64,000 nucleotides of DNA, from the sequence record KX377933; one strand, written 5' to 3'. Numbering within the stretch: the stretch's first letter is position 1; each line of letters starts with the position of its first letter. The notes beneath the pieces were generated by a model. The model saw only the letters and a list, made by a program, of their open reading frames with translations, had not been told where the DNA came from and ran no database searches. The position numbers and the translations under genes were made by a program. Positions 1 through 64,000 of this stretch are shown piece after piece. The stretch is from Escherichia phage vB_EcoM_Alf5.

Positions 1-6019: not shown

Positions 6020-6220
6020 ATGAGTGAGACCGTTTATAAAGAACTTTATGAAGCTAACAAGAAGTTAGAGTTTATGCAGAATACTATCATGGCAATTGCA
6101 GACAGACTATCTGTAGCAACAGGTATTGATATTAAAGAAGCATCTATGGATGCACTTCTTGATGCTGTTGATGCAAAGTTCGAAGTTAAGAAAGAAGAGA
6201 CTGCTACAGACTCTGAATAA
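6020..6220 (+). CDS. hypothetical small acidic protein
   Basis: ATG 6020 after GGAG; 66 aa; immediately upstream of terminase. Confidence 0.45.
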   Translation: MSETVYKELYEANKKLEFMQNTIMAIADRLSVATGIDIKEASMDALLDAVDAKFEVKKEETATDSE

Positions 6221-6241
6221 TTCTATTTGCGGAGGCGCTTA

Positions 6242-7843
6242 ATGGACTTAAATGCTGTTAAGCAGAAGCGAGTGGAAGATGTTAGGAAAGTCCTAGCTGG
6301 AGAGTTGGGGCTTTCTGATGAAGTAAAAGAAATTATTAAATCATTCGGTAAAGACCCCTCTAAATTCCTTCCAACTCAAATTCTGACTTTATTAAGATAC
6401 ACACCAGACCAAGTTCGCCTCATCTTTAAATTGATGACTGATAAGAACTATGTAGCACCTCAACCGGGTTCTCAAGAGGTCTTTTTAAATACTAATGCTG
6501 ACTTGGTTCTCTATGGTGGTGCTGCTGGTGCTGGTAAAACTGCCGCATTGTTAATGGACTCTTTAAGATTTATTGAAGACCCTAACTATAATGCTGTATA
6601 TTTCCGTCGAAATACAACACAGTTACAAGGTGGTTTATGGCCTGCTGCAAAGAAACTATTTGGTAAGTTTGGTGGGATTCCTCACGAGCAGAAAATGACT
6701 ATCACATTCCCTTCTGGGGCGACTATCAAGTTTACCTATCTAGAACTTGAAAAGCACGCTGAAGGTCATCAGGGTATTGAATACTCAGCTATTTACTTTG
6801 ACGAAGGTACACACTTCTCTGCTTCACAGATTTCATACCTACAAACTCGTCTACGTTCTGGTGCTGAAGGTGATTCATACATGAAGATTTCCATGAACCC
6901 AGATAGAGACCACTTTATTTACGATTGGGTAGAACCATTCTTAGATGAAGAAGGTTACCCAGACCCTGAAAAGTGTGGTCGTATTCGTTGGTATGTAATG
7001 AATGATGGTGTGATGGTTTCTGATTGGGAGAGAGACAAGATTCTTGAAATGTTCCCTCTTGAGATTCCTCAAACATACACCTTCATCTCTGGTACGATTG
7101 ATGATAACCCAATTCTTGACTTCTTAGAGCCAAAGTATCGCGGTAAGCTTGAAAACAACACTCCTGTAAACGTTGCAAGACTTCGTTTCGGTAACTGGAA
7201 GGCTCGTGCAGAAGGTTCAAACTATTGGCAAAGACAATGGTGTGAGATTGTTGATTCACTCCCAGAAGATGTATTTGATGTTAGAGCATGGGACTTAGCA
7301 GCAACTTTACCATCTGAGGTTAACCCTAATCCAGACTGGACAGCAGGTGTTAAGATGGGTAAATCTAAAAAAGACGGTTGCTATTATATCATTGATGTAG
7401 TAAGATTTAGAGATAGACCCTCTGGAGTCGAAACACAAATTAATTTGACTGCTGAAAGTGACGGTAAGCGAACTGGTATTTTTATCCCTCAAGACCCAGG
7501 CGCTGCTGGTAAATCCTACGCAACATCCCTCATCAGGAAACTTGCCGAGAAAGGCTATCGTGCAAGAGCTAAACCAACAAATAAAGATAAAGTTACCCGC
7601 TTTGCGGGATTTTCTGCTGCTTCTGAAGCTGGACTTGTAAAAGTCTTGAGAGGTAGTTGGAATGAAGCTTACTTTCAAGAGCTTGAAGGCTTTTGTGGTG
7701 ATGGCAAAACTAAAGATGACCAAGTGGATGCTACCAGTGATGCTTTCAACAGTCTTAACGAAGTTAAATTATTCAAGCCACCATCAATGGGTGCTCACAC
7801 AGACTTAGTGAGAGGAAATCCATATGAGGGGCTTAGACGTTGA
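6242..7843 (+). CDS. terL: terminase large subunit
   Basis: Walker A LYGGAAGAGKTAAL; ~530 aa; GGAGG 6231-6235 before ATG 6242 (ORF-track 6227 is an in-frame TTG). Confidence 0.85.
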   Translation: MDLNAVKQKRVEDVRKVLAGELGLSDEVKEIIKSFGKDPSKFLPTQILTLLRYTPDQVRLIFKLMTDKNYVAPQPGSQEVFLNTNADLVLYGGAAGAGKTAALLMDSLRFIEDPNYNAVYFRRNTTQLQGGLWPAAKKLFGKFGGIPHEQKMTITFPSGATIKFTYLELEKHAEGHQGIEYSAIYFDEGTHFSASQISYLQTRLRSGAEGDSYMKISMNPDRDHFIYDWVEPFLDEEGYPDPEKCGRIRWYVMNDGVMVSDWERDKILEMFPLEIPQTYTFISGTIDDNPILDFLEPKYRGKLENNTPVNVARLRFGNWKARAEGSNYWQRQWCEIVDSLPEDVFDVRAWDLAATLPSEVNPNPDWTAGVKMGKSKKDGCYYIIDVVRFRDRPSGVETQINLTAESDGKRTGIFIPQDPGAAGKSYATSLIRKLAEKGYRARAKPTNKDKVTRFAGFSAASEAGLVKVLRGSWNEAYFQELEGFCGDGKTKDDQVDATSDAFNSLNEVKLFKPPSMGAHTDLVRGNPYEGLRR

Positions 7844-7859
7844 TAGCTAGGTGAGAAGA

Positions 7860-9326
7860 ATGGCAGATATTACAGAAACACAAGAAAGCTTACCACCATT
7901 TAGAATGGGTGAAGTAGGTTCTTTGGGTCTGAAGGTTAAGAATGGAAGAATCTATGAAGAACCTCGTCAGGCACTAAGGTTCCCTGAAAGTATTAAAACT
8001 TTCCAATTAATGATGCGTGACCCTGCTGTAGCAGCATCTGTAAATATTATTAAGATGTTTGTCAGAAAAGTCAACTGGAGATTCGTACCTCCAAAGGGAA
8101 AAGAGCAAGACCCTAAAATGCTTGAAAGAGCAGACTTCTTTAATTCTTTAATGGATGACATGGAGCATGATTGGGCAGATTTTATTAATTCTGTAATGTC
8201 ATTCTGCACTTATGGGTTCTGTGTTAACGAGAAAGTTTATAAGAAGCGACAGGGTAAAAAAGGAAAGTACCAGTCAAAATTTGATGATGGTCTAATTGGA
8301 TGGGCTAAATTACCAATCAGAAACCAATCAACACTTGATAAGTGGTATTTTGATGAAGACTTTAGAAAAGTTACTGGTGTCAGACAAAATCTGAGAAATG
8401 TTTCACATATTGCTGGAGCAATTAATCTTGGAGAGAGACCATTAACAAGAAAACTTCCACGAGCTAAATTCATGCTGTTTAAGTATGATGATGAATATGG
8501 AAACCCAGAAGGTCGTTCACCATTACTTAATGCTTATGTACCGTGGAAATATAAAGTACAAATTGAAGAGTATGAAGCTGTTGGTGTTTCAAGAGACTTG
8601 GTAGGTATGCCAAAGATTGGTTTACCACCTGACTATCTGGATGAAAATGCAGAACCTGAAAAGAAAGCTTTCGTACAATACTGCAAAACTGTTGTTAACG
8701 ATATGATTGCTAATGACAGAGCAGGTTTAATCTGGCCTAGATATATCGACCCAGATACTAAAGAGGATATTTTTGAGTTCTCATTAGTTTCTAGACAGGG
8801 TGCTAAAGCATATGACACAGGTTCTATTATTGACAGATACTCCAAGCAGATTATGATGGCATTCATGTCAGATATTCTTGCTATGGGTCAGTCAAAATAC
8901 GGTTCATTCTCTCTTGCAGATTCTAAGACAAGCTTATTGGCGATGTCAGTAGATATCCTGCTGAAGCAAATTAAGAACGTAATTAACCGTGATTTAGTTG
9001 CACAGACTTATGCTCTTAATATGTGGGACGATGAAGAACATGTGCAAATCACATATGATGATATCGAAACTCCAGACCTTGAAGCAATTGGTTCTTATAT
9101 TCAAAAGACTGTTGCAGTAGGTGCTTTGGAAGTTGACAAAGAGCTATCTAACAAGCTTAGAGAGCATATTGGTCTTCCTCCTGCTGATGAGTCTCAACCA
9201 GTATCTGAAAAGCTTTCTCCAAATAGCCAAAGCCGCTCAGGAGATGGTTATAAGACCGCTGGAGAAGGTACTGCAAAGACACCTTCAGCGAAAGACCCAA
9301 GCACAGCAAATAAGGCAAATAAATAA
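7860..9326 (+). CDS. portal protein (putative)
   Basis: ~490 aa ORF directly after terminase; Ser/Gly/Lys-rich C-terminal tail; assigned by position and size. Confidence 0.55.
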   Translation: MADITETQESLPPFRMGEVGSLGLKVKNGRIYEEPRQALRFPESIKTFQLMMRDPAVAASVNIIKMFVRKVNWRFVPPKGKEQDPKMLERADFFNSLMDDMEHDWADFINSVMSFCTYGFCVNEKVYKKRQGKKGKYQSKFDDGLIGWAKLPIRNQSTLDKWYFDEDFRKVTGVRQNLRNVSHIAGAINLGERPLTRKLPRAKFMLFKYDDEYGNPEGRSPLLNAYVPWKYKVQIEEYEAVGVSRDLVGMPKIGLPPDYLDENAEPEKKAFVQYCKTVVNDMIANDRAGLIWPRYIDPDTKEDIFEFSLVSRQGAKAYDTGSIIDRYSKQIMMAFMSDILAMGQSKYGSFSLADSKTSLLAMSVDILLKQIKNVINRDLVAQTYALNMWDDEEHVQITYDDIETPDLEAIGSYIQKTVAVGALEVDKELSNKLREHIGLPPADESQPVSEKLSPNSQSRSGDGYKTAGEGTAKTPSAKDPSTANKANK

Positions 9327-9826
9327 TGGCTGAAGTTATCTCTATTTCAAATGCTACACGAGTGCATTCGTATAGAGGTGTTCTTATTATCACTGACAAA
9401 TTATCTGTAGAGGCTGGCTCAAGGGTCAGCCTTTCAGGTTATGTAAGTGATGGTGGAGCCTCTGACGTTTTCACTATTTGCAGGTTACTTGATGCTCCAA
9501 TGAGTGGAAAACCGTTTATTTCAGGAAATTGTAGTGAAATTGTTAAAATTCCATTTGACAGTTCATGCCTTTTGGGTGTAAAGTTATATAACTGCGAGAA
9601 TAAACGTATCAATGTTAATAGCATTGAAGCCGCTTTCATTACCCTCGACACTGCATTTCAATCTCCAATGACAGTTAATAAAGAAACAAACAGACTTGAG
9701 TACATTTTTTCACAAAATGATTACAAAGTACTTGTCAAAGGTAAAGTATATGATATGATTGTAAATGTGGTAGATGAATCTGGTAACCATTCAACAGTCC
9801 TTAAACAAAAAGTAAGGTTTAATTAA
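9326..9826 (+). CDS. hypothetical head-module protein
   Basis: 166 aa ORF between portal and protease; no family recognised. Confidence 0.4.
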   Translation: MAEVISISNATRVHSYRGVLIITDKLSVEAGSRVSLSGYVSDGGASDVFTICRLLDAPMSGKPFISGNCSEIVKIPFDSSCLLGVKLYNCENKRINVNSIEAAFITLDTAFQSPMTVNKETNRLEYIFSQNDYKVLVKGKVYDMIVNVVDESGNHSTVLKQKVRFN

Positions 9827-10158
9827 TGGGAACATTAACTATTGATGGTAAGAATAAAATCCTCGCCACGCTAACCCCAACGACTATTATTTTACACAAT
9901 GTAGACCCAACGGCAGACCCTACAGCAAATAAGGTTACTCAGCCAGTGGCTATTTATTTTTCTGAACCGGATAATGGCTTAATTGCCTCAGAAGACACAG
10001 TTAATATTACTGTTCCAGCTTCTGCAACGGTCTCACACTATAGCTTGTGGGATGCTAACGATAAATGCGTGGCAACTGGTGCTCTTAGCAAACCTCAATT
10101 CTTTGCTGAAGAAGGTATCTATGTTATCTCTTCAGTCTCTGTAGATTTAAACAAATAG
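9826..10158 (+). CDS. hypothetical head-module protein
   Basis: 110 aa ORF, start abuts the upstream stop. Confidence 0.4.
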   Translation: MGTLTIDGKNKILATLTPTTIILHNVDPTADPTANKVTQPVAIYFSEPDNGLIASEDTVNITVPASATVSHYSLWDANDKCVATGALSKPQFFAEEGIYVISSVSVDLNK

Positions 10159-10169
10159 GGTGAGTAAAA

Positions 10170-11516
10170 ATGAGTTCGAATATCTTCAGACTTGCTGATA
10201 GATTATTCAACCAACCTTTACTAGCCACTGAATCATTAGCTCACTCAGCAGCAACTTATGTAAATAACAGATTGCTGGGTGATGTCCAAGCAGCAGTAAA
10301 CTTTGATAAACCCAAAGGTGAAGCAAGAAGTCTTTTAAAAGTGAAAGATGACATTGCTATTATCCCTATTATGGGCGGTTTAACCCATCGTATGACATTC
10401 ATTGATGCAATGTGTACAGGTGGATTAAGCTCTTATGAAGGTTTGCGTAGAGGCTTTGACGAAGCTTTAGCAGATGAGTCAATCAAGACTATTGTTCTGC
10501 ACATTGATTCTGGTGGCGGTGAAGCTTCAGGTTGCTTTGAATTAGCACGTCACATTATGGCTTCAAGAGGCCAAAAGAAAATTATTGCTTATGTGGATGA
10601 GTTCGCTTGTTCCGCTGCATACGCTCTTGCATCTTCTGCTGAAGAAATTATTGCATCACCAGATGCAGATGTTGGTTCTATTGGTGTAATTATGGTTCAT
10701 CAGGAATTAACTAAAGCATTTGAAAAGAATGGCGTAACAATTAACGTCATCAAGGCTGGTGAGTTTAAAGGTATGGGTTCACCATTCCAAGCACTTTCAG
10801 AAGAAAGCAAAGAAAGACTTCAAAAGAGAATTAATGATACCTACGCAACCTTTACAGGTTTTGTAGCTGAATCTCGTAATCTCTCTGAAGAAGCTGTAAA
10901 GAATACTGAGGCGAATGTTTATTCTGCTCAGGAAGCTCTTGAACTTGGTTTAATTAACTCAATCATGTCTCAAGATGATTTCTTAAATTACTTACAAGGT
11001 TCTGAAGAGGCTCCTGTAAGTTTAAACGTTAACAATTCAGGTGAAGAAATGACTGAACAAGAAAAGCAAGAACTAGAAGCTTTGCGTCTTCAGGTTGCTC
11101 AAATGAAAGCTAAAGAACAGGAAGCTGCTTTGTCAGATTTGACTAATAAGATTTCTGCTTCTGCTGAAGCTTTTGGATTTGATGCAAAAGAAGCTGCAAC
11201 GACTATTTTAGGTGCTGGTCTTGATAACCCTCTGAGTGTTCTGTTTATGAATGCTATGGAAGGTGCTAACCAGAAACTTAATGAAACTATCGCGTCCCAT
11301 GCTTCTGCAATGGAAGAAAAAGAATCAGAAATCACCAAGCTGAAAGAAACCGCTGGTGCTGTTCTTGAACATTCCAACGCTATGGAAGAAGTGGGTAATG
11401 ACGGCGAAGCTGATTTGGTTGAAGAAGAAAAAGAACCAGCTAAGAATGCTTCCGAAGACACCGCTGAACAACGCAAACTGGCTCTCCAGAATGCTCTAAA
11501 ATCTCTTATCAAATAA
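10170..11516 (+). CDS. prohead protease (S49/SppA-like) fused to scaffold-like C-terminal domain
   Basis: S49-type core (IIPIMGG...HIDSGGGEASG...FACSAAYALA...SIGVIMV) followed by a Glu/Ala/Lys-rich coiled-coil tail. Confidence 0.7.
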   Translation: MSSNIFRLADRLFNQPLLATESLAHSAATYVNNRLLGDVQAAVNFDKPKGEARSLLKVKDDIAIIPIMGGLTHRMTFIDAMCTGGLSSYEGLRRGFDEALADESIKTIVLHIDSGGGEASGCFELARHIMASRGQKKIIAYVDEFACSAAYALASSAEEIIASPDADVGSIGVIMVHQELTKAFEKNGVTINVIKAGEFKGMGSPFQALSEESKERLQKRINDTYATFTGFVAESRNLSEEAVKNTEANVYSAQEALELGLINSIMSQDDFLNYLQGSEEAPVSLNVNNSGEEMTEQEKQELEALRLQVAQMKAKEQEAALSDLTNKISASAEAFGFDAKEAATTILGAGLDNPLSVLFMNAMEGANQKLNETIASHASAMEEKESEITKLKETAGAVLEHSNAMEEVGNDGEADLVEEEKEPAKNASEDTAEQRKLALQNALKSLIK

Positions 11517-11527
11517 GGAACACAATA

Positions 11528-11905
11528 ATGGCATATCAAGGTTTTACTAAGTTAGGTAACAGAGAACCTCTGAATGATATCATTCTTTGGGAACAGATTA
11601 CCCCAACAGGCCACTCTCGTAAAGAGTACACTCCGGTTGCTTCAACAGAATACCGTGTAGGTGAAGTTCTGAAAGCAGACGGTACTAAGGTACAAGCTGG
11701 AGAAGAAGCCCAAGCAGACTCTGTATGTATCGTTAATTTCTACGCAGACCTGCAATTGTCTTATCATGGTCAGTTGAAAGTGGTAGGTATCCACCGTGAT
11801 GCAGAACTAAAAGACCTGCTGACTCTTGAATCAAGCGTTAATGCTGCTGAAGTCAAGAAAGCTCTGGCTGCTAAAGGTATTGATTTCGTACCAACTGGCC
11901 TGTAA
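11528..11905 (+). CDS. head decoration protein (putative)
   Basis: 125 aa ORF between protease/scaffold and major capsid; assigned by position only. Confidence 0.3.
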   Translation: MAYQGFTKLGNREPLNDIILWEQITPTGHSRKEYTPVASTEYRVGEVLKADGTKVQAGEEAQADSVCIVNFYADLQLSYHGQLKVVGIHRDAELKDLLTLESSVNAAEVKKALAAKGIDFVPTGL

Positions 11906-11938
11906 TAACAATAATAAGACATTCTGGAGAATTTTACA

Positions 11939-13048
11939 ATGTTGACTAATTCTGAAAAAAGCAGATTTTTACTTGCTGACCTGACTCGTGAAGTCCAGTC
12001 TATCCCAAACACTTATGGGTATATTTCCAACTTAGGTCTGTTCCGTTCAGCACCACAAACTCAGACAACCTTCCTGATGGACTTGACAGATTGGGATATC
12101 AGCTTGCTTGATGCTGTAGACCGCACTAGCCGTAAAGCTGAAACAAGTGCTCCTGAGCGTGTTCGTCAAATCAGCTTCCCAATGCTGTACTTCAAGGAAG
12201 TTGAAAGCATTACTCCTGATGAGATTCAGGGTGTACGTCAGCCAGGTACTGCAAATGAACTAACCACTGAAGCCATCGTTCGTGCTAAGAAGCTGATGAA
12301 GATTCGCACCAAGTTCGATATTACTCGTGAGTTCTTGTTCATGCAAGCTCTGAAGGGTAAAGTTATCGACGCTAATGGTGTTCTGTACGCAGACCTGTAC
12401 AAACAGTTCGATGTAACTAAGAAGACTATCTACTTCGACCTTGACAATCCGAACTCTGATATTGATGCTCACATCGAAGACCTACGTATGCACATGGAAG
12501 ACGAAGCTAAGACTGGTACTGTAATCAACGGTGAAGAGATTCACGTAGTTGTTGACAGAACTTTCTTCAGTAAACTTACCAAGCATCCGAAGATTCGTGA
12601 CGCATACCTTGCACAGCAGACTCCGCTGGCATGGCAACAGATTACTGGCTCTCTGAGAACTGGTGGTTCTGATGGTGTTCAGGCTCATATGAACACGTTC
12701 TACTACGGTGGTGTTAAGTTTGTCCAGTACAACGGTAAGTTCAAAGACAAGCGCGGCAAGACCCATACTCTGGTTAGCATCGATGGTGTTACTCAGGATG
12801 GAACTGTAGGTGTAGGGCACGCTTTCCCTAACGTTTCTATGCTTGGTGAAGCAAACAACATCTTTGAAGTAGCTTACGCTCCATGTCCGAAGATGGGCTA
12901 CGCAAATACTCTGGGTCAGGAGTTGTACGTATTTGAATACGAAAAAGACCGTGATGAAGGTATTGACTTTGAAGCTCACTCTTACATGCTGCCATACTGC
13001 ACACGTCCTCAGTTGCTGGTAGATGTTCGTTCTGACGCTCAAGAATAA
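11939..13048 (+). CDS. major capsid protein (putative)
   Basis: 369 aa ORF after protease and decoration genes; synonymous-looking codon usage and TAA stop; assigned by synteny. Confidence 0.6.
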   Translation: MLTNSEKSRFLLADLTREVQSIPNTYGYISNLGLFRSAPQTQTTFLMDLTDWDISLLDAVDRTSRKAETSAPERVRQISFPMLYFKEVESITPDEIQGVRQPGTANELTTEAIVRAKKLMKIRTKFDITREFLFMQALKGKVIDANGVLYADLYKQFDVTKKTIYFDLDNPNSDIDAHIEDLRMHMEDEAKTGTVINGEEIHVVVDRTFFSKLTKHPKIRDAYLAQQTPLAWQQITGSLRTGGSDGVQAHMNTFYYGGVKFVQYNGKFKDKRGKTHTLVSIDGVTQDGTVGVGHAFPNVSMLGEANNIFEVAYAPCPKMGYANTLGQELYVFEYEKDRDEGIDFEAHSYMLPYCTRPQLLVDVRSDAQE

Positions 13049-13069
13049 TATTCTTAAGGAGGGTTATGA

Positions 13070-13519
13070 ATGTGTTATACAGGCGACCCAGCCAATAACC
13101 CTCTTGATAGAGTAAGAATCCTCTGCACAGACACTAATAATGATGAAATTCTTATTGAGCAGTCTGTGCTAGAGTGGTTCTATCTAGAATCTGGAAAGGA
13201 TGAAAAGAAAGCAGCCATCAAAGCTCTTAAATATTTACTCTTTCAAGTAGCCAAGATGGGAGATGAGAAGGTTGGTGGTGTTTACTTACGTAACTCTTCC
13301 AGATTCAAGTCTCTGAAAGCTGTTTATGACGACCTTGTTAAAAGCTCTGTTTCAGGACTACCCTATGCAGGTGGTATTAATCAGTGTGATATTGACATGC
13401 GTCGTCAGAATCCTTGCTCTGTCAAGAAATACACAGAATATGGTGATGCTGCCAGATACGAAGGCAGAGATTACTGCAACCGTGTTAATGGCGTATTTAT
13501 TATCGAGCGAGATGAATAA
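13070..13519 (+). CDS. hypothetical head-tail joining protein
   Basis: 149 aa ORF after GGAGGG RBS; lies between capsid and tail genes. Confidence 0.4.
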   Translation: MCYTGDPANNPLDRVRILCTDTNNDEILIEQSVLEWFYLESGKDEKKAAIKALKYLLFQVAKMGDEKVGGVYLRNSSRFKSLKAVYDDLVKSSVSGLPYAGGINQCDIDMRRQNPCSVKKYTEYGDAARYEGRDYCNRVNGVFIIERDE

Positions 13520-14001
13520 TGGTTAAAAGGGTTATTCACCCCGCTAGAGCAAAATTAGTCGGGGCTATGAAGAACTTGCAAACGGCTAATGCTCAAGTTG
13601 GGTATTTTCAAGAACAAGGTCAACATAGCTCTGGTTTTTCTTATCCTGCTTTAATGTATTTACAAGAAGTTATTGGTGTTCCTTCAGCTTCTGGTAAAGT
13701 ATATCGTAGGTTGTTTGAAATCACTATGATGCTAAACAAACAGACCTTGTTAGAGCAGACTAAGAAGAATCTATATAAGCAACTTAGCAGTCTCAACACA
13801 GACACTTCAAATACCTTAGAAGCATTTGCAAAGAATGCTCAAAAGGCAATTAAAAGAGGTTTTGGTAATTCTGCTATCCTCCCTCCTAACGCACCTTCCA
13901 CAGTCAAGAAAAAAGGCTTTAACGCACCTCTTGTTGAGACAGGTGACTTAAGAGATAACCTTGCTTATAAAATTTCTACTAAGAAGGGTATTAAGAAATG
14001 A
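13519..14001 (+). CDS. hypothetical head-tail joining protein
   Basis: 160 aa ORF, start overlaps upstream stop (ATGA). Confidence 0.4.
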   Translation: MVKRVIHPARAKLVGAMKNLQTANAQVGYFQEQGQHSSGFSYPALMYLQEVIGVPSASGKVYRRLFEITMMLNKQTLLEQTKKNLYKQLSSLNTDTSNTLEAFAKNAQKAIKRGFGNSAILPPNAPSTVKKKGFNAPLVETGDLRDNLAYKISTKKGIKK

Positions 14002-14399
14002 GACTCTTAAACAGACACAGCTTTGTAGTAAAGCGTAAAGTCTCTGAAGACGGTTATTATAATGATGATGGTGATTGGGTAGCTTCACAAGATATTGTAG
14101 AGGTTAACTGCAAAGGTAATATCCAGCCATATATCAAAGGTTCTGTAAAGAATGGTACACAGATTGCTTTACCGGAAGGTATCAGGCTTACCGATACAAG
14201 AATCCTGTATACCACATATAGACTTAGAACTTCAGATGATGTAGAGTGGAATGAGTCTGATATTGTTATGATTGATGGTCATGAGTATGAAGTATTTATG
14301 ACTATGGATTGGTCACAGCAATTAGCCCATACATCCCATTATGAATATATCATTATTAGAAGGGATAAAATGAATGCAGTTAGAAACAGCAGAACTTGA
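13998..14399 (+). CDS. hypothetical head-tail joining protein
   Basis: 133 aa ORF, 4-nt overlap with upstream gene. Confidence 0.4.
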   Translation: MRLLNRHSFVVKRKVSEDGYYNDDGDWVASQDIVEVNCKGNIQPYIKGSVKNGTQIALPEGIRLTDTRILYTTYRLRTSDDVEWNESDIVMIDGHEYEVFMTMDWSQQLAHTSHYEYIIIRRDKMNAVRNSRT

Positions 14400-14973
14400 A
14401 AAAGGTCTAGTTAGAACCTTAGTGGGTGTTATTGGTCACAGACTAGCTCGTGATAAAAATAATAGACCAAATGTAATTAGAGCTTACCCTTCTGATAACT
14501 CAAATGACAAAGGTTTAAAACCTGACCAGCCATTTATTACCGTATATTGTCAAGATGCTGCAACACCTTATGGTTGGGTTCTTGATAAGTTTGTTGAGGA
14601 TGATGTAGTTTGCTACAGAATTGCTTTTCAGATTCCAGTATTAATTACGGTGAATGGTAAAGGTGCTCACAGTATTATGCTTGAGCTTAAACAACGATTA
14701 GAGATGAGTTCAGTCAGAGATTTAATCCTTGAAGAAACAGGAGCTACAGTACTAGACACTGGAGCTATCCCGAATGACTATACTTATCTCAATACAGATT
14801 TCGAAAATTCTGCACCTCTTGTTGTAACTCTTGTAAAAAACTCAGTCCTGAAGGATGAACGTGGAAGTATTATTGAGCGTGTCATTGTTGATGGTGAGTT
14901 GGTTTATGAAGAAGGACAAGAGCCACCAGAATATACTATCCATCTAGATGTAGACTCCAAAGGGGTAAAATAA
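14374..14973 (+). CDS. hypothetical tail-completion protein
   Basis: 199 aa ORF overlapping the upstream gene end; immediately precedes the sheath candidate. Confidence 0.4.
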   Translation: MQLETAELEKGLVRTLVGVIGHRLARDKNNRPNVIRAYPSDNSNDKGLKPDQPFITVYCQDAATPYGWVLDKFVEDDVVCYRIAFQIPVLITVNGKGAHSIMLELKQRLEMSSVRDLILEETGATVLDTGAIPNDYTYLNTDFENSAPLVVTLVKNSVLKDERGSIIERVIVDGELVYEEGQEPPEYTIHLDVDSKGVK

Positions 14974-16326
14974 ATGTGGAATCCAATTGTTAATGTAGAT
15001 ATTACATTGAACACCGCAGGAACTACAAGAGAAGGTTTTGGTTTGCCACTATTCTTAGCTTCAACAGATAACTTTGAAGAAAGAGTACGTGGTTACACTT
15101 CCTTAACTGAAGTTGCTGAAGATTTCGATGAGAATACTGCTGCATATAAGGCTGCTAAACAACTTTGGAGTCAGACTCCTAAAGTAACTCAGCTTTATAT
15201 CGGTAGACGCGCTATGCAGTACACTGTATCAATTCCTGATGCCGTTACCGAAAGTACAGACTACTCAATTACTGTAGCTGTTGGCGGTGGAATTTCTCAA
15301 CCATACCAGTACACAGCACAAGATTCAGACACTGCTGAGGTAGTGTTGCAACAGTTTAAAACACAGATTGAAGCTGACCCAACAATCAAAGATAAGGTTT
15401 CTGTGAATGTAACTGGTAGCAATGGCTCTGCCACAATGATTATTACCAAAGCTGGTGATAATGACTTTGTGAAAGTAACAACCACAGCACAGACTGTATA
15501 TATTGCAAGTACAACTGCTGATACAGCAGCAACTGCTCTGGCAGCTATCGAAGCTTACTCTACTGACTGGTATTTCATTGCAGCAGAAGACAGAACTCAA
15601 CAGTTTGTCTTAGCAATGGCTTCTGAGATTCAGGCTCGTAAGAAAATCTTCTTTACGGCTAACTCCGATGTAACAGCCCTACAAGGTACAGAATTAGCCA
15701 GTGCAAATGATGTTCCAGCACAGCTTGCTAAGAATATGTACACTCGTACAGTTTGCTTGTGGCATCACGCAGCAGCAGAAGATTATCCAGAGATGGCATA
15801 CATTGCTTATGGTGCTCCATATGATGCAGGTTCAATTGCTTGGGGTAATGCTCAGTTAACTGGTGTAGCAGCTTCTCTACAACCATCTAATCAGAGACCT
15901 CTGACAAGTATTCAGAAGTCTGCTTTAGATGTACGTCACTGTAACTTTATTGACCTTGATGGCGGTGTTCCAGTGGTTCGTAGAGGGATTACTTCTGGTG
16001 GGGAATGGATTGATATCGTCCGTGGTGTTGACTGGTTAGAATCAGACCTGAAAACTTCTCTGAGAGACTTGCTAATTAACCAGAAGGGTGGTAAGATTAC
16101 TTATGATGATACTGGTATTACCCGTATTCGTCAAGTCATTGAAACCTCTCTGCAAAGAGCAGTCAACAGAAACTTCCTGTCATCTTACACAGTTAATGTT
16201 CCTAAAGCCTCTCAAGTTGCTTTAGCAGACAAGAAAGCGCGTATCCTGAAAGACGTTACCTTCGCAGGTATCTTAGCAGGGGCTATCTTGGATGTTGACT
16301 TGAAAGGTACAGTGGCTTACGAATAA
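14974..16326 (+). CDS. tail sheath protein (putative)
   Basis: 450 aa ORF followed by a ~150 aa tube-sized ORF, chaperone pair and tape measure, the order seen in P2/Mu-type contractile tails. Confidence 0.5.
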   Translation: MWNPIVNVDITLNTAGTTREGFGLPLFLASTDNFEERVRGYTSLTEVAEDFDENTAAYKAAKQLWSQTPKVTQLYIGRRAMQYTVSIPDAVTESTDYSITVAVGGGISQPYQYTAQDSDTAEVVLQQFKTQIEADPTIKDKVSVNVTGSNGSATMIITKAGDNDFVKVTTTAQTVYIASTTADTAATALAAIEAYSTDWYFIAAEDRTQQFVLAMASEIQARKKIFFTANSDVTALQGTELASANDVPAQLAKNMYTRTVCLWHHAAAEDYPEMAYIAYGAPYDAGSIAWGNAQLTGVAASLQPSNQRPLTSIQKSALDVRHCNFIDLDGGVPVVRRGITSGGEWIDIVRGVDWLESDLKTSLRDLLINQKGGKITYDDTGITRIRQVIETSLQRAVNRNFLSSYTVNVPKASQVALADKKARILKDVTFAGILAGAILDVDLKGTVAYE

Positions 16327-16341
16327 TAGAGGTAAATTGGA

Positions 16342-16788
16342 ATGGCTATGTATCAGCAATATTCCCCTAAAGACGTTGTATGTAGCTGGAACGGCATTGC
16401 TATTGAAGGCTTTGCTCCAGACTCATTCTTGCGTCTACAGAGAACATCACCACTTGTGACACCAGTTGTTGGTGCAGGTGGTCAGGTTGCTCTGACACGA
16501 AATGCAGACAAGACAGGTACTATTGAGATTGAGTTAATGCAGACTTCTCTCTCTAACCAGATGCTTTCTGCAATTCAAGCTAAACAAGACAATATGGAAC
16601 TTGAAGAAGATATCTCTTCTAACTTCGTAATCTACGACCCATCAGGCTCTGTTCTGGCAACTGGTATCAACGCTTGGTTGCAGGAGTTACCACAGATTGA
16701 ACTTGGTCGTGACCAGAACTCTAAAACTTGGATTTTTGGTTGTGAGAAGCTAGACTACACTTCTACAATTCCAGCGTCAAGTGTTTAA
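16342..16788 (+). CDS. tail tube protein (putative)
   Basis: 148 aa ORF immediately after sheath candidate; followed by a strong terminator. Confidence 0.45.
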   Translation: MAMYQQYSPKDVVCSWNGIAIEGFAPDSFLRLQRTSPLVTPVVGAGGQVALTRNADKTGTIEIELMQTSLSNQMLSAIQAKQDNMELEEDISSNFVIYDPSGSVLATGINAWLQELPQIELGRDQNSKTWIFGCEKLDYTSTIPASSV

Positions 16789-16797
16789 TAAATCCTA

Positions 16798-16832
16798 TAA
16801 GGGGGAGACTTTAAAAGGTCTTCCCCTTTTTT
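16798..16832 (+). terminator. intrinsic terminator
   Basis: GGGGGAGAC-TTTAAAAG-GTCTTCCCC hairpin followed by TTTTTT. Confidence 0.7.
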
Positions 16833-16861
16833 GTTTCTTTTAAAAGTATTAAGGAATCACA

Positions 16862-17260
16862 ATGAAAACAGAATCTAGAGTAATTAATGGTAAGAAAGTA
16901 AATATCGTTCTGCTTGGGGCAAGAGATGGTATTAAGATGTCTATGAAGTTGGGTAAGATTGTTGTCCCAACCTTTGCACAGATGCTATCAAGTCTGACTG
17001 ACAAGGGTAAGAAAGAAGCTCCAATGGTTCCATTTAAAGAACTTGTTGAAGCTTGTTTTGACAGAATTGAAGAAATTAACCTTGAAGAGATGGCTACCCT
17101 GCTGTTTCAAGGGGCAACTGTTGATGACTTCCCACTTAATATTGATACGTACTTCCAAGCAAACTACGGTGAGTTTATTGATTACTTAGCATTTGCGCTG
17201 GAGGCAAACTTCGGAAGTTTTTTCGAAGCAAGCATTTTCAAAAGCCTAACTTCTCAGTAA
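16862..17260 (+). CDS. tail assembly chaperone (putative)
   Basis: 132 aa ORF upstream of tape measure; slippery heptamer near its 3' end. Confidence 0.45.
   Translation: MKTESRVINGKKVNIVLLGARDGIKMSMKLGKIVVPTFAQMLSSLTDKGKKEAPMVPFKELVEACFDRIEEINLEEMATLLFQGATVDDFPLNIDTYFQANYGEFIDYLAFALEANFGSFFEASIFKSLTSQ
17218..17224 (+). promoter_or_regulatory. candidate -1 programmed frameshift site (T_TTT_TTC)
   Basis: Heptamer T TTT TTC in the zero frame of ORF 16862-17260; the -1 frame is open from here into ORF 17263-17502. Confidence 0.45.
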
Positions 17261-17262
17261 AC

Positions 17263-17501
17263 ATGGGTAACACTCTACAGACACCACTAACTGATGCTGC
17301 TGTAGAGGCAACCTATGAAGAAGCAGACGAGATGAAATTTGTGCTTGCTATTTATGGTATGGAAGGGTGTAAAGAAACACTTGACCAACTCTTTGCTATG
17401 ACATTCTCTGATTTATTATCATTGAGACAATTTCTTGAGATTCAGAGGTCGTATAAAGAGGAAATTGCTTACAACGAACTTAGAAGAGCAGGAAAAATGT
17501 A

Positions 17502-17502
<1 letters not shown>
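17263..17502 (+). CDS. tail assembly chaperone frameshift extension (putative)
   Basis: 79 aa ORF in the -1 frame relative to the upstream chaperone; ends at the tape measure start. Confidence 0.4.
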
Positions 17503-25503
<8,001 letters not shown>

Positions 25504-25505
25504 TA

Positions 25506-26654
25506 ATGGCAGTAGGTGAAATTCAAATTAGTGCCTTGCCTCAAGCAGCCTTACCAATTGACCTTAGTGATATCTTCCATCTTAAACAGGGTATCGAGGA
25601 TAAGAGATGTACTCTTGAGCAATTACTTGCTCCACACTCAAGCCTAAGAAATAACCCACATGGTGTTACTAAGACACAAATTGGTTTAGATAACGTTATT
25701 AATGCTCTCCAGTTAGTTGCTGAAAATAACTTATCAGATATTGTTAATGTAGCTGAGGCAAGAGCAAATCTACAGATTATGTCTTCAGAAGAGGTTAATA
25801 ATCTTATTCAACAGCATATTGATGATAAGAGCAACCCACACAATACTACTAAGGCACAGGTTGGGTTAAGCAATGTTCAGAACTGGGTGACATCTAACCT
25901 TTATAATGAGGATGCAGATAAGTATGCTACAGCAAGAGCAGTAAATAACTTGTACAAGGCTGTTCAGGCTTCTTATCCAGTAGGTACTATCCATCTCTCT
26001 ATGAATCCTGCAAACCCTTCTACATATTTAATTTGTGGAGGTACTTGGGAGTTAGTTTCAAAAGGAAGAGCACTTGTAGGTTATGATAGTGCTTCTAGGC
26101 CAGTTGGTTCAACGTTTGGTTCGCAGACTACTGCACTGACAGTTAACAACATTCCTGCACATACTCACTCAGTATACGTCACTGGTGGTGGTCACACACA
26201 CGGTGCAACGGCCTCTATCAGTGCTTTTGACTACGGTACTAAAGGGACTACAACGTTTGACTATGGAACAAAGACTGTATCTACTTATGACTATGGTAAC
26301 AGAACAACCAGTGCTGCTGGTTTAACACAAACAACATTCATTAATCGTGGTTATGCTGATGGTGGTTGGAGAGGTTTATCAGTTGAGGGGGCAAGCTATG
26401 ACCCAAGAGCTACGCTGACAACAGCTAACAACCACACTCACTCTGTAGCAATTGGTGCGCATAATCACACAGTGGGGATTGGTGCTCACAGCCATTCTGT
26501 TGCAATTGGTTCCCACAACCACTCAGCAACAGTAACAGTAACCGGAGCAGGTGAGCATTCGCACTCTGGCACAACTGGCACAACTGGTTCTGGTCAAGCG
26601 TTTAGCGTTGAACAGCCATCCTTCGTATTGTATGTATGGCAGAGAACAGCTTAA
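25506..26654 (+). CDS. tail fibre protein with His-rich C-terminal tip
   Basis: C-terminus has repeated HxH motifs ([37 protein letters not shown]) and ends ...GSGQAFSVEQPSFVLYVWQRTA. Confidence 0.6.
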   Translation: MAVGEIQISALPQAALPIDLSDIFHLKQGIEDKRCTLEQLLAPHSSLRNNPHGVTKTQIGLDNVINALQLVAENNLSDIVNVAEARANLQIMSSEEVNNLIQQHIDDKSNPHNTTKAQVGLSNVQNWVTSNLYNEDADKYATARAVNNLYKAVQASYPVGTIHLSMNPANPSTYLICGGTWELVSKGRALVGYDSASRPVGSTFGSQTTALTVNNIPAHTHSVYVTGGGHTHGATASISAFDYGTKGTTTFDYGTKTVSTYDYGNRTTSAAGLTQTTFINRGYADGGWRGLSVEGASYDPRATLTTANNHTHSVAIGAHNHTVGIGAHSHSVAIGSHNHSATVTVTGAGEHSHSGTTGTTGSGQAFSVEQPSFVLYVWQRTA

Positions 26655-26664
26655 TTTCTTTACA

Positions 26665-26686
26665 GGGGCTGTATAGCCCCTTTTAA
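26665..26686 (+). terminator. intrinsic terminator
   Basis: GGGGCT-GTAT-AGCCCC hairpin followed by TTTT. Confidence 0.6.
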
Positions 26687-26700
26687 GAGGAAAATTTATA

Positions 26701-29034
26701 ATGGCAGATTACAAGTTGAGTGAATTAAACTCAATTGATACAATTCGTTCAGACGACCTCCTTCATGTCAGGGTTAAAAAGAGACCTGAAATGCTGGGTG
26801 ATGAAGACCGTCGAATGACCTATCAAGACTTCTTAGCGTCTTTTAAACTAGAAAGATTTGTTCAGATTGCTGGTAGCACTATGACGGGTGACTTAGGGAT
26901 TGTTAAGTTACTTTATGGTGGTAAGGCAGTCTTTGACCCTACAGGCTCTTCTGAGATTACTATGGGGGATGTTTTAAAGACTTTTAAAATTAATGCAAAT
27001 GGTCTTAAACTAACTATTGCAGATGCTTCAAGGTCTGCAACTGTTTATCATACTCTTAATAAGCCAAGCCCTAATGAACTTGGGATGAGAACTAATGCTG
27101 AGAATGATGCTAGATATGCTAGATTAGAAGTACTAAATACTTTTAAGTCTAGGCAGACAATTGTAGCAGATGGTCAAGCACTGTTGTTAAGAAGTGCAAC
27201 TGATAGCCCTTCTCTCTATGTTAGAGGTCAAGACCCATCTGGAACTAATAAATGGTATGTTGGATTTAATACTTCAAATGTTCTTGGATTATCAAATGAA
27301 GCCTCTGGCACGACATTGACATTGGATTCAGCAGGTATTAATTCTAATAAGAATTTAAATATCACTGGTCAGGTTAAACCTTCAGACTGGTCTAACCTAG
27401 ATGATAGATACTTTACCCAAACATTGGCTAATCAAAGATTTGCACAGTTGGCTGGTAATAACACTTTTAACGGCACTAATACATTCAACCAACTGAGTGT
27501 TTTCAAAAAAGATGGTGAAGCAATTAGGCTACAGAATGCCAATGCTGCACAACCATTGTACATTAAAGCAATTGATAGCACAGGTGTCAACAGATGGTAC
27601 ATTGGTAATAGTAACGAAGGTGATAACGTAGCTCTAGAAAACTACAAAACTAGTGGCAAGATTACTGTAGGGACAAGTGTTAATATCAATAAAACACTAA
27701 CTGTAACTGGTCAAGTTCAACCTTCAGATTGGACTAACATTGACTCTAGATATATTCCGGCAGCAACATTAAGCACTCTTGCAAAAATTAATGCTAAGAA
27801 TACTTTTTCTCAAGGTCAGATTATTAAGGCTGATGGAGAGGGTATTAGGCTTCAAGGGGTAAATGATACTGGTGGTTTGTTCTTGCAAGGTTATACTTCT
27901 GATGGTGCTAAAAAGTGGTTTATGGGTACTAATGCTTCAGGAAACTTTACTATCAGGGAGATGGTGTTAGGTACTGAACTGTCTCTTAGAGAGAACTATA
28001 TCCAGTTTAATAAGAATGTAACAATCACTGGGCAGGTTCAACCATCAGACTGGACTAACCTAGATAAAAGGTACTATACCGGTTCAGCATCAAACGCCAG
28101 ATACATGTATGCAGGAAAAACTGGTGAAGGTGATAATGATGCTGCTATTGCTTGGGATGCTAAGACAGGGCTGTATAATGTCAAGACTGGAGCTACATCA
28201 TCAAATCTTTTACTTCAGTTATATCAGGGGTCTGAGTCATCTACACCGTCTGCGCAGCTAAGATTTAAATGGGCGAATGGTGGTATGTGGTATAGGACAT
28301 CAAGAGATGGTGTTGGCTTTGAGAAAAGTTGGGCTATGGTGTACACAACTGCACAGAAGCCAACCCCTTCAGATATTGGTGCATACACTAAAGCAGAAAC
28401 TGACCAGAAGATTGCACAGGCAGTAAGTGATTCAACAGACCTTAATAAAATCTACCCTGTTGGTATTGTAACGTGGTTTAACAGTAACGTTAACCCTAAT
28501 ACAGCACTGCCTGGTCTAACTTGGACGTACCTTAACAATGGTGTAGGTAGAACAATCAGGATTGCAGCAGCTAACGGTTCAGATGTTGCTACAACTGGTG
28601 GTTCAGATTCTGTAACGTTATCTGTTGGTAACTTACCTTCACACACACACAGTTTTTCTGCTACTACTTCGTCTTTTGACTACGGAACAAAAAACACTAA
28701 CACGACTGGTGCTCACACACACTCTGTAAGTGGTTCTACTTCATCTGCTGGTAACCACAGCCACTCTATTTCGTGGATTGGTCAGAACTCACAGCACTAT
28801 TCCGGTGGTGGTGGTGGTTACATTGGTACAGGGCCGGGTTACACCGATGCTAACGGTGCTCACACCCACTCTGTAAGTGGTACTGCCGCTTCTGCTGGTA
28901 ACCATGCTCACAGTGTTGGTATTGGTGCTCACAGTCATACAGTTAGTGGTAACACTGGTGGTACAGGTTCTGGTTCAGCATTTAGTGTTACTAACCAGTT
29001 CTATAAGTTAATGGCTTGGGTGAGGACTGCTTAA
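26701..29034 (+). CDS. tail fibre protein with tandem repeats and His-rich tip
   Basis: 777 aa; three ~110-aa tandem repeats each ending [IV]TGQV[KQ]PSDW[ST]N[LI]D.RY; C-terminal HxH repeats and tail ...[22 protein letters not shown], paralogous to 25506-26654. Confidence 0.65.
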
Positions 29035-29041
29035 TCCCTTA

Positions 29042-29070
29042 TTGACTGATTGTTAAGATGGTGTTAATAT
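29042..29070 (+). promoter_or_regulatory. sigma70-like promoter (TTGACT-17-TAATAT)
   Basis: TTGACT 29042-29047, 17-nt spacer, TAATAT 29065-29070, upstream of the ORF at 29114. Confidence 0.5.
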
Positions 29071-29113
29071 TCTTTATAAGTATTCTCACCATCTTGGCTG
29101 ATGAGGTGATTAA

Positions 29114-29308
29114 ATGCCTACAATCCTAGCAATTCTCCTAAAAAATCTAGGTAGTTTCTTCTGGAAACTCATTTTATCTCTTCTAAGTGAATACATGATT
29201 GAGAAAGTGTTCTTTAAGCTTGCAAGATACCTTGCGGGTAAGACAGACACGCCTATTGATGATGAATTCGTAGATAACTTAGAAAAAGCTTTTAAGGGGG
29301 AGAAATAA
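29114..29308 (+). CDS. small hydrophobic protein (holin-like candidate)
   Basis: 64 aa; hydrophobic N-terminus ILAILLKNLGSFFWKLILSLL; follows promoter at 29042. Confidence 0.35.
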   Translation: MPTILAILLKNLGSFFWKLILSLLSEYMIEKVFFKLARYLAGKTDTPIDDEFVDNLEKAFKGEK

Positions 29309-29680
29309 ATGAAGTGGATAGAGGAAGCTTTTAAAAATAATATTGGTGCAATTGTTGTTGGTATTTTTAGTGTTATTGGGATGTATACCACGAAGCAAGT
29401 TTCAAGTGGTAAGCAAGAGGTGTCTGTCACAACAAAATTACAGCAGCTAGATAATTATAGCAAATCTAATTACTCAGCTATTCGTGATTTACAGTCTGAC
29501 ATAAGACTTATTCAGTTAGGGATGGAGAACCAGAAAGTTCAGTTAGAGAATGTTAAGGGTGAGAATGCAAAACTTACCAAAACTCTTGATAAATTCTCTG
29601 ACAGTGTGAATAATCTGGCTCAATCAGTATCAGCCCTCCAAGCTATTACTGAAAAGAACACAAAGAATACTGAAAAATAA
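29309..29680 (+). CDS. membrane-anchored coiled-coil protein
   Basis: 123 aa; N-terminal helix IGAIVVGIFSVIGMY then heptad-like Q/L/N-rich region. Confidence 0.4.
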   Translation: MKWIEEAFKNNIGAIVVGIFSVIGMYTTKQVSSGKQEVSVTTKLQQLDNYSKSNYSAIRDLQSDIRLIQLGMENQKVQLENVKGENAKLTKTLDKFSDSVNNLAQSVSALQAITEKNTKNTEK

Positions 29681-29682
29681 AA

Positions 29683-29722
29683 TTTAAGGCTCCTTTTTAC
29701 GGGAGCCTTTTTTTTTTTTTTG
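29683..29722. terminator. bidirectional intrinsic terminator between convergent genes
   Basis: GGCTCC-TTTTTAC-GGGAGCC hairpin flanked by a 14-nt T-run; lies between plus-strand stop 29680 and minus-strand stop 29725. Confidence 0.7.
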
Positions 29723-29724
29723 TT

Positions 29725-30624
29725 TTACTTACCTACTGACAGAGGTGCTTCAATCTTTCCTGCATGTTGGTAGTTGCTAATACCACCAATAAAATCACTT
29801 GCGGTAAGGTGTTTTAGGTCACTTATCGTGTTAAGCTGCACACCAATCTCAAAAGTAGGCGCATGGAACTCTTTATTGTTCATCAGTTCATAAACCTGCT
29901 TCATATGGTTCTGATAAATCTGAGTATCCCCAAAGACACCTATCAAGTACCGTGGAGTATATCCAGTCATCTTGCAAAGTACTTCCAGAATAAAACCATA
30001 AGATGCAATGTTAAATGGAAGACCTAAAAAGGTGTCTACAGAACGTTGATACCATTGTAAGTCAACTTCACCCTCGTTAGTGATATAAATCTGAAACAGA
30101 ACATGACAAGGTGCTAAAGCCATCGAGTTGGCTGCAATATCTGCTGCATTCCAAGCATTAACAAGCATGTAACGGTCTGTGATATCACCTTTCATCTTCG
30201 TTACTAAGGTCTCTAACTGGTCTACAACACAACCGTTATGACCTTCAAAGTTTCTCCACTGAACCCCGTAGATTCTACCACCTGCATCTTCTAACCAGTC
30301 TTGTTCAGAAGAATAGTTAGAGCTTAACCAACGTTTAAAATCATCTGACCAGATAGTCCAGCGTTCCCCATCATTTTCACCCCAAGTACGGTAGCGGAGT
30401 TCACCAAGTTTATTCTCACCATTCAGGAACCATAAAGCCTCCCCAATGACTTGCCGCGTAAACACCTGTTTAGATGTTAAGAGTGGGAAACCAGTTCTCA
30501 TATCAAAACGAAATTGTGGTGGAGCAAATGCAGAGATAACATCTCCAGTTCGTGTAGTACGCAGTTCACCAACTGATAAAACATGGTTCAGGATATTTTT
30601 GTAGCTTGTATCTGCTTGTGACAT
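29725..30624 (-). CDS. thyA: thymidylate synthase
   Basis: 299 aa with the conserved active-site stretch MALAPCHVLFQIYI. Confidence 0.85.
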   Translation of the reverse strand: MSQADTSYKNILNHVLSVGELRTTRTGDVISAFAPPQFRFDMRTGFPLLTSKQVFTRQVIGEALWFLNGENKLGELRYRTWGENDGERWTIWSDDFKRWLSSNYSSEQDWLEDAGGRIYGVQWRNFEGHNGCVVDQLETLVTKMKGDITDRYMLVNAWNAADIAANSMALAPCHVLFQIYITNEGEVDLQWYQRSVDTFLGLPFNIASYGFILEVLCKMTGYTPRYLIGVFGDTQIYQNHMKQVYELMNNKEFHAPTFEIGVQLNTISDLKHLTASDFIGGISNYQHAGKIEAPLSVGK

Positions 30625-30625
30625 A

Positions 30626-31171
30626 TTAAAAGTGCCCTTTTACTTGTGGAACATAGATTTCAAAAGTTGCTTTACCATCCTCTGATGGTTTTGACTGTAC
30701 CTTTGTAAACACACGGTTATCATACAGCTTCTCAAAGAAGTTTTCAAAAGGTAAATGCACAGTGGCCTCTTCAGTAACTTTATGGAAAACAGTATGGAAC
30801 ACCACACTAGCATACGGTAAAGCATTGACAAGGATACCTGCACCACCAATTACAAAGACATCTTCATCAATAGAGCTATCAAGATACTTCAAAAATGCTC
30901 CAAATGACTCTTTACTGGCTTTAGCATACATTACATCATCTTTGCCAAAGTCTATGCCTAAGTATGGTACAGAATTTGTTAAGATGAGGTTTGCACGTTC
31001 TGGTAAAGGTTTACTACCCAGAGTCTTAAAAGTCTTATTACCCATGACTACTAAGTTATTTTTAGTGAGTCTCTTAAACTCTTGCATGTCCTGTTTATGT
31101 CGAGGCCACGGCATACCAGTCGGTGTACCAAATTCACCGTTTTCACCACTTGCAAATATTAGTTTAATCAT
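30626..31171 (-). CDS. frd: dihydrofolate reductase
   Basis: 181 aa; N-terminus MIKLIFA...GMPW..., VVMGNKTF motif; adjacent to thyA. Confidence 0.8.
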   Translation of the reverse strand: MIKLIFASGENGEFGTPTGMPWPRHKQDMQEFKRLTKNNLVVMGNKTFKTLGSKPLPERANLILTNSVPYLGIDFGKDDVMYAKASKESFGAFLKYLDSSIDEDVFVIGGAGILVNALPYASVVFHTVFHKVTEEATVHLPFENFFEKLYDNRVFTKVQSKPSEDGKATFEIYVPQVKGHF

Positions 31172-31428
31172 TTTGTAAACCCTTTCTTAATGAACCAGTT
31201 GATGACACTCTTCACAAATTTACTACGATGGTAGATAAAATGTGGAGAGGGTTGGTATGAACCATAAGCCCAGAAAGCGATAATTTCATTACACCCTGTG
31301 CATCGGGTACTTTCTTCAGCAATATGACCGTTGACTATTTCACTTACCTCACCTTGTAAGTCTGTACACCCACAATGTGGACATCGGATAGGTGTTCCAT
31401 CAGACTCATAGCAGTGTTCAATTTTCAT
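31168..31428 (-). CDS. small zinc-ribbon protein
   Basis: 86 aa with CPHCGC...CTGC Cys pairs. Confidence 0.45.
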   Translation of the reverse strand: MKIEHCYESDGTPIRCPHCGCTDLQGEVSEIVNGHIAEESTRCTGCNEIIAFWAYGSYQPSPHFIYHRSKFVKSVINWFIKKGFTK

Positions 31429-31944
31429 TTATTTAACCTCAAAAACTGGCTCAAGAACCAATATAAAGTCTACACAGTCATCTTCTTCATCCAGAATACC
31501 ATCAAAGTTCTTAGGAACGAAGTCGAAGAGGCTCATAACAAAGCAGTCAGAAGTGACCTTGATAGTTCCTCCCATGTTCTCTACAGTCAACACTGTACGA
31601 CTTTCTTTTACCTCCCTCAGAAGATTACCCACAAAGTCGTCTAAGAAGTACTTCATCAGTGACTTGAAACCTTTAGGGTAATCTGTACCAGAGTATGTTT
31701 CAATCTGAGGAACAAGCTTAACATTTATACTAGTCTTTGTTAAGAACGTTTTAGAGAACATACTATCAGGTAACTTACAAACAGTCTTTCCAGTACCTTC
31801 ATGCTCAATCTCAACAAAACCAGCTTCGTCGCCACATGTAACTATTTTAAAAGATGCTTCATTCTCATACTGTGAAGCCATAAACTTTTTAAGCATCTCT
31901 TTAAGGAAGTCTGCATGAGCATCTTGTAAGAAGATATCAATCAT
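31429..31944 (-). CDS. hypothetical protein
   Basis: 171 aa ORF tightly packed in the minus-strand operon. Confidence 0.45.
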   Translation of the reverse strand: MIDIFLQDAHADFLKEMLKKFMASQYENEASFKIVTCGDEAGFVEIEHEGTGKTVCKLPDSMFSKTFLTKTSINVKLVPQIETYSGTDYPKGFKSLMKYFLDDFVGNLLREVKESRTVLTVENMGGTIKVTSDCFVMSLFDFVPKNFDGILDEEDDCVDFILVLEPVFEVK

Positions 31945-31957
31945 AGTTAATCACCTA

Positions 31958-32317
31958 TTATGGGAACAAACACTTAATGTCATCGTTTTTGAAAACAAAA
32001 CTTGTGTAATTATGACCATCAACATCCAGCCAAACAGCCTGAACATCTACACCATCAAGATTTTGGTAAAGCTCTTTGATGAAGTGGTCTTTTACAATCT
32101 GACTGCTAGTTGTTTCCAACTTAATGTTCGAGATTGCTGAACCTACAGCCATATAGCCCATGACACGTTTCTTCTCAGTATGCTTAATCTTACCATCTTT
32201 GTAAGCCATAATGAGATTGGAAAGAATCTTTACACCGTAATACTTTTCAAGGTGAGTAGGTACACCATAAAAGCCTAATGCGAAGTTTTCAGAGTGGATA
32301 ATGTTTTCACGTTTCAT
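31958..32317 (-). CDS. hypothetical protein
   Basis: 119 aa ORF in the same operon. Confidence 0.45.
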   Translation of the reverse strand: MKRENIIHSENFALGFYGVPTHLEKYYGVKILSNLIMAYKDGKIKHTEKKRVMGYMAVGSAISNIKLETTSSQIVKDHFIKELYQNLDGVDVQAVWLDVDGHNYTSFVFKNDDIKCLFP

Positions 32318-32318
32318 A

Positions 32319-32648
32319 CTAGTCTGCCAACCTTAAATTGAAATTAACACCAAATTTTTCACATACTTCCAACATATACTCAAGGGAAACATTACCAGTG
32401 AGGTGGATTATGTTGGATACACGAGCCTGAGAGATACCACAAATTTTAGCAACTTGCTCTTGAGAAAGACCTCTTGATTTAATCTCTCTCTTAAAACGAT
32501 GTGCAACGAAGTCTCTCATTTCATCTACATCCATTGGACAAATATAACTCTCCATTTCAGCCTCTCTATCAGCCTCCCAATCATCTTGTGGGGCATAAGG
32601 GTCAAAAACCTCATTCATCTTTCTTCTTCCGTTTGCGTGAAGTGTCAA
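32319..32648 (-). CDS. helix-turn-helix DNA-binding protein (XRE-like)
   Basis: C-terminal HTH-like stretch LSQEQVAKICGISQARVSNI; acidic N-terminus. Confidence 0.5.
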   Translation of the reverse strand: MTLHANGRRKMNEVFDPYAPQDDWEADREAEMESYICPMDVDEMRDFVAHRFKREIKSRGLSQEQVAKICGISQARVSNIIHLTGNVSLEYMLEVCEKFGVNFNLRLAD

Positions 32649-32823
32649 TCAATGAATCTATGTTTGTAGCCCTAACCTTTTCACGTTCATCATTAAGATA
32701 ATCGTCAAGAGCCTTTTCAATCTGTGAATCATCTTGACAGATGACTGTAAAGACTGTAAAGCCGTCTGTATCGTCAATTATCTTACCATAACCGCTTCTG
32801 GGATGTAACTTTTTAAGAGCCAT
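32611..32823 (-). CDS. hypothetical small protein
   Basis: 70 aa ORF overlapping the downstream gene start. Confidence 0.35.
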   Translation of the reverse strand: MALKKLHPRSGYGKIIDDTDGFTVFTVICQDDSQIEKALDDYLNDEREKVRATNIDSLIDTSRKRKKKDE

Positions 32824-32824
32824 A

Positions 32825-33208
32825 TTAGATACCTGTGCAGCTTCTGTTTTCTAAGAAATACTCAACACCATACATAGCTTTTTGCATCAAATCTTCTTTA
32901 AACTGGATACGATGGTTGAGCATAGCCTGTACATCAATATCATCATGGTGCTTCTCTTTAATATTTGCAGATTGCAGGAAATACTCTGCAAGAACGCGAT
33001 ACTGGTAGTCAGTTACCTTATCAGTCATCTCTGTCAAAGACTCTTCAGAGATTGGTTTAAGTAGCTCACCATTAGCTAGAGCAACACCTTTTACAATCTG
33101 GCAAGTATCCTCTGGAACACCTGATAAGTCCACATTTGGAAGTTCTGTTGCATTGACTGGTAAATTCATTGCCATAACCATTGCAGCAGCTAATAAAATC
33201 TTTTTCAT
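32825..33208 (-). CDS. secreted/periplasmic protein (signal peptide)
   Basis: N-terminus MKKILLAAAMVMAMNLPVNA looks like a cleavable signal peptide. Confidence 0.5.
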   Translation of the reverse strand: MKKILLAAAMVMAMNLPVNATELPNVDLSGVPEDTCQIVKGVALANGELLKPISEESLTEMTDKVTDYQYRVLAEYFLQSANIKEKHHDDIDVQAMLNHRIQFKEDLMQKAMYGVEYFLENRSCTGI

Positions 33209-33299
33209 AATGACCTCAAAGTTATATTAAATTTTGTATTACATTGAGTATAAAAATAAGCTATAACACCTGACTTGTCAACAGATTTTATAGCTTATT

Positions 33300-33600
33300 T
33301 GGCAGATTTTTTATAAGGCTACTGCCATCCTTCCATACCTTACCTTACCACACCTAACCATACCTAACCAAACTACACCATACAATACCTTGTTAAAAGA
33401 CCCTCTTAAAGACCTTTTAAAAAGGTAAGTCTCATTTTAATGTAGCTGAGACTAACTACCCGCACCTTACATCGCCATACCCAACCAAACCCAACCAGAC
33501 CGCACCTTACAGCGCCTAACCTTACCTGACCGAACCATACCTTATTAAAAGACCCTCTTAAAGACCTTTTAAAAAGGAGCCTCCGAAGAGGCTGCCTAGT
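33300..33600. repeat. composite repeat element, copy set 1
   Basis: Two G-free C-rich blocks with CC-heptamers every ~10 bp (33323-33393, 33462-33543), each followed by the 33-mer TTAAAAGACCCTCTTAAAGACCTTTTAAAAAGG (33393-33425, 33545-33577); hairpin AGTCTC/GAGACT at 33425-33461. Confidence 0.7.
33577..33600 (-). terminator. intrinsic terminator (minus strand)
   Basis: On the minus strand GCCTC-TTCG-GAGGC hairpin followed by a T-run, just after the stop of gene 33605-34045. Confidence 0.55.
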
Positions 33601-33604
33601 CAAC

Positions 33605-34045
33605 TTAGAAAGGTTTTCTACGTTGCTTGTTAATGTTAGCCTTCATAGCAGCTAAATGGTTTTGCTGTTCAATCAGTCGTGAACGTTCTTGATGGCTAAG
33701 TGCCATAGTGTTCACATTCTCAATCGCTTGAGTGGCTTGCTTTAAAGCTCGACCAATCTTACCAGACATTTTACGTTTTGCAATAGTTGCTTGATGCTTA
33801 GGTTCAACCACACGATAACCAACACCCATTGAAGCAACCAGATAAATCTTCTCTTCTTTAAGAAGCTTCTCAATAAACTTCTCAAGTCGGTTTAGACGTG
33901 TAAGCGCATAAGCCTTCATTTCATCTTCGTACTTAACAATGTCACCTTGATAAGTTGGCTTCACAATACCTAAGAAGGTGTCCATCTCAGAATGTGATAC
34001 AGTGTCACCGTAACTAAACTTTGCTGCTAATGCTTTCGTATTCAT
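33605..34045 (-). CDS. hypothetical protein
   Basis: 146 aa ORF; basic C-terminus. Confidence 0.45.
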   Translation of the reverse strand: MNTKALAAKFSYGDTVSHSEMDTFLGIVKPTYQGDIVKYEDEMKAYALTRLNRLEKFIEKLLKEEKIYLVASMGVGYRVVEPKHQATIAKRKMSGKIGRALKQATQAIENVNTMALSHQERSRLIEQQNHLAAMKANINKQRRKPF

Positions 34046-34047
34046 AA

Positions 34048-34653
<606 letters not shown>

Positions 34654-34699
34654 TTAGTTGATTGTTAAGTTGTTTGTAAAGAACCCTCAACAGAAGACT

Positions 34700-34965
34700 C
34701 TTTAGAAACTTGGTAGATTTTTAACGTGGCTACTACCATCCACCCATACCAGACCTAACCCGACCGCACCGAACCTGACCAGACCTCACAGCGCCACACC
34801 TCATTAAAAGACCCTGTTTAAAGACCTTTTAAAAAGGTAAGTCTCATTTTAATGTAGCTGAGACTAACTACCCATACCAAACAGCACCGCACTATGCCTT
34901 ACCCCACCTCACCGAGCCTCGCCCCACATCACTTAAAAAACCCTTTTCAAAGACTCTTAAGTGAT
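34700..34965. repeat. composite repeat element, copy set 2
   Basis: Second copy of GGCTACTRCCATCC + phased C-rich block + 33-mer (34804-34837) + identical hairpin GTAAGTCTCATTTTAATGTAGCTGAGACTAACTACCC (34838-34873) + second C-rich block and a degenerate 33-mer. Confidence 0.7.
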
Positions 34966-35181
34966 GTTGGTGAGTACCCGTTGGTTTATGCTGCTCAGTA
35001 TACTCACCAAATTTTCTATGTCAACAACTTTTTATAAAAAAGTTCTGATAGCTATATGTGTCACGAAACAAAAGATTGTAAACAAGACACCCATTGCAAA
35101 AGATGTGTCCAAAAGCTTACTTGCAACGTATGACAATACAAAGACAACCAGTATAAACAGAATGACTGTACTGAACATAGT

Positions 35182-36318
35182 TTATTCATAATCCCTAATA
35201 ACTAGCCCTACAGGGAACTGTAAAGACCCCTTACGAGTCATCTTCTGGAACTGAACCGTTAAAGGTTTCCCGATAAACTCTTCAGGGTGTTCAGCAAGAT
35301 ACTGTTTCTTCTCGTGAGTAGTCTTCCATGAAACATCTACAAAGACGTTAGGAAGAGTCTCTACAACGAACTTACCATGACCACGCTTATCGGTCTTGAC
35401 ACCAGTCACTTTAAACTCTTCAGTGTGCATCTTCTTGTGCTTAATCAAGAAGTATGAACGGTGACAACACTCATAGAAGGAGTCTTCAGAGATTGAACGG
35501 TACATTGCACCTTCAAACTTAGCTTCAACCCACTTATCATGAGCTTCATCAAACTCTTCCCAAGAATTTACACGGATAGTCTGTACAGGAACAACTCTAC
35601 AGGTATCCCCAAGCTCAACAATAGGTGAGTTATCAATAACTTCACGACGTTCAGGCCAAGATTTTGAATTGTCGCAGATATCATACCAGTAGAATTTAAG
35701 AAGGTGACGGTCTGGATTGTCAGCATTCTTAATCATAGACACAATGTCTTCTAAGTCCCAACCATGAGCATAAATCTCGCCATCAAAGTCTTCAACTTGT
35801 GGATGTAATTTAAGCAACAAAAGCAAATCTGGGATTAGTTCTTCTGGAACGTTGTAAACAGTATTCTCACGAGAATAAGCCGTGAAACTAACTGAATCAT
35901 CATCTCTTGAAATTCTACAACGAACACCATCAAGTTTTGGTTGAGCATCAGCAGGGAACTTCAGGTACTTCGCATGACTAACCTTTGCAGCATCATGAGC
36001 AAGCTGTACACCTACCTTCTCAGTATTCTGTGCAGACTCTTTTGTGTAAGCATAACCTTTACGGTCAACTTGCTTTTTATACTTAGCAGCAACTTCAAAG
36101 AGAGCTTGCTGTTCAGCGTTACGCTCATTCTTTTTACCGATGTTTTTAGGTTCTGCTGTATACTCTTCAAACATCATCTTGCCATTTTCTTTACCATAGG
36201 TTGTAATAACTTTGTCACCTACAGCAACGCATGACCAGACGTTGAAAGAGCCATCTTTATTTTGTTTGTATAGGATTGTCATTTTATTCCTCTGAGTGAT
36301 ACCAAGTGTTGCAAGCAT
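35182..36318 (-). CDS. ATP-dependent DNA ligase
   Basis: 378 aa; adenylation motif I KLDGVRC (KxDGxR). Confidence 0.75.
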   Translation of the reverse strand: MLATLGITQRNKMTILYKQNKDGSFNVWSCVAVGDKVITTYGKENGKMMFEEYTAEPKNIGKKNERNAEQQALFEVAAKYKKQVDRKGYAYTKESAQNTEKVGVQLAHDAAKVSHAKYLKFPADAQPKLDGVRCRISRDDDSVSFTAYSRENTVYNVPEELIPDLLLLLKLHPQVEDFDGEIYAHGWDLEDIVSMIKNADNPDRHLLKFYWYDICDNSKSWPERREVIDNSPIVELGDTCRVVPVQTIRVNSWEEFDEAHDKWVEAKFEGAMYRSISEDSFYECCHRSYFLIKHKKMHTEEFKVTGVKTDKRGHGKFVVETLPNVFVDVSWKTTHEKKQYLAEHPEEFIGKPLTVQFQKMTRKGSLQFPVGLVIRDYE

Positions 36319-36475
36319 TACATGCGTAAATCTCTAAGTCATTTTTATCCGGTTTATGAAAACAGTTTGCTCCGCAGTGGCAACGAAATGGCTTTCCACC
36401 AACTGTCAGGACGAAGGACTGAATCTTTCCATCAGGAGTTCGTACAGCATTTTTATGCTTATCTTCTTTGTTCAT
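36284..36475 (-). CDS. small zinc-ribbon protein
   Basis: 63 aa with CHCGANC...CNACN Cys pairs. Confidence 0.4.
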   Translation of the reverse strand: MNKEDKHKNAVRTPDGKIQSFVLTVGGKPFRCHCGANCFHKPDKNDLEIYACNACNTWYHSEE

Positions 36476-36777
36476 TTCCTCTTGCCACCAATTTCTACGT
36501 CAATAACTTGAACATCACCAGCAACATCAAACTTATGAATGATGCTTTCCACAGTGTAAGTCCAATCCTCAATGCGAACCAACTCACCTTCTCGTGGGAC
36601 GATTGGATTACGTTGAGCTACCGTTGTAGTGGAGTGAACAACATCATAACGATAGATATAGTTTACTAATACTTCCATCGTTAAAACCTCACTCAATAAC
36701 CGTAGTATGTGATTGACCATTTTTGCCATAGCTATAAGATGTTGTTGTTTGAGAGTTTGGGCATCTGACAACAACAA
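36472..36777 (-). CDS. hypothetical protein
   Basis: 101 aa ORF overlapping neighbours by 4 nt. Confidence 0.4.
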   Translation of the reverse strand: MLLSDAQTLKQQHLIAMAKMVNHILRLLSEVLTMEVLVNYIYRYDVVHSTTTVAQRNPIVPREGELVRIEDWTYTVESIIHKFDVAGDVQVIDVEIGGKRK

Positions 36778-36946
36778 TATCTCTGCTTATAGCATCACCA
36801 TTGAGTTTGTAGATTTTGCAGTCTTGCATCTCTGGAGGGAGGCTGTAAGAAGCATCTTTGTTTTCATAAGATGGGTTGCAGCCAGCCAGAAAAATTACTC
36901 CAAGTGCAACCATTGCTTTCACACAACTCTTAACCTTATTGTTCAC
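36689..36946 (-). CDS. putative lipoprotein
   Basis: Signal peptide with lipobox-like LAGC (MVALGVIFLAGCNPS); overlaps the neighbouring ORF in another frame. Confidence 0.4.
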   Translation of the reverse strand: MNNKVKSCVKAMVALGVIFLAGCNPSYENKDASYSLPPEMQDCKIYKLNGDAISRDIVVVRCPNSQTTTSYSYGKNGQSHTTVIE

Positions 36947-37078
36947 GATAGTCTACCTCTCTGTATGTTTTTAAATAGTGAGTGATGAGTTCTGGTAATT
37001 CACTACGTTTAACGTTTGAACGAAGAAGTGTCCAGTCAAAACCTTTACCAACCCTTCCCCAGAGACTGTACATTTTCT

Positions 37079-37312
37079 TCATAGCAACTCCAGAATATCA
37101 ATACGTTCGCCTTTGAGTACTCCAGTACGGTCTTTTGCAATCTTACCGTCAACGATAAGGATGTGTGTAGACCTTAAAGCATCGTTGTTAAAGGTTTTTA
37201 CGAACTTGCTAGGCATGACTACAATGGACATCTCCTGAATTAACTCTGGAGTGTAGCAGTTATCATGAAGTTGCTGAATAACGTCTGCAAGTGTCATTTT
37301 TGATGTCTCCAA
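37079..37312 (-). CDS. hypothetical small protein
   Basis: 77 aa ORF. Confidence 0.35.
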   Translation of the reverse strand: METSKMTLADVIQQLHDNCYTPELIQEMSIVVMPSKFVKTFNNDALRSTHILIVDGKIAKDRTGVLKGERIDILELL

Positions 37313-37503
37313 TACTCAATGTCAATAAGTTCTTGTGCAATGCTTTTTAGATTACCTTTCAAGAAAACCTTCTCAGAACCTGAAAGAGATGAATTGTCAA
37401 TTAACCTGTTCATTCTCTCAAACAACTTCTGCTTACGGTTCTTGATAGTTTCCTTTGAAGCACCTTTCATCATTGCTGCATGGGTTCTTCCACGGTGGCT
37501 CAT
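37294..37503 (-). CDS. hypothetical small basic protein
   Basis: 69 aa ORF, Lys/Arg-rich. Confidence 0.35.
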   Translation of the reverse strand: MSHRGRTHAAMMKGASKETIKNRKQKLFERMNRLIDNSSLSGSEKVFLKGNLKSIAQELIDIEYWRHQK

Positions 37504-37554
37504 AAGCCCTCCTATATAAGATATAGTATAAGGTACTCTTCCATGAGCACCTTG

Positions 37555-38106
37555 TCAAGATAGTTTTGCAAACTCTCCGTGGAGCTTAATAGCAGCTTCA
37601 CAGTAAGCTTTATGGGCTTCTTCTGGTGTGTCAAACATACCAAGATGATAGTTTTTACCTTGTAAACGTATCATTGCTCGAAACATTTTACTTATCTTCT
37701 GTACACCTTTTGGCAACCCAGATGGGGACTCTCTTGACCGATTGCAAGAGTTTTGTGAAGCTGTACAAACCCTTAAATTCAAGTACCTATTGTCCCAACC
37801 GTCCCCATTCTTATGGTCAACCTGTAAGGTTTTATCAGGTAGATATCCATCCATATACAAGATAACTAAACGATTTGCTTGGTAACCCCTTCCATCAATC
37901 AGCAACTGAACTGACTTGTGTCCATCAGTATTTGTTCTGTAGTTTCCAGCCCTCTTACCTCCAAATCTAGAGTTAAAGTTTGCATTACCTTCTCTAAACT
38001 TCCAAGTAAAGACCCCTGTTTCGGGGTCGTAGTCCAATAGCTCCTTAAGACGAATTTCTGTAATCATTTCAACACCATCAATGCACTTCCAACCAGCTCT
38101 TACCAA
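37555..38106 (-). CDS. HNH endonuclease with AP2-like DNA-binding domain
   Basis: HNH motif QVDHKNGDGWDNRYLNLRVCTASQN; C-terminal AP2-like segment GKNYHLGMFDTPEEAHKAY; overlaps the 3' end of the polymerase gene. Confidence 0.65.
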   Translation of the reverse strand: MVRAGWKCIDGVEMITEIRLKELLDYDPETGVFTWKFREGNANFNSRFGGKRAGNYRTNTDGHKSVQLLIDGRGYQANRLVILYMDGYLPDKTLQVDHKNGDGWDNRYLNLRVCTASQNSCNRSRESPSGLPKGVQKISKMFRAMIRLQGKNYHLGMFDTPEEAHKAYCEAAIKLHGEFAKLS

Positions 38107-40777
38107 CCTTACCTGTGCCAGTTACAAGCGTCTCACTCTTCAAACCTAAATTCTTAGATGCCTGACCATACATCCAGTCAGTTATGGCTTTAACTTCTTG
38201 AGTCATACTTTCTGGGCACTCCCAACTGTTTTCATCGTGGTATGCCAGCAAAAGCCTAGCACCAATTGCTGGTTTTCGTCCATTTAATTTTGTCAACCCT
38301 TCTTCACATGCTCTTCTACAAGCAAGGTTAATTGCCTCATTTTGAATCTGAGCCTCTGAACCCATCAAAAGATAGTTCAATAATTTGTGTGGAGATTTAC
38401 ACCACAACCAAGCTCCTGCAACCTTTACAAAACCTCCTTTAGAGATTGCAGCAGTCTTACCAAACACCTCTTCAAGTGCCTTTTTAGTTGCTTTGTAGTC
38501 AGCTTCCAAGTCATCTAGCAGCTTCTTAATTTTAGGCAAACGAATAAAGTAAGTCTGTTTAGTCAGTGCTCCTTCCTGAGTAGTTGCAGCTTTAATCGTC
38601 TTAGCAAACTTCTCATCACCTGCACCGAACAGCAGTGCATAGATACCATTCTTAGCTTTCTTACGACCTTTGCTAATCTCATGAAGAAGATTCTCATCCT
38701 GAGTAGCTCGACAAGTCAAGATATCCTGCTCATCATTCAAGCTAAAGTAAATACTGTTCAGTGTATGTGCATCAGTCCCTGAATAGACAACGTACAGGTC
38801 ATTCTCAGAGTCATAGCGAAGGTACTTATCAATTTCTGGGTTGAGATACTCATCAAAATGTTTGCAGTAATAGCGTCCATCTTCTTGACGAATGAACTCA
38901 ATCTCTTCTTTACCTTGCGTTACCGCTTTGGTGAAGTCTTTGTCACCCATAAAGTTACAAAGAAGAACTAGCTGGGCTGAGTTCATGTCTACAGAGACAA
39001 CGTTAGTCCCTTCCTCACAAATCCACACTGCCCTCATTGGTTCCCCATAGACAGCAGCACCAGACGGTACGTTTACAATACCATATTGTGTCATACGTCC
39101 AGTTGAAGTACCAAACACCATTGCACCAGCACTAAGGCGACCATCAGGACGAATCTGGTTCAACCAACCTTTTTCATCATCTTTTGAGTTCTCAATAGTT
39201 CTGCGTCGGTGCATTAAAGTATAGTACTTAGCAATCTTCTGTCCAAGCTCACCTTCAATCGTATCATAAGATGATTCAGTAAGTTTTGGTGAAGTACGGA
39301 TTAAGCAAGGCTCAAGCAAATCTGTGTACTTCTTCACAGACCAGTTATGCTCAATGTACTGTACACCTTCGTGCTCAACATAGCTCAAACCACACCGCTC
39401 AACCATTTCCTGCCACTTAGGATGTTTTGTAATCATCTTTTTATTGTCTTTGAAACGACAAACTTTGACAGGGCGACCGTCTGAGTCTTTCTTGTAGTTC
39501 CAGTCATCTGGAATCCAACCAACTGATTTCAAGTAGTCTTTAACAACTGCTACCTGAGTCATACGAGAAACTTCAAACTCAATTGGTGTATATGGTGCAT
39601 CAATCAAACCTGTGTAGCGACTTGACTCAAGTTCAAAGTGGTTAACAACGTGGCTGTTATAGTACTTCACAGTTTTGACTGTTTTTACTGGCTTCCAGTC
39701 TTTGCATTTCTTACCAATCTTTGCATTCAACTCATTGCAAATTGCACGAGCATCCTTCATTGCTACAAAACCTTCCTTGTACTCTTCACCAGTTACAGAG
39801 TTGGTTGGTGTATAGCAATTCCTTTTTTCAATGTTAAAAATCTTTGTAGTTGGCTTACCAAATGGTTTGATTTCATAAGTCTGCATCTCACCATTACGTA
39901 CCTGCTGACGGTACTTTGTCTTAGGGTACTTGGTAATTCTCTTCAGTCCATCTGCATGACCAAATGTTTCAACATACTCATTCCAAGCCCTTGCAAACTC
40001 TTCTCCAGTGACTTTACCTTTGGTCTTAATAGTTGGAGGAAGATGTGGTTCAACCTCTGAAGCAAGCTCATTAGTCAACTTGTCAAGTTCCTTTACATGG
40101 AACTCCATAAGCTCTTTATCAGCTTTCCAACCATTGATAGCTTGCTGGCTCATCCAGAAAGATGTCTCTTTAGCTCGCATGTAAGTCTCATAAGTGTCTA
40201 TACCACACTTCTTAAGCTTGAGATACTCGTTATCAAGTGCCCGTTTAGTTTTGGCATTAATACGGATATCTTCTACAACACGAGTGAAGATTTCTGCATT
40301 CCACACACCCCAATGTTCAATCTCTGGTTTACGGACACCAACACGAGCACCCCATGCAGCCAAACCATGAGCACCTTTATAGCCCTTTGGGGTTGGCCTA
40401 TCCATCCACTGAACACGAGACTGGATAAGAGAGTCCTGAAAGAAATTACTCCACGGTTTACACTTTGGATTATCAAAGTTCCATAAATCAGGTGCAATGT
40501 GATTGAAAACCCACCAGTCATAACCGAGACCATTATGGATGCAAAGACGTTTTGCCTTTAACGCAAATTCAACACCTTCACGTAAACCACCTTTGATGTA
40601 CTTAGTGTACTTGTGACCGAGGATAGGCTCATCTGTAAAGACCCATACAGGTGGCTCTTCATCGTCAGATTTATAGTCTGCAAAGGCCATTACGTGAACT
40701 TTAGTGAACTCAAGGAGTAAACCATCAGTTTCTGTATCACCAACCAAATGTAAGTTTTTAAAATCTACGTTTTCCAT
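38078..40777 (-). CDS. DNA polymerase, family A (T7 gp5-like) with 3'-5' exonuclease domain
   Basis: Exo I DTETDGL, motif C-like YHDE; blocks recalled as matching T7 gp5 (ALLFGAGDEKFAK vs GFLYGAGDEKIG); start moved to the second ATG (40777) with GAGGGAG RBS. Confidence 0.85.
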   Translation of the reverse strand: MENVDFKNLHLVGDTETDGLLLEFTKVHVMAFADYKSDDEEPPVWVFTDEPILGHKYTKYIKGGLREGVEFALKAKRLCIHNGLGYDWWVFNHIAPDLWNFDNPKCKPWSNFFQDSLIQSRVQWMDRPTPKGYKGAHGLAAWGARVGVRKPEIEHWGVWNAEIFTRVVEDIRINAKTKRALDNEYLKLKKCGIDTYETYMRAKETSFWMSQQAINGWKADKELMEFHVKELDKLTNELASEVEPHLPPTIKTKGKVTGEEFARAWNEYVETFGHADGLKRITKYPKTKYRQQVRNGEMQTYEIKPFGKPTTKIFNIEKRNCYTPTNSVTGEEYKEGFVAMKDARAICNELNAKIGKKCKDWKPVKTVKTVKYYNSHVVNHFELESSRYTGLIDAPYTPIEFEVSRMTQVAVVKDYLKSVGWIPDDWNYKKDSDGRPVKVCRFKDNKKMITKHPKWQEMVERCGLSYVEHEGVQYIEHNWSVKKYTDLLEPCLIRTSPKLTESSYDTIEGELGQKIAKYYTLMHRRRTIENSKDDEKGWLNQIRPDGRLSAGAMVFGTSTGRMTQYGIVNVPSGAAVYGEPMRAVWICEEGTNVVSVDMNSAQLVLLCNFMGDKDFTKAVTQGKEEIEFIRQEDGRYYCKHFDEYLNPEIDKYLRYDSENDLYVVYSGTDAHTLNSIYFSLNDEQDILTCRATQDENLLHEISKGRKKAKNGIYALLFGAGDEKFAKTIKAATTQEGALTKQTYFIRLPKIKKLLDDLEADYKATKKALEEVFGKTAAISKGGFVKVAGAWLWCKSPHKLLNYLLMGSEAQIQNEAINLACRRACEEGLTKLNGRKPAIGARLLLAYHDENSWECPESMTQEVKAITDWMYGQASKNLGLKSETLVTGTGKVGKSWLEVH

Positions 40778-40837
40778 TTTTACTCCCTCTAAAATCATTA
40801 ACCTCATACATTACTGCAAAAAATTATAAAAAGCAAG

Positions 40838-40866
40838 TTGACAATGTACTTGACAAGGTGTTAATC
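40838..40866 (+). promoter_or_regulatory. candidate sigma70-like promoter in divergent control region
   Basis: TTGACA 40838-40843, 17-nt spacer, TTAATC 40861-40866 (weak -10); second overlapping TTGACA at 40850. Confidence 0.3.
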
Positions 40867-41034
40867 TTTGCGAAGTGGGTTTTTACTTAAAAGGTTACTT
40901 AACAGTTTAACTATACAGATACTTTAAAACTCTTAAAAGATTATTTAATAGCTTTTAAAAAGCTTTAAAGTATAACGTATAGAATACGTTAAGATAAAAG
41001 ATTAAAACTTAATAGTTACTTAAAAGAGGCTTAC

Positions 41035-41457
41035 ATGCAGAAAATGTTTGTTCACCCAGACATAGCTGACTTTGTTAGAGCTTTGCAGAAGTTGGAAGAA
41101 CTTGACATTGCTGCTCAACGGGAATATGCTCACCATCACAGGAGAATGGTTGATATACAACATGAAATAGAGTTATCTGAAAACTATGAAGATGACTTAA
41201 AATGCTCTGTGTTTGAGCATATGAAAGATGTTGCTACAGCGAGACGTAAAGCTAAAGACACAGTTGCTTTACTAGATTCTCTTAAAAAGAGGTTGCAAAG
41301 TGGTACAGACCTGTGTAATCTAGCGTCACTGATTAACGATGTTGAAACTTCTTGGGATAGGCACTACTATCCACGTTCTGAAAAGACACTTGACTTTTCT
41401 TCATCCGAAAACTTAAAATGTTCTAGAAAGAAGCTTAACCAACTGAGAGAGAAATAA
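41035..41457 (+). CDS. hypothetical protein
   Basis: 140 aa ORF, first gene of the plus-strand block. Confidence 0.45.
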   Translation: MQKMFVHPDIADFVRALQKLEELDIAAQREYAHHHRRMVDIQHEIELSENYEDDLKCSVFEHMKDVATARRKAKDTVALLDSLKKRLQSGTDLCNLASLINDVETSWDRHYYPRSEKTLDFSSSENLKCSRKKLNQLREK

Positions 41458-41458
41458 T

Positions 41459-42259
41459 ATGAATATCGATGTAGAAAAGATGCTTGAAGAAAAAGGTATT
41501 GACGAAGCATTTTTAATCAATGCCGTAGAAAGCATGGCTATGATTCTTCGTGGGAACAACTACACAGAACAGTTTATGCCTGCAAGCTATAATCTGCCTG
41601 AAGACAAGTCTGATAACGGTGCTTTTGCAGAACAGGTTAACATGATGTTGACAGACACTACACTTGCTCTGGCATCTATTGCGGTTGGTGTTGATGCACT
41701 TGCTGAGTTCATTTTTTATGAAATGCAAAAGAATGACTATATCAGGATGTCAGACGAAGATAAGGAACTGTTGCTGACTAAGGACACTGATTTCATTATT
41801 GATACGCTTATCTCATCAACAAGTGCTGTTATGGCTGCTCTTGAGAAGCGTATGGAAGAGAAACTTTCACGATATGAAAAACTTGATTGGGGTGTAGAAG
41901 AACTAAACCAACGAATCAAGGAGATTATCCAGCAAACTAAAGAGTCTTTGGAAGAAGCTGTTGAAAATGACTCTGTAGCTGATATAGAACCACTTCAGGT
42001 GAAAGTTGCACTGATGATTCCAGCTATCTCTACGATGATGAATATCGTTGCACTAATCCAACTTTCACAGATGATGGGTATGAGTATTGAGTTCATTGAG
42101 GAGATGACTGGTGGTGTCAGTCTGCAAGCAATCAATGATGTTTTGGTGAACATTGGTGCTTCAATCATTGAAGAGAAACTACGCATTAACTTTGGTGATG
42201 ATTTTGTGAAGCAAATCTCAGCTATGGCTGAAAAAGAGTCTGCTGAGCAACTGCACTAA
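41459..42259 (+). CDS. hypothetical acidic protein
   Basis: 266 aa, Glu/Asp-rich; followed by terminator. Confidence 0.45.
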   Translation: MNIDVEKMLEEKGIDEAFLINAVESMAMILRGNNYTEQFMPASYNLPEDKSDNGAFAEQVNMMLTDTTLALASIAVGVDALAEFIFYEMQKNDYIRMSDEDKELLLTKDTDFIIDTLISSTSAVMAALEKRMEEKLSRYEKLDWGVEELNQRIKEIIQQTKESLEEAVENDSVADIEPLQVKVALMIPAISTMMNIVALIQLSQMMGMSIEFIEEMTGGVSLQAINDVLVNIGASIIEEKLRINFGDDFVKQISAMAEKESAEQLH

Positions 42260-42275
42260 ATCTTTATAAATCTTA

Positions 42276-42301
42276 AAAGCCTCCTTAGTTGGGGGCTTTT
42301 T
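42276..42301 (+). terminator. intrinsic terminator
   Basis: GCCTCC-TTAGTT-GGGGGC hairpin followed by TTTT. Confidence 0.6.
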
Positions 42302-42320
42302 AGTAATTAAGGGAGATAAA

Positions 42321-43064
42321 ATGAGTAATATTATCGCATTTACTGGAAAGGCACGTTCTGGAAAAGACACCTCATGTTCTATTGTGAAGAACATCTTAGA
42401 GGATGAGTACGGCTACAATGTTGCTGTAATGGCCTTTGCAGACAACCTTAAACTGTCTGCATCAAAGATATTTGACCTGACTTGGAATGACCTGTATGGT
42501 GAAACTAAAGAGACTCCACAGGTATTTGACTTATCATATCCTGAACTGATGTTTAAAGTTACGGAAGCTATGGAGTTCACCTTCAGAGATGAACGTTACC
42601 ATATGGACTTCAAGCTTATGTCAGAGTTAACCGGACGATTAATCATGGAGCTTAAGAAGGTTGCTAAACCGACTCTATTGACACGTCTGGGGTTTAGCAA
42701 AAAGTATAAATTCTCATCAAGACAAATTCAACAGGTTTGGGGCACTGAAGTTGTCCGTAAAGTAATGGGCGACAAGTTCTGGTCTAAAGACCTTGAAAAA
42801 AGAATGGTTAGATTCCATGAAATGTGCTCACTTAGAAATCAATATGGTTTTGTATTAATCAGTGATTTAAGATTTGACTCTGAAGCTGAATGGCTGAGTA
42901 GATTTGCACACCAAACTATTGAAGTAAAAAGAGACAATGTGGACAAAGTTTCATCACATGTTTCAGAAAATGGGATTTCTACAAAATATGAGCGTGACAT
43001 TATTCATAATAATGGTACTCTTGCAGACCTTGAGAACAAGCTAAGAGCCATCATTAAAGTTTAA
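42321..43064 (+). CDS. deoxynucleoside monophosphate kinase (T4 gp1-like)
   Basis: N-terminal P-loop IIAFTGKARSGKDT, matching the T4 gp1 start as recalled. Confidence 0.55.
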   Translation: MSNIIAFTGKARSGKDTSCSIVKNILEDEYGYNVAVMAFADNLKLSASKIFDLTWNDLYGETKETPQVFDLSYPELMFKVTEAMEFTFRDERYHMDFKLMSELTGRLIMELKKVAKPTLLTRLGFSKKYKFSSRQIQQVWGTEVVRKVMGDKFWSKDLEKRMVRFHEMCSLRNQYGFVLISDLRFDSEAEWLSRFAHQTIEVKRDNVDKVSSHVSENGISTKYERDIIHNNGTLADLENKLRAIIKV

Positions 43065-43072
43065 AAGAGAGA

Positions 43073-43273
43073 ATGAAGATGAGAGTAAAAGACAATTTTA
43101 AAGTTATTGACCACCGTTTAGTGGAACTCTCATCTCTTTCCAATGAGGTAATGATTGAACGTCTTAAGAGAGTTGAATCACGAAGGAAAGAGATTGCAGA
43201 TGAAATTCATGAACTGGACAAGATTGAAAATGGATTGAAGGCAGAACTACAACGAAGAGGTGCTAATGTCTAA
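43073..43273 (+). CDS. hypothetical small coiled-coil protein
   Basis: 66 aa ORF overlapping the primase-helicase start. Confidence 0.4.
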   Translation: MKMRVKDNFKVIDHRLVELSSLSNEVMIERLKRVESRRKEIADEIHELDKIENGLKAELQRRGANV

Positions 43274-45251
43274 AGGTCGTAAATTGAAAGAGGCTGGTCA
43301 GTTTGTTGGTCATTGTGCATGTCCACGTTGTGGTTCATCAGATGCTGGTTCAATCTATCATCATGACGATGATTCTTATTCGATGACTTGCTTTAGTTGT
43401 AAGAAAGGTTTCCCAGAGTGGGATTTTGATAAAGGACAAATCGTGAGCACTTATTCTACTGGTTCAGACAATAAAAACCGTACTTTCCGTGGAATGGATT
43501 TAGACGATGTAAAAGAAAACCTAGAAGCAATGGACTTGAAAGACAGGAAGATTCCTGCAAAAGTTCTTGAGCGTTTGGGTATTAAGGTTGACATTGACAG
43601 TGATGGTGAAATTGACGCACATTTCTACCCAACTTACAAACGTAATGAAGATGGTAAGCTAGAACATGTTGGCTACCGTGTTCGTCACCGTTACCCAGAA
43701 GACCATCCAAAAGAGCACCTACGTGGTAAGCTAAAAGACTTTTCTGGTGGTGTTGGAGACATTAAAGGTGAACTGGCAATGTTTGGTTCATGGATTGCTC
43801 CAGAAGGTGGTAACCGTCTATTCATCTGGGAAGGTGAGATGGAATGTGCGACAGCAATCTACATGACCTCTTTGGCGATTAAAGATAAGTCTCGTCGTAA
43901 GAATTACTGTCACGTATCTGTCCCATCAGGTGCAAACATTAAGTCTATCAAAGACAACTATCAGTACATCACATCATTTGATGAGATTTACTTGTGCTTT
44001 GATAACGATGAAGCAGGTGCTAAAGCTACCAAAGAGGCTGCTGGCATTCTCCCTATCGAGAAGGTTCGTTTATTCCAGTATCCAGAAGGTGTAAAAGACC
44101 TTAACGAATGGTGGACAAAGTTCTATAAAGAGAAAGATACAGTTCTGGAAGGATTTAAGCAGCGTATCTACAATGCACCTCGTTACTGTCCTGCTGGTAT
44201 CAAGAACTTCGCAGATGGTTTTGAGGCAATGAAGAATCGTGGTCAGATTCCATTGATTCCTTTCCCAGAATCATTCGGAGATTTGAACAGACTGACTTAT
44301 GGTGGTTATGGACTAGGTGAGATTACAACTCTGGCAGCACCATCTTCAGTGGGTAAATCAGCATACACTCGTGAAATGATTTACACAGCTTGGAAAGAAA
44401 CCGATTACAATATTGGTGTAATTCCTGTAGAAGATACCTATGAAGAGTTGATGGAGATGCTCTGTGCAATCCACCTTAGCAAGCAGATTTCTGAGATTCC
44501 TTATGATGAACGTGATTGGGATGAATTGAAGGAGGCACACGCAGAACTGTCTAAAGGTCGTCGTATCCACATCGTTGACCATCAAGGGGCAATTGACCAA
44601 GATAACTTGCTGGAATTTGTTGACTATCTTGTTAATAGTTTAGACTGTAAGATTATTATTCTTGACCCTATTACGTTGGCTCTGTCACGTTCAGATACGG
44701 ATGAAGAGGAAGTTTTGTCTGAGCTATTGCGTCGTTGCAAACGCTACCAGTATGCACAGGTGAACGTCTGTCACGTTCGTAAGAGTGCAGGTGGTCAGAA
44801 GGCTAACTCTGAAGGTGGGGATATCTCTGAAGAGGATATTAAAGGCTCTGGTGCGTATTTCCAGATTTCTATGAACAACATTCTGTTAATGCGTAACAAG
44901 GTTGACCCAGACCCTGTTAAGAAAAACTTGACAAAAATCAAGCTAACTAAATGTCGTCGTCACGGTAAGTCAACGGGTATTGCTGGTCATACTTGGTACA
45001 ATCCAGATACAGGACGTCTCATTAAAGCATCTGGTTGTGGAGTTGACATTGATGGTGCAGCAGAAAATATTCGCCAACAGTTTGGCATTGGTGAAGCTGA
45101 AGACCATTACGATGACTCTTTGCCACATTATGAGGATGAAGTGTTTGACCGTGAGACTGGTGAAGTCTATACTGAAGAGCAGCGTCAAAGCTCAACGATT
45201 CCACCTGTATTAAGTGAGGATGCAGATGACTGCCCATTCGAAACTGAGTGA
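43266..45251 (+). CDS. DNA primase-helicase (T7 gp4-like)
   Basis: N-terminal zinc ribbon CPRCGSSD...CFSCKKG; TOPRIM-like FDNDEAG; Walker A LAAPSSVGKSAYT; ATG 43266 after GAAGAGG. Confidence 0.85.
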   Translation: MSKGRKLKEAGQFVGHCACPRCGSSDAGSIYHHDDDSYSMTCFSCKKGFPEWDFDKGQIVSTYSTGSDNKNRTFRGMDLDDVKENLEAMDLKDRKIPAKVLERLGIKVDIDSDGEIDAHFYPTYKRNEDGKLEHVGYRVRHRYPEDHPKEHLRGKLKDFSGGVGDIKGELAMFGSWIAPEGGNRLFIWEGEMECATAIYMTSLAIKDKSRRKNYCHVSVPSGANIKSIKDNYQYITSFDEIYLCFDNDEAGAKATKEAAGILPIEKVRLFQYPEGVKDLNEWWTKFYKEKDTVLEGFKQRIYNAPRYCPAGIKNFADGFEAMKNRGQIPLIPFPESFGDLNRLTYGGYGLGEITTLAAPSSVGKSAYTREMIYTAWKETDYNIGVIPVEDTYEELMEMLCAIHLSKQISEIPYDERDWDELKEAHAELSKGRRIHIVDHQGAIDQDNLLEFVDYLVNSLDCKIIILDPITLALSRSDTDEEEVLSELLRRCKRYQYAQVNVCHVRKSAGGQKANSEGGDISEEDIKGSGAYFQISMNNILLMRNKVDPDPVKKNLTKIKLTKCRRHGKSTGIAGHTWYNPDTGRLIKASGCGVDIDGAAENIRQQFGIGEAEDHYDDSLPHYEDEVFDRETGEVYTEEQRQSSTIPPVLSEDADDCPFETE

Positions 45252-45660
45252 TAGTTATAAAAGAGAGGGGTTCACACCCTTCTTTGAAGAAAAAAGTTTA
45301 AATAAATTTCAGGAAGAGTGTTTGACAAAGATTGATAGGTTCTATAGAATGCTCTACATGAAATGTGATGGCGGTGTTGAGGTAGAAGAAAAGTTCCATC
45401 ACAGTATTATCACAGTCACTATTACTATACCTGAACATAATATTGGTTGGCTGTTTATAATGAAAGAAAATGTGTTTGAATATCAAGTATATCGGAGAAT
45501 ATCATGAAACACTCTAAAGCATTTGAAAAAGTTTTTGGGGATTCCTTAAAAGCCACTGCTGGAAAACCAGCAAAGTACTATGAAGAGAAACGTGTAAGAA
45601 CTGGAAAAACTGCACGTAAAGCAGCTTCTAAAGATAAGCACAACTTCCAGTAATTAGTAT

Positions 45661-45689
45661 TTGACAATAGAGTATCAACAAATTAGAAT
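45661..45689 (+). promoter_or_regulatory. sigma70-like promoter (TTGACA-17-TAGAAT)
   Basis: TTGACA 45661-45666, 17-nt spacer, TAGAAT 45684-45689, upstream of the SSB-like gene. Confidence 0.5.
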
Positions 45690-45725
45690 TGGTACTCTTC
45701 ATAAATTGAGATAGAGGTTTAAATA

Positions 45726-46583
45726 ATGTCTAAAGTTGTTAAAATGAAAGCTCCGGTAGAGAAGTACAACGGTACTGAACGTCAAACTCTGCGTTACCTA
45801 CTGAAAGATGTCTGGTTTTATTACCTGAACACTTCACCACGTCCGGGAAAAGGTAAGTCTATTGATAAGAAATTCCCAGGAAAAGATTGTAACTACAGCG
45901 TATCAATTCTGGCAGAAGACGGTAACAAACTGTTTAAAGAGTTTACTAAGTCTAAGAAAAATCCAGAAGGCTGGGATAAAGTTACTACTGAAGCAGTTGA
46001 TGCAGATGACTTCGAAGAGAAGTTTGGTTGTAAACCACCTTTTGAAGCAGACACTTACTACATCTTGAAAGTAAGTCGTGCAGCAGCTTATAAAGATGGT
46101 GCTGTATGGACAGCTAAACAGTCATTCCCTGTAATGCTGATTGAAGAAGTAAATGGTAAGCGTGTAGCTGTTAAGCAGCCGATGAAGAAAATCAAAGCTC
46201 AAGCATCTGATAAACATGAAGATGACAAGAACTATGATGTAATTCATCCAGATATTGCAGTTGGCAACGGTTCTTTTGGTAGTGTGATTCTTTCTACTCA
46301 CTTCTACACTTTTGAGAACAATGTTCTGACAAAACCTATTCAGGAACAGTTTATCATTGACACTCTTGTACCTTACACTGGTGGTAACGGTGCTAATGGT
46401 GAGCCTGAACTGGATGAAGATGAACTGGCTATGCTTGGTCTTGACGGTGTTGAAGATAACGGTGAAATCACTGAAGAAGACGCAACAGACCATAAACCTT
46501 CGAATGCTTCTGATGATGGTGATGATGAAGATTTGCCAGACCCAGATGACGAAGAAGATGAAGACTTCGATACAGAAGACTAA
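45726..46583 (+). CDS. single-stranded DNA-binding protein (putative)
   Basis: 285 aa with strongly acidic C-terminal tail DDGDDEDLPDPDDEEDEDFDTED; preceded by promoter at 45661. Confidence 0.55.
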   Translation: MSKVVKMKAPVEKYNGTERQTLRYLLKDVWFYYLNTSPRPGKGKSIDKKFPGKDCNYSVSILAEDGNKLFKEFTKSKKNPEGWDKVTTEAVDADDFEEKFGCKPPFEADTYYILKVSRAAAYKDGAVWTAKQSFPVMLIEEVNGKRVAVKQPMKKIKAQASDKHEDDKNYDVIHPDIAVGNGSFGSVILSTHFYTFENNVLTKPIQEQFIIDTLVPYTGGNGANGEPELDEDELAMLGLDGVEDNGEITEEDATDHKPSNASDDGDDEDLPDPDDEEDEDFDTED

Positions 46584-46600
46584 TCTCTAAAAGTTACTTT

Positions 46601-46630
46601 AAAGCCCTGTACTCAGTATGGGGCTTTTTC
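46601..46630 (+). terminator. candidate intrinsic terminator
   Basis: AAAGCCC...GGGGCTTTTT short hairpin with T-run. Confidence 0.45.
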
Positions 46631-46645
46631 ATATGGAGAGCCATA

Positions 46646-47686
46646 ATGGAGAAGTACACATTAACAAAACTTCCCGATTCAGTTACACATGTTTTTATTG
46701 ACTCTGACAGTATTGCCTATAAAGGTGCTTGTGTAGTTGAGAAAGCAAAGTATAAATACGTCAATAAACTCACAGCAGAAGAATCTGAACCATTTGACAA
46801 TGCGAAAGATGCTGCAAGATGGTTAGCAGACCAGAGAATCCTTGTGGAAGAACTTGGCCTGACATTTGATGAAGATGAATGGGAAAGACAGACTTGGAAA
46901 GAAGCTAAGAGTGAAAAAGAAGCTATCATGGCTACTCAACAGGTTCTTCAGGAATGGCTCAAGGTTGTTGGGAAAGAGAGAACTTGGGTGGGTTATTTAA
47001 CAGAGAAAGGTGTGCATAAACATAAAGACATTAAAGGTCTTGAGCACCAATATCAAGGTAACCGCAAAGATGCTGTCACACCAACACACTTAGTTGCTTG
47101 TCGTGAATATCTTTTATCCAGACCAGAGTTCAAACTCTTAAGGGGTGGCTTCGAAGCCGATTCAATCGTAATTGCTAAAGCTGAAAAGATGGGTAAGAAA
47201 GCTGCTCTTATGAGTATTGACAAAGACCTTCGACAAGCTGAAGGAACTTATTGTATTGATATGACTTATGAAAAGTCACCACTAATTTTTATCGCTGATA
47301 ATAATGTTGGTGATATCTGGGATTGCCCTATCAAATCAAAACCAAAAGCTGCAAAAACAGTTGGTGTAGGTTTTAAATTCTTGTGTTATCAGGCTGTTGC
47401 TGGAGATAATGCAGACAACTACTTTGGCCTTAAAGGTGCTGGTAAAGTAGCTGTGATGAATGCTTTAGAGGGTAAAGAAACCTACAAAGAGTGTCTTGAC
47501 GCTATCTATGAACTTTATGCTAAAAAAGACTCTTATACCTATGTGTCATGGGATGGTCAGACTGTTACAAAGACACCGTTAGAGTTAATGGAACAGCATT
47601 TCTGGGTGGCATATCAAGAGAGAAATCCAAAAGATAATTTCTCTTTTAAGAAATATAATTGGGAGCCATGTATGAATGAAAATTAA
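46646..47686 (+). CDS. 5'-3' exonuclease (T7 gp6-like, FEN family)
   Basis: Acidic clusters in T7 gp6-like spacing (HVFIDSDSIAY, SIDKDLRQ, AGDNADNYFGLKGAG). Confidence 0.55.
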   Translation: MEKYTLTKLPDSVTHVFIDSDSIAYKGACVVEKAKYKYVNKLTAEESEPFDNAKDAARWLADQRILVEELGLTFDEDEWERQTWKEAKSEKEAIMATQQVLQEWLKVVGKERTWVGYLTEKGVHKHKDIKGLEHQYQGNRKDAVTPTHLVACREYLLSRPEFKLLRGGFEADSIVIAKAEKMGKKAALMSIDKDLRQAEGTYCIDMTYEKSPLIFIADNNVGDIWDCPIKSKPKAAKTVGVGFKFLCYQAVAGDNADNYFGLKGAGKVAVMNALEGKETYKECLDAIYELYAKKDSYTYVSWDGQTVTKTPLELMEQHFWVAYQERNPKDNFSFKKYNWEPCMNEN

Positions 47687-48173
47687 AGGATTTGGCAATT
47701 GCCCCACCTATGGTCATTGGGTATCTTTATGTGGGGAAGTTGACCCCACTAAACATTTTGGCTTTGTCTATTTAGTACACTGTAAGAAGACTGGACAATA
47801 CTATATAGGAAAGAAACAGCTTAACAGTGTGACCAAAAGAAAAGTTGCTGGGAAGACTCGGAAGAAGGTAGTCACTAAGGAAAGTGATTGGATGACTTAC
47901 GAGACCTCTTCTGAGTATATTAAAAAAGATATTGAAAGCTTTGGAAAGGAATCTTTTGACTTTTACATTATCCAAACCTACTACACAAAAGGTGGCCTAG
48001 TTTATGGAGAAGCAAACCTTCAACATAAGTTCGATGTAATGACAAAAAGGATTGACTCGAAGCTCAGACTCTTCTACAATGCCAATATTGCAGCAATTAA
48101 GTTTATTACTAAAGAAACTTATGAAGATGCTGAAAAAAGAATCCATAAGGTAATGAAAGCAAATTGTGCTTGA
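47676..48173 (+). CDS. GIY-YIG-like nuclease domain protein (putative)
   Basis: FGFVYLVHCKKTGQYYIGKK fits the GIY-(10)-YIG pattern; 165 aa. Confidence 0.4.
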   Translation: MKIKGFGNCPTYGHWVSLCGEVDPTKHFGFVYLVHCKKTGQYYIGKKQLNSVTKRKVAGKTRKKVVTKESDWMTYETSSEYIKKDIESFGKESFDFYIIQTYYTKGGLVYGEANLQHKFDVMTKRIDSKLRLFYNANIAAIKFITKETYEDAEKRIHKVMKANCA

Positions 48174-48179
48174 TAACTA

Positions 48180-48443
48180 TTGAGAGAGAATAAAATGTTT
48201 AACAAAAGTAAAGCTGTGAGCCATGTAGCAAAAGTTGACAGCAAGATTGAAGAACTTGAGCGCATCCTTGCAAATGCTAGAGAGTCAATAATTAAAGAAG
48301 TTGAATCTGTTGAATCTCAAATGCAGCACCTAATGCTTAAACGTCAAGAGCTACGTGAGCATCTAGAATATATTGAAACACGAGAGCTAAAGGTTAACAA
48401 ATATTTTAAGGAGTCCGAATGTTTAACTCAAGAGAATCAGTAA
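48180..48443 (+). CDS. hypothetical coiled-coil protein
   Basis: 87 aa ORF. Confidence 0.35.
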   Translation: MRENKMFNKSKAVSHVAKVDSKIEELERILANARESIIKEVESVESQMQHLMLKRQELREHLEYIETRELKVNKYFKESECLTQENQ

Positions 48444-49174
48444 AAAACTGGAACCTTCGTTGTGGAAACACTCAAAAGCAACCTTACAGTGATGAGTATT
48501 GGGAATCTTTAAAATCTCAATCTCTGTGTATGCTTGAAGAAGCAAAAGAGCTTGTAAAAGCAATTGAAGAGAAAGACCCCATTGAAACACTGGATGCTCA
48601 GGCAGATTTACAATATGTTCTTGACGGCTTGATTTATCTGTCACAACATGACCATAACGGTGCTATGAAAGCTGTTTGCCATAATAATGACCTGAAGTAC
48701 ACAGATGACTATGAAGAAGCTTTAAAACGTCTTGCAGACATTGAAAAGCGTACTGGTCAAGAGTGTATTATCAGAATGTCAGTAGTTGATGGTAAAGAGT
48801 GGTATGCGATTGTTCGTGCAGCCGATGGGAAGATTATGAAGCAATCAAATCTCCCTAAAGTACAGCTTGGTGAATACATTGTAGAACTTGAAAGCCAAGA
48901 ACTTTTTGTGGTAGTATCTGAGACATGCGTTATCTGCAAAGGTATTGTAGGTAGCTTAAAGGATTTGGGTGTAGATGGTTTTGTAGAAGTTAATCCAATT
49001 ACCTCTAAAGCAGATAAAGACTTCTGTAAAGAGAATGGACTATGGATTGCAGATATTGTCTATTATGATGGTGAGCAGTTCCATGTAACCTCATACCCGA
49101 AACTGAATTATGATGCTAATAACCTGAAGTGCTGGTTAAAAGGGGTTGGTTATAATGGATTCACAGAACATTAA
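48419..49174 (+). CDS. hypothetical protein with MazG-like N-terminal region (putative)
   Basis: N-terminal helical E/D-rich pattern (EYWESL...LEEAKELVKAIEE...ETLDAQADLQYVLDGL) resembles MazG-type NTP pyrophosphohydrolases. Confidence 0.3.
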   Translation: MFNSRESVKNWNLRCGNTQKQPYSDEYWESLKSQSLCMLEEAKELVKAIEEKDPIETLDAQADLQYVLDGLIYLSQHDHNGAMKAVCHNNDLKYTDDYEEALKRLADIEKRTGQECIIRMSVVDGKEWYAIVRAADGKIMKQSNLPKVQLGEYIVELESQELFVVVSETCVICKGIVGSLKDLGVDGFVEVNPITSKADKDFCKENGLWIADIVYYDGEQFHVTSYPKLNYDANNLKCWLKGVGYNGFTEH

Positions 49175-49478
49175 TAAAGAGGGTGTGGCTCAGAAGAGCC
49201 ACTTCTCAAACTACAATATTTCTATGACGGTGTTTATGAATGACCCGTTACTTGAAAAGTATGGTGAGACTCCAGATACACTTCTGGATAATGAACAAGT
49301 TTTAAAAGCAGTCCTGTACAAATACGGGATTGACATTGAGAAAGAGTATTCTTTTGAAATCTGCCAACACAGAAATACTTTCGGTAAAGTTGTGATGGCT
49401 CCACTCTTTATGGGTGTAGAAAGGACTGATTATGGTTGGCTGTATCTAAAAAGAAACTTGGAGAAATACCGTGTCTAA
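49146..49478 (+). CDS. hypothetical protein
   Basis: 110 aa ORF. Confidence 0.3.
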   Translation: MVIMDSQNINKEGVAQKSHFSNYNISMTVFMNDPLLEKYGETPDTLLDNEQVLKAVLYKYGIDIEKEYSFEICQHRNTFGKVVMAPLFMGVERTDYGWLYLKRNLEKYRV

Positions 49479-49806
49479 AACAAAAAAGCTATCTTATGAT
49501 GACATCATCTCAGGTGCTAAGTTAGGTGTTGACAGTATCGGACAAGATATCAAGCACGGGGACACAGTTATGTACTGTGATGACCGAAGAGGAAGAAGCG
49601 CAATCTTGTTTGGGAGAATTGTTTGCAAGATGCGAGGTAATTATGTTGTTGCAGACATGGATGTGAACGTTACACAAAAACTTGAAACGATTATGGGTGA
49701 TAATACACCGTCATGGCTCCTGAATTGTATGCACACTTCTTCAGTCACAAAAGTAAGTGATAAGTTTTACGATATGTGGCAGAATGAGCAAATTTTCAAG
49801 ATTTAA
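49471..49806 (+). CDS. hypothetical protein
   Basis: 111 aa ORF followed by terminator. Confidence 0.35.
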   Translation: MSKTKKLSYDDIISGAKLGVDSIGQDIKHGDTVMYCDDRRGRSAILFGRIVCKMRGNYVVADMDVNVTQKLETIMGDNTPSWLLNCMHTSSVTKVSDKFYDMWQNEQIFKI

Positions 49807-49812
49807 ACTATG

Positions 49813-49834
49813 GAGCCTCTTCGGAGGCTCTTTT
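49813..49834 (+). terminator. intrinsic terminator (UUCG tetraloop)
   Basis: GAGCCTC-TTCG-GAGGCTC followed by TTTT. Confidence 0.7.
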
Positions 49835-49852
49835 CATCTGTAGGATTCGAAA

Positions 49853-52087
49853 ATGATTAAGACAATTAAAAAATCAAATGGTACAGTAGTAAGCTTTGAC
49901 CCAGAAAGACTGAATAAGTGGGCATCATGGGCAGATAAACGTGGGATTATCTGGTCAGAAGTCACTATGGAAGCTATGAAACGTGTTTATGAAGGATGCA
50001 CCACAAAAGAGATGCACCAAGCCATGATTGATGTTTGTGTTGATAAACAAACTCAAGAATACTCAGATATGGCTGGACGGCTACTTTTGGGTATTATCTA
50101 CAAAGAAGCCTTTGGAGGCTTTACTAAGGTTCCTACGCTGGTTACCTTCGTTAAAAATATGGAGAGAGCAGGACTTTGGGAGAAGATGGATTATTCACAG
50201 GAAGAGCTTGAATACCTGCAAGGTTACATCGTACACTCAAAAGATATCTCTTACGGTTATGCAGTCTTGAAACAGTTCAGAGACAAGTATGGTATCCGTG
50301 ATATTAAAACGGGAAGACTTTTTGAGTCACCACAATTTATGTTTATGGGTATGGCTATGAAAGCTTTTGAGAAGCAACCAAAGCACCGTAGACTGCAAGA
50401 TGTTATCAAGCTGTACACTTATCTATCTGACCTGAAGATTAATGCTCCTACACCTTATTTAAACGGTTTAAGAGCTACTAAATCAGGCTATGCATCATGC
50501 TGTTTGATTAAGGCAAATGATACTGCTGAGTCTCTCGGTATTGCTGCAAAGGTTGCTTATGATATGACCACAAAGCAAGCTGGTATTGGTATGCTGATGG
50601 AGACACGCACTATTGGTGATGGTATCCGTCAAAATACGATTGAGCACATGGGTAAACTACCTTATTACAAGCTTGTACGTTCATCTGTAGAGGCAAACAA
50701 ACAGAAGAGTCGTGGTGGTTCAGCTAATAACTTCTACACTGCTCTAGACCCGCAGATTGAAGATTTACTGCGTTTGAAGCACCCTACAACGGTTCCTTCT
50801 AAACGTATTAATGAGATGGACTACTCATTCGGCACAAACGATTATTTCTGGCAGTGTGTTCAGTATGATACAGATTGGTTGCTATTCTCTTACAAAGATG
50901 CACCAAAACTCTATGACATGTTCTACACAGCATCTGCTGATGAGTTTGCTATGGCAGTTGGTCACGCAGTACATTCAGGAGTTAAGCACAGACGAGTAAA
51001 GGCTCGTGAAATTGCTAAGCTGTTTATTCAACAGCGTTATGCTACAGGTCGTGTGTATCCATTCTTCACTAACAATGCAAACACACATACACCATTTAAA
51101 GAGCCTTTGAAGATGTCAAATCTTTGTATGGAAATTGTGTTGCCAGTGTATGGTTTTGAGAAAGAGACAGACCTTTACAGAGACGATGCTGTGAAAGAGG
51201 ATGGTGAGGTGGCTCTTTGCTTCCTAGCTAGTTTGGTTGCAGGGAGAATTTCAGAAGATGAATACGCTGACGTTGCTTATTATGCTCTTGCAATGGTTGA
51301 CTCCGTTATTGACCTTATGGATTATCCGTATCCGTCGATGCGTAACCATGTTCAGAAGCGTCGTTCTGTTGGGATTGGCCTTACAAATGTGGCTCATTAC
51401 CTTGCGAAGAACTACGTGAACTACTCTTCACGAGCAGGTAAAACGAAACTTCATGAACTTGCAGAGATGCACTCTTACTATCTGCATGAAGCTTCTCTGA
51501 GACTTGCTAAAGAGCGTGGTGTTCCAGAGTACATGAAGTTCACTAAGTATCCTGAAGGCTGGGTTCCTCCAAAGACAGCTAACAAGAAGATTGATGAAAA
51601 GCATGATGCAAAACTACGATATGATTGGGATGACTTAGCACAACGTATCAAAGAAAATGGTGGAATCCGAAACTCTGTATTAGAAGCTTACATGCCTAAT
51701 GAGAGTTCTTCACTAGCAACTAATACGACAAACGGCTTGTACCCAATTCGTGACTTTATTTTAACTAAAAAGTCTGCAACTGGTAACGTACTGTTTATTG
51801 TTCCAGATTATGAAGAGTTGAAGTATGTCTATGAAATTGCTTGGGATATTGACACCTTTGATATGATTGATTGTTATGCAATTGTTCAAAAGTTCACTGG
51901 TCAAGCTATCTCTTCAGACTTCTATGTTGACTATGCAAAGTCTAAGAAGGTATCATTGGCTCAAGCTCTGAAGTACATGATTTATGCCAACTCAGTAGGT
52001 ATGAAAACCATGTACTACCTTAACAGTCGCATTGGTGTAGGTAAATCTGCGCTGCAAGATGCTTATTGCGAGGGTTGTGGTGTTTAG
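49853..52087 (+). CDS. nrdA: ribonucleotide reductase class Ia alpha subunit
   Basis: 744 aa; ATP-cone-like N-terminus, NLCMEI and C-terminal YCEGCGV Cys pair. Confidence 0.85.
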   Translation: MIKTIKKSNGTVVSFDPERLNKWASWADKRGIIWSEVTMEAMKRVYEGCTTKEMHQAMIDVCVDKQTQEYSDMAGRLLLGIIYKEAFGGFTKVPTLVTFVKNMERAGLWEKMDYSQEELEYLQGYIVHSKDISYGYAVLKQFRDKYGIRDIKTGRLFESPQFMFMGMAMKAFEKQPKHRRLQDVIKLYTYLSDLKINAPTPYLNGLRATKSGYASCCLIKANDTAESLGIAAKVAYDMTTKQAGIGMLMETRTIGDGIRQNTIEHMGKLPYYKLVRSSVEANKQKSRGGSANNFYTALDPQIEDLLRLKHPTTVPSKRINEMDYSFGTNDYFWQCVQYDTDWLLFSYKDAPKLYDMFYTASADEFAMAVGHAVHSGVKHRRVKAREIAKLFIQQRYATGRVYPFFTNNANTHTPFKEPLKMSNLCMEIVLPVYGFEKETDLYRDDAVKEDGEVALCFLASLVAGRISEDEYADVAYYALAMVDSVIDLMDYPYPSMRNHVQKRRSVGIGLTNVAHYLAKNYVNYSSRAGKTKLHELAEMHSYYLHEASLRLAKERGVPEYMKFTKYPEGWVPPKTANKKIDEKHDAKLRYDWDDLAQRIKENGGIRNSVLEAYMPNESSSLATNTTNGLYPIRDFILTKKSATGNVLFIVPDYEELKYVYEIAWDIDTFDMIDCYAIVQKFTGQAISSDFYVDYAKSKKVSLAQALKYMIYANSVGMKTMYYLNSRIGVGKSALQDAYCEGCGV

Positions 52088-52142
52088 TTTTAACAACTAT
52101 GAGGGTCGTAAAAGACCCTCTAAAAATAACTTTGGAGAGACC

Positions 52143-52400
52143 ATGAAAGATTTAATAGAAAAACATGAGCGACCTATATACTTGCTCCATAAGCCTCGGA
52201 AAACGATGTACTATGTGAGTAGCACAGACATGATGATAAAACAAAATGATGACTCATGGGTTGCTGGTATCTCTTACATCTCTACAGCAGATGGTAAAAT
52301 CTACGCAAGACCTTATGAGATGTTTAACAAAGAAAATTGGGAAGTTTTAGACAGAAAACAAGCCTTAGAAATGATAAAGAAAGGAGAAATCACGCTATGA
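52143..52400 (+). CDS. hypothetical small protein
   Basis: ATG 52143 after GGAGAG; stop overlaps the nrdB start (ATGA). Confidence 0.4.
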   Translation: MKDLIEKHERPIYLLHKPRKTMYYVSSTDMMIKQNDDSWVAGISYISTADGKIYARPYEMFNKENWEVLDRKQALEMIKKGEITL

Positions 52401-53470
52401 TTAACCAGCACCCAATCTTTTTAGGTGGTGAGAGAAAAACTTTTGACTCACTCAATAAGCACTACCCAAAAATCTTTGAACTTTATAAACAACAAAAAGC
52501 ACAAGATTGGTCAGAAGATGAGTTCCCTTTTGAACAATCACGTCTTGATTTTGAGAGTGTCCCAGCATCAATGTCAGGTGTAATGCTTGAGATTCTTAAG
52601 TGGCAATGGGAAGCAGACACTCAAGTTGCTAAGAGCTTGGCATTTGCCTTTGCACCCTTTATCTCTGACGACATCTATGCAACTGCAATTATGAAGCAGT
52701 CTGAGATTGAAAACCTACATGCTCTTACTTACTCAGAGATTGTAAGACAATGTATTAAAAACCCTGAAACAATCTTAGATGAGATTAACCAGAATGTTGC
52801 TGTGCAAGACCGATTAAAAACTGTGAATCGTGTTCTTGAAGAATTACTGGATGAGGGTATAAACTATCGGCTGAGTTATGTGCGTGACTCACTTTTGGAC
52901 AAAGACCCTTTACACTTCCATAAAGTGATTCTAAAAGGTCTGTTTGCAGTGACTGCACTTGAAGGTATATCTTTTATGGCATCCTTTGCATGTACCTTTG
53001 CACTTGATGCTCAAGATAAATTTCAGGGTATTGCTCAAGCTGTCCAGAAAATTATGCTTGACGAAATTCTTCACACTAAAATTGATATTGAAGTTTTAAA
53101 AGAAACTTTAAGAGATGATGAGTGGCAGAAAGCTTTTCAACAAATTCTTCCAGAGATTAAAGTAATCTTAGATGAAGTAGTTGAAAGTGAAGAAAAATGG
53201 TCGTATTATATCTTCTCTGAAGGGCGTGCTGTAGTTGGCTTAAATACAAAGCTTCTTCATGAGTGGGTTTACTATAATGCTGCCCCACTGTATGATATGT
53301 TTGGCATTCCAAGAGATTTTGTAGCTCCTAAAGAACCACCTTTGAAGTACATGATTAAGAAGATGGAAATTGATAAAGAGCAGAATGCTAATCAGGAGCA
53401 ACAGAACGGTGCGTACCTATTGAATACTGTTGTAGATGATTTGAATAGTGGATTTTTAGAGGTTCCTTAA
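52397..53470 (+). CDS. nrdB: ribonucleotide reductase class Ia beta subunit
   Basis: Follows nrdA; ~357 aa; ATG 52397 after AAGGAGA (ORF-track start 52337 lies inside the upstream gene). Confidence 0.75.
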   Translation: MINQHPIFLGGERKTFDSLNKHYPKIFELYKQQKAQDWSEDEFPFEQSRLDFESVPASMSGVMLEILKWQWEADTQVAKSLAFAFAPFISDDIYATAIMKQSEIENLHALTYSEIVRQCIKNPETILDEINQNVAVQDRLKTVNRVLEELLDEGINYRLSYVRDSLLDKDPLHFHKVILKGLFAVTALEGISFMASFACTFALDAQDKFQGIAQAVQKIMLDEILHTKIDIEVLKETLRDDEWQKAFQQILPEIKVILDEVVESEEKWSYYIFSEGRAVVGLNTKLLHEWVYYNAAPLYDMFGIPRDFVAPKEPPLKYMIKKMEIDKEQNANQEQQNGAYLLNTVVDDLNSGFLEVP

Positions 53471-53712
53471 TGACTTATGTAATTTACTCCAAAACTGGAT
53501 GCCCTCAGTGTGAGACTGCAAAGAATTTTGCAAAAGCTCGCGGTATTGACCATGTTGTGAGGATGTTAGGGCAGGATTATGAGCTATCAGAACTAATGGA
53601 TATTGCACAGATGCCAGTTCGTCAGATGCCATTCATCATGAAAACTGATGGACAAAACCTAAAACCTGTTGGGACGCTACAGAATTTTATGGCAGAGGTG
53701 AATAATGCTTAA
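53470..53712 (+). CDS. glutaredoxin/NrdH-like redoxin
   Basis: 80 aa with N-terminal CPQC dithiol motif; adjacent to RNR genes. Confidence 0.6.
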   Translation: MTYVIYSKTGCPQCETAKNFAKARGIDHVVRMLGQDYELSELMDIAQMPVRQMPFIMKTDGQNLKPVGTLQNFMAEVNNA

Positions 53713-53911
53713 ACGCCTTTGGGAAGGTTTGGTTATTGATGCACCAGTTATTGTAATTGGTATGCTTATTGCTAACCTATTTACTGACTTTAAACAAGGT
53801 TTGTTGTTTGGAGCCATGTTACTATGGGTTATCTTTGAGATATTAGAGATACAGTTAGGTATCACTGAAAAACTAAGAGAACTCTTTGCGAAGTTTTCTA
53901 AAAAGATTTAA
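53705..53911 (+). CDS. small membrane protein
   Basis: 68 aa, two hydrophobic segments. Confidence 0.35.
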   Translation: MLKRLWEGLVIDAPVIVIGMLIANLFTDFKQGLLFGAMLLWVIFEILEIQLGITEKLRELFAKFSKKI

Positions 53912-53916
53912 AATGA

Positions 53917-53941
53917 AAGGGTCTCTTCGGAGACCTTTTTA
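53917..53941 (+). terminator. intrinsic terminator (UUCG tetraloop)
   Basis: GGTCTC-TTCG-GAGACC followed by TTTTT. Confidence 0.65.
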
Positions 53942-53959
53942 GCATATAAAGGGGCAATA

Positions 53960-55156
53960 ATGAACAAAGTACAGATTATTAAAAAGAACGGCTCACTCGA
54001 AGAACCAGATATCAAAAAAGTTTTAGCAGCAGTCACTAAGTCAGCTAATAGGGTTGGGTATAAAGAACTACCACCAGATGTTACCCAAGCTCTTGAGTCA
54101 GCATTTATGAGGATTCTGGTAAAATCCACTAAGCAGAATAATTTACTCATTTCAGTAAATGATATTCACAGTATTGTTGAGGGTGCTTTGGCAGAAGTCA
54201 ATCACGAGATTTATGAGTCTTACTCAACATATAGAAATTACCGTAAAGAAGTTGCTCAAAATTGGGATGAACTCTACCAGAAGACCAAAGATACACTCTT
54301 CTTAGGCGACAGAGAGAATGCTAACTTTGACAGCAGTTTAATTTCTACAAAAGGCTCAATTATTCGTGGTTACCTGACTAAAGAAATCTTTAAACAGTAC
54401 CATTTAACACCAGAGGAACTTGAAGCCATTGAAAAAGGGTTTATCTATATCCATGATTTAAGAGACCTAATTTTTGGTGGTATCAACTGTTGCCTGTTTG
54501 ACATTGGTAAAGTGCTGAAAGGTGGCTTTGAAATGTCTGGCATTGAATACTGTGAACCGAAGTCTGTGCTGTCAGCCTTACAGGTTATTGGTGATGTAGT
54601 TCTTTCAGCAACTGCACAGCAATTTGGTGGCTTTACTTTAGCAGAGATTGATAAGGTACTTGTACCGTATGCTAAGAAGTCTTTAGTGTACCACTCAGAG
54701 AAAGCTGAAGAGTACGGAATCCCTAAAGAGCAACACTATAATTACGTAATGGAGCAATTACAGAATGAGTTAACACAAGGTTTCCAATCTCTTGAAATGA
54801 AACTTAACACTGTTCCTTGCAGTCGCGGTGATTTTGCATTTACTACTCTGACATTTGGTCTGTTGGAACCAGATATGCACAATGAAGATAACCGTCTTCA
54901 GTTTATGATTGCCAATACAATCCTTAACGTAAGGATGAACGGGCAAGGAAAAAGCAAAAAACCTGTTGTGTTCCCTAAACTTGTGTATATCTATGAAGAA
55001 ACGAGACATAAGCTTGATGTATGCCAAGCAAGGTTGTTTGAAAAAGCTATTGAGTGTTGCTCTAAAGCTATGTATCCAGATTTCTTAAGTGTAACTGGAC
55101 ATGGTGCTGTAGCAGAGGCTTTTGAGCGTTCTGGTAAGGTAATTTCCCCGATGGGT
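53960..55156 (+). CDS. nrdD: anaerobic ribonucleotide reductase, exon 1
   Basis: 399 codons ending ...GKVISPMG, then TAA at 55157-55159; continues in frame at 55899. Confidence 0.75.
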
Positions 55157-55898
55157 TAACAAGCTCTATAGCTCATCTAAAACGTGCCTAAACAGGGAAA
55201 CTCTACAGATGTAGACAATCCTGTGCTAAATGATGTACGATGTAAGAAACTATACAACATAGGAGTCTTACATGCCAAACTATCACGTCACTGAAGATGG
55301 AAAAGTCTTTAGGGAAAATGGTGTAGAGCTTACGCAGTGGAAATCCAACACTGGGTATATGAAAGTGAGGTTTTACGGTAAGAAGAATCGTGACATGTAT
55401 GTCCACAGGTTAGTTGCTGAGAAATATGTACCTAACCCGAACAATCTTCCAATTGTAAAACATAAGGACGATAACAAACTAAATAACCACGTATCTAACT
55501 TAGAATGGGGTACTCATTCTGATAATGCTAAAGAAGGTTATGAGAATGGATGTTACAAGTTCCACAAGCGTTCATATGCCGTGAAAGCCACACACAAAGT
55601 GACAAAGGAAGTTATTGTTACTAAGTCAATACGAGAGTTATCCAATATACTTGGATACAATCGCAAGACCATCTCTTCAATATTGAAGGGTGTAAAAGAG
55701 CATAATAACTTCGAATATGAGTTTGAATACATCTAAATGCCGAACGACTAACCGTGATGAATGTAGCGGTGTAGGGTCAAGCGACTCGAAATGGTACGCT
55801 ACTTAGAAATAAGTAGAAGATATAGTCTGGACTTACTGGCGACAGTAAGCAGCTTGAATAAAGCGGGGTAAGCTTAGCGAACTTACCTGAACAATAAG
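55157..55898 (+). mobile_element. self-splicing intron (group I inferred) interrupting nrdD, carrying a homing endonuclease ORF
   Basis: 742 nt between exon 1 ending in U (55156) and exon 2; last intron nucleotide is G (55898); boundaries inferred from reading-frame continuity. Confidence 0.6.
55272..55736 (+). CDS. HNH homing endonuclease (intron-encoded)
   Basis: AGGAG before ATG 55272; HNH motif VKHKDDNKLNNHVSNLEWGTHSDN; lies wholly inside the nrdD intervening sequence. Confidence 0.75.
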   Translation: MPNYHVTEDGKVFRENGVELTQWKSNTGYMKVRFYGKKNRDMYVHRLVAEKYVPNPNNLPIVKHKDDNKLNNHVSNLEWGTHSDNAKEGYENGCYKFHKRSYAVKATHKVTKEVIVTKSIRELSNILGYNRKTISSILKGVKEHNNFEYEFEYI

Positions 55899-56846
55899 TG
55901 TAGAGCATTTTTATCACCATACCATAACGAATATGGTGAAGAGTTTTATGTAGGTCGTGCTAACATTGGTGCTGTATCTTTGAACTTACCAATGATTTAC
56001 CAGTATTCTAAAGAGAATGGATTAGATTTCTGGAAAGAGCTTGATAAGTACCTAGAAATGATTCGCAGCTTCCACAAGAAACGTTATGAAATGATTGCTA
56101 ATATGCCAGCAAGTTCTAACCCTCTTGCATTCACACAAGGTGGTCTGTACAAAGGGAATAAGAAACCTACTGACAGGGTTGGTTGGGATATCGTGAAGTC
56201 CTTCACAGCTTCTTTTGGGGTTACTGCGCTTGATGAGCTATCTGTTCTTGCTGAAGGTAAACGACTTCATGAAGTTGGAAGCTGTAGTTTTGCATACGAT
56301 GTTCTGGAATACATCAACATGAAAACTGAAGAGTTTAAAAATGAAGATGGCTTCTTATATGCAGTCTATGGTACTCCAGCAGAATCACTTTGTGGAACTC
56401 AGCTAAAACAGTTCAGAGATATGTTTGGCGTTATCAAAGGTGTTTCTGATAAGGAATACTTTACAAACAGCTTCCATATGAATGTTGCAGCAGACATTAC
56501 ACCATTTGAGAAGCAGGACTTAGAAGAACCCTTCTTCCATATCTGTAGAGGCGGTAGAATCCAGTATGTAAGAGTAGCTAACCCAGAAAACTTATCAGCA
56601 CTTAAGAGTTGTATTACGAGAGGTATGTTGAAAGGTTTCTATCAGGGACTTAACTTTGACTTAGCAATCTGTGAACATTGTGGTAACAGACCAAAGGCTG
56701 ATGTTGAAGAATGTGAGGTTTGTCATTCACACGATATCTCTGTGATTAACAGGGTGTGCGGATATCTGGGATGGACTAAGATTAAAGGTGAATCCCGAAT
56801 GAATGATGCAAAAATCGCTGAGATTCGTGACAGAATTTCTATGTAA
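55899..56846 (+). CDS. nrdD: anaerobic ribonucleotide reductase, exon 2
   Basis: In-frame continuation CRAFLSPYHNEYG...; C-terminal zinc ribbon CEHCGN...CEVCHSHD and glycyl-radical motif RVCGYLG; joined product ~714 aa. Confidence 0.7.
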   Translation, partial: CRAFLSPYHNEYGEEFYVGRANIGAVSLNLPMIYQYSKENGLDFWKELDKYLEMIRSFHKKRYEMIANMPASSNPLAFTQGGLYKGNKKPTDRVGWDIVKSFTASFGVTALDELSVLAEGKRLHEVGSCSFAYDVLEYINMKTEEFKNEDGFLYAVYGTPAESLCGTQLKQFRDMFGVIKGVSDKEYFTNSFHMNVAADITPFEKQDLEEPFFHICRGGRIQYVRVANPENLSALKSCITRGMLKGFYQGLNFDLAICEHCGNRPKADVEECEVCHSHDISVINRVCGYLGWTKIKGESRMNDAKIAEIRDRISM

Positions 56847-56908
56847 AACTTGACAAGGTGATGTGGGTCTTGATAGGCTTGCATCACCTTTTTATTTGGA
56901 GTTACATT

Positions 56909-57244
56909 ATGGACTTGTGGCTTTATGTAGCAGTTTGTGGGATTGTATGTCTGATAATCTTATTTATTCTTGGAGTAATGCGATTTAGAGATATTATACA
57001 GTCAGATTTTTTGCCTGAGTTTGCCATGATGGTTGGAGTTATTGCACTTTGTGTCTTGGCGGTGTTCTATTCATACAAAACTGTGATACGGATGAAGGCA
57101 AACAATTGTGTAAAAACTCATCAACATCGTGAGGTTACTTATTTTGTGAGTGTACTTAGTGGGAACACCACTGTACTTGTCCCACAAACTTCTGTAGAGT
57201 ATCTTTACACATGTGATAATGGTAAAACTATATGGTGGAATTAA
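56909..57244 (+). CDS. small membrane protein
   Basis: Two hydrophobic helices; ATG 56909 after TTGGAG (ORF-track start 56858 is GTG). Confidence 0.35.
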   Translation: MDLWLYVAVCGIVCLIILFILGVMRFRDIIQSDFLPEFAMMVGVIALCVLAVFYSYKTVIRMKANNCVKTHQHREVTYFVSVLSGNTTVLVPQTSVEYLYTCDNGKTIWWN

Positions 57245-57447
57245 CAATGACAACAATCTTAAATGTATTGACACCCATACTACACATAGTAATCTTCTTC
57301 TTTGGTGTTAGTGTTATGGTATGGGGTTTTTCAGACCCACAATGGAATTTCTCATATCATGGTAAGATGGATTTATGGTCATGCTTCAAACCATTTTTAG
57401 GGTTAGCTATAGCATTCAGTGCATTACCAACTAAGGTGAAATTATGA
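57232..57447 (+). CDS. small membrane protein
   Basis: 71 aa, hydrophobic. Confidence 0.35.
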   Translation: MVELTMTTILNVLTPILHIVIFFFGVSVMVWGFSDPQWNFSYHGKMDLWSCFKPFLGLAIAFSALPTKVKL

Positions 57448-57839
57448 TTAAGTTAAACCAAAAACAGTTAGAGTGGATTAAAGATTACGCCTCAGAGTGT
57501 GGCTCTTGCGAAAAGAATCACGTAAGATACTCAACATTCCACACGGTCTTCACATTGTACATCAGCGACAACGTTCTAAGTGATTCTGTAGAAGATGGTG
57601 TAGCATTACCTAATGAATTACTTGATAAACTGGCTGTAGTCTCTGGAACTTGGTCTGAAGAGGATGGTCATGAACTATCTAACGATATTGTCTTCTACAG
57701 TCTTGAAAACATTATGAATCCAGAGTACATTATGCTAATGACTTGCGCACAAGATTGTGTACCATTACAAAACTTCATTAAAGAGCACTGTGAAGAATTT
57801 ATTACTAAACAGGTTCCTTGTCAGGTGGTATTTGAATGA
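57444..57839 (+). CDS. hypothetical protein
   Basis: 131 aa ORF with 4-nt overlaps to neighbours. Confidence 0.4.
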   Translation: MIKLNQKQLEWIKDYASECGSCEKNHVRYSTFHTVFTLYISDNVLSDSVEDGVALPNELLDKLAVVSGTWSEEDGHELSNDIVFYSLENIMNPEYIMLMTCAQDCVPLQNFIKEHCEEFITKQVPCQVVFE

Positions 57840-58135
57840 GTAAAACAATTCGAAGAAAAGGTTTAAAGAACGTTCATGGACTTTATGAGTGGAGAAATGA
57901 GGTACGTAACAGAGAAAATGCTTCAGAGGTCTACTACCACTCTGATATGATGTCTAGAAAGGGTGGCTCTTACGACTTCACAAGCCAGCCTTGTAGAGAA
58001 ATTAAGAGGGCTACTAAACGTCTTACAAGAACACAAATAAGGCAGCTTTCTAAGACATCCTTCTTAGATGAAGACTTTGACATTGATAGTAAGTCTCCAA
58101 AGAAAGCTGCTAAGAACACTTATATGTATTGGTGA
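57836..58135 (+). CDS. hypothetical protein
   Basis: 99 aa ORF. Confidence 0.4.
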   Translation: MSKTIRRKGLKNVHGLYEWRNEVRNRENASEVYYHSDMMSRKGGSYDFTSQPCREIKRATKRLTRTQIRQLSKTSFLDEDFDIDSKSPKKAAKNTYMYW

Positions 58136-58144
58136 GGTGACTAG

Positions 58145-58630
58145 ATGAATTACATGGAGATTAGACCATTTGACACAGCTAATGGTGAAGGGGTTCGTGT
58201 AAGCCTCTTCGTAGCTGGCTGTAAACATCACTGTGAAGGCTGTTTTAACAGGGAGTCTTGGAAGTTTAATGCTGGTAAAGTGTTCACTTATGCAAACCTA
58301 TACGGAATCATCCAGTTAATGGGTGACGATGCTGTCAGTGGGCTGTCAATACTTGGTGGAGAACCTCTGGATGATAGAAATATTCAAGAGGTTACCGACA
58401 TATGCAAACGTGTTAAAACTGTTTACCCAGAGAAGACTATATGGCTCTGGACAGGTTTTCAACTACACGAAAAAATTCACCTAGATGTGATGAAATATGT
58501 TGACGTGGTGATTGATGGTAAGTATGATTCATCTAAACCAACAGTTAAGCCATATCGTGGTTCTGATAACCAAAACCTATGGAGAAAAGAGTATGGGTGG
58601 CAAGGTGATTGTCAGTGGAGAGCCGAGTAA
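58145..58630 (+). CDS. nrdG: anaerobic ribonucleotide reductase activating protein (radical SAM)
   Basis: 161 aa with Cys cluster CKHHCEGC near the N-terminus; ~1.3 kb downstream of nrdD. Confidence 0.7.
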   Translation: MNYMEIRPFDTANGEGVRVSLFVAGCKHHCEGCFNRESWKFNAGKVFTYANLYGIIQLMGDDAVSGLSILGGEPLDDRNIQEVTDICKRVKTVYPEKTIWLWTGFQLHEKIHLDVMKYVDVVIDGKYDSSKPTVKPYRGSDNQNLWRKEYGWQGDCQWRAE

Positions 58631-58666
58631 GTCTCGTCGTAAAGTGGGTTACGGAAAAGGTGAAAT

Positions 58667-58970
58667 AATGGTTCTTTCTTTTAACAGTGCTTTATTAGGT
58701 ACTTACAAAGTTAAGACCGAACTCCTTGATGAATGGAGAAAGTATACAAACTCACTTTTCGGTAATGTTGGAATGGAAGCCTTAGCAGAGATTGAGAAGG
58801 CTGGAACATTTGAAGTTGTCGGTAAAGGTCACTACACAATGTTCTACAAAACAAATTTAAACGTCGGAGACAGTATTGTTGGTGTCACTGAAGAAGAACT
58901 TAAAACATTTTGTGAAAAGATTGAGAGAGATACGAAATGGGAATCTGGAATAGTTTTAAATCAAAAGTAA
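58667..58970 (+). CDS. hypothetical protein
   Basis: ATG 58667 after AAAGGTGA; ORF-track start 58512 overlaps nrdG. Confidence 0.35.
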
Positions 58971-59194
58971 AAGCAGCACTAGCTTCATTAGGTATGCTCA
59001 CTGGAGTTGATGTGACTCATCTTATGCAGAACTTCAAGATGGATGAGAAGCTGGCTAATGAGATTATGAAAAGTATCTATGTAGGCCGTGGCAAAGGTGG
59101 TAAGAAACAAGCCCATCGTCCGTCTGGTGCAGCAGCTATTAAACGAGCAGCTAAGAAAGCTCGTAACCGTAAACGTAATAATAAGGCTAAATAA
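58937..59194 (+). CDS. hypothetical basic protein
   Basis: 85 aa with Lys/Arg-rich C-terminus. Confidence 0.35.
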   Translation: MGIWNSFKSKVKAALASLGMLTGVDVTHLMQNFKMDEKLANEIMKSIYVGRGKGGKKQAHRPSGAAAIKRAAKKARNRKRNNKAK

Positions 59195-59196
59195 TC

Positions 59197-59517
59197 ATGA
59201 GCAAAATCTATAACACTCGCAAATTACAGATTTTCGTACTGTGTCAGTTTATGGCTAAAGAATACAACTTCTACTATTGTGGTACAGGTTTTATTAGCGA
59301 TGATGATGGCTCATACCTACCATTTAAAGAAGCTGTGAAGCTCTTTAATGAAGAGAAAAACTCTAAGAAAGATATCGAAAAGGTCAAGCTAACCTATAGC
59401 AAGAAAGATAAGAAGATTATCTGCCTAGATAACTTTGTAAAAGTTACTGGAGAAGCAAAAGAGTTTATGGATGAGAGTGAGATTTCATTCACAAGCATCT
59501 TGAAAGTAGTTCAGTAA
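59197..59517 (+). CDS. hypothetical protein
   Basis: 106 aa ORF followed by terminator. Confidence 0.4.
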   Translation: MSKIYNTRKLQIFVLCQFMAKEYNFYYCGTGFISDDDGSYLPFKEAVKLFNEEKNSKKDIEKVKLTYSKKDKKIICLDNFVKVTGEAKEFMDESEISFTSILKVVQ

Positions 59518-59529
59518 ACAGATACTATA

Positions 59530-59558
59530 AGGGAACTGTAAAGGTTCCCTTTTTATTT
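59530..59558 (+). terminator. intrinsic terminator
   Basis: GGGAAC-TGTAAAG-GTTCCC followed by TTTTTATTTT. Confidence 0.65.
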
Positions 59559-59568
59559 TGGAGATGAT

Positions 59569-60084
59569 ATGTATCTGTCAAAACTGAAACGTTCGGCTGC
59601 AATGTCAGTTCTAAGACTCAGCTTTGAGGAACGTCAAGAGTTCATTGACTCCCACCAATACGACCCTTCTAACTCGAATCACATGGTTCTTTGGAATCGT
59701 GATAACTTCCGTGAAAGAGCACTTGTCCGTTATTACCCACACTACACAATAGATAACCTGTATGAATGGTGTGTTGTGAAGAACACTATTGCAACACTGA
59801 ACAATCTTTGCAGGTATACAGGTAAGCAAACATTTACATTAGGCCACCACAAACCCGTTACAAAGGGTGGTGAGCATCACTGTGCAAACTGGTTTATCCA
59901 GACTAAACTTGATAACCAGAAGCAAGGAGATAACCTTCTAAGCACACCTAAGATGACCTATGAAGAGCAAGAGAAATATATCAAAAATAATATGCCAGAT
60001 GTGCTTGACAACAACTATACAGATTTGGCAATATCTCTCCTGTTGAAGTTCGAGACAGTTTATAGGGCAACTTATAATGGCTAA
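59569..60084 (+). CDS. HNH-like nuclease (putative)
   Basis: Motif TLGHHKPVTKGGEHHCANWFIQTKLDNQKQGDN. Confidence 0.45.
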   Translation: MYLSKLKRSAAMSVLRLSFEERQEFIDSHQYDPSNSNHMVLWNRDNFRERALVRYYPHYTIDNLYEWCVVKNTIATLNNLCRYTGKQTFTLGHHKPVTKGGEHHCANWFIQTKLDNQKQGDNLLSTPKMTYEEQEKYIKNNMPDVLDNNYTDLAISLLLKFETVYRATYNG

Positions 60085-60355
60085 AGAAAAGTGGGAGATT
60101 TTACCATTAGTCAGTGAAGGAGGTAATGGTTGTGAGATGTACATGATACGTGGTCATGTTCCAGAACCAATTGCACTTGAGATGGTAAACAACTTTACAG
60201 ATGGTTCTTACAAAGACTTAGGAGAGCCAACTATAAAGCAGCAATGGGTAAAGCCTGTACCAGACAGCACAGGTAACTGTAGTGTACTTTACCACGTTGT
60301 AGACCCTGTAAAATGCAAATCTGCAATGGCAGTAACAAACGTAACTTTTGATTGA
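60077..60355 (+). CDS. hypothetical protein
   Basis: 92 aa ORF. Confidence 0.35.
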   Translation: MAKEKWEILPLVSEGGNGCEMYMIRGHVPEPIALEMVNNFTDGSYKDLGEPTIKQQWVKPVPDSTGNCSVLYHVVDPVKCKSAMAVTNVTFD

Positions 60356-60366
60356 GAGAGAAAACT

Positions 60367-61248
60367 ATGAAAACATCTATCCGTGTCACAATTCATTCAC
60401 CGACTAAAGGAACTCATGAAGAAGAGTTTAACATCATCCAATTCCCTTCTGGTGAGATTGGTGGCCACTTTTCACAAGAGCTTGTTGATTTTACTGCTTA
60501 TGCAGCATCATCTATTAACAATGTGGTTATGATTGTAAAGGGTTATGACAAAGACACACTGTTTGCTGTGGCACTGGCTAAAGAAGCAATTGACGATTTA
60601 GTTCCTCATGATTATGCCCTGAAGACTGTCATTTTTTACTACTTGCCAAATGCACGATACGACCGTCACATGTTTAAAGGCGACGCAGCAGCTTTAAAGG
60701 TTTTTGCTAAACAGGTAAATGCAATGGGATTTGGTGCAGTCTGTGCAGTTGACCCTCACAGTTATGTACCAGATAACCTGTTTAACTGCTTCCAAAGTAT
60801 TCCTCAAAAGGAGATTGCAGTCCACTATGCAAATGACCCTCTAATTGATTACTTAGTAGCCCCAGATGCAGGTGCTTCTAAGAAGATTGCAGAGACTGCT
60901 AAAGAGGCGGATAAACCATATATCACAATGTCTAAGGTGCGAAATCTTAAGACTGGAGAAATCACTGGTATGCGAATCCTTGACGATGTTGATTTGACCG
61001 ATAAAACCGTCATGATTCTTGATGATATCTGTGATGGTGGTCGAACCTTCGTAGAGGCAGCTAAACACCTACGTGAAGCAGGTGCAAAACGTGTTGAGCT
61101 TTATGTAACACATGGTATCTTCTCTAAAGGTGTTGAAAACCTTCTTGACAACGGTATCGACCATATTTACACTACAAACTCTTTAGGCGAAGCTAAAGAC
61201 CGTGGCTTAACACATTATGGTCAAGTTACTGTAGCAAACCTTGATTGA
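60367..61248 (+). CDS. PRPP-synthetase-family phosphoribosyl pyrophosphokinase (candidate ADP-ribose pyrophosphokinase)
   Basis: PRTase-type motif VMILDDICDGGRTF and Prs-like VELYVTHGIFSKG; ATG 60367 (ORF-track 60352 is TTG). Confidence 0.7.
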   Translation: MKTSIRVTIHSPTKGTHEEEFNIIQFPSGEIGGHFSQELVDFTAYAASSINNVVMIVKGYDKDTLFAVALAKEAIDDLVPHDYALKTVIFYYLPNARYDRHMFKGDAAALKVFAKQVNAMGFGAVCAVDPHSYVPDNLFNCFQSIPQKEIAVHYANDPLIDYLVAPDAGASKKIAETAKEADKPYITMSKVRNLKTGEITGMRILDDVDLTDKTVMILDDICDGGRTFVEAAKHLREAGAKRVELYVTHGIFSKGVENLLDNGIDHIYTTNSLGEAKDRGLTHYGQVTVANLD

Positions 61249-61257
61249 AAGTTTATA

Positions 61258-61278
61258 GGGGCTTGAAAGCCCCATTTT
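61258..61278 (+). terminator. intrinsic terminator
   Basis: GGGGCT-TGAA-AGCCCC followed by ATTTT; between the two cassette genes. Confidence 0.5.
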
Positions 61279-61293
61279 GAGAGAGATTAAAAG

Positions 61294-63075
61294 ATGACTA
61301 AATCACTTTATGCAGTACCAGCAGGTTTAAACGCAGATGCTTACAAATCTGGTCATGTTTACCAGTACCCTAGTGCAACAGAATATTTGATGTTCAACCT
61401 GACACCACGTAGCGACAAATGGTTTAACAGTCCATTAGCAATTGATGGTGTAGTCGCTTTTGGTATTCAACGTTTTGTTAAAGATTACTTGATAGACCAC
61501 TGGAATGCTACGTTCTTTGAACGTGACAAAAAAGAAGCAATTGACGAAATCTTAGAAGTCATGAATGGTGTTCTGGGCAAAGATGCTATCGGTCGAGAGC
61601 ATTGGGAAGCACTTCACGACTTAGGTTATCTGCCAGTTGAAGTATACGCTGTAGAAGAAGGCACAGTTGTCCCTATGCGTGTCCCAATGGTTGTCTTCCA
61701 GAACACTGTTTCAGGTTTCCATTGGGTAGCAGGGTATCTGGAAGATGCTTTCTCTGCTGAGATTTGGAAGGCTTGTACCATCGCAACTATTGCATTGCAC
61801 TACAAACGTATCTGTAAGAAGTGGGCTGACATTACTTGTGACAATGACTTACATTTACCTTATCAGTGCCATGACTTTGCTATGCGTGGTATGTCCGGCT
61901 TTACTGATGACGCATTTAATGCTGTAGGCCACTTGACCAGCTTTAAAGGAACTGATAGCTTCCCTGCTGTATATACAGCTAAACGCATCTACGGGCAGTC
62001 TTACCCAATCTCTGATATTGGTAGCTCTGTACCAGCCACTGAACACTCTGTAATGTGTGCAAACATTGCTTGGGAAGGTGGTAATGAGTTGATTGAAGAA
62101 GAAAGACGCTTTAAAGGTGAGTTACAAACCTTCCGTCGCTTCTTAACAGAAACTTACCCAACTGGTATTGCAAGTATTGTTTCAGATACTTATAACTTCT
62201 GGAGAACTGTGTCAGAAATCTTACCAGCACTTCGTAAAGAAATTATGGAACGTGATGGTAAGCTGGTAATTCGCCCTGACTCTGGAGACCCTGTACATAT
62301 TGTCACGGGTTATAAAGCAATCCACTTAGAGTGTGCTAAGAAGGCTTATTATGAGCACCTAAGCAAGCTGGAAGCCAGTGACACAATGTTGAATGCTGTT
62401 CTGAACATGAAGCTTGAAAACATCAGCTACGGTATTGCTGGATGGCTACTGTCAGAAGGCTACGAAATGGTTGTTGACAGAGAAGACTTTGAAGCTGCTG
62501 ATACGGTGATGTTGAAAGATGCTTATATGGTTGGTTCTGCAAACGTTGTAACACGTCCTGTAGCTGAAATTGATGGAGCTATTAAGACACTGTACAACAT
62601 CTTTGGTGGAACTATTAACTCTAAAGGGTTTAAGGTACTGGATGAGCACATCGGCCTTATCTATGGTGACTCCATCACGCTGGAACGTGCAAACGAAATC
62701 CTGAAGCGTCTGTATGAAATGGGTTTTGCAAGCTCTAACGTAGTGTTTGGTGTAGGCTCTTACACTTACCAGTACATGACTCGTGACACCTTTGCATTTG
62801 CTGTCAAAGCAACTCTTGCAAGCATTGGTGGTAAAGAGATTATGCTTGCAAAAGACCCTAAAACAGATAGTGGTGTTAAGAAATCTGCCTTTGGTGGTGT
62901 ATCACCTATGTGGGATGGTGAAAAGCTGAAAGCCGTAGATGGCTATGGAATACAGAGTTTTGCAGATGCACTTGAACACCCAGCTTGTGCTTTACGTTTA
63001 GTCTTTAGCAACTCTGAGCAGTTCGGCTACACAACTCTTGGTGATATTCGAAATAATATTGACAAGCAGCTTTAA
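61294..63075 (+). CDS. nicotinamide phosphoribosyltransferase family protein (candidate nicotinamide ADP-ribose transferase)
   Basis: 593 aa; HLTSFKGTDSFPA...SVPATEHSVM matches the NAMPT active-site region as recalled. Confidence 0.75.
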   Translation: MTKSLYAVPAGLNADAYKSGHVYQYPSATEYLMFNLTPRSDKWFNSPLAIDGVVAFGIQRFVKDYLIDHWNATFFERDKKEAIDEILEVMNGVLGKDAIGREHWEALHDLGYLPVEVYAVEEGTVVPMRVPMVVFQNTVSGFHWVAGYLEDAFSAEIWKACTIATIALHYKRICKKWADITCDNDLHLPYQCHDFAMRGMSGFTDDAFNAVGHLTSFKGTDSFPAVYTAKRIYGQSYPISDIGSSVPATEHSVMCANIAWEGGNELIEEERRFKGELQTFRRFLTETYPTGIASIVSDTYNFWRTVSEILPALRKEIMERDGKLVIRPDSGDPVHIVTGYKAIHLECAKKAYYEHLSKLEASDTMLNAVLNMKLENISYGIAGWLLSEGYEMVVDREDFEAADTVMLKDAYMVGSANVVTRPVAEIDGAIKTLYNIFGGTINSKGFKVLDEHIGLIYGDSITLERANEILKRLYEMGFASSNVVFGVGSYTYQYMTRDTFAFAVKATLASIGGKEIMLAKDPKTDSGVKKSAFGGVSPMWDGEKLKAVDGYGIQSFADALEHPACALRLVFSNSEQFGYTTLGDIRNNIDKQL

Positions 63076-63088
63076 AAGTATATGATAA

Positions 63089-63112
63089 GAGGCTCCTACG
63101 GGAGCCTTTTTA
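63089..63112 (+). terminator. intrinsic terminator
   Basis: GGCTCC-TACG-GGAGCC followed by TTTTT. Confidence 0.7.
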
Positions 63113-63125
63113 ATTTCTGGAGAAG

Positions 63126-63473
63126 ATGATGGATAGCCTTTCTATATGGTTTAACAAGAAACCTGTGCAACCAAAATACTTACAAGTTGCCTATACAGAC
63201 ATCCTTGAAGTTCTCGGTAAAGAAAAGTTTGAAAAGTTTTGTGAAGGTATCTACAATCACCACTGCCAATTTGCTACAAAAGAAGGTATGTTTGTCATAG
63301 AACAATTCTTTGGCAGAGACCCAGATGACTACGAAGAGATTAGCTTTGTAATGAAATACATGATAGAGTATATTGAAAATCGTGGATTCGAAGTTAATCC
63401 TGAATTTTATGAACATGAGGGTGTACCTTTAGCAAAAGGTTTCGATGGCATACTCGTTAACTGGACTTGGTGA
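63126..63473 (+). CDS. hypothetical protein
   Basis: 115 aa ORF. Confidence 0.4.
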   Translation: MMDSLSIWFNKKPVQPKYLQVAYTDILEVLGKEKFEKFCEGIYNHHCQFATKEGMFVIEQFFGRDPDDYEEISFVMKYMIEYIENRGFEVNPEFYEHEGVPLAKGFDGILVNWTW

Positions 63474-63814
63474 AAACTATGAAAATCAAAGAAATGAATA
63501 TCAACATTGTCTTAGAAGAACGTTGGGAGAATATTAAGAGACCTGAAGATGGTAAAAAGTTCCTTAACAAAATTTTAGTAGCAGCTAAAGAAGAACTGAC
63601 TGGCAAGATTGCAGCAGCAATCACAATAAAGGTTTGTGTAAAAGGTCTTCCAGACAATCACCAATTTGCGCTTGACGAGTTTAAAGAAAGCTTCTACAAT
63701 CCAAACAAACAGATGCTTGAAAGCAACTTTGCAGTGTCTACAAGTATCGTCCATGACAGAAGCTTTATCCTTTACAAGAATATGAGAGGTGAGTCATGCA
63801 AGCATATTGGATAG
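63467..63814 (+). CDS. hypothetical protein
   Basis: 115 aa ORF. Confidence 0.4.
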   Translation: MVKTMKIKEMNINIVLEERWENIKRPEDGKKFLNKILVAAKEELTGKIAAAITIKVCVKGLPDNHQFALDEFKESFYNPNKQMLESNFAVSTSIVHDRSFILYKNMRGESCKHIG

Positions 63815-63972
63815 AAATTTTACTGTCACTTGGTAGTGTAGCAGTATTTGTTTACCTTATTTGCAAGTACTATGCAGAGCACAAGAAGTGTGACTACTGT
63901 AACGGAGAAGGGTATACAAGAGCAGGTTGTTGCCCTATGTGTGGTGGTTCTGGTAAAATGTTTAATAAGTAA
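63796..63972 (+). CDS. small membrane protein with CxxCxGxG zinc-finger repeats (putative)
   Basis: 58 aa, below ORF-track cutoff; GAGAGGTGAG before ATG 63796; hydrophobic N-terminus then CDYCNGEG and CPMCGGSG. Confidence 0.3.
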   Translation: MQAYWIEILLSLGSVAVFVYLICKYYAEHKKCDYCNGEGYTRAGCCPMCGGSGKMFNK

Positions 63973-64000
63973 TTTAACAGTAAACTAAGAGGAAAGTATT

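What the first reader, a model, noticed from the sequence alone, without database searches (positions are those of the whole stretch)
25506..29034. Two paralogous tail fibres sharing a His-rich HxH-repeat tip
Both proteins end with arrays of HTHS/HSHS/HNHS repeats followed by ...GSG.AFSV...W.RTA, while their N-terminal parts differ. HxH repeats are the metal-coordinating (Fe or Zn) motif of the T4 gp37/gp12 fibre tips. Two fibres with related tips suggest dual receptor specificity or a long/short fibre pair.
Basis: partly seen in the sequence, partly recalled or inferred. Interest (0 to 1): 0.5.

Follow-up and report, generated by a model that had tools for sequence, protein, structure and literature searches.

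The report
Felix O1-type short and long tail fibres
These are the short and long tail-fibre genes of a Felix O1-like coliphage, both ending in a T4 gp37-style histidine-rich tip; the pair was described by cryo-EM in 2025, so the finding is correct but ordinary.

Summary
ORF-A (25506-26654, 382 aa) and ORF-B (26701-29034, 777 aa) share a C-terminal module of about 230 aa (30% identity, E=4e-14; profile-profile probability 99.8%). It carries 7 and 6 HxH motifs, against 0.14 and 0.29 expected by chance, and both end in ...GSGxAFSV...WxRTA. Both proteins match the solved T4 gp37 tip (2XGF: E=3e-14 and 5e-18; profile 2.7e-30) and the Gp10_C collar domain.

The window is a Felixounavirus. ORF-A is 98.2% identical to Bas63 gp26, the short fibre, and ORF-B is 67% identical to gp27, the long fibre (about 90% in the tip). 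Both were seen on the Bas63 virion by cryo-EM (Sci Adv 2025), with the same 7 and 6 di-His counts.

One refinement: the HxH arrays form the needle shaft, not the tip. The chain runs down, forms a small head and runs back, so the receptor-contacting part lies between the two HxH blocks. That is the least conserved stretch among 15 orthologues. The heads of the two fibres are unrelated, which fits different ligands. Receptors and metal content remain untested.

Verdict: already known; low interest.

The parts
25506..26654 (+). Short tail fibre gene (ORF-A, 382 aa), orthologue of Bas63 gp26 and Sf14 gp52
   Evidence: ORF. It is 98.2% identical to Bas63 gp26 over 382 aa, with HxH at identical positions. 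phrog_2097 tail fiber, E=1e-127. Annotated 'tail fiber protein' in relatives.
25506..25925 (+). Short fibre residues 1-140: N-terminal baseplate-binding region plus helical repeats containing two NPHxxTKxQ(I/V)GLxNV motifs
   Evidence: Conservation is 0.92-0.99 among 15 orthologues. The AF2 model shows helices at 37-46, 68-106 and 139-156. The Bas63 paper reports that this end binds wedge 2A.
25941..26150 (+). Short fibre collar domain (about residues 146-215), Gp10_C / gp37-collar type
   Evidence: Pfam Gp10_C covers 154-260, E=1.6e-17. The alignment to 2XGF starts at residue 146 and to gp10 at 143-221. This is the best-predicted part of the model, pLDDT 83-91.
26151..26285 (+). Short fibre descending needle strand (about residues 216-260): HxH at 219 and 230, then three (F/Y)DYG(T/N)(K/R) repeats
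   Evidence: Aligns to gp37 '[19 protein letters not shown]'.
26286..26432 (+). Short fibre predicted head (about residues 261-309), the distal receptor-contacting part; boundaries are approximate
   Evidence: Conservation minimum of 0.49-0.62 among orthologues. Its position between the two HxH blocks matches the gp37 head (alignment; architecture from PMC12609058). No similarity to the long-fibre head.
26433..26570 (+). Short fibre ascending needle strand (about residues 310-355): HxH at 310, 319, 328, 337 and 351
   Evidence: Aligns to gp37 '[22 protein letters not shown]'.
26571..26651 (+). Short fibre C-terminal segment TTGTTGSGQAFSVEQPSFVLYVWQRTA, returning towards the collar
   Evidence: Conservation 0.90-0.97. 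Model strand 376-380 has pLDDT 84-87. The chain doubles back to the collar according to PMC12609058.
26701..29034 (+). Long tail fibre gene (ORF-B, 777 aa), orthologue of Bas63 gp27 and Sf14 gp53
   Evidence: ORF. phrog_4277 tail fiber, full length, 1312 bits. It is 67% identical to Bas63 gp27 overall and about 90% in the tip.
26701..27081 (+). Long fibre N-terminal region (residues 1-127), the conserved baseplate/platform-binding end
   Evidence: Conservation 0.89-0.96. The Bas63 paper reports that this end attaches to the gp25 platform.
27082..28077 (+). Long fibre shaft: three tandem units of about 110 aa (residues 128-238, 242-352, 349-459), each ending in the conserved linker GQVxPSDWxNxDxRY
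   Evidence: Pfam gp37_trimer x3, E=2.9e-51. An 82-nt DNA repeat occurs at 27336, 27678 and 27999. Unit alignment. The unit bodies are variable (0.46-0.68) and the linkers conserved (0.75-0.91).
28111..28437 (+). Long fibre gp37_C / Mu tail-fibre-S-like domain (residues 471-579)
   Evidence: Pfam PF12604, E=3.2e-16. PDB 8JU3 Mu tail fibre S, E=3.3e-21.
28444..28635 (+). Long fibre collar domain (about residues 582-645)
   Evidence: Pfam Gp10_C covers 582-689 at 23.5 bits, below the gathering score of 27. hhalign to the short-fibre collar is part of the 99.8% match. Conservation 0.91-0.96.
28636..28770 (+). Long fibre descending needle (about residues 646-690): HxH at 648, 672 and 686, with one FDYGTK motif
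   Evidence: 2XGF alignment.
28771..28857 (+). Long fibre predicted head (about residues 691-719: [29 protein letters not shown]); boundaries are approximate
   Evidence: Conservation minimum of 0.49. Flanked by a 50-nt direct repeat of 88% identity encoding GAHTHSVSG(S/T)..SAGN.
28858..28950 (+). Long fibre ascending needle (about residues 720-750): HxH at 721, 735 and 744
28951..29031 (+). Long fibre C-terminal segment ...[25 protein letters not shown]
   Evidence: Conservation 0.94-0.96. Identical in Bas63.
25201..25503 (+). 100-aa long-fibre platform protein (Bas63 gp25, described as T4 gp9-like)
   Evidence: 98% identical to Bas63 gp25. Its role comes from PMC12609058. phrog_4141.
24344..25201 (+). 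Baseplate wedge 1 (285 aa), which carries the platform
   Evidence: 99.3% identical to Bas63 gp24. phrog_4017 baseplate protein.
22872..24341 (+). Baseplate wedge 2 (489 aa, Baseplate_J), attachment site of the short fibre
   Evidence: 100% identical to Bas63 gp23. Pfam Baseplate_J. The short fibre binds D2 of wedge 2A according to PMC12609058.

Best explanation
The two genes encode the two homotrimeric tail fibres of a Felixounavirus (Felix O1-like) myophage. The 382-aa protein is the short fibre, attached to baseplate wedge 2. The 777-aa protein is the long fibre, attached through the 100-aa platform protein to wedge 1.

Both end in the same inherited module, which is homologous to the receptor-binding tip of T4 gp37. 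It has a collar domain and a six-stranded needle. In the needle each chain runs down, forms a small distal head and runs back up, and the C-terminal strand returns to the collar. Each HxH motif of the three chains would point six imidazoles at the trimer axis and hold one metal ion, as Fe2+ does in gp37. That gives about seven rungs in the short fibre and six in the long one, which would rivet the needle into a rigid rod.

Specificity lies in the variable head between the two HxH blocks. The heads of the two fibres are unrelated, so they probably bind different ligands, most likely different parts of the LPS core. By analogy with T4 and the Bas63 reconstructions, both fibres are stowed along the sheath. 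The long fibre would deploy first for reversible binding, and the short fibre would then engage before the baseplate triggers.

Shown here: homology, domain order, motif counts, orthology to the imaged Bas63 proteins, and the location of variability. Inferred: trimer and metal, receptor identity, and order of engagement.
For: Sequence match of both proteins to 2XGF, the T4 gp37 tip (profile E=2.7e-30). Pfam Gp10_C, gp37_trimer, gp37_C and Phage_fiber. PHROG tail-fibre families. The genes are syntenic with Bas63 and 98.2% / 67% identical to the gp26 / gp27 imaged by cryo-EM; HxH positions are identical in the short fibre, and the paper's H692/H693/H695 are reproduced in gp27 (PMC12609058). The same two fibres were seen in Sf14 (PMC11821841), whose proteins are 67% and 52% identical to the window's. 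HxH enrichment is 7 and 6 against 0.14 and 0.29 expected. Among 15 orthologues the conservation minimum falls between the HxH blocks in both proteins, while the collar and C-terminal strand score above 0.9. Across a 63-sequence family alignment, H219, H221, H337 and H339 are invariant and H310 and H312 nearly so. [quoted passage not shown] Octahedral HxH-metal coordination is documented for gp12 (PMC3004832) and stated for gp37 Fe in PMC12609058.
Against: My own structure prediction was a monomer of low confidence (mean pLDDT 63, head 40-45). Its Foldseek search recovered gp10 and other fibre tips but not 2XGF, and TM-scores were low. T4 gp37 needs chaperones gp38 and gp57A, and no fibre chaperone is annotated in the 50 kb of LinBro that was examined, so folding may differ. 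No experiment assigns a receptor to either fibre.
Confidence: 0.9

Rival explanations
1. The two fibres give two independent host or receptor specificities. Each alone would suffice for infection of a different host, as with branched receptor-binding proteins in polyvalent phages, rather than acting in sequence on one host.
For: The head segments are unrelated. The long fibre is exchanged independently of the short one: the short fibre is 100% identical in Barry, dune and LNA1 while their long fibres are 71-77% identical. The Sf14 authors suggest the two fibres may bind different receptors.
Against: The short fibre is highly conserved across phages isolated on different hosts: at least 99% in 25 records, against 3 for the long fibre. 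That fits a common second-step receptor better than an alternative host determinant. In Bas63 the short fibre keeps full occupancy while long-fibre occupancy varies from 0 to 6, and the authors read this as T4-like sequential use. No direct data exist.
Confidence: 0.2
2. ORF-A is not a fibre but a T4 gp10-like baseplate structural protein, as its only above-threshold Pfam hit (Gp10_C) suggests.
For: Pfam Gp10_C E=1.6e-17. Foldseek top hits are T4 gp10 C-terminal domains. PDB gp10 hits at E about 1e-5.
Against: The gp10-like stretch covers only the collar (about residues 143-221). Downstream of it the protein aligns to the gp37 needle and head with a better score (2XGF E=3e-14; profile 2.7e-30). 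The 98%-identical Bas63 gp26 is seen as a 430 A fibre lying along the sheath.
Confidence: 0.02
3. The two genes are alternative fibres of which only one is made at a time, as with the invertible S/S' fibres of phage Mu.
For: ORF-B contains a domain homologous to Mu tail fibre S (8JU3, E=3e-21). The Sf14 paper draws the Mu comparison.
Against: Both genes are on the same strand, 46 nt apart, inside one late operon that ends at the terminator at 29686-29709. The gene order is fixed in all 15 loci examined. Both proteins are present together on Bas63 and Sf14 virions.
Confidence: 0.02
4. The HxH arrays are structural beta-strand repeats that hold no metal in these proteins, or that act as pH sensors instead.
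For: No metal has been observed in any Felixounavirus fibre, because map resolution was insufficient. HxH number varies among orthologues, 7 or 9 and 4 or 6, so no fixed count is required.
Against: The HxH positions align residue for residue with those of gp37. The His residues are the most conserved residues of the needle: H219, H221, H337 and H339 are invariant in 63 sequences. Loss of metal binding would remove the reason for that conservation.
Confidence: 0.08

Closest known systems
Escherichia phage Bas63 (JohannRWettstein, MZ501086) gp26 short tail fibre and gp27 long tail fibre; cryo-EM, Sci Adv 2025, PMC12609058
   Same: Same genus, gene order and sizes. The short fibre is 98.2% identical with identical HxH positions. 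The long-fibre tip is about 90% identical with the same six HxH positions. The wedge and platform proteins are 98-100% identical.
   Different: The long-fibre shaft is strongly diverged: 67% overall, and DNA identity to close relatives falls to 43-77% across 27044-28390. Bas63 has HHxH where the window has NHSH (residue 685/686). The window's long fibre is 7 aa shorter.
Shigella phage Sf14 gp52 / gp53 (Mooglevirus; Commun Biol 2025, PMC11821841)
   Same: Two fibres of 391 and 792 aa in the same gene order, both retracted on the tail. The authors propose different receptors.
   Different: 67% and 52% identity to the window proteins. The Sf14 short fibre has 9 HxH and its long fibre 4. The head sequences differ.
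T4 gp37 receptor-binding tip (PDB 2XGF)
   Same: Collar, HxH needle and head, with the chain doubling back. Seven HxH in gp37 and in the window's short fibre. Shared FDYGTK and [14 protein letters not shown]-type motifs.
   Different: About 32-39% identity. In T4 the tip ends a four-protein, 1026-aa-class distal fibre, whereas here it ends single-protein fibres of 382 and 777 aa. The down/up split of HxH differs: gp37 3/4, short fibre 2/5, long fibre 3/3. The head sequences differ. gp37 needs gp38 and gp57A, and no homologue is annotated here.
T4 gp10 C-terminal domain and T4 gp12 collar (2FKK; gp12 Zn site at His445/His447)
   Same: The collar fold and sequence motif (YP(I/V)G...NP...W) are shared. 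gp12 uses an HxH from three chains to bind a metal on the axis.
   Different: gp10 has no HxH needle. gp12 has a single HxH site, and neither window protein hit it in the PDB sequence search at E<=1. The Bas63 authors note that their short fibre is unlike T4 gp12.
Phage Mu tail fibre S (PDB 8JU3) / Pfam gp37_C PF12604
   Same: Long-fibre residues 471-571 are homologous, E=3e-21.
   Different: This is only one internal domain. Mu fibres need a separate chaperone and are switched by DNA inversion, and neither feature is found here.

Membership tests
Felixounavirus/Ounavirinae short + long tail-fibre pair (Bas63 gp26/gp27 type) | Gene order wedge 2 - wedge 1 - 100-aa platform - short fibre - long fibre at the end of the late structural operon | tested here: met
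   Window ORFs of 489, 285, 100, 382 and 777 aa. Same order in LinBro, Sf14, BPS15S6, AYO145A, mio, SPJ41, HP1, Barry, Bas63 and others.
Felixounavirus/Ounavirinae short + long tail-fibre pair (Bas63 gp26/gp27 type) | Full-length sequence orthology to the proteins imaged on the virion | tested here: met
   98.2% (gp26) and 67% (gp27) over full length. 67% and 52% to the Sf14 proteins.
Felixounavirus/Ounavirinae short + long tail-fibre pair (Bas63 gp26/gp27 type) | Both proteins physically present as fibres on the particle | not testable with these tools
   Shown for Bas63 and Sf14 by cryo-EM, not for this phage.
T4 gp37-type receptor-binding tip (2XGF) | Collar domain homologous to the gp37 / gp12 / gp10 C-terminal collar | tested here: met
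   Pfam Gp10_C: A E=1.6e-17; B 23.5 bits, below the gathering score. The 2XGF alignment includes the collar for A. hhalign A against B gives 99.8% including the collar.
T4 gp37-type receptor-binding tip (2XGF) | Multiple HxH motifs in two blocks (descending and ascending strands) aligned with those of gp37 | tested here: met
   7 and 6 motifs in two blocks, aligned to the gp37 motifs.
T4 gp37-type receptor-binding tip (2XGF) | Chain reverses at a small distal head, which is the variable specificity determinant | tested here: met
   One continuous alignment of A146-352 to 2XGF chain residues 18-229 spans both halves. The conservation minimum lies between the HxH blocks in both proteins. My own 3D model of the head is unreliable (pLDDT 40-45), so the fold itself rests on homology and on PMC12609058.
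T4 gp37-type receptor-binding tip (2XGF) | Intertwined homotrimer with metal ions (Fe2+) coordinated octahedrally by HxH from three chains | not testable with these tools
   Only monomer prediction is available. Fibre density in Bas63 was too weak for side chains.
T4 gp37-type receptor-binding tip (2XGF) | Folding dependent on gp57A and gp38 chaperones | tested here: inconclusive
   No tail-fibre chaperone is annotated in LinBro 1-50000, which covers most of the window. Sf14 lacks Mu-type chaperones. No direct homology search for gp38 or gp57A was run, and 36 kb of the genome was not inspected.
T4 gp12 short tail fibre | Sequence homology to gp12 (beta-helix shaft, collar, single Zn-binding HxH head) | tested here: not met
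   No gp12 chain appears among the PDB hits at E<=1 for either protein. The Bas63 authors state that their short fibre differs from T4's. The name 'short tail fibre' is functional, not a family assignment.
Mu/P2-type tail fibre (gp37_C, PF12604) | gp37_C domain present | tested here: met
   B 481-579, E=3.2e-16. 8JU3, E=3.3e-21. This is a domain-level match only.
Mu/P2-type tail fibre (gp37_C, PF12604) | Adjacent tail-fibre assembly chaperone gene (Tfa/U type) downstream of the fibre gene | tested here: not met
   The downstream ORFs are 64-aa and 123-aa proteins of unknown-function PHROGs, annotated as holin in some relatives. The Sf14 paper reports no Mu chaperone homologues.

The most novel reading that the evidence does not exclude
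The fibre genes may be built for cassette exchange. The long-fibre head is bracketed by a 50-nt direct repeat (88% identity) encoding [13 protein letters not shown]. The shaft units are separated by linkers conserved at DNA level. HxH counts among orthologues take only the values 7 or 9 (short fibre) and 4 or 6 (long fibre). One relative, AYO145A, carries a head almost identical to that of T4 gp37. If these conserved HxH and linker stretches act as recombination sites, heads and shaft units could move between Ounavirinae and Tevenvirinae. Host range of Felix O1-like phages would then be reprogrammable by swapping only the roughly 30-50 residues between the HxH blocks. The unexpectedly variable shaft units might also contact the cell surface.
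Probability: 0.3. Interest if true: 0.35.

Novelty: already known. Interest (0 to 1): 0.12.

Why it matters
These two genes decide which bacteria a Felix O1-type phage can attack, and such phages are used in Salmonella and E. coli diagnostics and biocontrol. Locating the specificity element in the short segment between the HxH blocks tells engineers what to swap. It also explains why the long fibre is mosaic among otherwise near-identical phages. For this window, however, the result only confirms what cryo-EM of Bas63 and Sf14 and the existing database annotation already say. It opens no new question beyond those still open for the genus: which receptor each fibre binds, whether metal is bound, and how the needle folds without gp38 and gp57A.

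Tried and rejected
1. AlphaFold2 monomer model of the short fibre with a 63-sequence alignment. Mean pLDDT was 63, with a good collar and an unusable head. The Foldseek PDB search found gp10, the Pa223 fibre and the Bizionia C24 tip, but with TM about 0.15 and no 2XGF hit. I treat this as weakly supportive only. A second prediction for the long fibre was not run, because a monomer cannot represent an intertwined trimer.

2. Profile-profile test for hidden similarity between the two N-termini. None was found (probability 1%), but the profiles were shallow (Neff about 1.1). The structural similarity of the baseplate-binding domains reported for Bas63 could therefore be neither confirmed nor denied.

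3. Finding the Bas63 accession. The guesses MZ501111, MZ501084 and MZ501085 were other BASEL phages, and MZ501086 was correct. No supplements to the Bas63 paper are held.

4. The original gp37 tip paper (PMC2996694) and the T4 fibre review (PMC5899708) are not held. The Fe coordination in gp37 is therefore cited through PMC12609058, and the gp12 zinc site through PMC3004832.

5. Promoter and terminator scan of 25000-29800. There is no convincing terminator between the two fibre genes in this window, although one is annotated at that position in AYO145A. Promoter-like hits were not above the shuffled expectation.

6. gp10-like baseplate protein and Mu-style alternative fibres were considered and rejected (see rival explanations).
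Full report
**What is there.** The stated interval holds two complete ORFs on the + strand: ORF-A at 25506..26654 (382 aa) and ORF-B at 26701..29034 (777 aa). They follow a Baseplate_J protein (22872..24341, 489 aa), a 285-aa baseplate protein and a 100-aa ORF. Two small ORFs (64 and 123 aa) come after them, then a bidirectional terminator-like hairpin at 29686-29709, then thyA and DHFR on the reverse strand. GC skew changes sign at about 30 kb, which fits the end of a rightward late operon.

- BLASTP aligns A136-382 with B558-777 at 30% identity, E=4e-14.
- Profiles built from 15 orthologues of each protein align A154-382 with B582-777 at 99.8% probability.
- A has seven HxH motifs (first His at 219, 230 | 310, 319, 328, 337, 351). 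B has six (648, 672, 686 | 721, 735, 744).
- At the window's background His frequency, 0.14 and 0.29 motifs are expected, and no other ORF of 100 aa or more has more than one.
- Both proteins end in TGSGxAFSV...WxRTA.
- The N-terminal parts show no detectable similarity, although the profiles were shallow.

**What it is.**
- Pfam gives Gp10_C for A. For B it gives three gp37_trimer repeats, gp37_C, the HxH repeat family PF03335, and a sub-threshold Gp10_C.
- PHROGs places both in tail-fibre families.
- Against PDB sequences, A146-352 matches the T4 gp37 receptor-binding tip 2XGF (E=3.2e-14) and the T4 gp10 C-terminal domain. B642-756 matches 2XGF (E=5.3e-18), and B471-571 matches Mu tail fibre S (E=3.3e-21).
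- A profile of 63 relatives of A raises the 2XGF match to E=2.7e-30. In that alignment H219, H221, H337 and H339 are invariant.

**Whose genes they are.** The DNA is 99.9% identical to Escherichia phage vB_Eco_Tribble and 99.7% to LinBro, both Felixounavirus, and 235 phage records match. Relatives annotate both genes as tail fibre proteins.

Two cryo-EM papers describe the pair. In Bas63, gp26 is a 430 A short fibre bound to wedge 2A. gp27 is a 630 A long fibre bound through the gp25 platform to wedge 1. Both carry a gp37-like collar, HxH needle and head, with seven and six di-His motifs, and both lie retracted along the sheath (PMC12609058). Sf14 shows the same two fibres, and its authors propose different receptors for them (PMC11821841).

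I located Bas63 (MZ501086) and compared it directly:

| Bas63 protein | Identity to window ORF |
|---|---|
| wedge 2 (gp23) | 100% |
| wedge 1 (gp24) | 99.3% |
| platform (gp25) | 98% |
| short fibre (gp26) | 98.2%, HxH at identical positions |
| long fibre (gp27) | 67% overall, about 90% from collar to C-terminus |

The His residues I find in Bas63 gp27 (692, 693, 695) are those quoted in the paper, which confirms the gene assignment.

The His-rich arrays are not the end of the fibre. In the gp37 architecture the chain descends, forms a small head and ascends again, so the receptor-contacting part lies between the two HxH blocks and the C-terminus returns to the collar.

I tested this with 15 Ounavirinae orthologues. 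In both proteins the conservation minimum (0.49) falls between the blocks, at A261-310 and B681-720. The collar, the outermost HxH motifs and the C-terminal strand score 0.9 or higher. The two heads of this phage share no similarity, which fits different ligands.

Bas63 needs an intact LPS core (PMC8594841). A 2026 preprint groups Felixounavirus with clades known to recognise O-polysaccharide or LPS moieties. Which fibre binds what is unknown.

**Mechanism and its status.**
- Shown here: homology to the gp37 tip, domain order, motif counts, orthology to the imaged fibres, and the location of variability.
- Taken from the literature: gp12 coordinates zinc octahedrally through HxH from three chains (PMC3004832), and gp37 di-His motifs coordinate Fe along the needle (PMC12609058).
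- Inferred: these proteins are trimers holding about seven and six metal ions, the long fibre acts first and the short one second, and both target the LPS core.
- Open point: T4 gp37 needs gp38 and gp57A. No fibre chaperone is annotated in the 50 kb of LinBro that overlaps most of this window, and the two downstream ORFs belong to unknown-function PHROGs.

**My own structural test was weak.** The AF2 monomer had mean pLDDT 63, with the collar at 83-91 and the head at 40-45. Foldseek returned only fibre and baseplate proteins at the top (gp10 C-terminal domain at probability 0.99, Pa223 fibre, Bizionia C24), with TM about 0.15. This neither adds to nor detracts from the homology evidence.

**Side observations.**
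- The short fibre is far more conserved than the long one: at least 99% identical in 25 records, against 3.
- Phages with identical short fibres have long fibres that are 71-77% identical.
- The divergence sits in the shaft, where DNA identity falls to 43-77% across 27044-28390, and returns to about 90% in the tip.
- The shaft consists of three units of about 110 aa, with conserved linkers that are also repeated at DNA level.
- HxH counts among orthologues are 7 or 9 in the short fibre and 4 or 6 in the long one.
- The AYO145A long fibre carries a head nearly identical to that of T4 gp37.

**Verdict.** The feature is already described in the literature and in database annotation. Interest is low.

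Noticed in passing
L004 (AYO145A, NC_028825) 5720-8083, long-fibre residues about 660-745: The head and adjacent needle of this Felixounavirus long fibre are almost identical to T4 gp37 ([71 protein letters not shown]), with 55% identity over 200 aa overall. This points to head exchange between Tevenvirinae and Ounavirinae.
   Followed up: partly
loci L001-L016, short- and long-fibre orthologues: The number of HxH motifs takes two values among orthologues: 7 or 9 in the short fibre and 4 or 6 in the long one. The differences lie next to the head. In the window's short-fibre type a third YDYGNR repeat stands where other orthologues have two descending HxH motifs, giving an unusual split of 2 down and 5 up.
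   Followed up: partly
window 27044-28390 (long-fibre shaft): DNA identity to close relatives (heid, dune, Barry, LNA1) drops from 93-100% to 43-77% here and recovers in the tip. This indicates replacement by divergent alleles rather than point mutation. The Bas63 paper calls this shaft variability unexpected.
   Followed up: partly
window 28708-28757 and 28855-28904: A 50-nt direct repeat of 88% identity, encoding [16 protein letters not shown] and [16 protein letters not shown], brackets the long-fibre head. It is a possible substrate for head deletion or exchange.
   Followed up: no
window 27336-27417, 27678-27759, 27999-28080: An 82-nt repeat (71-82% identity) encodes the conserved shaft linker NKN(L/V)x(I/V)TGQVxPSDWxNxDxRY at the end of each of three shaft units of about 110 aa.
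   Followed up: partly
window 21830-22453 (+), 207 aa: The central baseplate spike carries a single HxH (H188, H190...NEHTHHY...). These are the residues the Bas63 paper describes as a likely iron site in the puncturing apparatus.
   Followed up: yes
window 29114-29308 and 29309-29680 (+): Two small ORFs (64 and 123 aa) follow the long fibre, each with a hydrophobic N-terminal stretch in its sequence. They fall in PHROGs of unknown function. Several relatives annotate the second as holin. No fibre chaperone gene is adjacent.
   Followed up: partly
window 29686-29709: A strong terminator-like hairpin reads on both strands (9-bp stem with a T-run on the + strand). It lies between the end of the late operon and the convergent thyA gene.
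   Followed up: no
public records MZ501086, MW296865, LR880803: Annotation is inconsistent. Bas63 gp26, the short fibre, is labelled 'long tail fiber protein'. The short-fibre homologue of Salmonella phage SP3_SHan-2021 is labelled 'capsid and scaffold protein'.
   Followed up: no
L010 (Erwinia phage phiEa104, Kolesnikvirus) 4501-10071: The short-fibre homologue (44.8% identity) is conserved. It is followed by a different set of fibre genes: 'putative proximal tail fiber' (1.5 kb), a 0.7-kb tail fibre protein and a large structural protein. The long fibre therefore appears to be replaced in that genus.
   Followed up: no
L020 (LinBro OR896830) 29852-33373 and 46535-49421: In the near-identical phage LinBro, the DNA polymerase and NrdD genes are each annotated in two pieces, with an endonuclease VII gene and an HNH endonuclease gene respectively between the pieces. 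The corresponding window coordinates were not verified, because the offset to LinBro changes downstream.
   Followed up: no
OX016465 (vB_Eco_Tribble) 39885-43718: The record that is 99.9% identical labels 'E. furg BREX site' features inside the fibre-gene region.
   Followed up: no

Follow-up and report, generated by a model that had tools for sequence, protein, structure and literature searches.

The window analyzed here, a 64,000-nt stretch of the genome of Escherichia phage vB_EcoM_Alf5 (sequence record KX377933), is that of a Felixounavirus, a Felix O1/wV8-like E. coli myophage. We propose that six small genes in the window, called F to A in the order of transcription, would form the promoter-proximal part of an eight-gene operon, F-E-D-C-B-A-frd-td. 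The six would be an accessory block fixed in the lineage (Felixounavirus, Mooglevirus, and Suspvirus) and seated in a variable slot between the ligase gene and frd/td. The proposal includes tentative roles for the six proteins and takes the palindrome in front of F to be an RNA hairpin or terminator that belongs to the vrRNAs of a neighboring system, VIPR. As a whole, we give this explanation a probability of about 0.6. The genes are already known: they have been annotated since 2003, available in GenBank from the Felix O1 genome onward, and belong to PHROG families. They are real but ordinary: every Felix O1-type phage has them, and growth in the laboratory does not require them.

Layout of the Proposed Operon

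The six genes occupy 31168-33208 as a tight, co-oriented block of minus-strand ORFs (86, 171, 119, 99, 70, and 127 aa, from A to F). A preliminary description of this DNA had seen seven packed ORFs here; the packing holds, and the count is six, in agreement with the annotation of wV8, Tribble, Felix O1, and SUSP1. It had also called the ORFs mostly overlapping, which overstates the case: only E and D (8 nt) and A and frd (4 nt) overlap, and the remaining junctions are gaps of 0-13 nt. Finally, it had placed the block downstream of thyA/frd. Being on the minus strand, the six genes precede frd/thyA in transcription, within one and the same unit. The seventh gene of the operon is frd (dihydrofolate reductase; 30626..31171, minus strand) and the last is td, or thyA (thymidylate synthase; 29725..30624, minus strand). 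A bidirectional intrinsic terminator at 29686..29709, annotated in wV8, Tribble, and Felix O1, closes the operon. A terminator scan found no terminator-like site inside the six small genes; the sole such match inside the operon, at 30809-30790 within frd, is weak and has three G-C pairs. A search of the operon against Rfam returned no match. The host sigma-70 RNA polymerase would transcribe the eight-gene unit along the minus strand, starting at about 33281 and ending at the terminator, and translation is probably coupled at several of the junctions.

Orthologs of the six genes are found in identical order as Felix O1 ORF82-87, wV8 gp88-93, and SUSP1 gp031-037. The Felix O1 block shares 84-100% amino-acid identity with the six genes here, and the flanking frd/td and ligase are shared as well. 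Alf5 has a VIPR cassette between ligase and F that Felix O1 does not have; otherwise nothing material differs.

Conservation and Dispensability

Judged by their conservation, all six ORFs are real, constrained protein-coding genes rather than products of chance. Matches were found in 258 phage records, and the gene annotation is alike in every record inspected. Within the genus the genes are almost invariant (dN/dS 0-0.17, indicating purifying selection on all six), and in other genera the ORFs stay intact at 33-77% amino-acid identity. Between genera, B and F evolve two to four times faster than their neighbors (dN 0.55-0.69 vs. 0.14-0.33). The gene order is kept in Michonne, SUSP1/2, ESh22, and one metagenomic contig, and an extra, unrelated gene of 167 aa lies between C and B in Mooglevirus and Suspvirus.

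Phenotype and timing can be gauged from relatives. In a genome-wide CRISPRi-ART knock-down of SUSP1, gp029-gp037 were all scored "Not Fit" on E. coli K-12 (PMC11879866). The SUSP1 orthologs are therefore dispensable accessory genes, as judged by a screen that has an acknowledged false-negative rate and covers one laboratory host and SUSP1 instead of Alf5. In Felix O1, RT-PCR showed ORF83, 84, and 87 to peak at 25 min, which makes them middle and not immediate-early genes (PMC3185647). The literature yielded nothing specific on functional work, anti-defense, or superinfection exclusion for these genes of Ounavirinae.

That the block is a compact operon of small genes of unknown function, as first described, is borne out: five of the six proteins fall into function-unknown PHROGs and have no Pfam, NCBIfam, PADLOC, or PDB relative. 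Of the searches that the preliminary description had suggested, profile scans covered all six proteins (against Pfam, PHROGs, NCBIfam, and PADLOC) and fold searches covered the models of B and F. The profile scans turned up an HTH domain and otherwise only families whose function is not assigned. When A, B, C, and F were compared with PDB sequences, singly or as profiles, nothing matched, and PADLOC-DB held nothing significant for A, B, C, and E.

Proteins F, B, and A and the Question of Anti-Defense

Gene F (32825..33208, minus strand; 127 aa; Felix O1 ORF87, wV8 gp93, SUSP1 gp037; phrog_4332) is the fastest-evolving gene of the block, with 33-34% identity between genera, and its product is 100% identical to that of Felix O1 ORF87. 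F had been described as having a cleavable signal peptide, and a Sec-type signal peptide is what its sequence predicts: residues 1-20, MKKILLAAAMVMAMNLPVNA|TE, are of the classical, cleavable type, and the feature is kept in orthologs. By inspection, F has the marks of a substrate of Sec and signal peptidase I (a basic n-region, a hydrophobic core of at least 10 residues, small residues at -3/-1, and no lipobox Cys at +1). The parts are MKK, ILLAAAMVMAMNLPV, and V-N-A|T, the last being A-A-A|M or A-S-A|M in orthologs. There is no L-x-x-C lipobox in F, and residues 1-35 are without Cys in 15 of 15 sequences. The possibility that F is a bacterial lipoprotein, like the T5 Llp/Cor-type exclusion proteins, was rejected for want of the lipobox Cys. 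Cys36 and Cys124 are invariant in the 15 sequences.

The AlphaFold2 model of F has a pLDDT of 86, exceeding 95 over most of the mature part and falling below 50 in residues 1-18, which are disordered, as befits a signal peptide. Mature F is predicted with high confidence to be a three-helix bundle (helices 31-45, 55-86, and 93-121). Such a bundle is a generic fold and points to no mechanism for F. A Foldseek search of the PDB with F returned generic helical bundles only, none at E<1, and T4 Spackle and RI were absent from its 22 matches at E ≤ 10. By sequence, F has no similarity to PDB chains, and its one match in PADLOC-DB (PDC-M61B, E = 0.014, 12.2 bits) is not significant. We envisage that F would be exported and act in the cell envelope as a disulfide-stapled three-helix bundle, where it may keep out superinfecting phages or influence lysis or entry. 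T4 Spackle, a superinfection exclusion protein, and the T4 antiholin RI are presumably similar to F in being small, helical, equipped with a signal sequence, expressed before lysis, and dispensable in the laboratory.

Gene B (31429..31944, minus strand; 171 aa, pI 4.6; Felix O1 ORF83, SUSP1 gp032; phrog_4422) is predicted to encode a two-lobed alpha/beta protein in which a helix and four strands occur twice over. One of five models is confident (82.6; the others 69-72), and there is no confident structural match. Fold searches of the PDB and BFVD with the models of B and F found no match, anti-defense proteins included. Despite the repeated helix-strand model, an internal tandem duplication was rejected, as the self-alignment of the sequence is not significant (z = 0.26). 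A DNA sliding-clamp (processivity) fold was also rejected, the superposition on clamp domains falling short of significance. No relatives of B were detected outside Ounavirinae, and the B ortholog of SUSP2 is split by a frameshift.

Gene A (31168..31428, minus strand; 86 aa; Felix O1 ORF82, SUSP1 gp031; phrog_2993) encodes, from its sequence, the zinc ribbon that had been proposed: the CxxC...CxxC pattern consists of C16, C19, C43, and C46, and all four Cys are kept across genera. The zinc-ribbon part has relatives in T4-like, Pseudomonas, and Vibrio phages, and beyond it A has a conserved C-terminal helix. The small prophage zinc-ribbon proteins of the Lar and ECs_2282 type are of similar length, have a four-Cys ribbon, and match A weakly but repeatedly. 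The scores, however, are about half the curated cut-offs, and the extra C-terminal helix is A's own. Against Lar (TIGR03655, cut-off 39.6), A scored 17.5 bits and its SUSP1 ortholog 16.7; the latter scored 13.7 against PF14354 (cut-off 28.6). Scores for the ECs_2282 family (NF047912) were 14.2-21.1 bits in four relatives, where the cut-off is 37.

Blocks of this kind were initially thought likely to serve host takeover or anti-defense, and the six genes could be such an island, each small protein neutralizing host immunity or shutting down a host function. That the orthologs are dispensable in E. coli K-12, a defense-poor host, would fit, and so would the acidity of B and the rapid divergence of B and F; on the other hand, neither B nor F matches any solved structure of an anti-defense protein. 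The SUSP2 frameshift and the extra gene between C and B indicate gene flux. Against this, F, E, D, and B are in all of the about 257 related phage records (257-259) and nearly invariant in the genus, whereas the VIPR cassette varies, vipr being in 116 records only, and it is typical of counter-defense loci to differ among close relatives. The likeness of A to the Lar restriction-alleviation proteins recurs, but far under the cut-offs. Expression in Felix O1 is middle, not immediate-early, and F, being predicted to be exported, cannot therefore meet cytoplasmic defense systems. Dispensability and the fast change of B and F thus speak for the original suggestion, and ubiquity, near-invariance, timing, and the lack of structural matches speak against it. 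We consider an anti-defense island possible but unlikely. Under the accessory-block proposal, A, B, and C would be accessory factors of the cytoplasm, of importance only in certain hosts or under certain conditions.

The Putative Promoter Region, VIPR, and the HTH Protein D

The "phased repeats" that adjoin the block are the vrRNA arrays of a VIPR system. The system, described in phage SUSP1, is recognized by its vipr and vap genes and by arrays on either side of them that have 9-16 GGY/NN repeats and a conserved tail (bioRxiv 10.64898/2026.04.26.720920). All of these are present at 33299..34933 (minus strand), outside the operon: vipr at 34048-34635, vap at 33605-34045, a terminator of the locus at 33593-33578, and GGY/NN arrays at 34933-34864, 34800-34736, 33541-33452, and 33389-33325, all on the minus strand. 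The four arrays have 13-18 five-nt units as parsed, with the last two to three units of each entering the conserved tail. The VIPR proteins of SUSP2, a Suspvirus like the type phage SUSP1, are 98-99% identical to those of the cassette (33605-34635). The arrays are arranged 2+2 in Alf5 and 1+3 in SUSP1. The six-gene operon is independent of VIPR because it is present in phages without VIPR. Also, under the published 1-nt-skip rule, no match of the vrRNAs to the operon or the rest of their own phage exceeded 22 of 36 positions, a chance level.

Two promoter-like sequences precede F. P2 (33253..33281, minus strand; TTGACA, 17 nt, TATTTT) lies 45 nt upstream of F, and a conserved TATACT is present 1 nt farther downstream. 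P2 is a consensus match only (10 of 12 positions), and the number of sites in the promoter scan did not exceed that in shuffled sequence. P1 (34997..35024, minus strand; TTGACA, 16 nt, TATACT; 11 of 12 matches) is directly past the ligase cluster and corresponds to the single promoter that immediately precedes F in phages without VIPR. Read-through from P1 may add to transcription of the operon.

Gene D (32319..32618, minus strand; 99 aa; Felix O1 ORF85, wV8 gp91, SUSP1 gp035) encodes a Cro/C1 HTH protein. As first described, it is of the XRE type with an acidic N-terminus. It scores 39.7 bits against Pfam PF01381 (HTH_3; gathering threshold 23), with residues 43-93 aligned to profile positions 2-52 of 55, and matches phrog_1373 at 1.2e-25. 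The start is the ATG at 32618; a TTG extension to 109 aa is not kept in other genera. The recognition helix, ISQ(A/S)RVSNI, is invariant across five lineages. D has the five-helix HTH_3 domain of Cro/C1 phage regulators, but it differs from them in adding, outside the domain, an invariant acidic N-terminus of 34 residues (12 D/E and 2 K/R in the first 35) and in residing in a virulent phage without a lysogeny module. Its matches in PADLOC-DB are to generic HTH and control proteins only, and PDB sequence and profile searches with D gave nothing useful.

A link between D and the palindrome had been suggested from the start. The palindrome is real: 47 bp at 33254..33300, with 19-nt arms (33254-33272 and 33282-33300) that are 89% complementary (17 of 19 paired). 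It is unique in the window. As it covers the -35 and -10 boxes of P2 and is centered on TTGACA, the -35 hexamer sitting in the loop, D could repress the operon by binding there. The half-site, AAGCTATAA, occurs at the palindrome and at one other place in the 64 kb, and the palindrome is 100% conserved in Felix O1, SUSP1, and SUSP2. The link is weakened, however, by the Mooglevirus-type phages: in Michonne, ESh22, and the metagenomic relative, D is retained and its recognition helix is identical, but there is no such palindrome, and the promoters carry different inverted repeats. Moreover, the half-sites are 30 bp apart, center to center, which is unusual for one Cro/C1 dimer. The palindrome is present only where a vrRNA unit precedes F; its occurrence follows that of the vrRNA and not that of the HTH gene. 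It begins directly past the pseudoknot tail of the last vrRNA, is followed by TTTTTAT, and folds as an RNA hairpin with a U-run next to it (z = -3.0), much like a terminator or processing hairpin. Repression through the palindrome is thus doubtful. Most likely, the palindrome is a hairpin or terminator at the 3' end of the neighboring vrRNA array, and it is incidental that the -35 box of the operon promoter lies in it.

We prefer the view that a D dimer would bind near the promoter of its own operon and autoregulate, for which the AT-rich element ATACAAAATTTAATAT (33224..33239, minus strand), unique in the window, would be a better candidate site than the palindrome. It lies between the promoter and the ribosome-binding site of F, and its equivalent, ATA[C/G]AA[A/G]AT..ATAT, is at the same position in all five lineages. 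It may be nothing more than an AT-rich 5' UTR: when one mismatch was tolerated, 25 of 100 shuffled versions of the window had the pattern at least once. In the 64 kb, the palindrome half-site and the AT-rich element do not recur to any meaningful extent that would outline a regulon of D.

Genes C and E

Gene C (31958..32317, minus strand; 119 aa; Felix O1 ORF84, SUSP1 gp034; phrog_4116) is the sole gene of the six that spans the whole of Ounavirinae, the proteins of Erwinia and Hafnia phages being about 36% identical. These phages keep C alone, and their ligase-frd interval holds other genes. With C as the query, an exhaustive HMMER search across 1.84 billion representatives retrieved relatives in Ounavirinae and, apart from these, just three spurious repeat proteins, and C has no Pfam or PDB relative. 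The motif GFY...YYG led us to consider a degenerate GIY-YIG nuclease, which was rejected because neither Pfam nor the PDB gave a signal and the invariant residues are not suitably spaced.

The constancy of C beside ligase, frd, and td across the subfamily raises the possibility that the small proteins are accessory or regulatory subunits of these enzymes, for example, scaffolds of a dNTP-synthesis complex. The small genes share their operon with frd and td, and the stop of A overlaps the start of frd (ATGA). A and frd also share a distinct recombination history (dS 0.52-0.65, vs. 0.09-0.25 for their neighbors, in comparison with Felix O1). Yet none of the proteins is similar to any enzyme or known subunit, F is predicted to be secreted, and the Erwinia and Hafnia phages retain frd and td but lack F, E, D, B, and A in their ligase-frd interval. 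Enzyme subunits thus appear quite improbable.

Gene E (32611..32823, minus strand; 70 aa; Felix O1 ORF86, SUSP1 gp036; phrog_4473) has its stop overlapping the start of D. No relatives of E were detected outside Ounavirinae. Its C-terminal peptide, RATNIDSLIDTSRKRKKKDE, is almost invariant; as variation at synonymous sites is free, it is the protein sequence that is conserved. The overlap of a small gene with an XRE HTH gene is reminiscent of a toxin-antitoxin pair with D as the antitoxin, but this is very improbable, since the matches of D to antitoxin models are all far under the curated cut-offs (HigA 20.4 vs. 47.7, HipB 14.6 vs. 79, Y4mF 23.2 vs. 71.65, PezA 22.3 vs. 290), E matches no toxin family in Pfam, PADLOC, or NCBIfam, and SUSP1 tolerates knock-down of its D ortholog. 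We rather suppose that E would work with D, on the basis of the gene overlap, the invariant basic tail of E, and the invariant acidic N-terminus of D.

Significance

We hold it possible, rather than probable, that at least one of the proteins restricted to Ounavirinae founds a new functional family, the best candidates being F and B, with the E-D pair as a new regulator. If so, the exported, fast-evolving F would be a periplasmic factor of a new kind that excludes superinfecting phages or times lysis, and B, acidic and two-lobed, would be a counter-defense protein with a new fold. E-D would be a middle-gene regulator of a type new to this phage group.

In closing, Felix O1-type phages are widely used in typing, biocontrol, and therapy of Salmonella and E. 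coli. The discovery value of the block is small, and two modest points stand out. One is D as a candidate timing regulator; the Felix O1 ORF table flags it as the regulator candidate in this part of the genome. The other is the overlap of promoter and vrRNA hairpin: as the block borders the VIPR locus, those who study or engineer VIPR should be aware that the promoter of the operon and the hairpin of the last vrRNA take up one stretch of DNA.

Gene Layout and Conservation

Megablast of 29000-36500 matched 258 phage records, all of them Ounavirinae myophages of the Felix O1/wV8 type and the closest being Escherichia phages vB_Eco_Tribble, garuso and Barry (96-97% identity); the region is thus a well-sampled piece of a Felixounavirus genome. 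Elsewhere in the window, 24 clustered tRNA genes lie on the plus strand (546-5797), as expected in Felix O1-like phages.

The preliminary description had seven small ORFs downstream of thyA/frd. There are six, all on the minus strand: A (31168-31428, 86 aa), B (31429-31944, 171 aa), C (31958-32317, 119 aa), D (32319-32618, 99 aa counted from the ATG), E (32611-32823, 70 aa) and F (32825-33208, 127 aa). They match annotated genes exactly (wV8 gp88-93, Tribble, Felix O1 ORF82-87, SUSP1 gp031-037) and are transcriptionally upstream of the co-oriented frd (30626-31171, minus) and td (29725-30624, minus). The junctions are tight, as described, but overlaps are confined to E/D (8 nt) and A/frd (4 nt); B and A abut, F/E, D/C and frd/td are separated by 1 nt each, and C/B by 13 nt. 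A 109-aa, TTG-started D from the original Felix O1 table is not supported: other genera have stop codons in the frame upstream and lack a start codon there.

A-F are real genes. They are intact and in the same order in Mooglevirus (Michonne, ESh22), Suspvirus (SUSP1, SUSP2) and a metagenomic relative, dN/dS within the genus is 0-0.17 for each, and F, E, D and B occur in 257-259 records apiece, that is, in every related phage. Amino acid identity to Michonne is 34% for F, 54% for E, 72% for D, 71% for C, 41% for B and 59% for A, as against 67% for frd, 78% for td and 90% for the ligase. Only C is retained in Erwinia and Hafnia phages, where the ligase-frd interval holds other genes.

An additional 167-aa gene (phrog_9143), unrelated to B and missing from Felixounavirus, lies between C and B in Mooglevirus (L003, 5665-6168) and Suspvirus (L006, 5777-6277), and in SUSP2 the B ortholog is broken by a frameshift, which indicates some gene flux in the block between genera. 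A and frd (30626-31428) differ from Felix O1 by a dS of 0.52-0.65 (84-86% amino acid identity), whereas the genes on either side differ by 0.09-0.25 (97-100%); the pair therefore marks a separate recombination tract and is inherited together. Immediately after the ligase, a minus-strand ORF of 48 aa (35032-35178) with two hydrophobic helices shares about 40% identity with Michonne gp047 (49 aa). wV8, Tribble and Felix O1 leave it unannotated; it probably encodes a genuine small membrane protein.

The Six Proteins

The XRE-type protein with an acidic N-terminus noted earlier is D, a Cro/C1 HTH protein (HTH_3, 39.7 bits against a cut-off of 23; phrog_1373 at 1e-25). Its residues 1-34 include 12 acidic and 2 basic ones and, like the recognition helix, are invariant in five lineages. 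D probably autoregulates the operon, and E probably acts together with it. The C-terminal peptide of E, ending SRKRKKKDE, is almost invariant; since synonymous sites vary there, the constraint acts on the protein.

The cleavable signal peptide was likewise found, in F; it is typical and conserved in kind across genera, and by its sequence F probably works in the periplasm. An AlphaFold2 model of F from 15 sequences (pLDDT 86, above 95 over most of the mature part) predicts helices at 31-45, 55-86 and 93-121, and Cys36 and Cys124 are invariant. Foldseek matches in the PDB were all generic helical bundles and did not reach E<1. Gene 12 of Hafnia phage SarahDanielle (2057-2545 of its locus), sited before the ligase, may from its sequence be a distant relative of F: the match is weak though full-length (23% identity over 138 aa), and its E of 0.009 was computed in a tiny database.

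A, B and C would be cytoplasmic factors. The predicted zinc ribbon is borne out by four cysteines in A. Similarity of A to the ECs_2282 and Lar models is repeated but always sub-threshold, and some hypothetical early proteins of T4-like (JSE, RB49), Pseudomonas and Vibrio phages are related to its zinc-ribbon part. C has no relative beyond Ounavirinae among 1.84 billion representatives searched. PADLOC, NCBIfam and PDB sequence searches of the small proteins added nothing.

The Neighboring VIPR Locus

The "phased-repeat element" upstream of the block exists as GGY-NN pentamer arrays, but it is already explained as the vrRNA arrays of the published VIPR system, which consists of vipr (a RAMP homolog), vap and vrRNAs and has phage SUSP1 as its type example (bioRxiv 10.64898/2026.04.26.720920). 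The minus-strand interval 33299-35024 is a complete VIPR locus: a first pair of GGY/NN arrays (34933-34864, 34800-34736), vipr (34048-34635), vap (33605-34045), a terminator (33593-33578) and a second pair of arrays (33541-33452, 33389-33325), all on the minus strand. The two protein genes, next upstream of the operon genes, are missing in Michonne and Felix O1 and present in 116 of about 257 related records. They are 98-99% identical to those of SUSP2, against 32-80% for the operon genes, which argues that the cassette was recently exchanged. Decoded with the published 1-nt-skip rule, the four vrRNAs have no target in the 64 kb of the window, where the best match covers 22 of 36 positions; within it the phage is not self-targeting.

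Felix O1, without vipr and vap, keeps one vrRNA-like unit between ligase and ORF87 (3633-3914 of its locus, from NC_005282), with leader, GGY/NN repeats and pseudoknot tail, and the palindrome and promoter as in the window. This orphan vrRNA is a remnant or else could be used in trans on co-infection.

Promoter-like Sites and the Candidate Operator

Two minus-strand, sigma-70-like sites precede F: P2 (33281-33253; TTGACA, 17 nt, TATTTT) and the stronger P1 (35024-34997; TTGACA, 16 nt, TATACT), farther upstream, past the ligase cluster. As shuffled sequence would give just as many promoter-like sites (19.0 expected against 19 found), both are consensus matches only. There are no terminator-like sites inside the six small genes; the sole internal match is a weak one in frd (30809-30790, 3 G-C pairs), and a bidirectional terminator lies at 29686-29709. 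Within frd, upstream of td, is a promoter-like site (30719-30747, minus; TTGAAA, 17 nt, TATGAT; 10 of 12 matches). The phiEa21-4 record likewise annotates a promoter within frd, and in Felix O1 expression of frd and td peaks at 10 and 25 min, respectively.

The palindrome at 33254-33300 had been proposed as the site of the HTH protein. The last vrRNA ends in a pseudoknot tail, and the palindrome starts straight after it, with TTGACA in its loop; TTTTTAT comes next, and as RNA the palindrome forms a hairpin (z = -3.0). Felix O1, SUSP1 and SUSP2, each with a vrRNA unit ahead of F, carry it in identical form, yet it is missing from Michonne, ESh22 and the metagenomic relative, whose D has an unchanged recognition helix. 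Given the VIPR neighborhood, we infer that the palindrome is a vrRNA-array hairpin or terminator that would also supply the operon's -35 box. An AT-rich element, ATA(C/G)AA(A/G)AT..ATAT (33224-33239), follows the -10 TATACT and precedes the F ribosome-binding site; because it is common to all five lineages and unique in the window, we rate it above the palindrome as candidate D operator.

The three relatives without the palindrome have a single promoter, matching P1, bracketed by a different inverted repeat with co-varying arms. In Mooglevirus-type loci (L003, 4365-4440; L009, 5915-6000; L011, 3365-3440), where the ligase-proximal promoter stands ahead of F, the repeat surrounds that promoter's -10 box with the arms CCTGACGGG/CCCGTCAGG, CCTAGTAGG/CTTACTAGG and TTAGTGGG/CCCACTAG; in the window (34960-35010) the arms are GGTGAGTA/TACTCACC. 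The repeat may act as a symmetric site for a protein or as a hairpin in read-through RNA, e.g., an RNase III site.

Role and Standing of the Block

In Felix O1, RT-PCR placed the expression peak of ORF80, 83, 84, 87 and 88 at 25 min and of ORF81 at 10 min (PMC3185647). A dCas13d knock-down screen across the SUSP1 genome, whose authors acknowledge a false-negative rate, scored td (gp029), frd (gp030) and all of gp031-gp037 as "Not Fit," i.e., without measurable cost in E. coli K-12 (PMC11879866, supplementary file 16); gp031-gp037 correspond, in order, to A, B, the extra gene, C, D, E and F. The block is thus accessory under laboratory conditions.

Functional claims for A-F are weak. A service to nucleotide metabolism is suggested by position and by the recombination history common to A and frd, the only pointers to it. 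The anti-defence role first proposed has no positive support: it agrees with the dispensability of the block and with B and F diverging fast, but fits poorly with presence in every related phage, with genes that hardly vary inside the genus and with their middle-class timing.

That the genes form an eight-gene accessory operon, F-E-D-C-B-A-frd-td, fixed in the Felix O1-type clade, is well supported. The original observation was largely correct, small errors apart, and the A-F block is an ordinary one that was already catalogued. Of the features nearby, the VIPR locus is the most notable, and it too is already published.

Follow-up and report, generated by a model that had tools for sequence, protein, structure and literature searches.

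The closest described relatives of the locus treated here belong to VIPR (Viral Interference Programmable Repeat), a system presented in two 2026 bioRxiv preprints that are not peer-reviewed papers (10.64898/2026.04.26.720920, 10.64898/2026.04.26.720927). As these texts describe it, a VIPR locus consists of vipr, encoding a minimal RAMP protein, and an accessory gene, vap1, with vrRNA genes on either side; in type II loci the accessory product is predicted to be a DNA-binding protein. The vrRNA is about 100 nt long and carries 9-16 YNNGG repeats, in which GGY is conserved and NN hypervariable, followed by an invariant tail that takes the form of a 3' pseudoknot in the clade of phage SUSP1. For each repeat, one Vipr protomer is bound and the GGY is flipped out, and the NN dinucleotides pair with double-stranded DNA in a pattern that skips every third base, usually the wobble position of a codon. 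The R-loop triplex formed in this way silences transcription, and reprogramming of the NN redirects silencing (10.64898/2026.04.26.720920 /.720927).

The experimental evidence reported for SUSP1 comprises small-RNA sequencing, pull-down, GFP and plaque assays, by which its vrRNAs were found to be expressed as species of about 100 nt, to co-purify with Vipr and to repress transcription (10.64898/2026.04.26.720920). In the SUSP1 clade, 18 of the 20 guides that could be assigned target a satellite phage of Escherichia coli, which has tape-measure and baseplate genes in common with its helper phage, and VIPR is proposed to be older than CRISPR (10.64898/2026.04.26.720920 /.720927).

Two repeat blocks in a Felix O1-like phage, previously read as a possible replication origin or phased protein-binding array, very probably represent two of the four vrRNA genes of a type II VIPR locus. 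The VIPR element itself is already known from the same clade through the 2026 preprints, and the residual novelty lies in orphan guides directed at vipr and in the leader between the units. With the locus recognized, the labels 'repeat_region' and 'hypothetical protein' can be corrected in over 100 genomes of Felix O1-like phages, several of which serve in biocontrol or therapy. Recognition of the locus also predicts the opponent of the source phage, a satellite present in approximately 9% of complete E. coli genomes, and provides each guide of the phage with a concrete target, one of which is a satellite promoter.

Architecture of the locus and its proteins

The window, that is, the whole stretch of 64,000 nucleotides analysed, derives from a Felix O1-like myophage (Felixounavirus) with 229 related records, among which XTG1 is the closest match (95.8% identity over 1.3 kb). 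The repeat blocks occupy a gap of 396 bp with minus-strand genes on either side (33605-34045 and 32825-33208). All features described below lie on the minus strand, where the locus would read, in order, sigma-70 promoter, two vrRNAs, vipr, vap1, terminator and two further vrRNAs, the last pair being the blocks in question.

Downstream of the DNA ligase gene, the locus opens with a sigma-70-type promoter (TTGACA-N16-TATACT, 34997-35024) that agrees with the consensus at 11 of 12 positions and is kept in all relatives, including those that lack Vipr. A type-B leader, ATCACTTAAGAGTCTTTGAAAAGGGTTTTTTAAGTGA (34929-34965), in which 9-bp inverted arms flank a GTCTTT..GGGT motif, precedes the first array. 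This array opens vrRNA up1 (34831-34928), composed of 11 pentamers (34874-34928) and a pseudoknot tail with U5 (34831-34873); up2 (34712-34800), with 11 pentamers (34746-34800) and a terminal pseudoknot tail (34712-34745), follows after a type-A leader that is a variant copy of the 33-mer discussed below (34801-34830). A third copy of the leader motif, GTCTT..GGGTYYTT (34676-34700), falls within the 5' untranslated region of vipr. The two protein-coding genes are vipr (34048-34635), for a vrRNA-binding effector of 195 residues with a RAMP fold, and a gene of 146 codons at the vap1 position (33605-34045).

An intrinsic terminator with a GC-rich stem, a UUCG loop and U5 (33571-33596) closes this part of the locus, and its U-tract is also the start of the first copy of the 33-mer (33545-33577), which joins the CC+U5 of the terminator to the 26-nt type-A leader AAAAGGTCTTTAAGAGGGTCTTTTAA. 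The third vrRNA, dn1 (33419-33541), has 16 pentamers (33462-33541) and a pseudoknot tail with U5 (33419-33461). The second copy of the 33-mer (33393-33425) combines the U-tract of the dn1 tail with a type-A leader and is followed by dn2 (33301-33389), with 11 pentamers (33335-33389) and a terminal pseudoknot tail (33301-33334). Beyond dn2, an AT-rich inverted repeat that is followed by a T-run (33252-33300) encloses a sigma-70-like promoter (TTGACA-N17-TATTTT, 33253-33281) of the downstream gene for a 127-aa protein. The AT-rich palindrome that had been noted beside the blocks thus exists, with arms at 33254-33272 and 33282-33300; the promoter within it is weaker than the near-consensus one at 34997-35024, and the record of phage AYO145A annotates a promoter at the same site. 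Transcripts of the vrRNAs may also terminate at this inverted repeat and T-run.

The assignment of vipr is based on a full-length match to PDB entry 36pp, 'SUSP1 Vipr protein' (E 2e-128, about 98% identity, about 191 of 195 residues). The true start of the gene is the ATG at 34635, giving 195 aa; the ORF tool had listed a GTG at 34650 (200 aa). The G-loop is present, as is every residue named in the cryo-EM paper for contacts to GGY, the skipped base, the non-target strand and DNA, namely H17, K33, R39, E71, M72, K82, G87, K88, R138, C173, D177, W178 and R179 (10.64898/2026.04.26.720927). The protein has no Pfam family and matches phrog_4652, of function not known. The product of the gene at the vap1 position is identical at 145 of 146 residues to that of the gene directly downstream of vipr in phage SUSP2, matches phrog_5926, and keeps the same synteny with vipr in seven relatives.

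A link between the protein and the repeats can also be drawn outside this group of phages. An exact-pattern scan of IMG/VR for (GGTNN)x6+GGT returned at least 120 contigs, and 49 of those listed carry degenerate arrays of the same kind. By all-against-all BLASTP of the flanking ORFs, no fewer than 15 of these 49 unrelated contigs have a Vipr homologue immediately next to a degenerate GGYNN array, which constitutes independent evidence of genetic linkage between Vipr and the arrays.

Pentamer arrays, tails and leaders

The original prediction described two plus-strand blocks, almost free of G, in which CC-containing heptamers recur every 10 bp or so. Two repeat blocks are indeed present (33335-33389 and 33462-33541), and their regularity is beyond chance: GG-spacing autocorrelation gave 7 at lag 5 versus 8 at lag 10, and 12 versus 12, with mononucleotide-shuffle means of 1.4-3.0, while 9-10 of 12 GGT lie in phase against a shuffle maximum of 4. 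The periodicity is therefore real, but the true period is 5 nt, of which 10 is a harmonic, and the unit is not a heptamer but the pentamer GG(T/C)NN, read on the minus (gene-sense) strand. The scarcity of G on the plus strand holds for the first block (3 G in 75 nt) but not for the second (8 G in 87 nt).

Within the 64-kb window, in-phase GGT arrays occur only in these blocks and in the neighbouring intergenic region 34712-34965, making four arrays of 11, 11, 16 and 11 pentamers. Coding regions at 6967, 7900, 14849, 21683, 38053, 46961 and 62065 were picked up as well when the sequence was screened on composition only (G<=3 and C>=20 per 60 nt), and pentamer arrays are absent from these regions. 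The observation that no annotated feature explains the element is correct for the GenBank annotation, and relatives carry only the labels DR_4 or repeat_region. An Rfam scan of 32700-35400 at E<=10 gave only chance-level matches of snoRNA type (E 1.7-9), far under the gathering scores.

Comparison of nine Ounavirinae (the window phage, wV8, Andreotti, AYO145A, SME50, SapYZU01, SUSP2, Sf17 and ph2-2) provided 34 arrays and 428 pentamers from which to define the unit. Position 1 is G in 80%, T in 13% and A in 7% of the pentamers and is never C; position 2 is G in 97%; position 3 is T in 90% and C in 9% (pyrimidine in 99%); and positions 4 and 5 are near random. All but one of the 34 arrays measure an exact multiple of 5 nt between their conserved flanks, and the number of pentamers per array ranges from 9 to 17 across the family. 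An array-bearing intergenic region could be found in 229 Ounavirinae records. The sequence and number of the arrays are not conserved: phages with approximately 95% identical flanks diverge widely in their arrays and carry from one to five of them.

The tail that follows each array is predicted to fold, in the source phage, into an H-type pseudoknot with stems Sa and Sb, a structure derived from covariation across seven sequence variants from phages and satellites. Sa is represented by the pairings GTAG:CTAC, GTGG:CCAC and AAGG:CCTT, and Sb by AGTCTCA:TGAGACT, AATCGGA:TTCGATT, GGTAG:CTACC, GGCAG:CTGCC and GTCG:CGAC. Compensatory changes are found in each stem (for example GTGG:CCAC versus AAGG:CCTT in one, and AGTCTCA:TGAGACT versus AATCGGA:TTCGATT in the other), and six of the seven variants keep every pair of both stems, the satellite variant having one terminal Sb pair broken.

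The 33-mer was predicted to follow each block, and exactly two copies exist (33393-33425 and 33545-33577), where shuffled sequences lead one to expect none. Each copy consists of CC and U5 after a hairpin, which is either that of the vap1 terminator or the Sb stem of the preceding tail, and then the 26-nt type-A leader. This composition suggests that the 33-mer is a junction between units, in which the U-tract ending one transcript adjoins the leader of the next. The type-B leader (ATCACTTAAGAGTCTTTGAAAAGGGTTTTTAAGTGA) shares a GTCTT..GGGTYTTT core with type A. Across 38 junctions surveyed, the two types differ in position: 18 of 19 type-A leaders stand immediately behind a U-tract, in each case one that ends a terminator-type hairpin, and all 19 type-B leaders come after the sigma-70 promoter or after a tail variant lacking a U-tract. 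The core motif has five occurrences in the window, all in this locus, one before each of the four arrays and one before vipr. It is not a general promoter element of the phage, and other occurrences of the leader motif in the window fall in tRNA genes or coding sequence. A consensus scan of the type-A leader behind terminators revealed no sigma-70-type promoter, and a promoter, a processing signal and an operator are candidate functions for this leader. Neither the 33-mer nor the two leader types are discussed in the text of the VIPR preprints.

Guide targets and orphan guides

By analogy with SUSP1, the ends, processing and Vipr loading of the vrRNAs in the source phage would be those reported for that phage. 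One Vipr protomer would occupy each pentamer, with GGY flipped out and NN presented to double-stranded DNA, and the target would be read as NNxNNx, every third base being skipped, such that an R-loop triplex would block transcription.

The satellite was located through its baseplate gene, which has up to 94% DNA identity to positions 19736-20279 of the window and is found in 474 of 5,426 complete E. coli genomes (approximately 9%). Strains KBN10P04869 and H2 (NZ_CP010163) are examples of satellite carriers. Eleven satellite loci from E. coli chromosomes were then searched for NN matches at skips of 0, 1, 2 and 3 nt, with 500 shuffles per guide. At a skip of 1 nt, the best match of up1 was 19/22 (0.86), in a satellite recombinase gene, a value reached by 1 of 500 shuffles; none of the 500 reached the best values of up2 (19/22, 0.86, in a small satellite gene), dn1 (27/32, 0.84) or dn2 (20/22, 0.91). 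The same four guides scored only 0.62-0.77 at skips of 0, 2 or 3 nt, and all their top matches fall within the satellite, none in the flanking chromosome. The register extends to the family: among 31 unique guides from the nine phages, searched against the first six satellites, 18 reach at least 0.80 at the 1-nt skip, versus 1, 0 and 0 at the other skips.

In three satellites dn2, a guide of the original blocks, matches ATGCTAGTATTGTATATATAAGTTAACAGAATA, directly behind TTGACA and most of a 17-nt spacer, so that the guide overlies the -10 region (TAGTAT) as well as the beginning of the main rightward operon; dn2 would thus be expected to silence the main promoter of the satellite. The match of dn1 takes in the final nine sense codons of a conserved gene of about 235 aa, together with its stop codon, and extends into the ribosome-binding site that follows. 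The skipped base coincides with the wobble position of the codons, and dn1 appears to target a conserved satellite gene. Its first 12 NN match at 23 of 24 positions in one satellite, and the last four of its 16 pentamers match poorly. By means of such guides the phage would suppress a parasite that borrows its tail genes. The candidate target segment for dn1 reads ATTTCTCAGAAATATGCAAAGGCTATTTGATTATGA.

In most guides the terminal, nearly invariant GGTAT repeat mismatches the target, which suggests that this repeat belongs to the tail and not to the guide. No perfect guide match was present in the 11 satellites sampled, and the exact 1-nt-skip patterns of dn1 (12 NN) and dn2 (11 NN) were not found in IMG/VR. 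The 64-kb window holds no self-target at 0.80 or above, the best values being 16/22, 15/22, 19/32 and 16/22. BLAST of a tail and leader (33393-33470) against the 5,426 E. coli genomes gave no match.

Vipr at 90% identity or more occurs in only 116 of the 229 Ounavirinae records with the array-bearing region. About half of the Felix O1-like phages are without vipr and vap and retain, at the corresponding site, one vrRNA gene driven by a promoter; in ph2-2, L27, RPN213, Pr103Blw and Tf, all Vipr-less, the DNA ligase gene is followed by a single vrRNA gene, which shares the promoter of the full locus and comprises a type-B leader, 11-13 pentamers and a tail of the pseudoknot type. The presence of a single vrRNA at this site in Vipr-less phages indicates that the vipr-vap cassette is an insertion/deletion polymorphism flanked by directly repeated vrRNA units.

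One of these orphan guides, that of Pr103Blw, has the NN series AT AC AA GA GA CT CT AT GT CT AT and matches vipr itself. The match lies at 34135-34167 on the minus strand, in frame with vipr codons 157-166, and covers 20 of 20 NN positions; the mismatch is confined to the terminal GGTAT repeat, and none of 1,000 shuffles attains 20/22. This orphan guide is carried by at least 15 phage records, and SP22 and mio are, like Pr103Blw, Vipr-less phages with a guide directed at vipr. Seven Vipr-positive relatives match the Pr103Blw guide at 17-20 of 22 positions, and the differences include a synonymous change of a leucine codon at its first position, CTG to TTG. For the orphan guides of ph2-2/L27 and of Tf, neither the 11 satellites nor the window contain a significant match.

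Tentatively, the orphans could be guide-only 'anti-VIPR' elements which, in a mixed infection, load onto the Vipr of a rival and turn it against the rival's own vipr operon; we consider this possible, if somewhat doubtful. Guides directed at vipr suggest a further layer of conflict among these phages. The discovery pipeline of the preprint starts from Vipr proteins and would have missed guides in relatives that lack the protein; the word 'orphan' is absent from the text of the discovery preprint (10.64898/2026.04.26.720920). A 12-mer of the type-B leader, AGTCTTTGAAAA, is found again within the satellite promoter matched by dn2, in its spacer. The 12-mer is also the core of the conserved leader in the 33-mer, and it may be an operator shared with the satellite promoter rather than a spacer, a reading linked to the anti-VIPR proposal.

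Alternative readings and relation to known systems

The suggestion of a phased protein-binding or regulatory array survives in part, in that one Vipr protomer is held to bind each pentamer, but the array is read as RNA and acts as a programmable guide rather than a binding site, if the preprint account applies (10.64898/2026.04.26.720920 /.720927). A related possibility is a cis-regulatory leader that is bound by a ring- or filament-forming protein, as TRAP binds the trp leader, and controls the downstream gene without any recognition of DNA. The architecture of a TRAP site is a triplet with a 2-nt spacer, repeated, and the present arrays, with a triplet and a 2-nt spacer 9-17 times over, have the same architecture; in other phage contigs, moreover, arrays often end right at a ribosome-binding site. 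In the trp leader RNA of Bacillus, too, many triplets with 2-nt spacers are bound, one per protein subunit. TRAP, however, is a closed 11-mer ring without homology to Vipr, which recognizes (G/U)AG, acts by attenuation in cis and leaves its spacers uninformative. Here the NN match foreign DNA in a fixed register far above shuffles, which a platform for protein binding has no need of, and in the preprints reprogramming of the NN redirects silencing (10.64898/2026.04.26.720920 /.720927). We therefore judge a TRAP-like leader to be very unlikely.

A replication origin, with the repeats as iterons bound by an initiator and the AT-rich palindrome as an unwinding element, is very unlikely as well. 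The region does lie within a DNA-metabolism module, near the ligase and thymidylate synthase genes, the inverted repeat is present and the repeats are strongly non-random. Iteron origins such as lambda ori, P1 oriR and those of plasmid RepA likewise have tandem phased repeats beside an AT-rich segment, but their iterons measure 17-22 bp and are conserved in sequence, and an adjacent initiator binds them in double-stranded form; the present arrays have none of these traits. Their unit is 5 nt, with three constrained positions and two free ones, and neither the sequence nor the number of arrays (one to five copies) is conserved in close relatives; since iterons would be conserved in sequence and the arrays are not, the iteron reading fails. 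The arrays also lie on both sides of a two-gene cassette that is absent from about half of the relatives, the palindrome contains a promoter, and the neighbours are vipr, vap and the gene for a secreted 127-aa protein, with no adjacent initiator gene. In SUSP1, as the preprint reports, the arrays are transcribed and co-purify with Vipr (10.64898/2026.04.26.720920). An origin is accordingly not supported.

Comparably remote is a role as Rho-loading (rut) sites, by which Rho would load onto C-rich plus-strand RNA and halt antisense transcription that runs into the early genes. The blocks, at about 55-80 nt, have a suitable length, and the plus strand of block 1 is C-rich and nearly G-free, as in a rut site. 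The near-invariant G at position 2 and pyrimidine at position 3 of the minus strand, however, translate to R-C on the plus strand rather than the Y-C dimer of Rho; other arrays of the family hold many C at NN, and hence G on the plus strand; and every promoter or terminator identified between the genes of the locus belongs to the minus strand, on which the arrays are G-rich. Hardly any weight can be given to a structural role, in which GG tracts 5 nt apart would form two-tetrad G-quadruplexes or R-loops, for instance in replication priming or RNA polymerase pausing: the non-template strand is G-rich and C-poor with regular GGN3 spacing, but a quadruplex requires neither a pyrimidine at position 3 (99% Y) nor arrays of exact 5-nt multiples between fixed flanks, and the linkage to Vipr and the target matches would be left unexplained. 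The rut, quadruplex or R-loop, and TRAP-like readings each account for a part of the composition, and none of the three covers the position-3 pyrimidine, the exact 5-nt register, the linkage to Vipr or the register-specific matches to foreign DNA. VIPR accounts for the data, and several further candidates were set aside: boxA/NusB-E antitermination (GGTCTTTTAACAA, like GCTCTTTAACAA), Csp binding to GTCTTT(G/T), RfaH ops-like GGTAG, CsrA and anti-Shine-Dalgarno sponges, primase recognition sites, receptors for the tRNA 3' CCA end, and BREX GGTAAG sites.

The VIPR reading can itself be placed among known systems. With the backbones of Class 1 CRISPR complexes (Cas7/Csm3 on crRNA) it has in common that protomers of RAMP fold polymerize on a guide RNA, that a thumb flips out bases periodically, and that the variable guide sequence carries a conserved handle as its cap. 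VIPR differs, according to the preprints, in its period of 5 nt, with three bases sequestered and two read, in a target of which one base in three is skipped, in having no repeat-spacer array, Cas1/Cas2 or PAM, and in silencing through an R-loop triplex rather than cleavage (10.64898/2026.04.26.720920 /.720927). The nearest relative is the type II VIPR of SUSP1 (PDB 36pp). As far as the preprints describe that locus, the two share a Vipr that is 98% identical, the same adjacent accessory gene, GGYNN arrays of 9-16 repeats with a pseudoknot tail, a place in an Ounavirinae genome with the DNA ligase gene on one side and the 127-aa gene on the other, and a target in an E. coli satellite phage whose tail genes are common to the helper. 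They differ in arrangement, one vrRNA upstream and three downstream being reported for SUSP1 as against two and two in the source phage, and in the guide (NN) sequences.

Orphan vrRNAs and the vipr-vap cassette

The RAMP-fold gene vipr and its adjoining accessory gene vap are absent from about 113 of 229 Ounavirinae records, in which a single promoter-driven vrRNA gene is retained. In the Vipr-less Felixounaviruses (L008, L135, L136, L137 and L139), this gene occupies the intergenic region between the ligase gene and a 127-aa gene, its leader and pseudoknot tail both intact, and the orphans of Vipr-less Ounavirinae carry at least three distinct guide sequences. Where the vipr-vap cassette is present, directly repeated vrRNA units flank it on both sides, an arrangement that fits gain or loss of the cassette through recombination.

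One such orphan matches vipr itself. The Vipr-less relative Pr103Blw has only one vrRNA, an orphan (L137, 526-580), whose first 10 guide dinucleotides find a perfect, in-frame match (20/20) in codons 157-166 of the window's vipr (34135-34167, minus strand); none of 1,000 shuffles reached 20/22. Orphans of the Pr103Blw type are present in 15 phage records. Among the Vipr-positive phages (L001-L007), the homologous site varies in two ways: a leucine codon is altered synonymously at its first position (CTG to TTG), and there is a K-to-R change. Both would be of the type expected to escape a wobble-tolerant guide.

According to the PDB chain and annotated relatives, vipr starts with the ATG at 34635 and encodes 195 aa; the ORF tool placed the start at a GTG at 34650, thereby adding the stretch 34636-34650. 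A strongly hydrophobic ORF of 48 aa (35032-35178, minus strand) lies in the interval that separates the VIPR promoter from the DNA ligase gene, and is annotated in phage L27 as a hypothetical protein.

The targeted satellite and a shared 12-mer

The satellite targeted by the window's guides is approximately 11-12 kb long (L129-L134 and L140-L144, all in E. coli chromosomes), is inserted within yecE (DUF72) or adjoining yciI/tonB, and was found in 474 of the 5,426 complete genomes of this species. Alongside a serine recombinase it carries genes for the tape measure and the baseplate, the latter with up to 94% DNA identity to window positions 19736-20279. Two of the first six satellites (L131 and L133, among L129-L134) bear a vrRNA of their own, with no annotated vipr-like gene.

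Guide array dn2 (33335-33389) covers the satellite main promoter, laid out as TTGACAtt-AGTCTTTGAAAA-tgc-TAGTAT. The spacer 12-mer of this promoter (6604-6615 in L129, with the equivalent site in L130-L134 and L143) is identical to a 12-mer of the window's type-B leader (34943-34954). This element may be an operator common to the VIPR leader and the satellite promoter; the sharing may also be due to chance, with about 0.02 occurrences expected.

Unit junctions and the wider distribution of arrays

Across the window and its relatives, unit junctions are of two kinds and follow a strict rule: a hairpin with a U-tract precedes the type-A leader in 18 of 19 instances, and a sigma-70 promoter, or a tail variant devoid of the U-tract, precedes the type-B leader in all 19. 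The window's junctions and leaders lie at 33393-33425, 33545-33577, 34801-34830 and 34929-34965. This rule implies that vrRNAs would be produced in two modes, namely termination with restart, and processing.

Among the IMG/VR matches listed (L009-L128), degenerate GGYNN arrays are widespread in contigs of unrelated phages, often as 4-18 arrays in tandem with contig-specific punctuation (L017, L018, L025, L028, L105 and L106). A tRNA-like sequence directly adjoins the array in L031 and L122, and a second family of small proteins (160-176 aa) is a recurrent neighbour of these arrays among the same matches (L009_dn, L038_dn, L034_up, L067_up and L106_dn).

Follow-up and report, generated by a model that had tools for sequence, protein, structure and literature searches.

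A probable type II VIPR locus of the SUSP1 clade, with two guide RNAs on either side of vipr and vap1, in a Felixounavirus genome

VIPR (Viral Interference Programmable Repeat) was defined in two preprints of 2026 (bioRxiv 10.64898/2026.04.26.720920 and 10.64898/2026.04.26.720927), whose searchable text presents it as a phage-borne form of RNA-guided DNA recognition, predating CRISPR and relying on a noncontiguous code. According to that text, VIPR loci comprise a vipr gene, encoding a minimal RAMP protein with an RRM core, a G-loop and a thumb, together with a vap gene and flanking vrRNAs; individual vrRNAs consist of 9-16 YNNGG repeats, in which GGY is conserved and NN is hypervariable, followed by a pseudoknot tail of ~40 nt (10.64898/2026.04.26.720920). 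The NN bases are described as pairing with DNA, one target base being skipped per repeat, and a satellite of the phage is the target of most guides in the SUSP1 clade, which is defined by >90% identity to SUSP1 Vipr (10.64898/2026.04.26.720920). In SUSP1-infected cells four vrRNAs of ~100 nt were seen, one upstream and three downstream of the genes; in the searchable text, vrRNA expression, co-purification with Vipr and target repression are shown for SUSP1 only (10.64898/2026.04.26.720920). The searchable part of the companion preprint describes a helical filament with one Vipr protomer per repeat, in which the GGY bases are buried by H17, D177, R138, W178 and R179, and a tail that by cryo-EM is a pseudoknot capping the 3′ end of the filament, with no switch (10.64898/2026.04.26.720927).

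Class 1 CRISPR backbones, in which Cas7/Csm3 assembles on crRNA, share with VIPR the RAMP fold and the arrangement of one protomer per RNA repeat unit. As far as the searchable text of the preprints goes, they also share a thumb that periodically interrupts guide-target pairing and a variable guide capped by a conserved structured handle. In contrast to CRISPR, the VIPR guide is noncontiguous, with one in three target bases skipped and 2/5 of guide bases paired, against 5/6 in CRISPR. The system described here also differs in being phage-encoded, without a repeat-spacer array, adaptation genes or other cas genes: positions 30000-38000 hold no repeat-spacer array with contiguous spacers, no cas1/cas2 and no multi-subunit effector genes.

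The repeats themselves have been annotated in relatives. In wV8 (NC_012749), a repeat_region named "DR_4" covers the same sequences in the same two intergenic regions, the label being descriptive only; in KhF3 they are called "direct repeat sequence4, possible binding site of StbAB", again in the same intergenic regions and as a speculative annotation. The genome papers of wV8 and Felix O1 do not discuss them.

We analysed a 64,000-nt stretch of sequence record KX377933 (the window), which belongs to a Felixounavirus, that is, to a myophage like Felix O1 and wV8; 229 phage records match the 2 kb around the element at roughly 91-98% identity. In all likelihood, the element makes up the upstream half of a SUSP1-clade VIPR locus of type II, in which vipr-vap1 is preceded by two vrRNAs and followed by two more. 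It is real and functional, and its membership of the published model clade means that it is already known, and explained by the VIPR preprints of 2026. The surrounding genes (ligase, a 48-aa ORF, a two-gene cassette, then 32825-33208) all lie on the minus strand, in a neighbourhood of ligase, polymerase, DHFR and thymidylate synthase genes. An earlier sequence-only reading had placed the element downstream of the ligase gene, which holds in the sense of transcription; it had, however, read the antisense, whereas the informative strand is the minus strand. In order of transcription, the features are as follows.

35182-36318, minus: ligase gene
35032-35178, minus: ORF of 48 aa
34997-35024, minus: P1, near-consensus sigma-70 promoter TTGACA-N16-TATACT, matching at 11 of 12 positions; predicted function
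34926-34967, minus: extended hairpin, type B, ACAUCACUUAAGAGUCUUU-GAAA-AGGGUUUUUUAAGUGAUGU, 5′-adjacent to the first guide; in the MFE and centroid folds
34874-34928, minus: guide of vrRNA U1, 11 pentamers (TGTGG ... GGTAT); NN: GG GA TC GA GG AA AT GC GC TT AT
34840-34873, minus: 3′ tail of vrRNA U1, type T1, GGGUAGUU-AGUCUCA-GCUAC-AUUAAAA-UGAGACU, then UACCUUUUU; in antisense, the 36-nt hairpin of the sequence-only reading
34804-34837, minus: inter-vrRNA module type A (34-mer), U-tract CCUUUUU and hairpin UUAAAAGGUCUU-UAAAC-AGGGUCUUUUAA with 3 G.U pairs; in the MFE and centroid folds
34746-34800, minus: guide of vrRNA U2, 11 pentamers (GGTGT ... GGTAT); NN: GT GC GA CT CA TC GC CG TA CT AT
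34711-34744, minus: 3′ tail of vrRNA U2, type T2, GGUGGAUGGUAGUAGCCACGUUAAAAAUCUACCA; holds in antisense the lead GGCTACTACCATCC of the earlier reading
34048-34635, minus: vipr, encoding Vipr, 195 aa, a RAMP (Cas7/Csm3-like) homolog
33605-34045, minus: vap1, encoding the Vipr accessory protein, 146 aa
33578-33593, minus: intrinsic terminator after vap1, AGCCUC-UUCG-GAGGCU then CCUUUUU; an annotated terminator in phage ASO1B
33545-33577, minus: inter-vrRNA module type A (33-mer)
33462-33541, minus: guide of vrRNA D1, 16 pentamers; NN: AT TC CA AA TA GC AA GC CT TG TT TG AT GA AA GC
33428-33461, minus: 3′ tail of vrRNA D1, type T1, identical to 34840-34873
33393-33425, minus: inter-vrRNA module type A (33-mer)
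33335-33389, minus: guide of vrRNA D2, 11 pentamers; NN: AT AT GT TT TA AT TA GT AA AA AT
33300-33333, minus: 3′ tail of vrRNA D2, type T2 (GAAGGAUGGCAGUAGCCUUAUAAAAAAUCUGCCA); holds in antisense the lead GGCTACTGCCATCC of the earlier reading
33253-33281, minus: P2, sigma-70-like promoter TTGACA-N17-TATTTT for the gene at 32825-33208; an annotated promoter in ASO1B and AYO145A
32825-33208, minus: next gene past the downstream array

The interpretation given in the sequence-only reading is partly supported. The recurrence that it described is real: in a repeat finder, 33299-33423 and 34710-34834 are 71% identical, and 33406-33507 and 34818-34919 are 81% identical. The identical hairpin is found as an exact 37-nt copy, GTAAGTCTCATTTTAATGTAGCTGAGACTAACTACCC, at 33425-33461 and 34837-34873, and the shared lead GGCTACTRCCATCC stands at 33317-33330 and 34728-34741. 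The 33-mer occurs exactly at 33393-33425 and 33545-33577, where shuffled sequence is expected to give 0 matches; its reported variant is the 34-mer at 34804-34837, with one extra base located in the hairpin loop, and 34926-34967 holds the degenerate 33-mer within its inverted repeat CACTTAA/TTAAGTG. Equally specific are the phased C-rich blocks, with a scan of all 64 kb for CC every 5 nt returning four places only, all on the plus strand (33309-33402, 33441-33559, 34720-34818 and 34858-34946). What fails is the picture of two copies duplicated ~1.4 kb apart. There are four units, two per intergenic region, and the supposed copies are two guide arrays, one on either side of the vipr-vap1 operon, in the layout of phage SUSP1. 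Likewise, the diverged flanks and phased C-rich blocks, passed over as filler, are the functional core, that is, the GGY/NN guide region (G2 96%, Y3 95%, NN free).

The two proteins tie the locus to SUSP1. The ORF at 34048-34650 (200 aa), when started from the ATG at 34635, gives the 195-aa Vipr, which is identical at 191 of 195 positions to PDB 36pp_D, "SUSP1 Vipr protein" (E 2e-128); a profile built from 40 Vipr homologs matches one solved structure only, the same 36pp (E 6e-80). An AF2 model of Vipr (pLDDT 94.8) has Csm3/Cas7 as its best Foldseek matches in a PDB library predating 36pp. Vipr carries H17, K33, E71, M72, R138, C173, D177, W178 and R179, and all the RNA/DNA-contact residues named in the searchable text of 10.64898/2026.04.26.720927 are found in it. 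The product of the 146-aa gene is identical at 145 of 146 positions to that of the gene directly downstream of vipr in SUSP1, and we equate it with vap1 by its position in the two-gene locus, as this is described in the searchable text of the preprint (10.64898/2026.04.26.720920). The two genes are conserved together: of the 116 phage records that match, 115 do so at ≥95% DNA identity and all at ≥90%. Neither product matched a family in Pfam or PADLOC, and PHROGs returned only "unknown function" families. Only 131 phage records yielded homologs of Vipr, among them distant homologs from phages of Pseudomonas, Gordonia, Mycobacterium and Vibrio.

The likeness to the SUSP1 type II locus extends from the proteins (Vipr 98%, vap1 99% identical) and the position between ligase and a gp93-like gene to P1, the type A and B hairpins, the T1 and T2 tails, the GGY/NN repeats and an E. 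coli satellite as predicted target class. The differences lie in the arrangement, SUSP1 having 1 + 3 vrRNAs and the window 2 + 2, and in the NN guides; furthermore, SUSP1 is a Suspvirus, whereas the phage of the window is a Felixounavirus known here from sequence alone. The window holds a natural member of the model clade, which in itself adds only four new guides with predicted satellite targets. It also has value as a check: raw sequence was enough to recover independently the logo of the repeats, the quantisation of their length in steps of 5 nt, the pseudoknots of the tails, the linkage between protein and array and the 1-nt skip.

For comparison, the same locus was gathered from IMG/VR contigs and phage records. 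On the minus strand, each unit consists of an AU/GU-rich hairpin, 11-16 pentamers of the form D-G-Y-N-N and a conserved tail of ~34 nt, and relatives carry one to three units per intergenic region. The hairpins are nearly invariant, whereas the G-blocks are unalignable between phages whose flanks are 92-98% identical; the relatives hold 77 unique guide blocks, compared with 16 and 8 variants of the tails. The lengths of these blocks are quantised, with differences in multiples of five. In a logo of the 957 in-frame pentamers from the 77 unique blocks, G makes up 81% of position 1, where C never occurs, and 96% of position 2, position 3 is T (85%) or C (10%), and N4-N5 hold ~0.1 bit. The remaining 19% of the 957 pentamers begin with T or A, which is looser than the published GGY; in the searchable published description, G1 of the repeat is specifically hydrogen-bonded by H17 and D177 (10.64898/2026.04.26.720927). 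The four guide blocks of the window hold 11, 11, 16 and 11 repeats, within the published range of 9-16, and guide plus tail amount to ~90-118 nt, compatible with the ~100-nt vrRNAs seen in SUSP1.

The proposal of selection on the hairpin, whether for a small RNA or for a protein-recognition site, is supported, as is the view that more than a recent duplication is involved. The hairpin is the 3′ tail of a vrRNA (the pseudoknot cap), and hence part of a small RNA and of a protein-RNA complex, and its stem pairing survives compensatory changes in relatives, which derive from few haplotypes. The 7-bp stem of T1 is 100% paired in 16 variants, with three pairs changed on both sides, and the swap of AGUCUCA/UGAGACU for AAUCGGA/UYCGAUU fully keeps the pairing. 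An invariant GUAG upstream of the stem can pair with an invariant CUAC in the loop, and T1 would fit an H-type pseudoknot through GUAG:CUAC; as this helix never varies, it draws no covariation support of its own, and we infer it from complementarity. The T2 tail, which ends the last unit of each array, is a two-helix pseudoknot (GUGG:CCAC and UGGUAG:CUACCA), in which both helices compensate relative to an AAGG:CCUU / UGGCAG:CUGCCA version. Both tails agree with the published description (~40 nt, hairpin and pseudoknot) and are identical to those of SUSP1, whose vrRNA1 also carries the T2 type. An Rfam search found nothing for the element.

In the module hairpins (types A and B), variation among phages is concentrated in the loop and includes a ~25-nt insertion. 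Type B is a longer version of type A, with a loop that differs in sequence and length among phages. The G.U pairs of type A become C.A mismatches on the plus strand, and the hairpin is therefore sensible only as minus-strand RNA. A sigma-70 promoter inside the 33-mer (TTAAAA-N17-TTTAAT) was considered and rejected, as its -10 hexamer lacks the key A at position 2.

The link between array and protein is not restricted to close relatives. A scan of IMG/VR by DNA pattern alone, (GGTNN)x6, retrieved >120 contigs, many of them unrelated to Felix O1 and often holding long arrays with variable NN. A Vipr homolog was found by tblastn in 27 of the unrelated pattern-selected loci, and in three such contigs that were inspected the array immediately follows the stop codon of a gene whose product ends in G-[IV]-G-D-[WF]-R-P, a motif like that of the window protein. 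As arrays retrieved by pattern encode Vipr homologs, array and protein belong together. Among the 229 matching phage records, the vipr-vap1 cassette is present in 116 and absent from 113; the 116 far exceed the 13 loci that, according to the searchable text, were used by the preprint to define the clade. Felix O1 is one of the phages without vipr and vap1 between ligase and ORF204, and has a single unit there (contig L024, 2300-2640; AF320576, 57.6-57.9 kb), in which P1 and the type B hairpin are kept, as are a D-G-Y-N-N block of 11 repeats and a T2 tail (compare 33300-33389 of the window). By its sequence, this block looks like an orphan vrRNA.

The guides point to a mobile element of the host. 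When complete E. coli genomes were searched with the locus by BLAST, 150 chromosomes showed vrRNA-like matches of ~80 nt, which lie in an island of ~11 kb integrated at several sites. Its genes encode a large serine recombinase, a baseplate protein, a tape-measure protein, an HNH endonuclease and a small recombinase; vipr and vap1 are absent from it. Copies on three E. coli chromosomes span L184:5266-16700, L185:9100-20480 and L186:9290-20440, and three integration sites were seen (wrbA-ymdF, tonB-yciI and inside a DUF72 gene). The L184 island holds a vrRNA-like block of its own, with a T2-like tail and an altered stem (UGUCG...CGAC).

Targets were searched by the published 1-nt-skip rule (guide GGYNN to target xNN) with a threshold of ≥80% of NN positions, in five island copies (~51 kb) and by one BLAST search. 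The U2 guide matches at 20/22 NN positions at 12001-12032 in satellites L185 and L186; a 32-mer derived from it gave a 30/30 BLAST match in 2 E. coli genomes, and 362 of 5426 genomes contain its target region. For U1 the best match is 19/22, at L185 19286-19317, inside the large serine-recombinase gene, and D2 reaches 19/22 at L185 12331-12362, a site that precedes the first gene of the satellite's rightward operon by 30 nt. The best match of D1 in the five satellite copies is 23/32 (72%), below the 80% threshold. Three of the four guides therefore match the satellite at 86-91% of NN, values for U2, U1 and D2 that 0 of 300 order-shuffled guides reached. With skips of 0, 2 or 3 the guides gave ≤17 NN positions, against chromosomal flanks ≤16 and against the 64-kb window itself ≤16; all controls together (other skips, shuffled guides, flanks and window) stayed at ≤18. 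Among the guides of relatives, 39 of 74 reach ≥80% of NN with the 1-nt skip, compared with 0-2 under other rules and 1 when shuffled. As a matter of predicted pairing, the target analysis independently reproduces the published skip rule and target class. Since at least three of the four vrRNAs have NN codes pointing to the ~11-kb E. coli satellite, the likely role of the vrRNA system is the suppression of a parasite of the phage. A link to DNA replication or burst size, suggested earlier, is without support, the predicted targets sitting in an E. coli satellite element.

Read on the minus strand, the locus runs from P1 through two vrRNAs, vipr, vap1, the terminator and two more vrRNAs to the promoter of the next gene. 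P1 would drive the upstream array, the module of U-tract and 33-mer hairpin would end one vrRNA and mark the 5′ boundary of the next, and the transcript ends are predicted ones for this phage. Each vrRNA comprises 11-16 five-nt repeats, with G-G-pyrimidine fixed and two bases free, and then a pseudoknot 3′ tail of ~34 nt. If the published mechanism applies, one Vipr protomer would sit on each repeat, hiding GGY and presenting NN, and the filament would pair with double-stranded DNA with every third target base skipped, leading to silencing of transcription. The preprints are the source for expression, for the formation of RNPs, for a triplex/R-loop mechanism and for silencing.

Other readings of the repeats have to be weighed against this one. 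The sites could be transcription punctuation only, that is, a terminator/promoter stack between operons that was duplicated by insertion of the two-gene cassette. There is a clear terminator after vap1, P1 and P2 are promoter-like, other annotators call these sites promoter or terminator, a U-tract follows the T1 tail, and Felix O1 lacks the cassette. However, punctuation leaves unexplained the strict D-G-Y-N-N period and the length quantisation, the linkage of arrays to Vipr homologs in unrelated phages and the gapped matches to satellites, and a variant T1 tail (AAUCGGA/UUCGAUU) has no U-tract behind it; we consider this reading highly improbable. An action at the level of DNA, with the G-rich arrays serving as iterons, as R-loop or G-quadruplex formers or as RecA-preferred GT-rich DNA in a replication origin or recombination hotspot, appears extremely unlikely. 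The locus does lie among ligase, polymerase, DHFR and thymidylate synthase genes, two-tier G-quadruplexes could arise from the GG-N3 spacing, and the blocks evolve fast, as a hotspot would. Yet neither G-quadruplexes nor R-loops need the conserved Y3 or the lack of C at position 1, the G.U pairs of the hairpins and their G.U<->G-C changes fit minus-strand RNA only, and the adjacent protein is a RAMP RNA-binding protein and no initiator.

The repeats also recall the Bacillus trp leader, in which TRAP reads 11 (G/U)AG triplets spaced by 2-3 nt. Both systems have an oligomeric protein that recognises a conserved triplet at intervals of ~5 nt along single-stranded RNA; TRAP differs in its unrelated fold, in having uninformative spacer bases where those of VIPR are the guide, and in acting by attenuation rather than DNA targeting. 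On such a model, a ring or filament protein on the GGU leader repeats would switch the GUAGUU...AGCUAC hairpin against a downstream stem and U-tract, and so control read-through into vipr-vap1 and beyond. One triplet per 5 nt resembles TRAP sites, the repeat frame continues in register into the start of the tail (GGGUA-GUUAG), the tail has two alternative pairings, and attenuation might operate alongside the VIPR role, as a form of autoregulation. Against this, the neighbouring proteins hold no TRAP (MtrB) domain or TRAP homolog and the repeat-binding protein is a RAMP, variant tails occur without a U-tract, and the cryo-EM tail is, in the searchable text, a pseudoknot cap and not a switch (10.64898/2026.04.26.720927), which makes attenuation most improbable. 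A TRAP-like working model was superseded by the identification of Vipr.

Several further candidates were rejected in favour of the VIPR locus. A packaging site or direct terminal repeat was dropped after the protein identification, and the record of UAB_Phi87, whose terminal repeats are 608 bp (PMC4837284), starts elsewhere. A Rho utilisation site on the C-rich plus strand conflicts with the local genes, which are all on the minus strand, and with the hairpins, which work in minus-strand RNA only. T7-type primase sites (GGGTC/TGGTC) would need C at position 4, which is unenriched at 14%, and a CsrA, Hfq or Shine-Dalgarno-like sponge is at odds with a conserved triplet of GGY and not GGA.

Some interest remains in the hairpin module between vrRNAs, in the existence of two classes of tail, in the vrRNA-like block of the vipr-less Felix O1 and in the breadth of the clade. 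We tentatively raise the possibility, which we think rather unlikely, that the 33/34-nt module (U-tract and 12-bp AU/GU hairpin) and its extended version are a dedicated signal for vrRNA biogenesis, and that the Felix O1-type block is loaded in trans by the Vipr of co-infecting relatives or is a decoy against their VIPR. As a biogenesis signal, the module would end one vrRNA and set the 5′ end of the next by processing. The searchable text of the VIPR preprints covers neither the inter-vrRNA module nor the vipr-less Felix O1 block, and that of the VIPR preprint mentions neither terminators nor RNA processing; a search of the literature found no Felixounavirus transcriptomics.

Both promoters are accompanied by inverted repeats. 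The P1 sequence is found at the same place in SUSP1 and likewise in Felix O1, there with the -10 hexamer TATGCT. An inverted repeat, GGTGAGTA...TACTCACC (34975-35012, minus), spans the P1 -10 hexamer and the predicted start site. Felix O1 and SUSP1 conserve this repeat, which might serve to control vrRNA transcription at the level of DNA. Between ligase and P1, the 48-aa ORF (35032-35178, minus) encodes a strongly hydrophobic product (PHROG 22006) and is missing at this position in Felix O1, wV8 and SUSP1. At P2, a 19-nt inverted repeat, AAATAAGCTATAA.../...TTATAGCTTATTT (33254-33300, 89% complementary), brackets the -35 hexamer and overlaps the -10 hexamer. It looks like an operator, and a gene for an HTH regulator lies just downstream (32319-32648).

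The record GU169904.1, named Staphylococcus phage SA1 (147 kb), holds the vipr-vap1 region at 91233-92278 with 98.3% identity, which in a record so labelled suggests a chimeric or contaminated assembly. Finally, four unrelated IMG/VR contigs, L079:3390-3850(-), L097:11510-12050(-), L103:7530-7830(-) and L090:2217-3396(+), contain uninterrupted (GGTNN)n arrays of 300-1200 nt, punctuated every 10-13 repeats by GGCAG or GGCTAATGG. In L079, L097 and L103 the array directly follows the stop codon of a Vipr homolog, and all four are probably other architectures of VIPR arrays.

Follow-up and report, generated by a model that had tools for sequence, protein, structure and literature searches.

The anaerobic ribonucleotide reductase gene nrdD of Escherichia phage vB_EcoM_Alf5 (KX377933), a member of the genus Felixounavirus (Felix O1-like phages), is interrupted by 742 nt that open with a stop codon and harbor an ORF for an HNH protein, which raises the question of whether the two parts of the gene are joined by splicing, are translated separately or are no longer used. 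We addressed this question in a window of 64,000 nt, the whole stretch of DNA that was analysed (Table 1). An earlier note made from the letters of the window had read the insert as a group I intron carrying a homing endonuclease gene, and its description of the locus proved accurate. The NrdD-like frame (ORF 53960-55159, 399 aa, in the ORF list and the sequence) ends in ...VISPMG and is closed by TAA at 55157-55159. It resumes at 55899, where the note had put the gap at about 740 nt, as TGT AGA GCA TTT... (CRAFLSPY), and runs through ...RDRISM up to 56846, with the stop codon at 56847-56849. As the note had also remarked, the last base of exon 1 (55156) is T (U in the RNA) and the last base of the insert (55898) is G, and the HNH ORF, from its ATG at 55272 to the TAA at 55734-55736, lies wholly within the insert with its own ribosome-binding site, AGGAG (55261-65), six nt upstream of the ATG. 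From these features and the comparisons described below, the insert is very probably a mobile self-splicing td-type group I intron located between the Gly399 and Cys400 codons of nrdD.

Joining 55156 to 55899 yields an NrdD of 714 aa in which SPMG/CRAF are residues 396-403. The full domain set of a class III ribonucleotide reductase NrdD, namely an ATP-cone, the NRDD barrel with the catalytic cysteine, a zinc ribbon and a C-terminal glycyl-radical motif, is found in one polypeptide only once the exons are joined. Pfam NRDD covers residues 119-712 of the joined protein (E 2.6e-114) and ATP-cone matches with E 7.2e-12, while the Gly_radical match, at 21.7 bits, is slightly under its cut-off of 22.2. 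The zinc ribbon and the RVCGYLG motif that the note had recognised correspond to cysteines 657/660/671/674 and residues 684-690, and both the ribbon and the glycyl-radical residue Gly687 are encoded in exon 2. Alignment of the joined protein, one of the checks proposed in the note, places the junction at GGT/TGY (Gly399/Cys400) in intronless homologues, and T4 NrdD (PDB 1H78; E 3e-78) is colinear with it across SPMG/CR, the first residue of exon 2 being the catalytic Cys400, which corresponds to Cys290 in T4 NrdD. The position of the junction is fixed, because intronless sister phages read through the insertion point without interruption as ...CCGATGGGT followed directly by TGCAGAGC...; the intronless allele of phage heid reads ...CCGATGGGTTGCAGAGCTTTCTTATCTCC..., and the exon-exon sequence expected after splicing would be ...CCGAUGGGU followed by UGUAGAGC.... 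The insertion is exactly at the codon of the catalytic cysteine of the anaerobic ribonucleotide reductase gene. Two other interpretations of the insert were rejected. It is not an intein, since it opens with a stop codon, its ORF has its own start and exon 2 is in a different genomic frame. Nor does it occupy the site of the T4 nrdD (sunY) intron, which resides in the same host gene and is likewise a mobile phage group I intron with an internal homing endonuclease gene, but is inserted after ...AFQAYE (around residue 180), about 110 codons before the site used here (the Cys290 codon), and encodes the GIY-YIG enzyme I-TevII.

Table 1. Features of the nrdD locus in the window (positions are those of the 64,000-nt stretch)
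Feature	Position	Strand	Basis or remark
nrdD exon 1	53960..55156	+	399 codons; ATP-cone and N-terminal part of NrdD barrel
Group I intron (predicted)	55157..55898	+	742 nt; Rfam Intron_gpI partial matches, td homology, covariation
Internal guide sequence CUCUAUA/GCUCAUC	55164..55177	+	read from sequence
5' half of ribozyme core	55183..55237	+	pairing and compensatory changes; Rfam P4-P6 match 55192-55275
P3, 5' strand	55183-88	+	
P4	55192-97 with 55219-24	+	
P5	55202-06 with 55211-15	+	
P6	55225-26 (5' strand), 55739-40 (3' strand)	+	
P6a	55232-37 (5' strand), 55728-33 (3' strand)	+	
Hairpin AUGUAAGA/UCUUACAU	55240..55273	+	around HNH ribosome-binding site
HNH homing endonuclease gene (predicted)	55272..55736	+	154 aa + stop; looped out of P6a
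3' half of ribozyme	55728..55898	+	Rfam match 55669-55849 with GAAGAUAUAGUCU motif; covariation
P7	55746-50 with 55823-27	+	
P7.1	55751-55 with 55766-70	+	4/5 pairs covary
P7.2	55774-78 with 55783-87	+	
P3'	55793-98	+	
P8	55799-805 with 55810-16	+	
P9	55832-38 with 55843-49	+	
P9.1	55852-55 with 55861-64	+	
P9.2	55867-72 with 55882-87	+	
Terminal G of intron	55898	+	
nrdD exon 2	55899..56849	+	315 codons + stop
Exon tract linked to intron	55899..55946	+	comparison of 15 alleles
Terminator-like hairpin after nrdD	56855..56890	+	equivalent terminators annotated in phage Meda
nrdG (activating enzyme), functional partner of NrdD	58145..58630	+	ORF list; annotation of 99%-identical phage Tribble

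The element is already known, as it is carried and partly annotated in sister phages. The Felixounavirus records JohannRWettstein (MZ501086) and Meda (MH586731) have a 92-100% identical intron and ORF in the same place, with nrdD annotated as one CDS joined from two pieces that flank the HNH gene. Most of the approximately 90 GenBank records with the element, on the other hand, show nrdD as two fragments, with a pair of distinct 'NrdD' CDSs and an HNH gene. Our literature search for a structural or splicing study of the Felixounavirus nrdD intron returned none, only descriptions of a 'split nrdD' or a homing endonuclease and a methods remark on the boundaries; in the BASEL paper, these were set by comparative annotation. 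The earlier note mentioned neither this partial annotation, nor the kinship with td, nor the ORF-less and intronless allelic states.

These two-fragment records and the published use of the term 'split gene' for Felixounavirus nrdD would fit a free-standing HNH gene that has cut nrdD into two polypeptides assembling into an active enzyme. There is a precedent for such an arrangement in Aeromonas phage Aeh1, in which nrdA is split by mobE into separately translated polypeptides. However, we found no start codon for exon 2 ahead of the catalytic cysteine: TAG and TAA occur in its frame 24-30 nt before the Cys codon, and between these stops and that codon there is no start. Translation from the annotated restarts, TTG 55980 or ATG 55992, would lose 27-31 residues including the catalytic cysteine, and yet these codons are under purifying selection, as is exon 2 as a whole, with 127 synonymous versus 40 nonsynonymous codon differences in the first 27 codons among intron-containing alleles. 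Moreover, the flanks of the ORF make up a whole group I ribozyme that covaries, with a guide fitting both exon ends, and introns of 316 nt that lack the ORF interrupt nrdD in many phages, a remnant that simple insertion of an endonuclease gene would not be expected to leave. We therefore consider separate translation of the two parts very improbable.

It is even less probable that nrdD is a decaying pseudogene, inactivated by the insertion and no longer used. Exon 1 does run into a stop codon, and the phage also has the aerobic nrdAB genes, so nrdD might be dispensable in laboratory conditions. However, exons 1 and 2 are intact and of constant length (1197 + 948 nt) in all ten sampled intron-containing alleles, synonymous codon differences in the exons exceed nonsynonymous ones by 3.2-5.5 to 1 with no relaxed selection, and the interrupted form occurs in about 90 independent isolates. 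Two of the outcomes that the earlier note had named as refuting its reading, two separate proteins or a pseudogene, are thus both contradicted, by the missing exon-2 start and by the mostly synonymous change in the first 27 codons.

The intron reading is supported by the anatomy of the RNA. The 3' part of the guide, GCUCAUC (55171-77), pairs with the end of exon 1, GAUGGGU (55150-56), as P1 with a U55156.G55171 wobble, and its 5' part, CUCUAUA (55164-70), pairs with the start of exon 2, UGUAGAG (55899-905), as a P10 of 7 bp that adjoins P1; all 14 contiguous pairs between the guide and the two exon ends are standard or G.U. Exon and guide covary in P1 of ECGD1, F100 and phiA047, and the pair between exon position -7 and the guide is G-C in the window, C-G in ECGD1 and U.G in F100. 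The intron starts with UAA, which stops exon-1 translation, and terminates with a guanosine. All core helices from P3 to P9.2 are present, P7.1 and P7.2 included, and the final HNH codons UAC AUC (55728-33) double as the 3' strand of P6a. There is no room for a P2 hairpin, as P1 and P3 are separated by UAAAA (55178-82) alone; P2 is also missing in the introns of phiS, ECGD1, F100 and phiA047. P2 is an optional helix among group I introns, and its absence is therefore compatible with group I membership.

The covariance-model search that the earlier note had proposed supported its group I reading by way of a natural ORF-less allele. The Rfam model Intron_gpI (RF00028) gave two matches in the window, one of 33.1 bits (E 1.6e-6, in a search of 861 nt) and one of 15.6 bits to P4-P6, which are under the gathering score of 50 bits because the 465-nt ORF splits the ribozyme model. 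The ORF-less allele, that of phage EC6 (316 nt), 99.4% identical to the window's intron over the shared 316 nt, scored 53.6 bits (E 1.5e-11). At the gathering threshold, Rfam detected only tRNAs in the whole 64-kb window, and a permissive scan of the same 64 kb returned the nrdD match as the only group I match, with no second intron. Identities between full and ORF-less introns were taken from BLAST (97.8-99.4%), since a gap misplaced by MAFFT made its values too low. For the covariation analysis we used six sequences, whose ORFs or long P6a loops were trimmed by hand before alignment. Unaided, RNAalifold recovered P1, P3, P4, P5, P6, P6a, P7.1, P7.2, P8, P9 and P9.2 from these six relatives. 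With P7 added, which completes the P3/P7 pseudoknot, is invariant across the set and is identical to that of td, the structure comprises 64 pairs in 13 helices, with 97.9% of the cells paired and compensatory changes in 29 of the 64 pairs. In comparison, slid controls had only 35-45% of cells paired and 1-4 compensatory pairs, and none of 500 shuffles matched the observed values.

A close relative is the T4 td intron. The two ribozymes are homologous, with about 71% DNA identity across the 3' 160 nt, and have helices P3-P9.2 in common, P7.1 and P7.2 among them. In both introns the 5' exon ends in GGGU, the intron begins with UAA and an endonuclease ORF resides in P6a. However, the td intron interrupts td rather than nrdD, has a P2 hairpin where only 5 nt separate P1 and P3 here, and encodes the GIY-YIG enzyme I-TevI rather than an HNH protein. 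The presence of P7.1 and P7.2, together with the homology to T4 introns, indicates that the intron belongs to subgroup IA, phage T4 td type. We take the td intron to be of subgroup IA2 and presume the same for the intron described here.

The 154-aa ORF appears to encode an HNH endonuclease resembling I-HmuI from Bacillus phage SPO1 (PDB 1U3E), an HNH nicking endonuclease and its best match of solved structure. It contains a Pfam HNH_3 domain (E 3.5e-10; 39.8 bits versus a cut-off of 24.8) and a weak NUMOD1 match (17.6 bits versus 22.8). Residues 3-153 align end to end with residues 12-170 of I-HmuI, at low similarity (E 5e-9, 39.7 bits); the alignment extends through the C-terminal domain of I-HmuI, in line with a putative helix-turn-helix-like (NUMOD1-like) tail. 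Both proteins are encoded in phage group I introns, but their host genes and targets differ, and the protein described here might either nick, as I-HmuI does, or cut both strands. H75, N87 and N96 of I-HmuI are kept as H64, N76 and N85, and its metal ligand Asp74 is replaced by Lys63; endonuclease activity is thus predicted but not assured.

This substitution would fit a functional ribozyme with an endonuclease that is dead or re-purposed, as a maturase, as a nuclease against competing phages or as a relic, and so would the abundance of ORF-less derivatives, which fits the decay phase of a homing cycle. However, the position equivalent to Asp74 is also Lys or Cys in the orthologues of phiS and F100, in introns at the same site, and the catalytic His is kept, as are the two Asn residues. 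Furthermore, the ORF is intact in six of six sampled alleles and in all 59 records with at least 90% identity, and it is under purifying selection: in each of the 15 sampled pairs, codon differences are more often synonymous than nonsynonymous, mostly 3-6 fold and at the least 1.8 fold. Loss or change of the endonuclease function is therefore unlikely, although less remote than the two alternatives weighed above.

How the ORF is expressed was considered at two levels. A hairpin surrounds its ribosome-binding site, with the A and U of the start codon covered by the 3' strand, and might by analogy with T4 intron ORFs be a damper of HNH translation; the fold of 55228-55290 is only modestly stable (-12.1 kcal/mol, z = -2.1). 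A sigma-70 scan for an HNH promoter within the intron gave 5 sites, fewer than the 12.0 expected from shuffles, and the one upstream match at 55212-55241 (9/12) is not evidence of a promoter.

The distribution of the intron argues for mobility. Felixounavirus nrdD exists in three states, which we estimate from record counts at about 59 records with the full intron, about 35 with an ORF-less intron and about 195 with no intron. The intron state is incongruent with nrdD similarity among Felixounaviruses; in LinBro, the intron is 100% identical and the whole nrdD region (exons and intron) is 96.8% identical. A comparison of 15 alleles revealed five fixed differences between intron-containing and intronless alleles (+3, +12, +33, +39 and +48), all in the first 48 nt of exon 2, with T at +3 and +12 on the intron-containing side, and a between-group identity of 78% at +1..+50 versus about 95% at -100..-1 and +51..+300. 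This segment is likely a co-conversion tract or an endonuclease-resistance tract, and exon sequence of some 50 nt that appears to move with the intron is a mark of homing, although selection for P10 pairing or for endonuclease resistance could contribute to the linkage as well as co-conversion. Both the incongruent distribution and the linked tract also argue against a dead or re-purposed endonuclease.

Outside the genus, introns are found at the identical ..MG/CR.. point of nrdD in Krischvirus phiS, Justusliebigvirus ECGD1 and Vibrio phage F100. They have a homologous P2-less ribozyme, with stems that have diverged by compensatory changes. phiS and F100 harbor an orthologous HNH ORF in P6a, while the ECGD1 intron has no ORF, and the ECGD1 record annotates nrdD as a joined CDS; nrdD of F100 bears, upstream of this site, another HNH-containing insertion. 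One lineage, a P2-less td-like ribozyme with an I-HmuI-like HNH gene in P6a, may thus have reached four or more phage groups that are unrelated (Felixounavirus, Krischvirus, Justusliebigvirus and a Vibrio phage), always at the Gly/Cys boundary of nrdD. Felixounavirus would then display all stages of the homing cycle (invasion, ORF loss and intron absence), and the linked tract, about 50 nt long, lies on the 3' side only. We see the case for this scenario as evenly balanced. If it is true, the strictly 3' tract would suggest that the nick or cut falls downstream of the insertion site and that repair is one-sided.

Taken as a self-splicing mobile intron, the element would work as follows. Ribosomes translating exon 1 of the nrdD pre-mRNA would halt at the UAA formed by the first three intron bases. 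With the guide paired to the end of exon 1 (P1, through the U55156.G55171 wobble) and to the start of exon 2 (P10), free guanosine would attack after U55156; the terminal G55898 would then occupy the guanosine-binding site in P7, and the exons would be ligated to GGU/UGU, giving an mRNA for the full 714-aa NrdD with catalytic cysteine, zinc ribbon and glycyl-radical site. Meanwhile, the 154-aa HNH protein would be translated from its own ribosome-binding site in the P6a loop. In a mixed infection, it would nick or cut an intronless nrdD near the insertion site, and during repair the recipient genome would acquire a copy of the intron along with some 50 nt of exon 2.

Our analysis adds no new kind of element or mechanism, as the intron is an ordinary group I intron, and one that escapes the Rfam gathering threshold as long as it contains the ORF. 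Records that show two fragments should instead list one joined NrdD of 714 aa and an endonuclease encoded in the intron. The locus cleanly illustrates the homing cycle as it occurs in nature, within a genus whose phages serve in biocontrol and typing, and it suggests that introns of the td type may pass from one phage family to a distant one and enter the same catalytic-site codon.

Joining position 55156 to 55899 of the window gives a 714-aa NrdD, with SPMG/CRAF at residues 396-403, and reconnects what an earlier note had described as an anaerobic ribonucleotide reductase frame that stops at a TAA after SPMG and resumes in frame as CRAFLSPY about 740 nt downstream. All features in that note were found where it placed them, including the C-terminal zinc ribbon (Cys at 657/660/671/674) and RVCGYLG (684-690), and both its observation and its interpretation hold. 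Pfam identified an ATP-cone (E 7.2e-12) and NRDD (E 2.6e-114, residues 119-712) in the joined protein, with Gly_radical at 21.7 bits, slightly under the cut-off of 22.2. The protein is colinear with T4 NrdD (PDB 1H78, E 3e-78), the alignment running unbroken across the junction, where VSPMGCRSFLS in T4 faces ISPMGCRAFLS in the window. The Cys at the junction corresponds to catalytic Cys290 of the T4 enzyme. In the intronless phages heid, Barry, humlepung, VpaE1 and radambza, nrdD is continuous over 2145 nt and reads ...CCGATGGGT/TGCAGAGC... at the junction. The boundary can slide by one T; group I chemistry requires a U at the exon end and a G at the insert end, and since GGGU/UAAC...AAG/UGU is the only placement giving both, we adopted it, in agreement with the termini proposed earlier.

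Its sequence and predicted fold place the insert among group I introns of the kind found in T4 td. Rfam at the gathering threshold gave no hit at the nrdD insert, and a permissive scan returned two Intron_gpI pieces flanking the ORF. Many sister phages carry a 316-nt version without 426 nt of the ORF; that of EC6, 99.4% identical to the window across the shared parts, scores 53.6 bits (E 1.5e-11) against a family threshold of 50, so that the covariance-model search suggested in the note succeeds on the ORF-less allele. Over its 3'-terminal 160 nt the intron shares ~71% identity with the 3' part of the td intron, and we assigned the helices by reading the window against td (see table). The guide sequence CUCUAUAGCUCAUC has unbroken complementarity to the ligated exon junction GAUGGGU/UGUAGAG. 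As only five nucleotides separate P1 from P3, the P2 hairpin, present in td, is absent here.

Features of the interrupted nrdD gene in the window
Feature	Position	Strand	Remarks
nrdD exon-1 ORF	53960-55159	+	399 aa, C-terminus ...VISPMG, stop TAA 55157-55159
nrdD exon 2	55899-56846, then stop	+	TGT AGA GCA TTT TTA TCA CCA TAC (CRAFLSPY) to ...RDRISM
HNH ORF	55272-55736	+	154 aa, wholly inside insert, AGGAG 6 nt upstream of ATG
Intron_gpI piece, P4-P6 part	55192-55275	+	15.6 bits, permissive Rfam scan
Intron_gpI piece with GAAGAUAUAGUCU motif	55669-55849	+	33.1 bits, E 1.6e-6, permissive Rfam scan
P1	55150-56 with 55171-77	+	U55156.G55171 wobble pair
P10	55164-70 with 55899-905	+	
P3	55183-88 with 55793-98	+	
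P4	55192-97 with 55219-24	+	
P5	55202-06 with 55211-15	+	
P6	55225-26 with 55739-40	+	
P6a	55232-37 with 55728-33	+	
P7	55746-50 with 55823-27	+	
P7.1	55751-55 with 55766-70	+	
P7.2	55774-78 with 55783-87	+	
P8	55799-805 with 55810-16	+	
P9	55832-38 with 55843-49	+	
P9.1	55852-55 with 55861-64	+	
P9.2	55867-72 with 55882-87	+	
Terminal G of intron	55898	+	

We examined covariation in six introns, those of the window, Krischvirus phiS, Vibrio phage F100, Justusliebigvirus ECGD1, T4 td and Aeromonas phage phiA047, from which ORFs or long P6a loops had been trimmed by hand. Unaided, RNAalifold recovered P1, P3, P4, P5, P6, P6a, P7.1, P7.2, P8, P9 and P9.2, with compensatory changes in 29 of the 60 pairs. 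With P7 added as a pseudoknot, standard pairs occupy 97.9% of 379 cells and 29 of 64 pairs are changed on both sides, whereas in controls in which the partner was slid by 1-3 columns pairing dropped to 35-45% and 1-4 pairs were changed in this way; the observed values were not equalled in any of 500 shuffles. The contrast with the slid controls is large despite the small, hand-trimmed alignment.

The free-standing HNH ORF with its own RBS was likewise confirmed. Pfam assigned HNH_3 (E 3.5e-10), with NUMOD1 under threshold, and the best solved-structure match is I-HmuI (1U3E, E 5e-9, residues 3 to 153), a nicking endonuclease encoded by an intron of Bacillus phage SPO1. I-HmuI residues His75, Asn87 and Asn96 align with His64, Asn76 and Asn85, whereas its metal ligand Asp74 is replaced by Lys63; the phiS and F100 orthologues also lack Asp at this position. 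The ORF is looped out of P6a, whose 3' strand consists of the last ORF codons; the td, phiS and F100 introns have the same layout, with a P6a sequence that differs in each and is complementary. The ORF is intact in all six sampled Felixounavirus alleles, and the ratio of synonymous to nonsynonymous codon differences is between 3 and 6 for most of their 15 pairs, with a minimum of 1.8. By tblastn, homologues of ≥90% identity are present in 59 phage records; a coliphage of 145 kb, at 53.7%, is among the next-best matches, and the wider family spans >1400 phage records. A hairpin (55240-47 with 55266-73) overlaps part of the RBS and the start codon with a modest z of -2.1 against shuffled sequences, and possibly regulates the ORF.

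An interrupted nrdD could be a pseudogene, or could encode an enzyme of two polypeptides. Upstream, the reading frame of exon 2 runs into TAA and TAG at 55869-55877, and the sequence between these stops and the Cys codon contains no start codon; the restarts annotated in other records (TTG 55980 or ATG 55992) lose 27-31 residues, including the catalytic Cys. Yet the first 27 exon-2 codons show 127 synonymous versus 40 nonsynonymous differences among ten intron-containing alleles, and ten of their twelve variable codons are purely synonymous. The synonymous/nonsynonymous ratio is 4.5 in exon 1 and 5.5 in the remainder of exon 2, and exon lengths of 1197 and 948 nt are kept in all alleles. The closed frame, the selection pattern and the constant lengths thus argue against both alternatives, which the note had named as grounds for refutation, and favor exons that are still joined and used.

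Several comparisons among alleles point to mobility of the intron. There are three allelic states of nrdD, and record counts suggest ~59 records carrying the full intron, ~35 the ORF-less intron and ~195 none, numbers that include some duplicate GenBank/RefSeq pairs. The spliced nrdD of the window is 94.4% identical to that of heid (intronless) and 97.1% to that of momo (ORF-less intron), versus only ~90-92% to other sampled alleles with intron and ORF; intron state shows no link to host-gene similarity. The intron is also better conserved than its surroundings: the LinBro intron is 100% identical to that of the window, and the entire nrdD region, exons plus intron, 96.8%. Intron-containing and intronless groups share ~95% identity at exon positions -100 to -1 and +51 to +300 from the junction, versus 78% at +1 to +50, where all five fixed differences lie (+3, +12, +33, +39 and +48). 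Co-conversion during homing, or selection for endonuclease resistance, would produce a linked tract of this kind, and the one-sidedness of the tract suggests that the endonuclease acts downstream of the insertion site. The ORF-less form is an in-frame 426-nt deletion retaining the start codon and last nine codons, and since the ORF ends are retained, it appears to have decayed from the full form and not to be ancestral. In Salmonella phage RPN213 (sequence L018), the ORF-less intron has 292 nt rather than 316, which indicates an additional 24-nt deletion in the P6 region.

Homologous introns occupy the identical Gly/Cys boundary of nrdD in phiS and F100, with orthologous HNH genes, and in ECGD1, without an ORF and with a joined CDS annotated. 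The T4 nrdD intron, in contrast, follows ...AFQAYE near residue 180, ~110 codons upstream, and encodes the GIY-YIG enzyme I-TevII instead of an HNH enzyme. By these comparisons, the element pairs a predicted td-like ribozyme with a putative endonuclease resembling I-HmuI, and the site it occupies is a third one within the set of ribonucleotide reductase genes.

Some relatives carry further elements. F100 nrdD (L005:225-2643) is in at least three pieces with two HNH-containing insertions, the first holding ORF 327-1256 and the second being the homologue of the window intron; its last two pieces (2644-3303 and 3304-3684) adjoin, possibly because of a frameshift or a split made during annotation. 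The phiA047 intron (L012:2425-2682), a td-like group I intron of ~255 nt without an ORF or an annotation, seems to interrupt a gene whose two parts are annotated as hypothetical proteins; the exon ends in GAUGGCU, which pairs with the guide GGUCAUC. A MobE-like free-standing HNH homing endonuclease gene lies directly 3' of nrdD in four of the five intronless Felixounaviruses compared (Barry, VpaE1, humlepung and radambza; L013:2456-3000, L015:2479-3001, L014:2403-2998, L016:2370-2914), and the compared stretch of the window (56850-57250) holds only a 128-aa hypothetical ORF (56858-57244). Phage 35FD seems to combine the intron with an ORF, annotated as a hypothetical protein, that matches Barry's MobE-like gene in position and size. 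Two different endonuclease genes may thus target nrdD.

The nrdD region matches 310 phage records, nearly all Felixounavirus (Felix O1-like myoviruses), the best being Escherichia phage vB_Eco_Tribble (99.2%). The local order is nrdA, nrdB, glutaredoxin, a small membrane protein, a terminator, nrdD, several small ORFs and nrdG. Downstream of nrdG, Tribble carries a small gene (~106 aa) with a putative HNH endonuclease annotation, at 74023-74343, which corresponds to about 59150-59470 of the window. Exon 1 at 54857-55056 (-300 to -100) is only 81-85% identical among Felixounaviruses, versus ~95% elsewhere in the gene, independently of intron state; recombination may have made it a mosaic, or it may encode a rapidly evolving surface loop. 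A dense + strand cluster of ~22 tRNA genes (546-5794) is typical for Felix O1-like phages; one at 2862-2949 has a long variable arm and a weak tRNA-Sec score (39 bits, under threshold). 'Campylobacter phage A132' (MG065664.1, 70.7 kb), with the ORF-less intron, and a 'Staphylococcus phage' record contain Felixounavirus nrdD at ~97% identity, probably through mislabelling or contamination of the assemblies.

The Felix O1 genome paper reported introns to be absent in Felix O1; later papers described nrdD as split in some Felixounaviruses, with a homing endonuclease interrupting the gene, one listed 'two introns' under non-coding RNAs without detail, and the BASEL collection paper set intron boundaries by comparative annotation. 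In the JohannRWettstein and Meda GenBank records, the nrdD CDS is joined from two pieces that flank the HNH gene. In the literature searched, we found neither a secondary-structure model of this nrdD intron nor an experiment on its splicing or on cleavage. On sequence grounds, this is a typical example of a mobile group I intron of phages, predicted to splice and to encode an endonuclease. It is widespread and partly annotated in sister genomes, and its novelty is low; the present analysis contributes a structural model, an allele series with three states, and a linked exon tract on one side of the insertion site.
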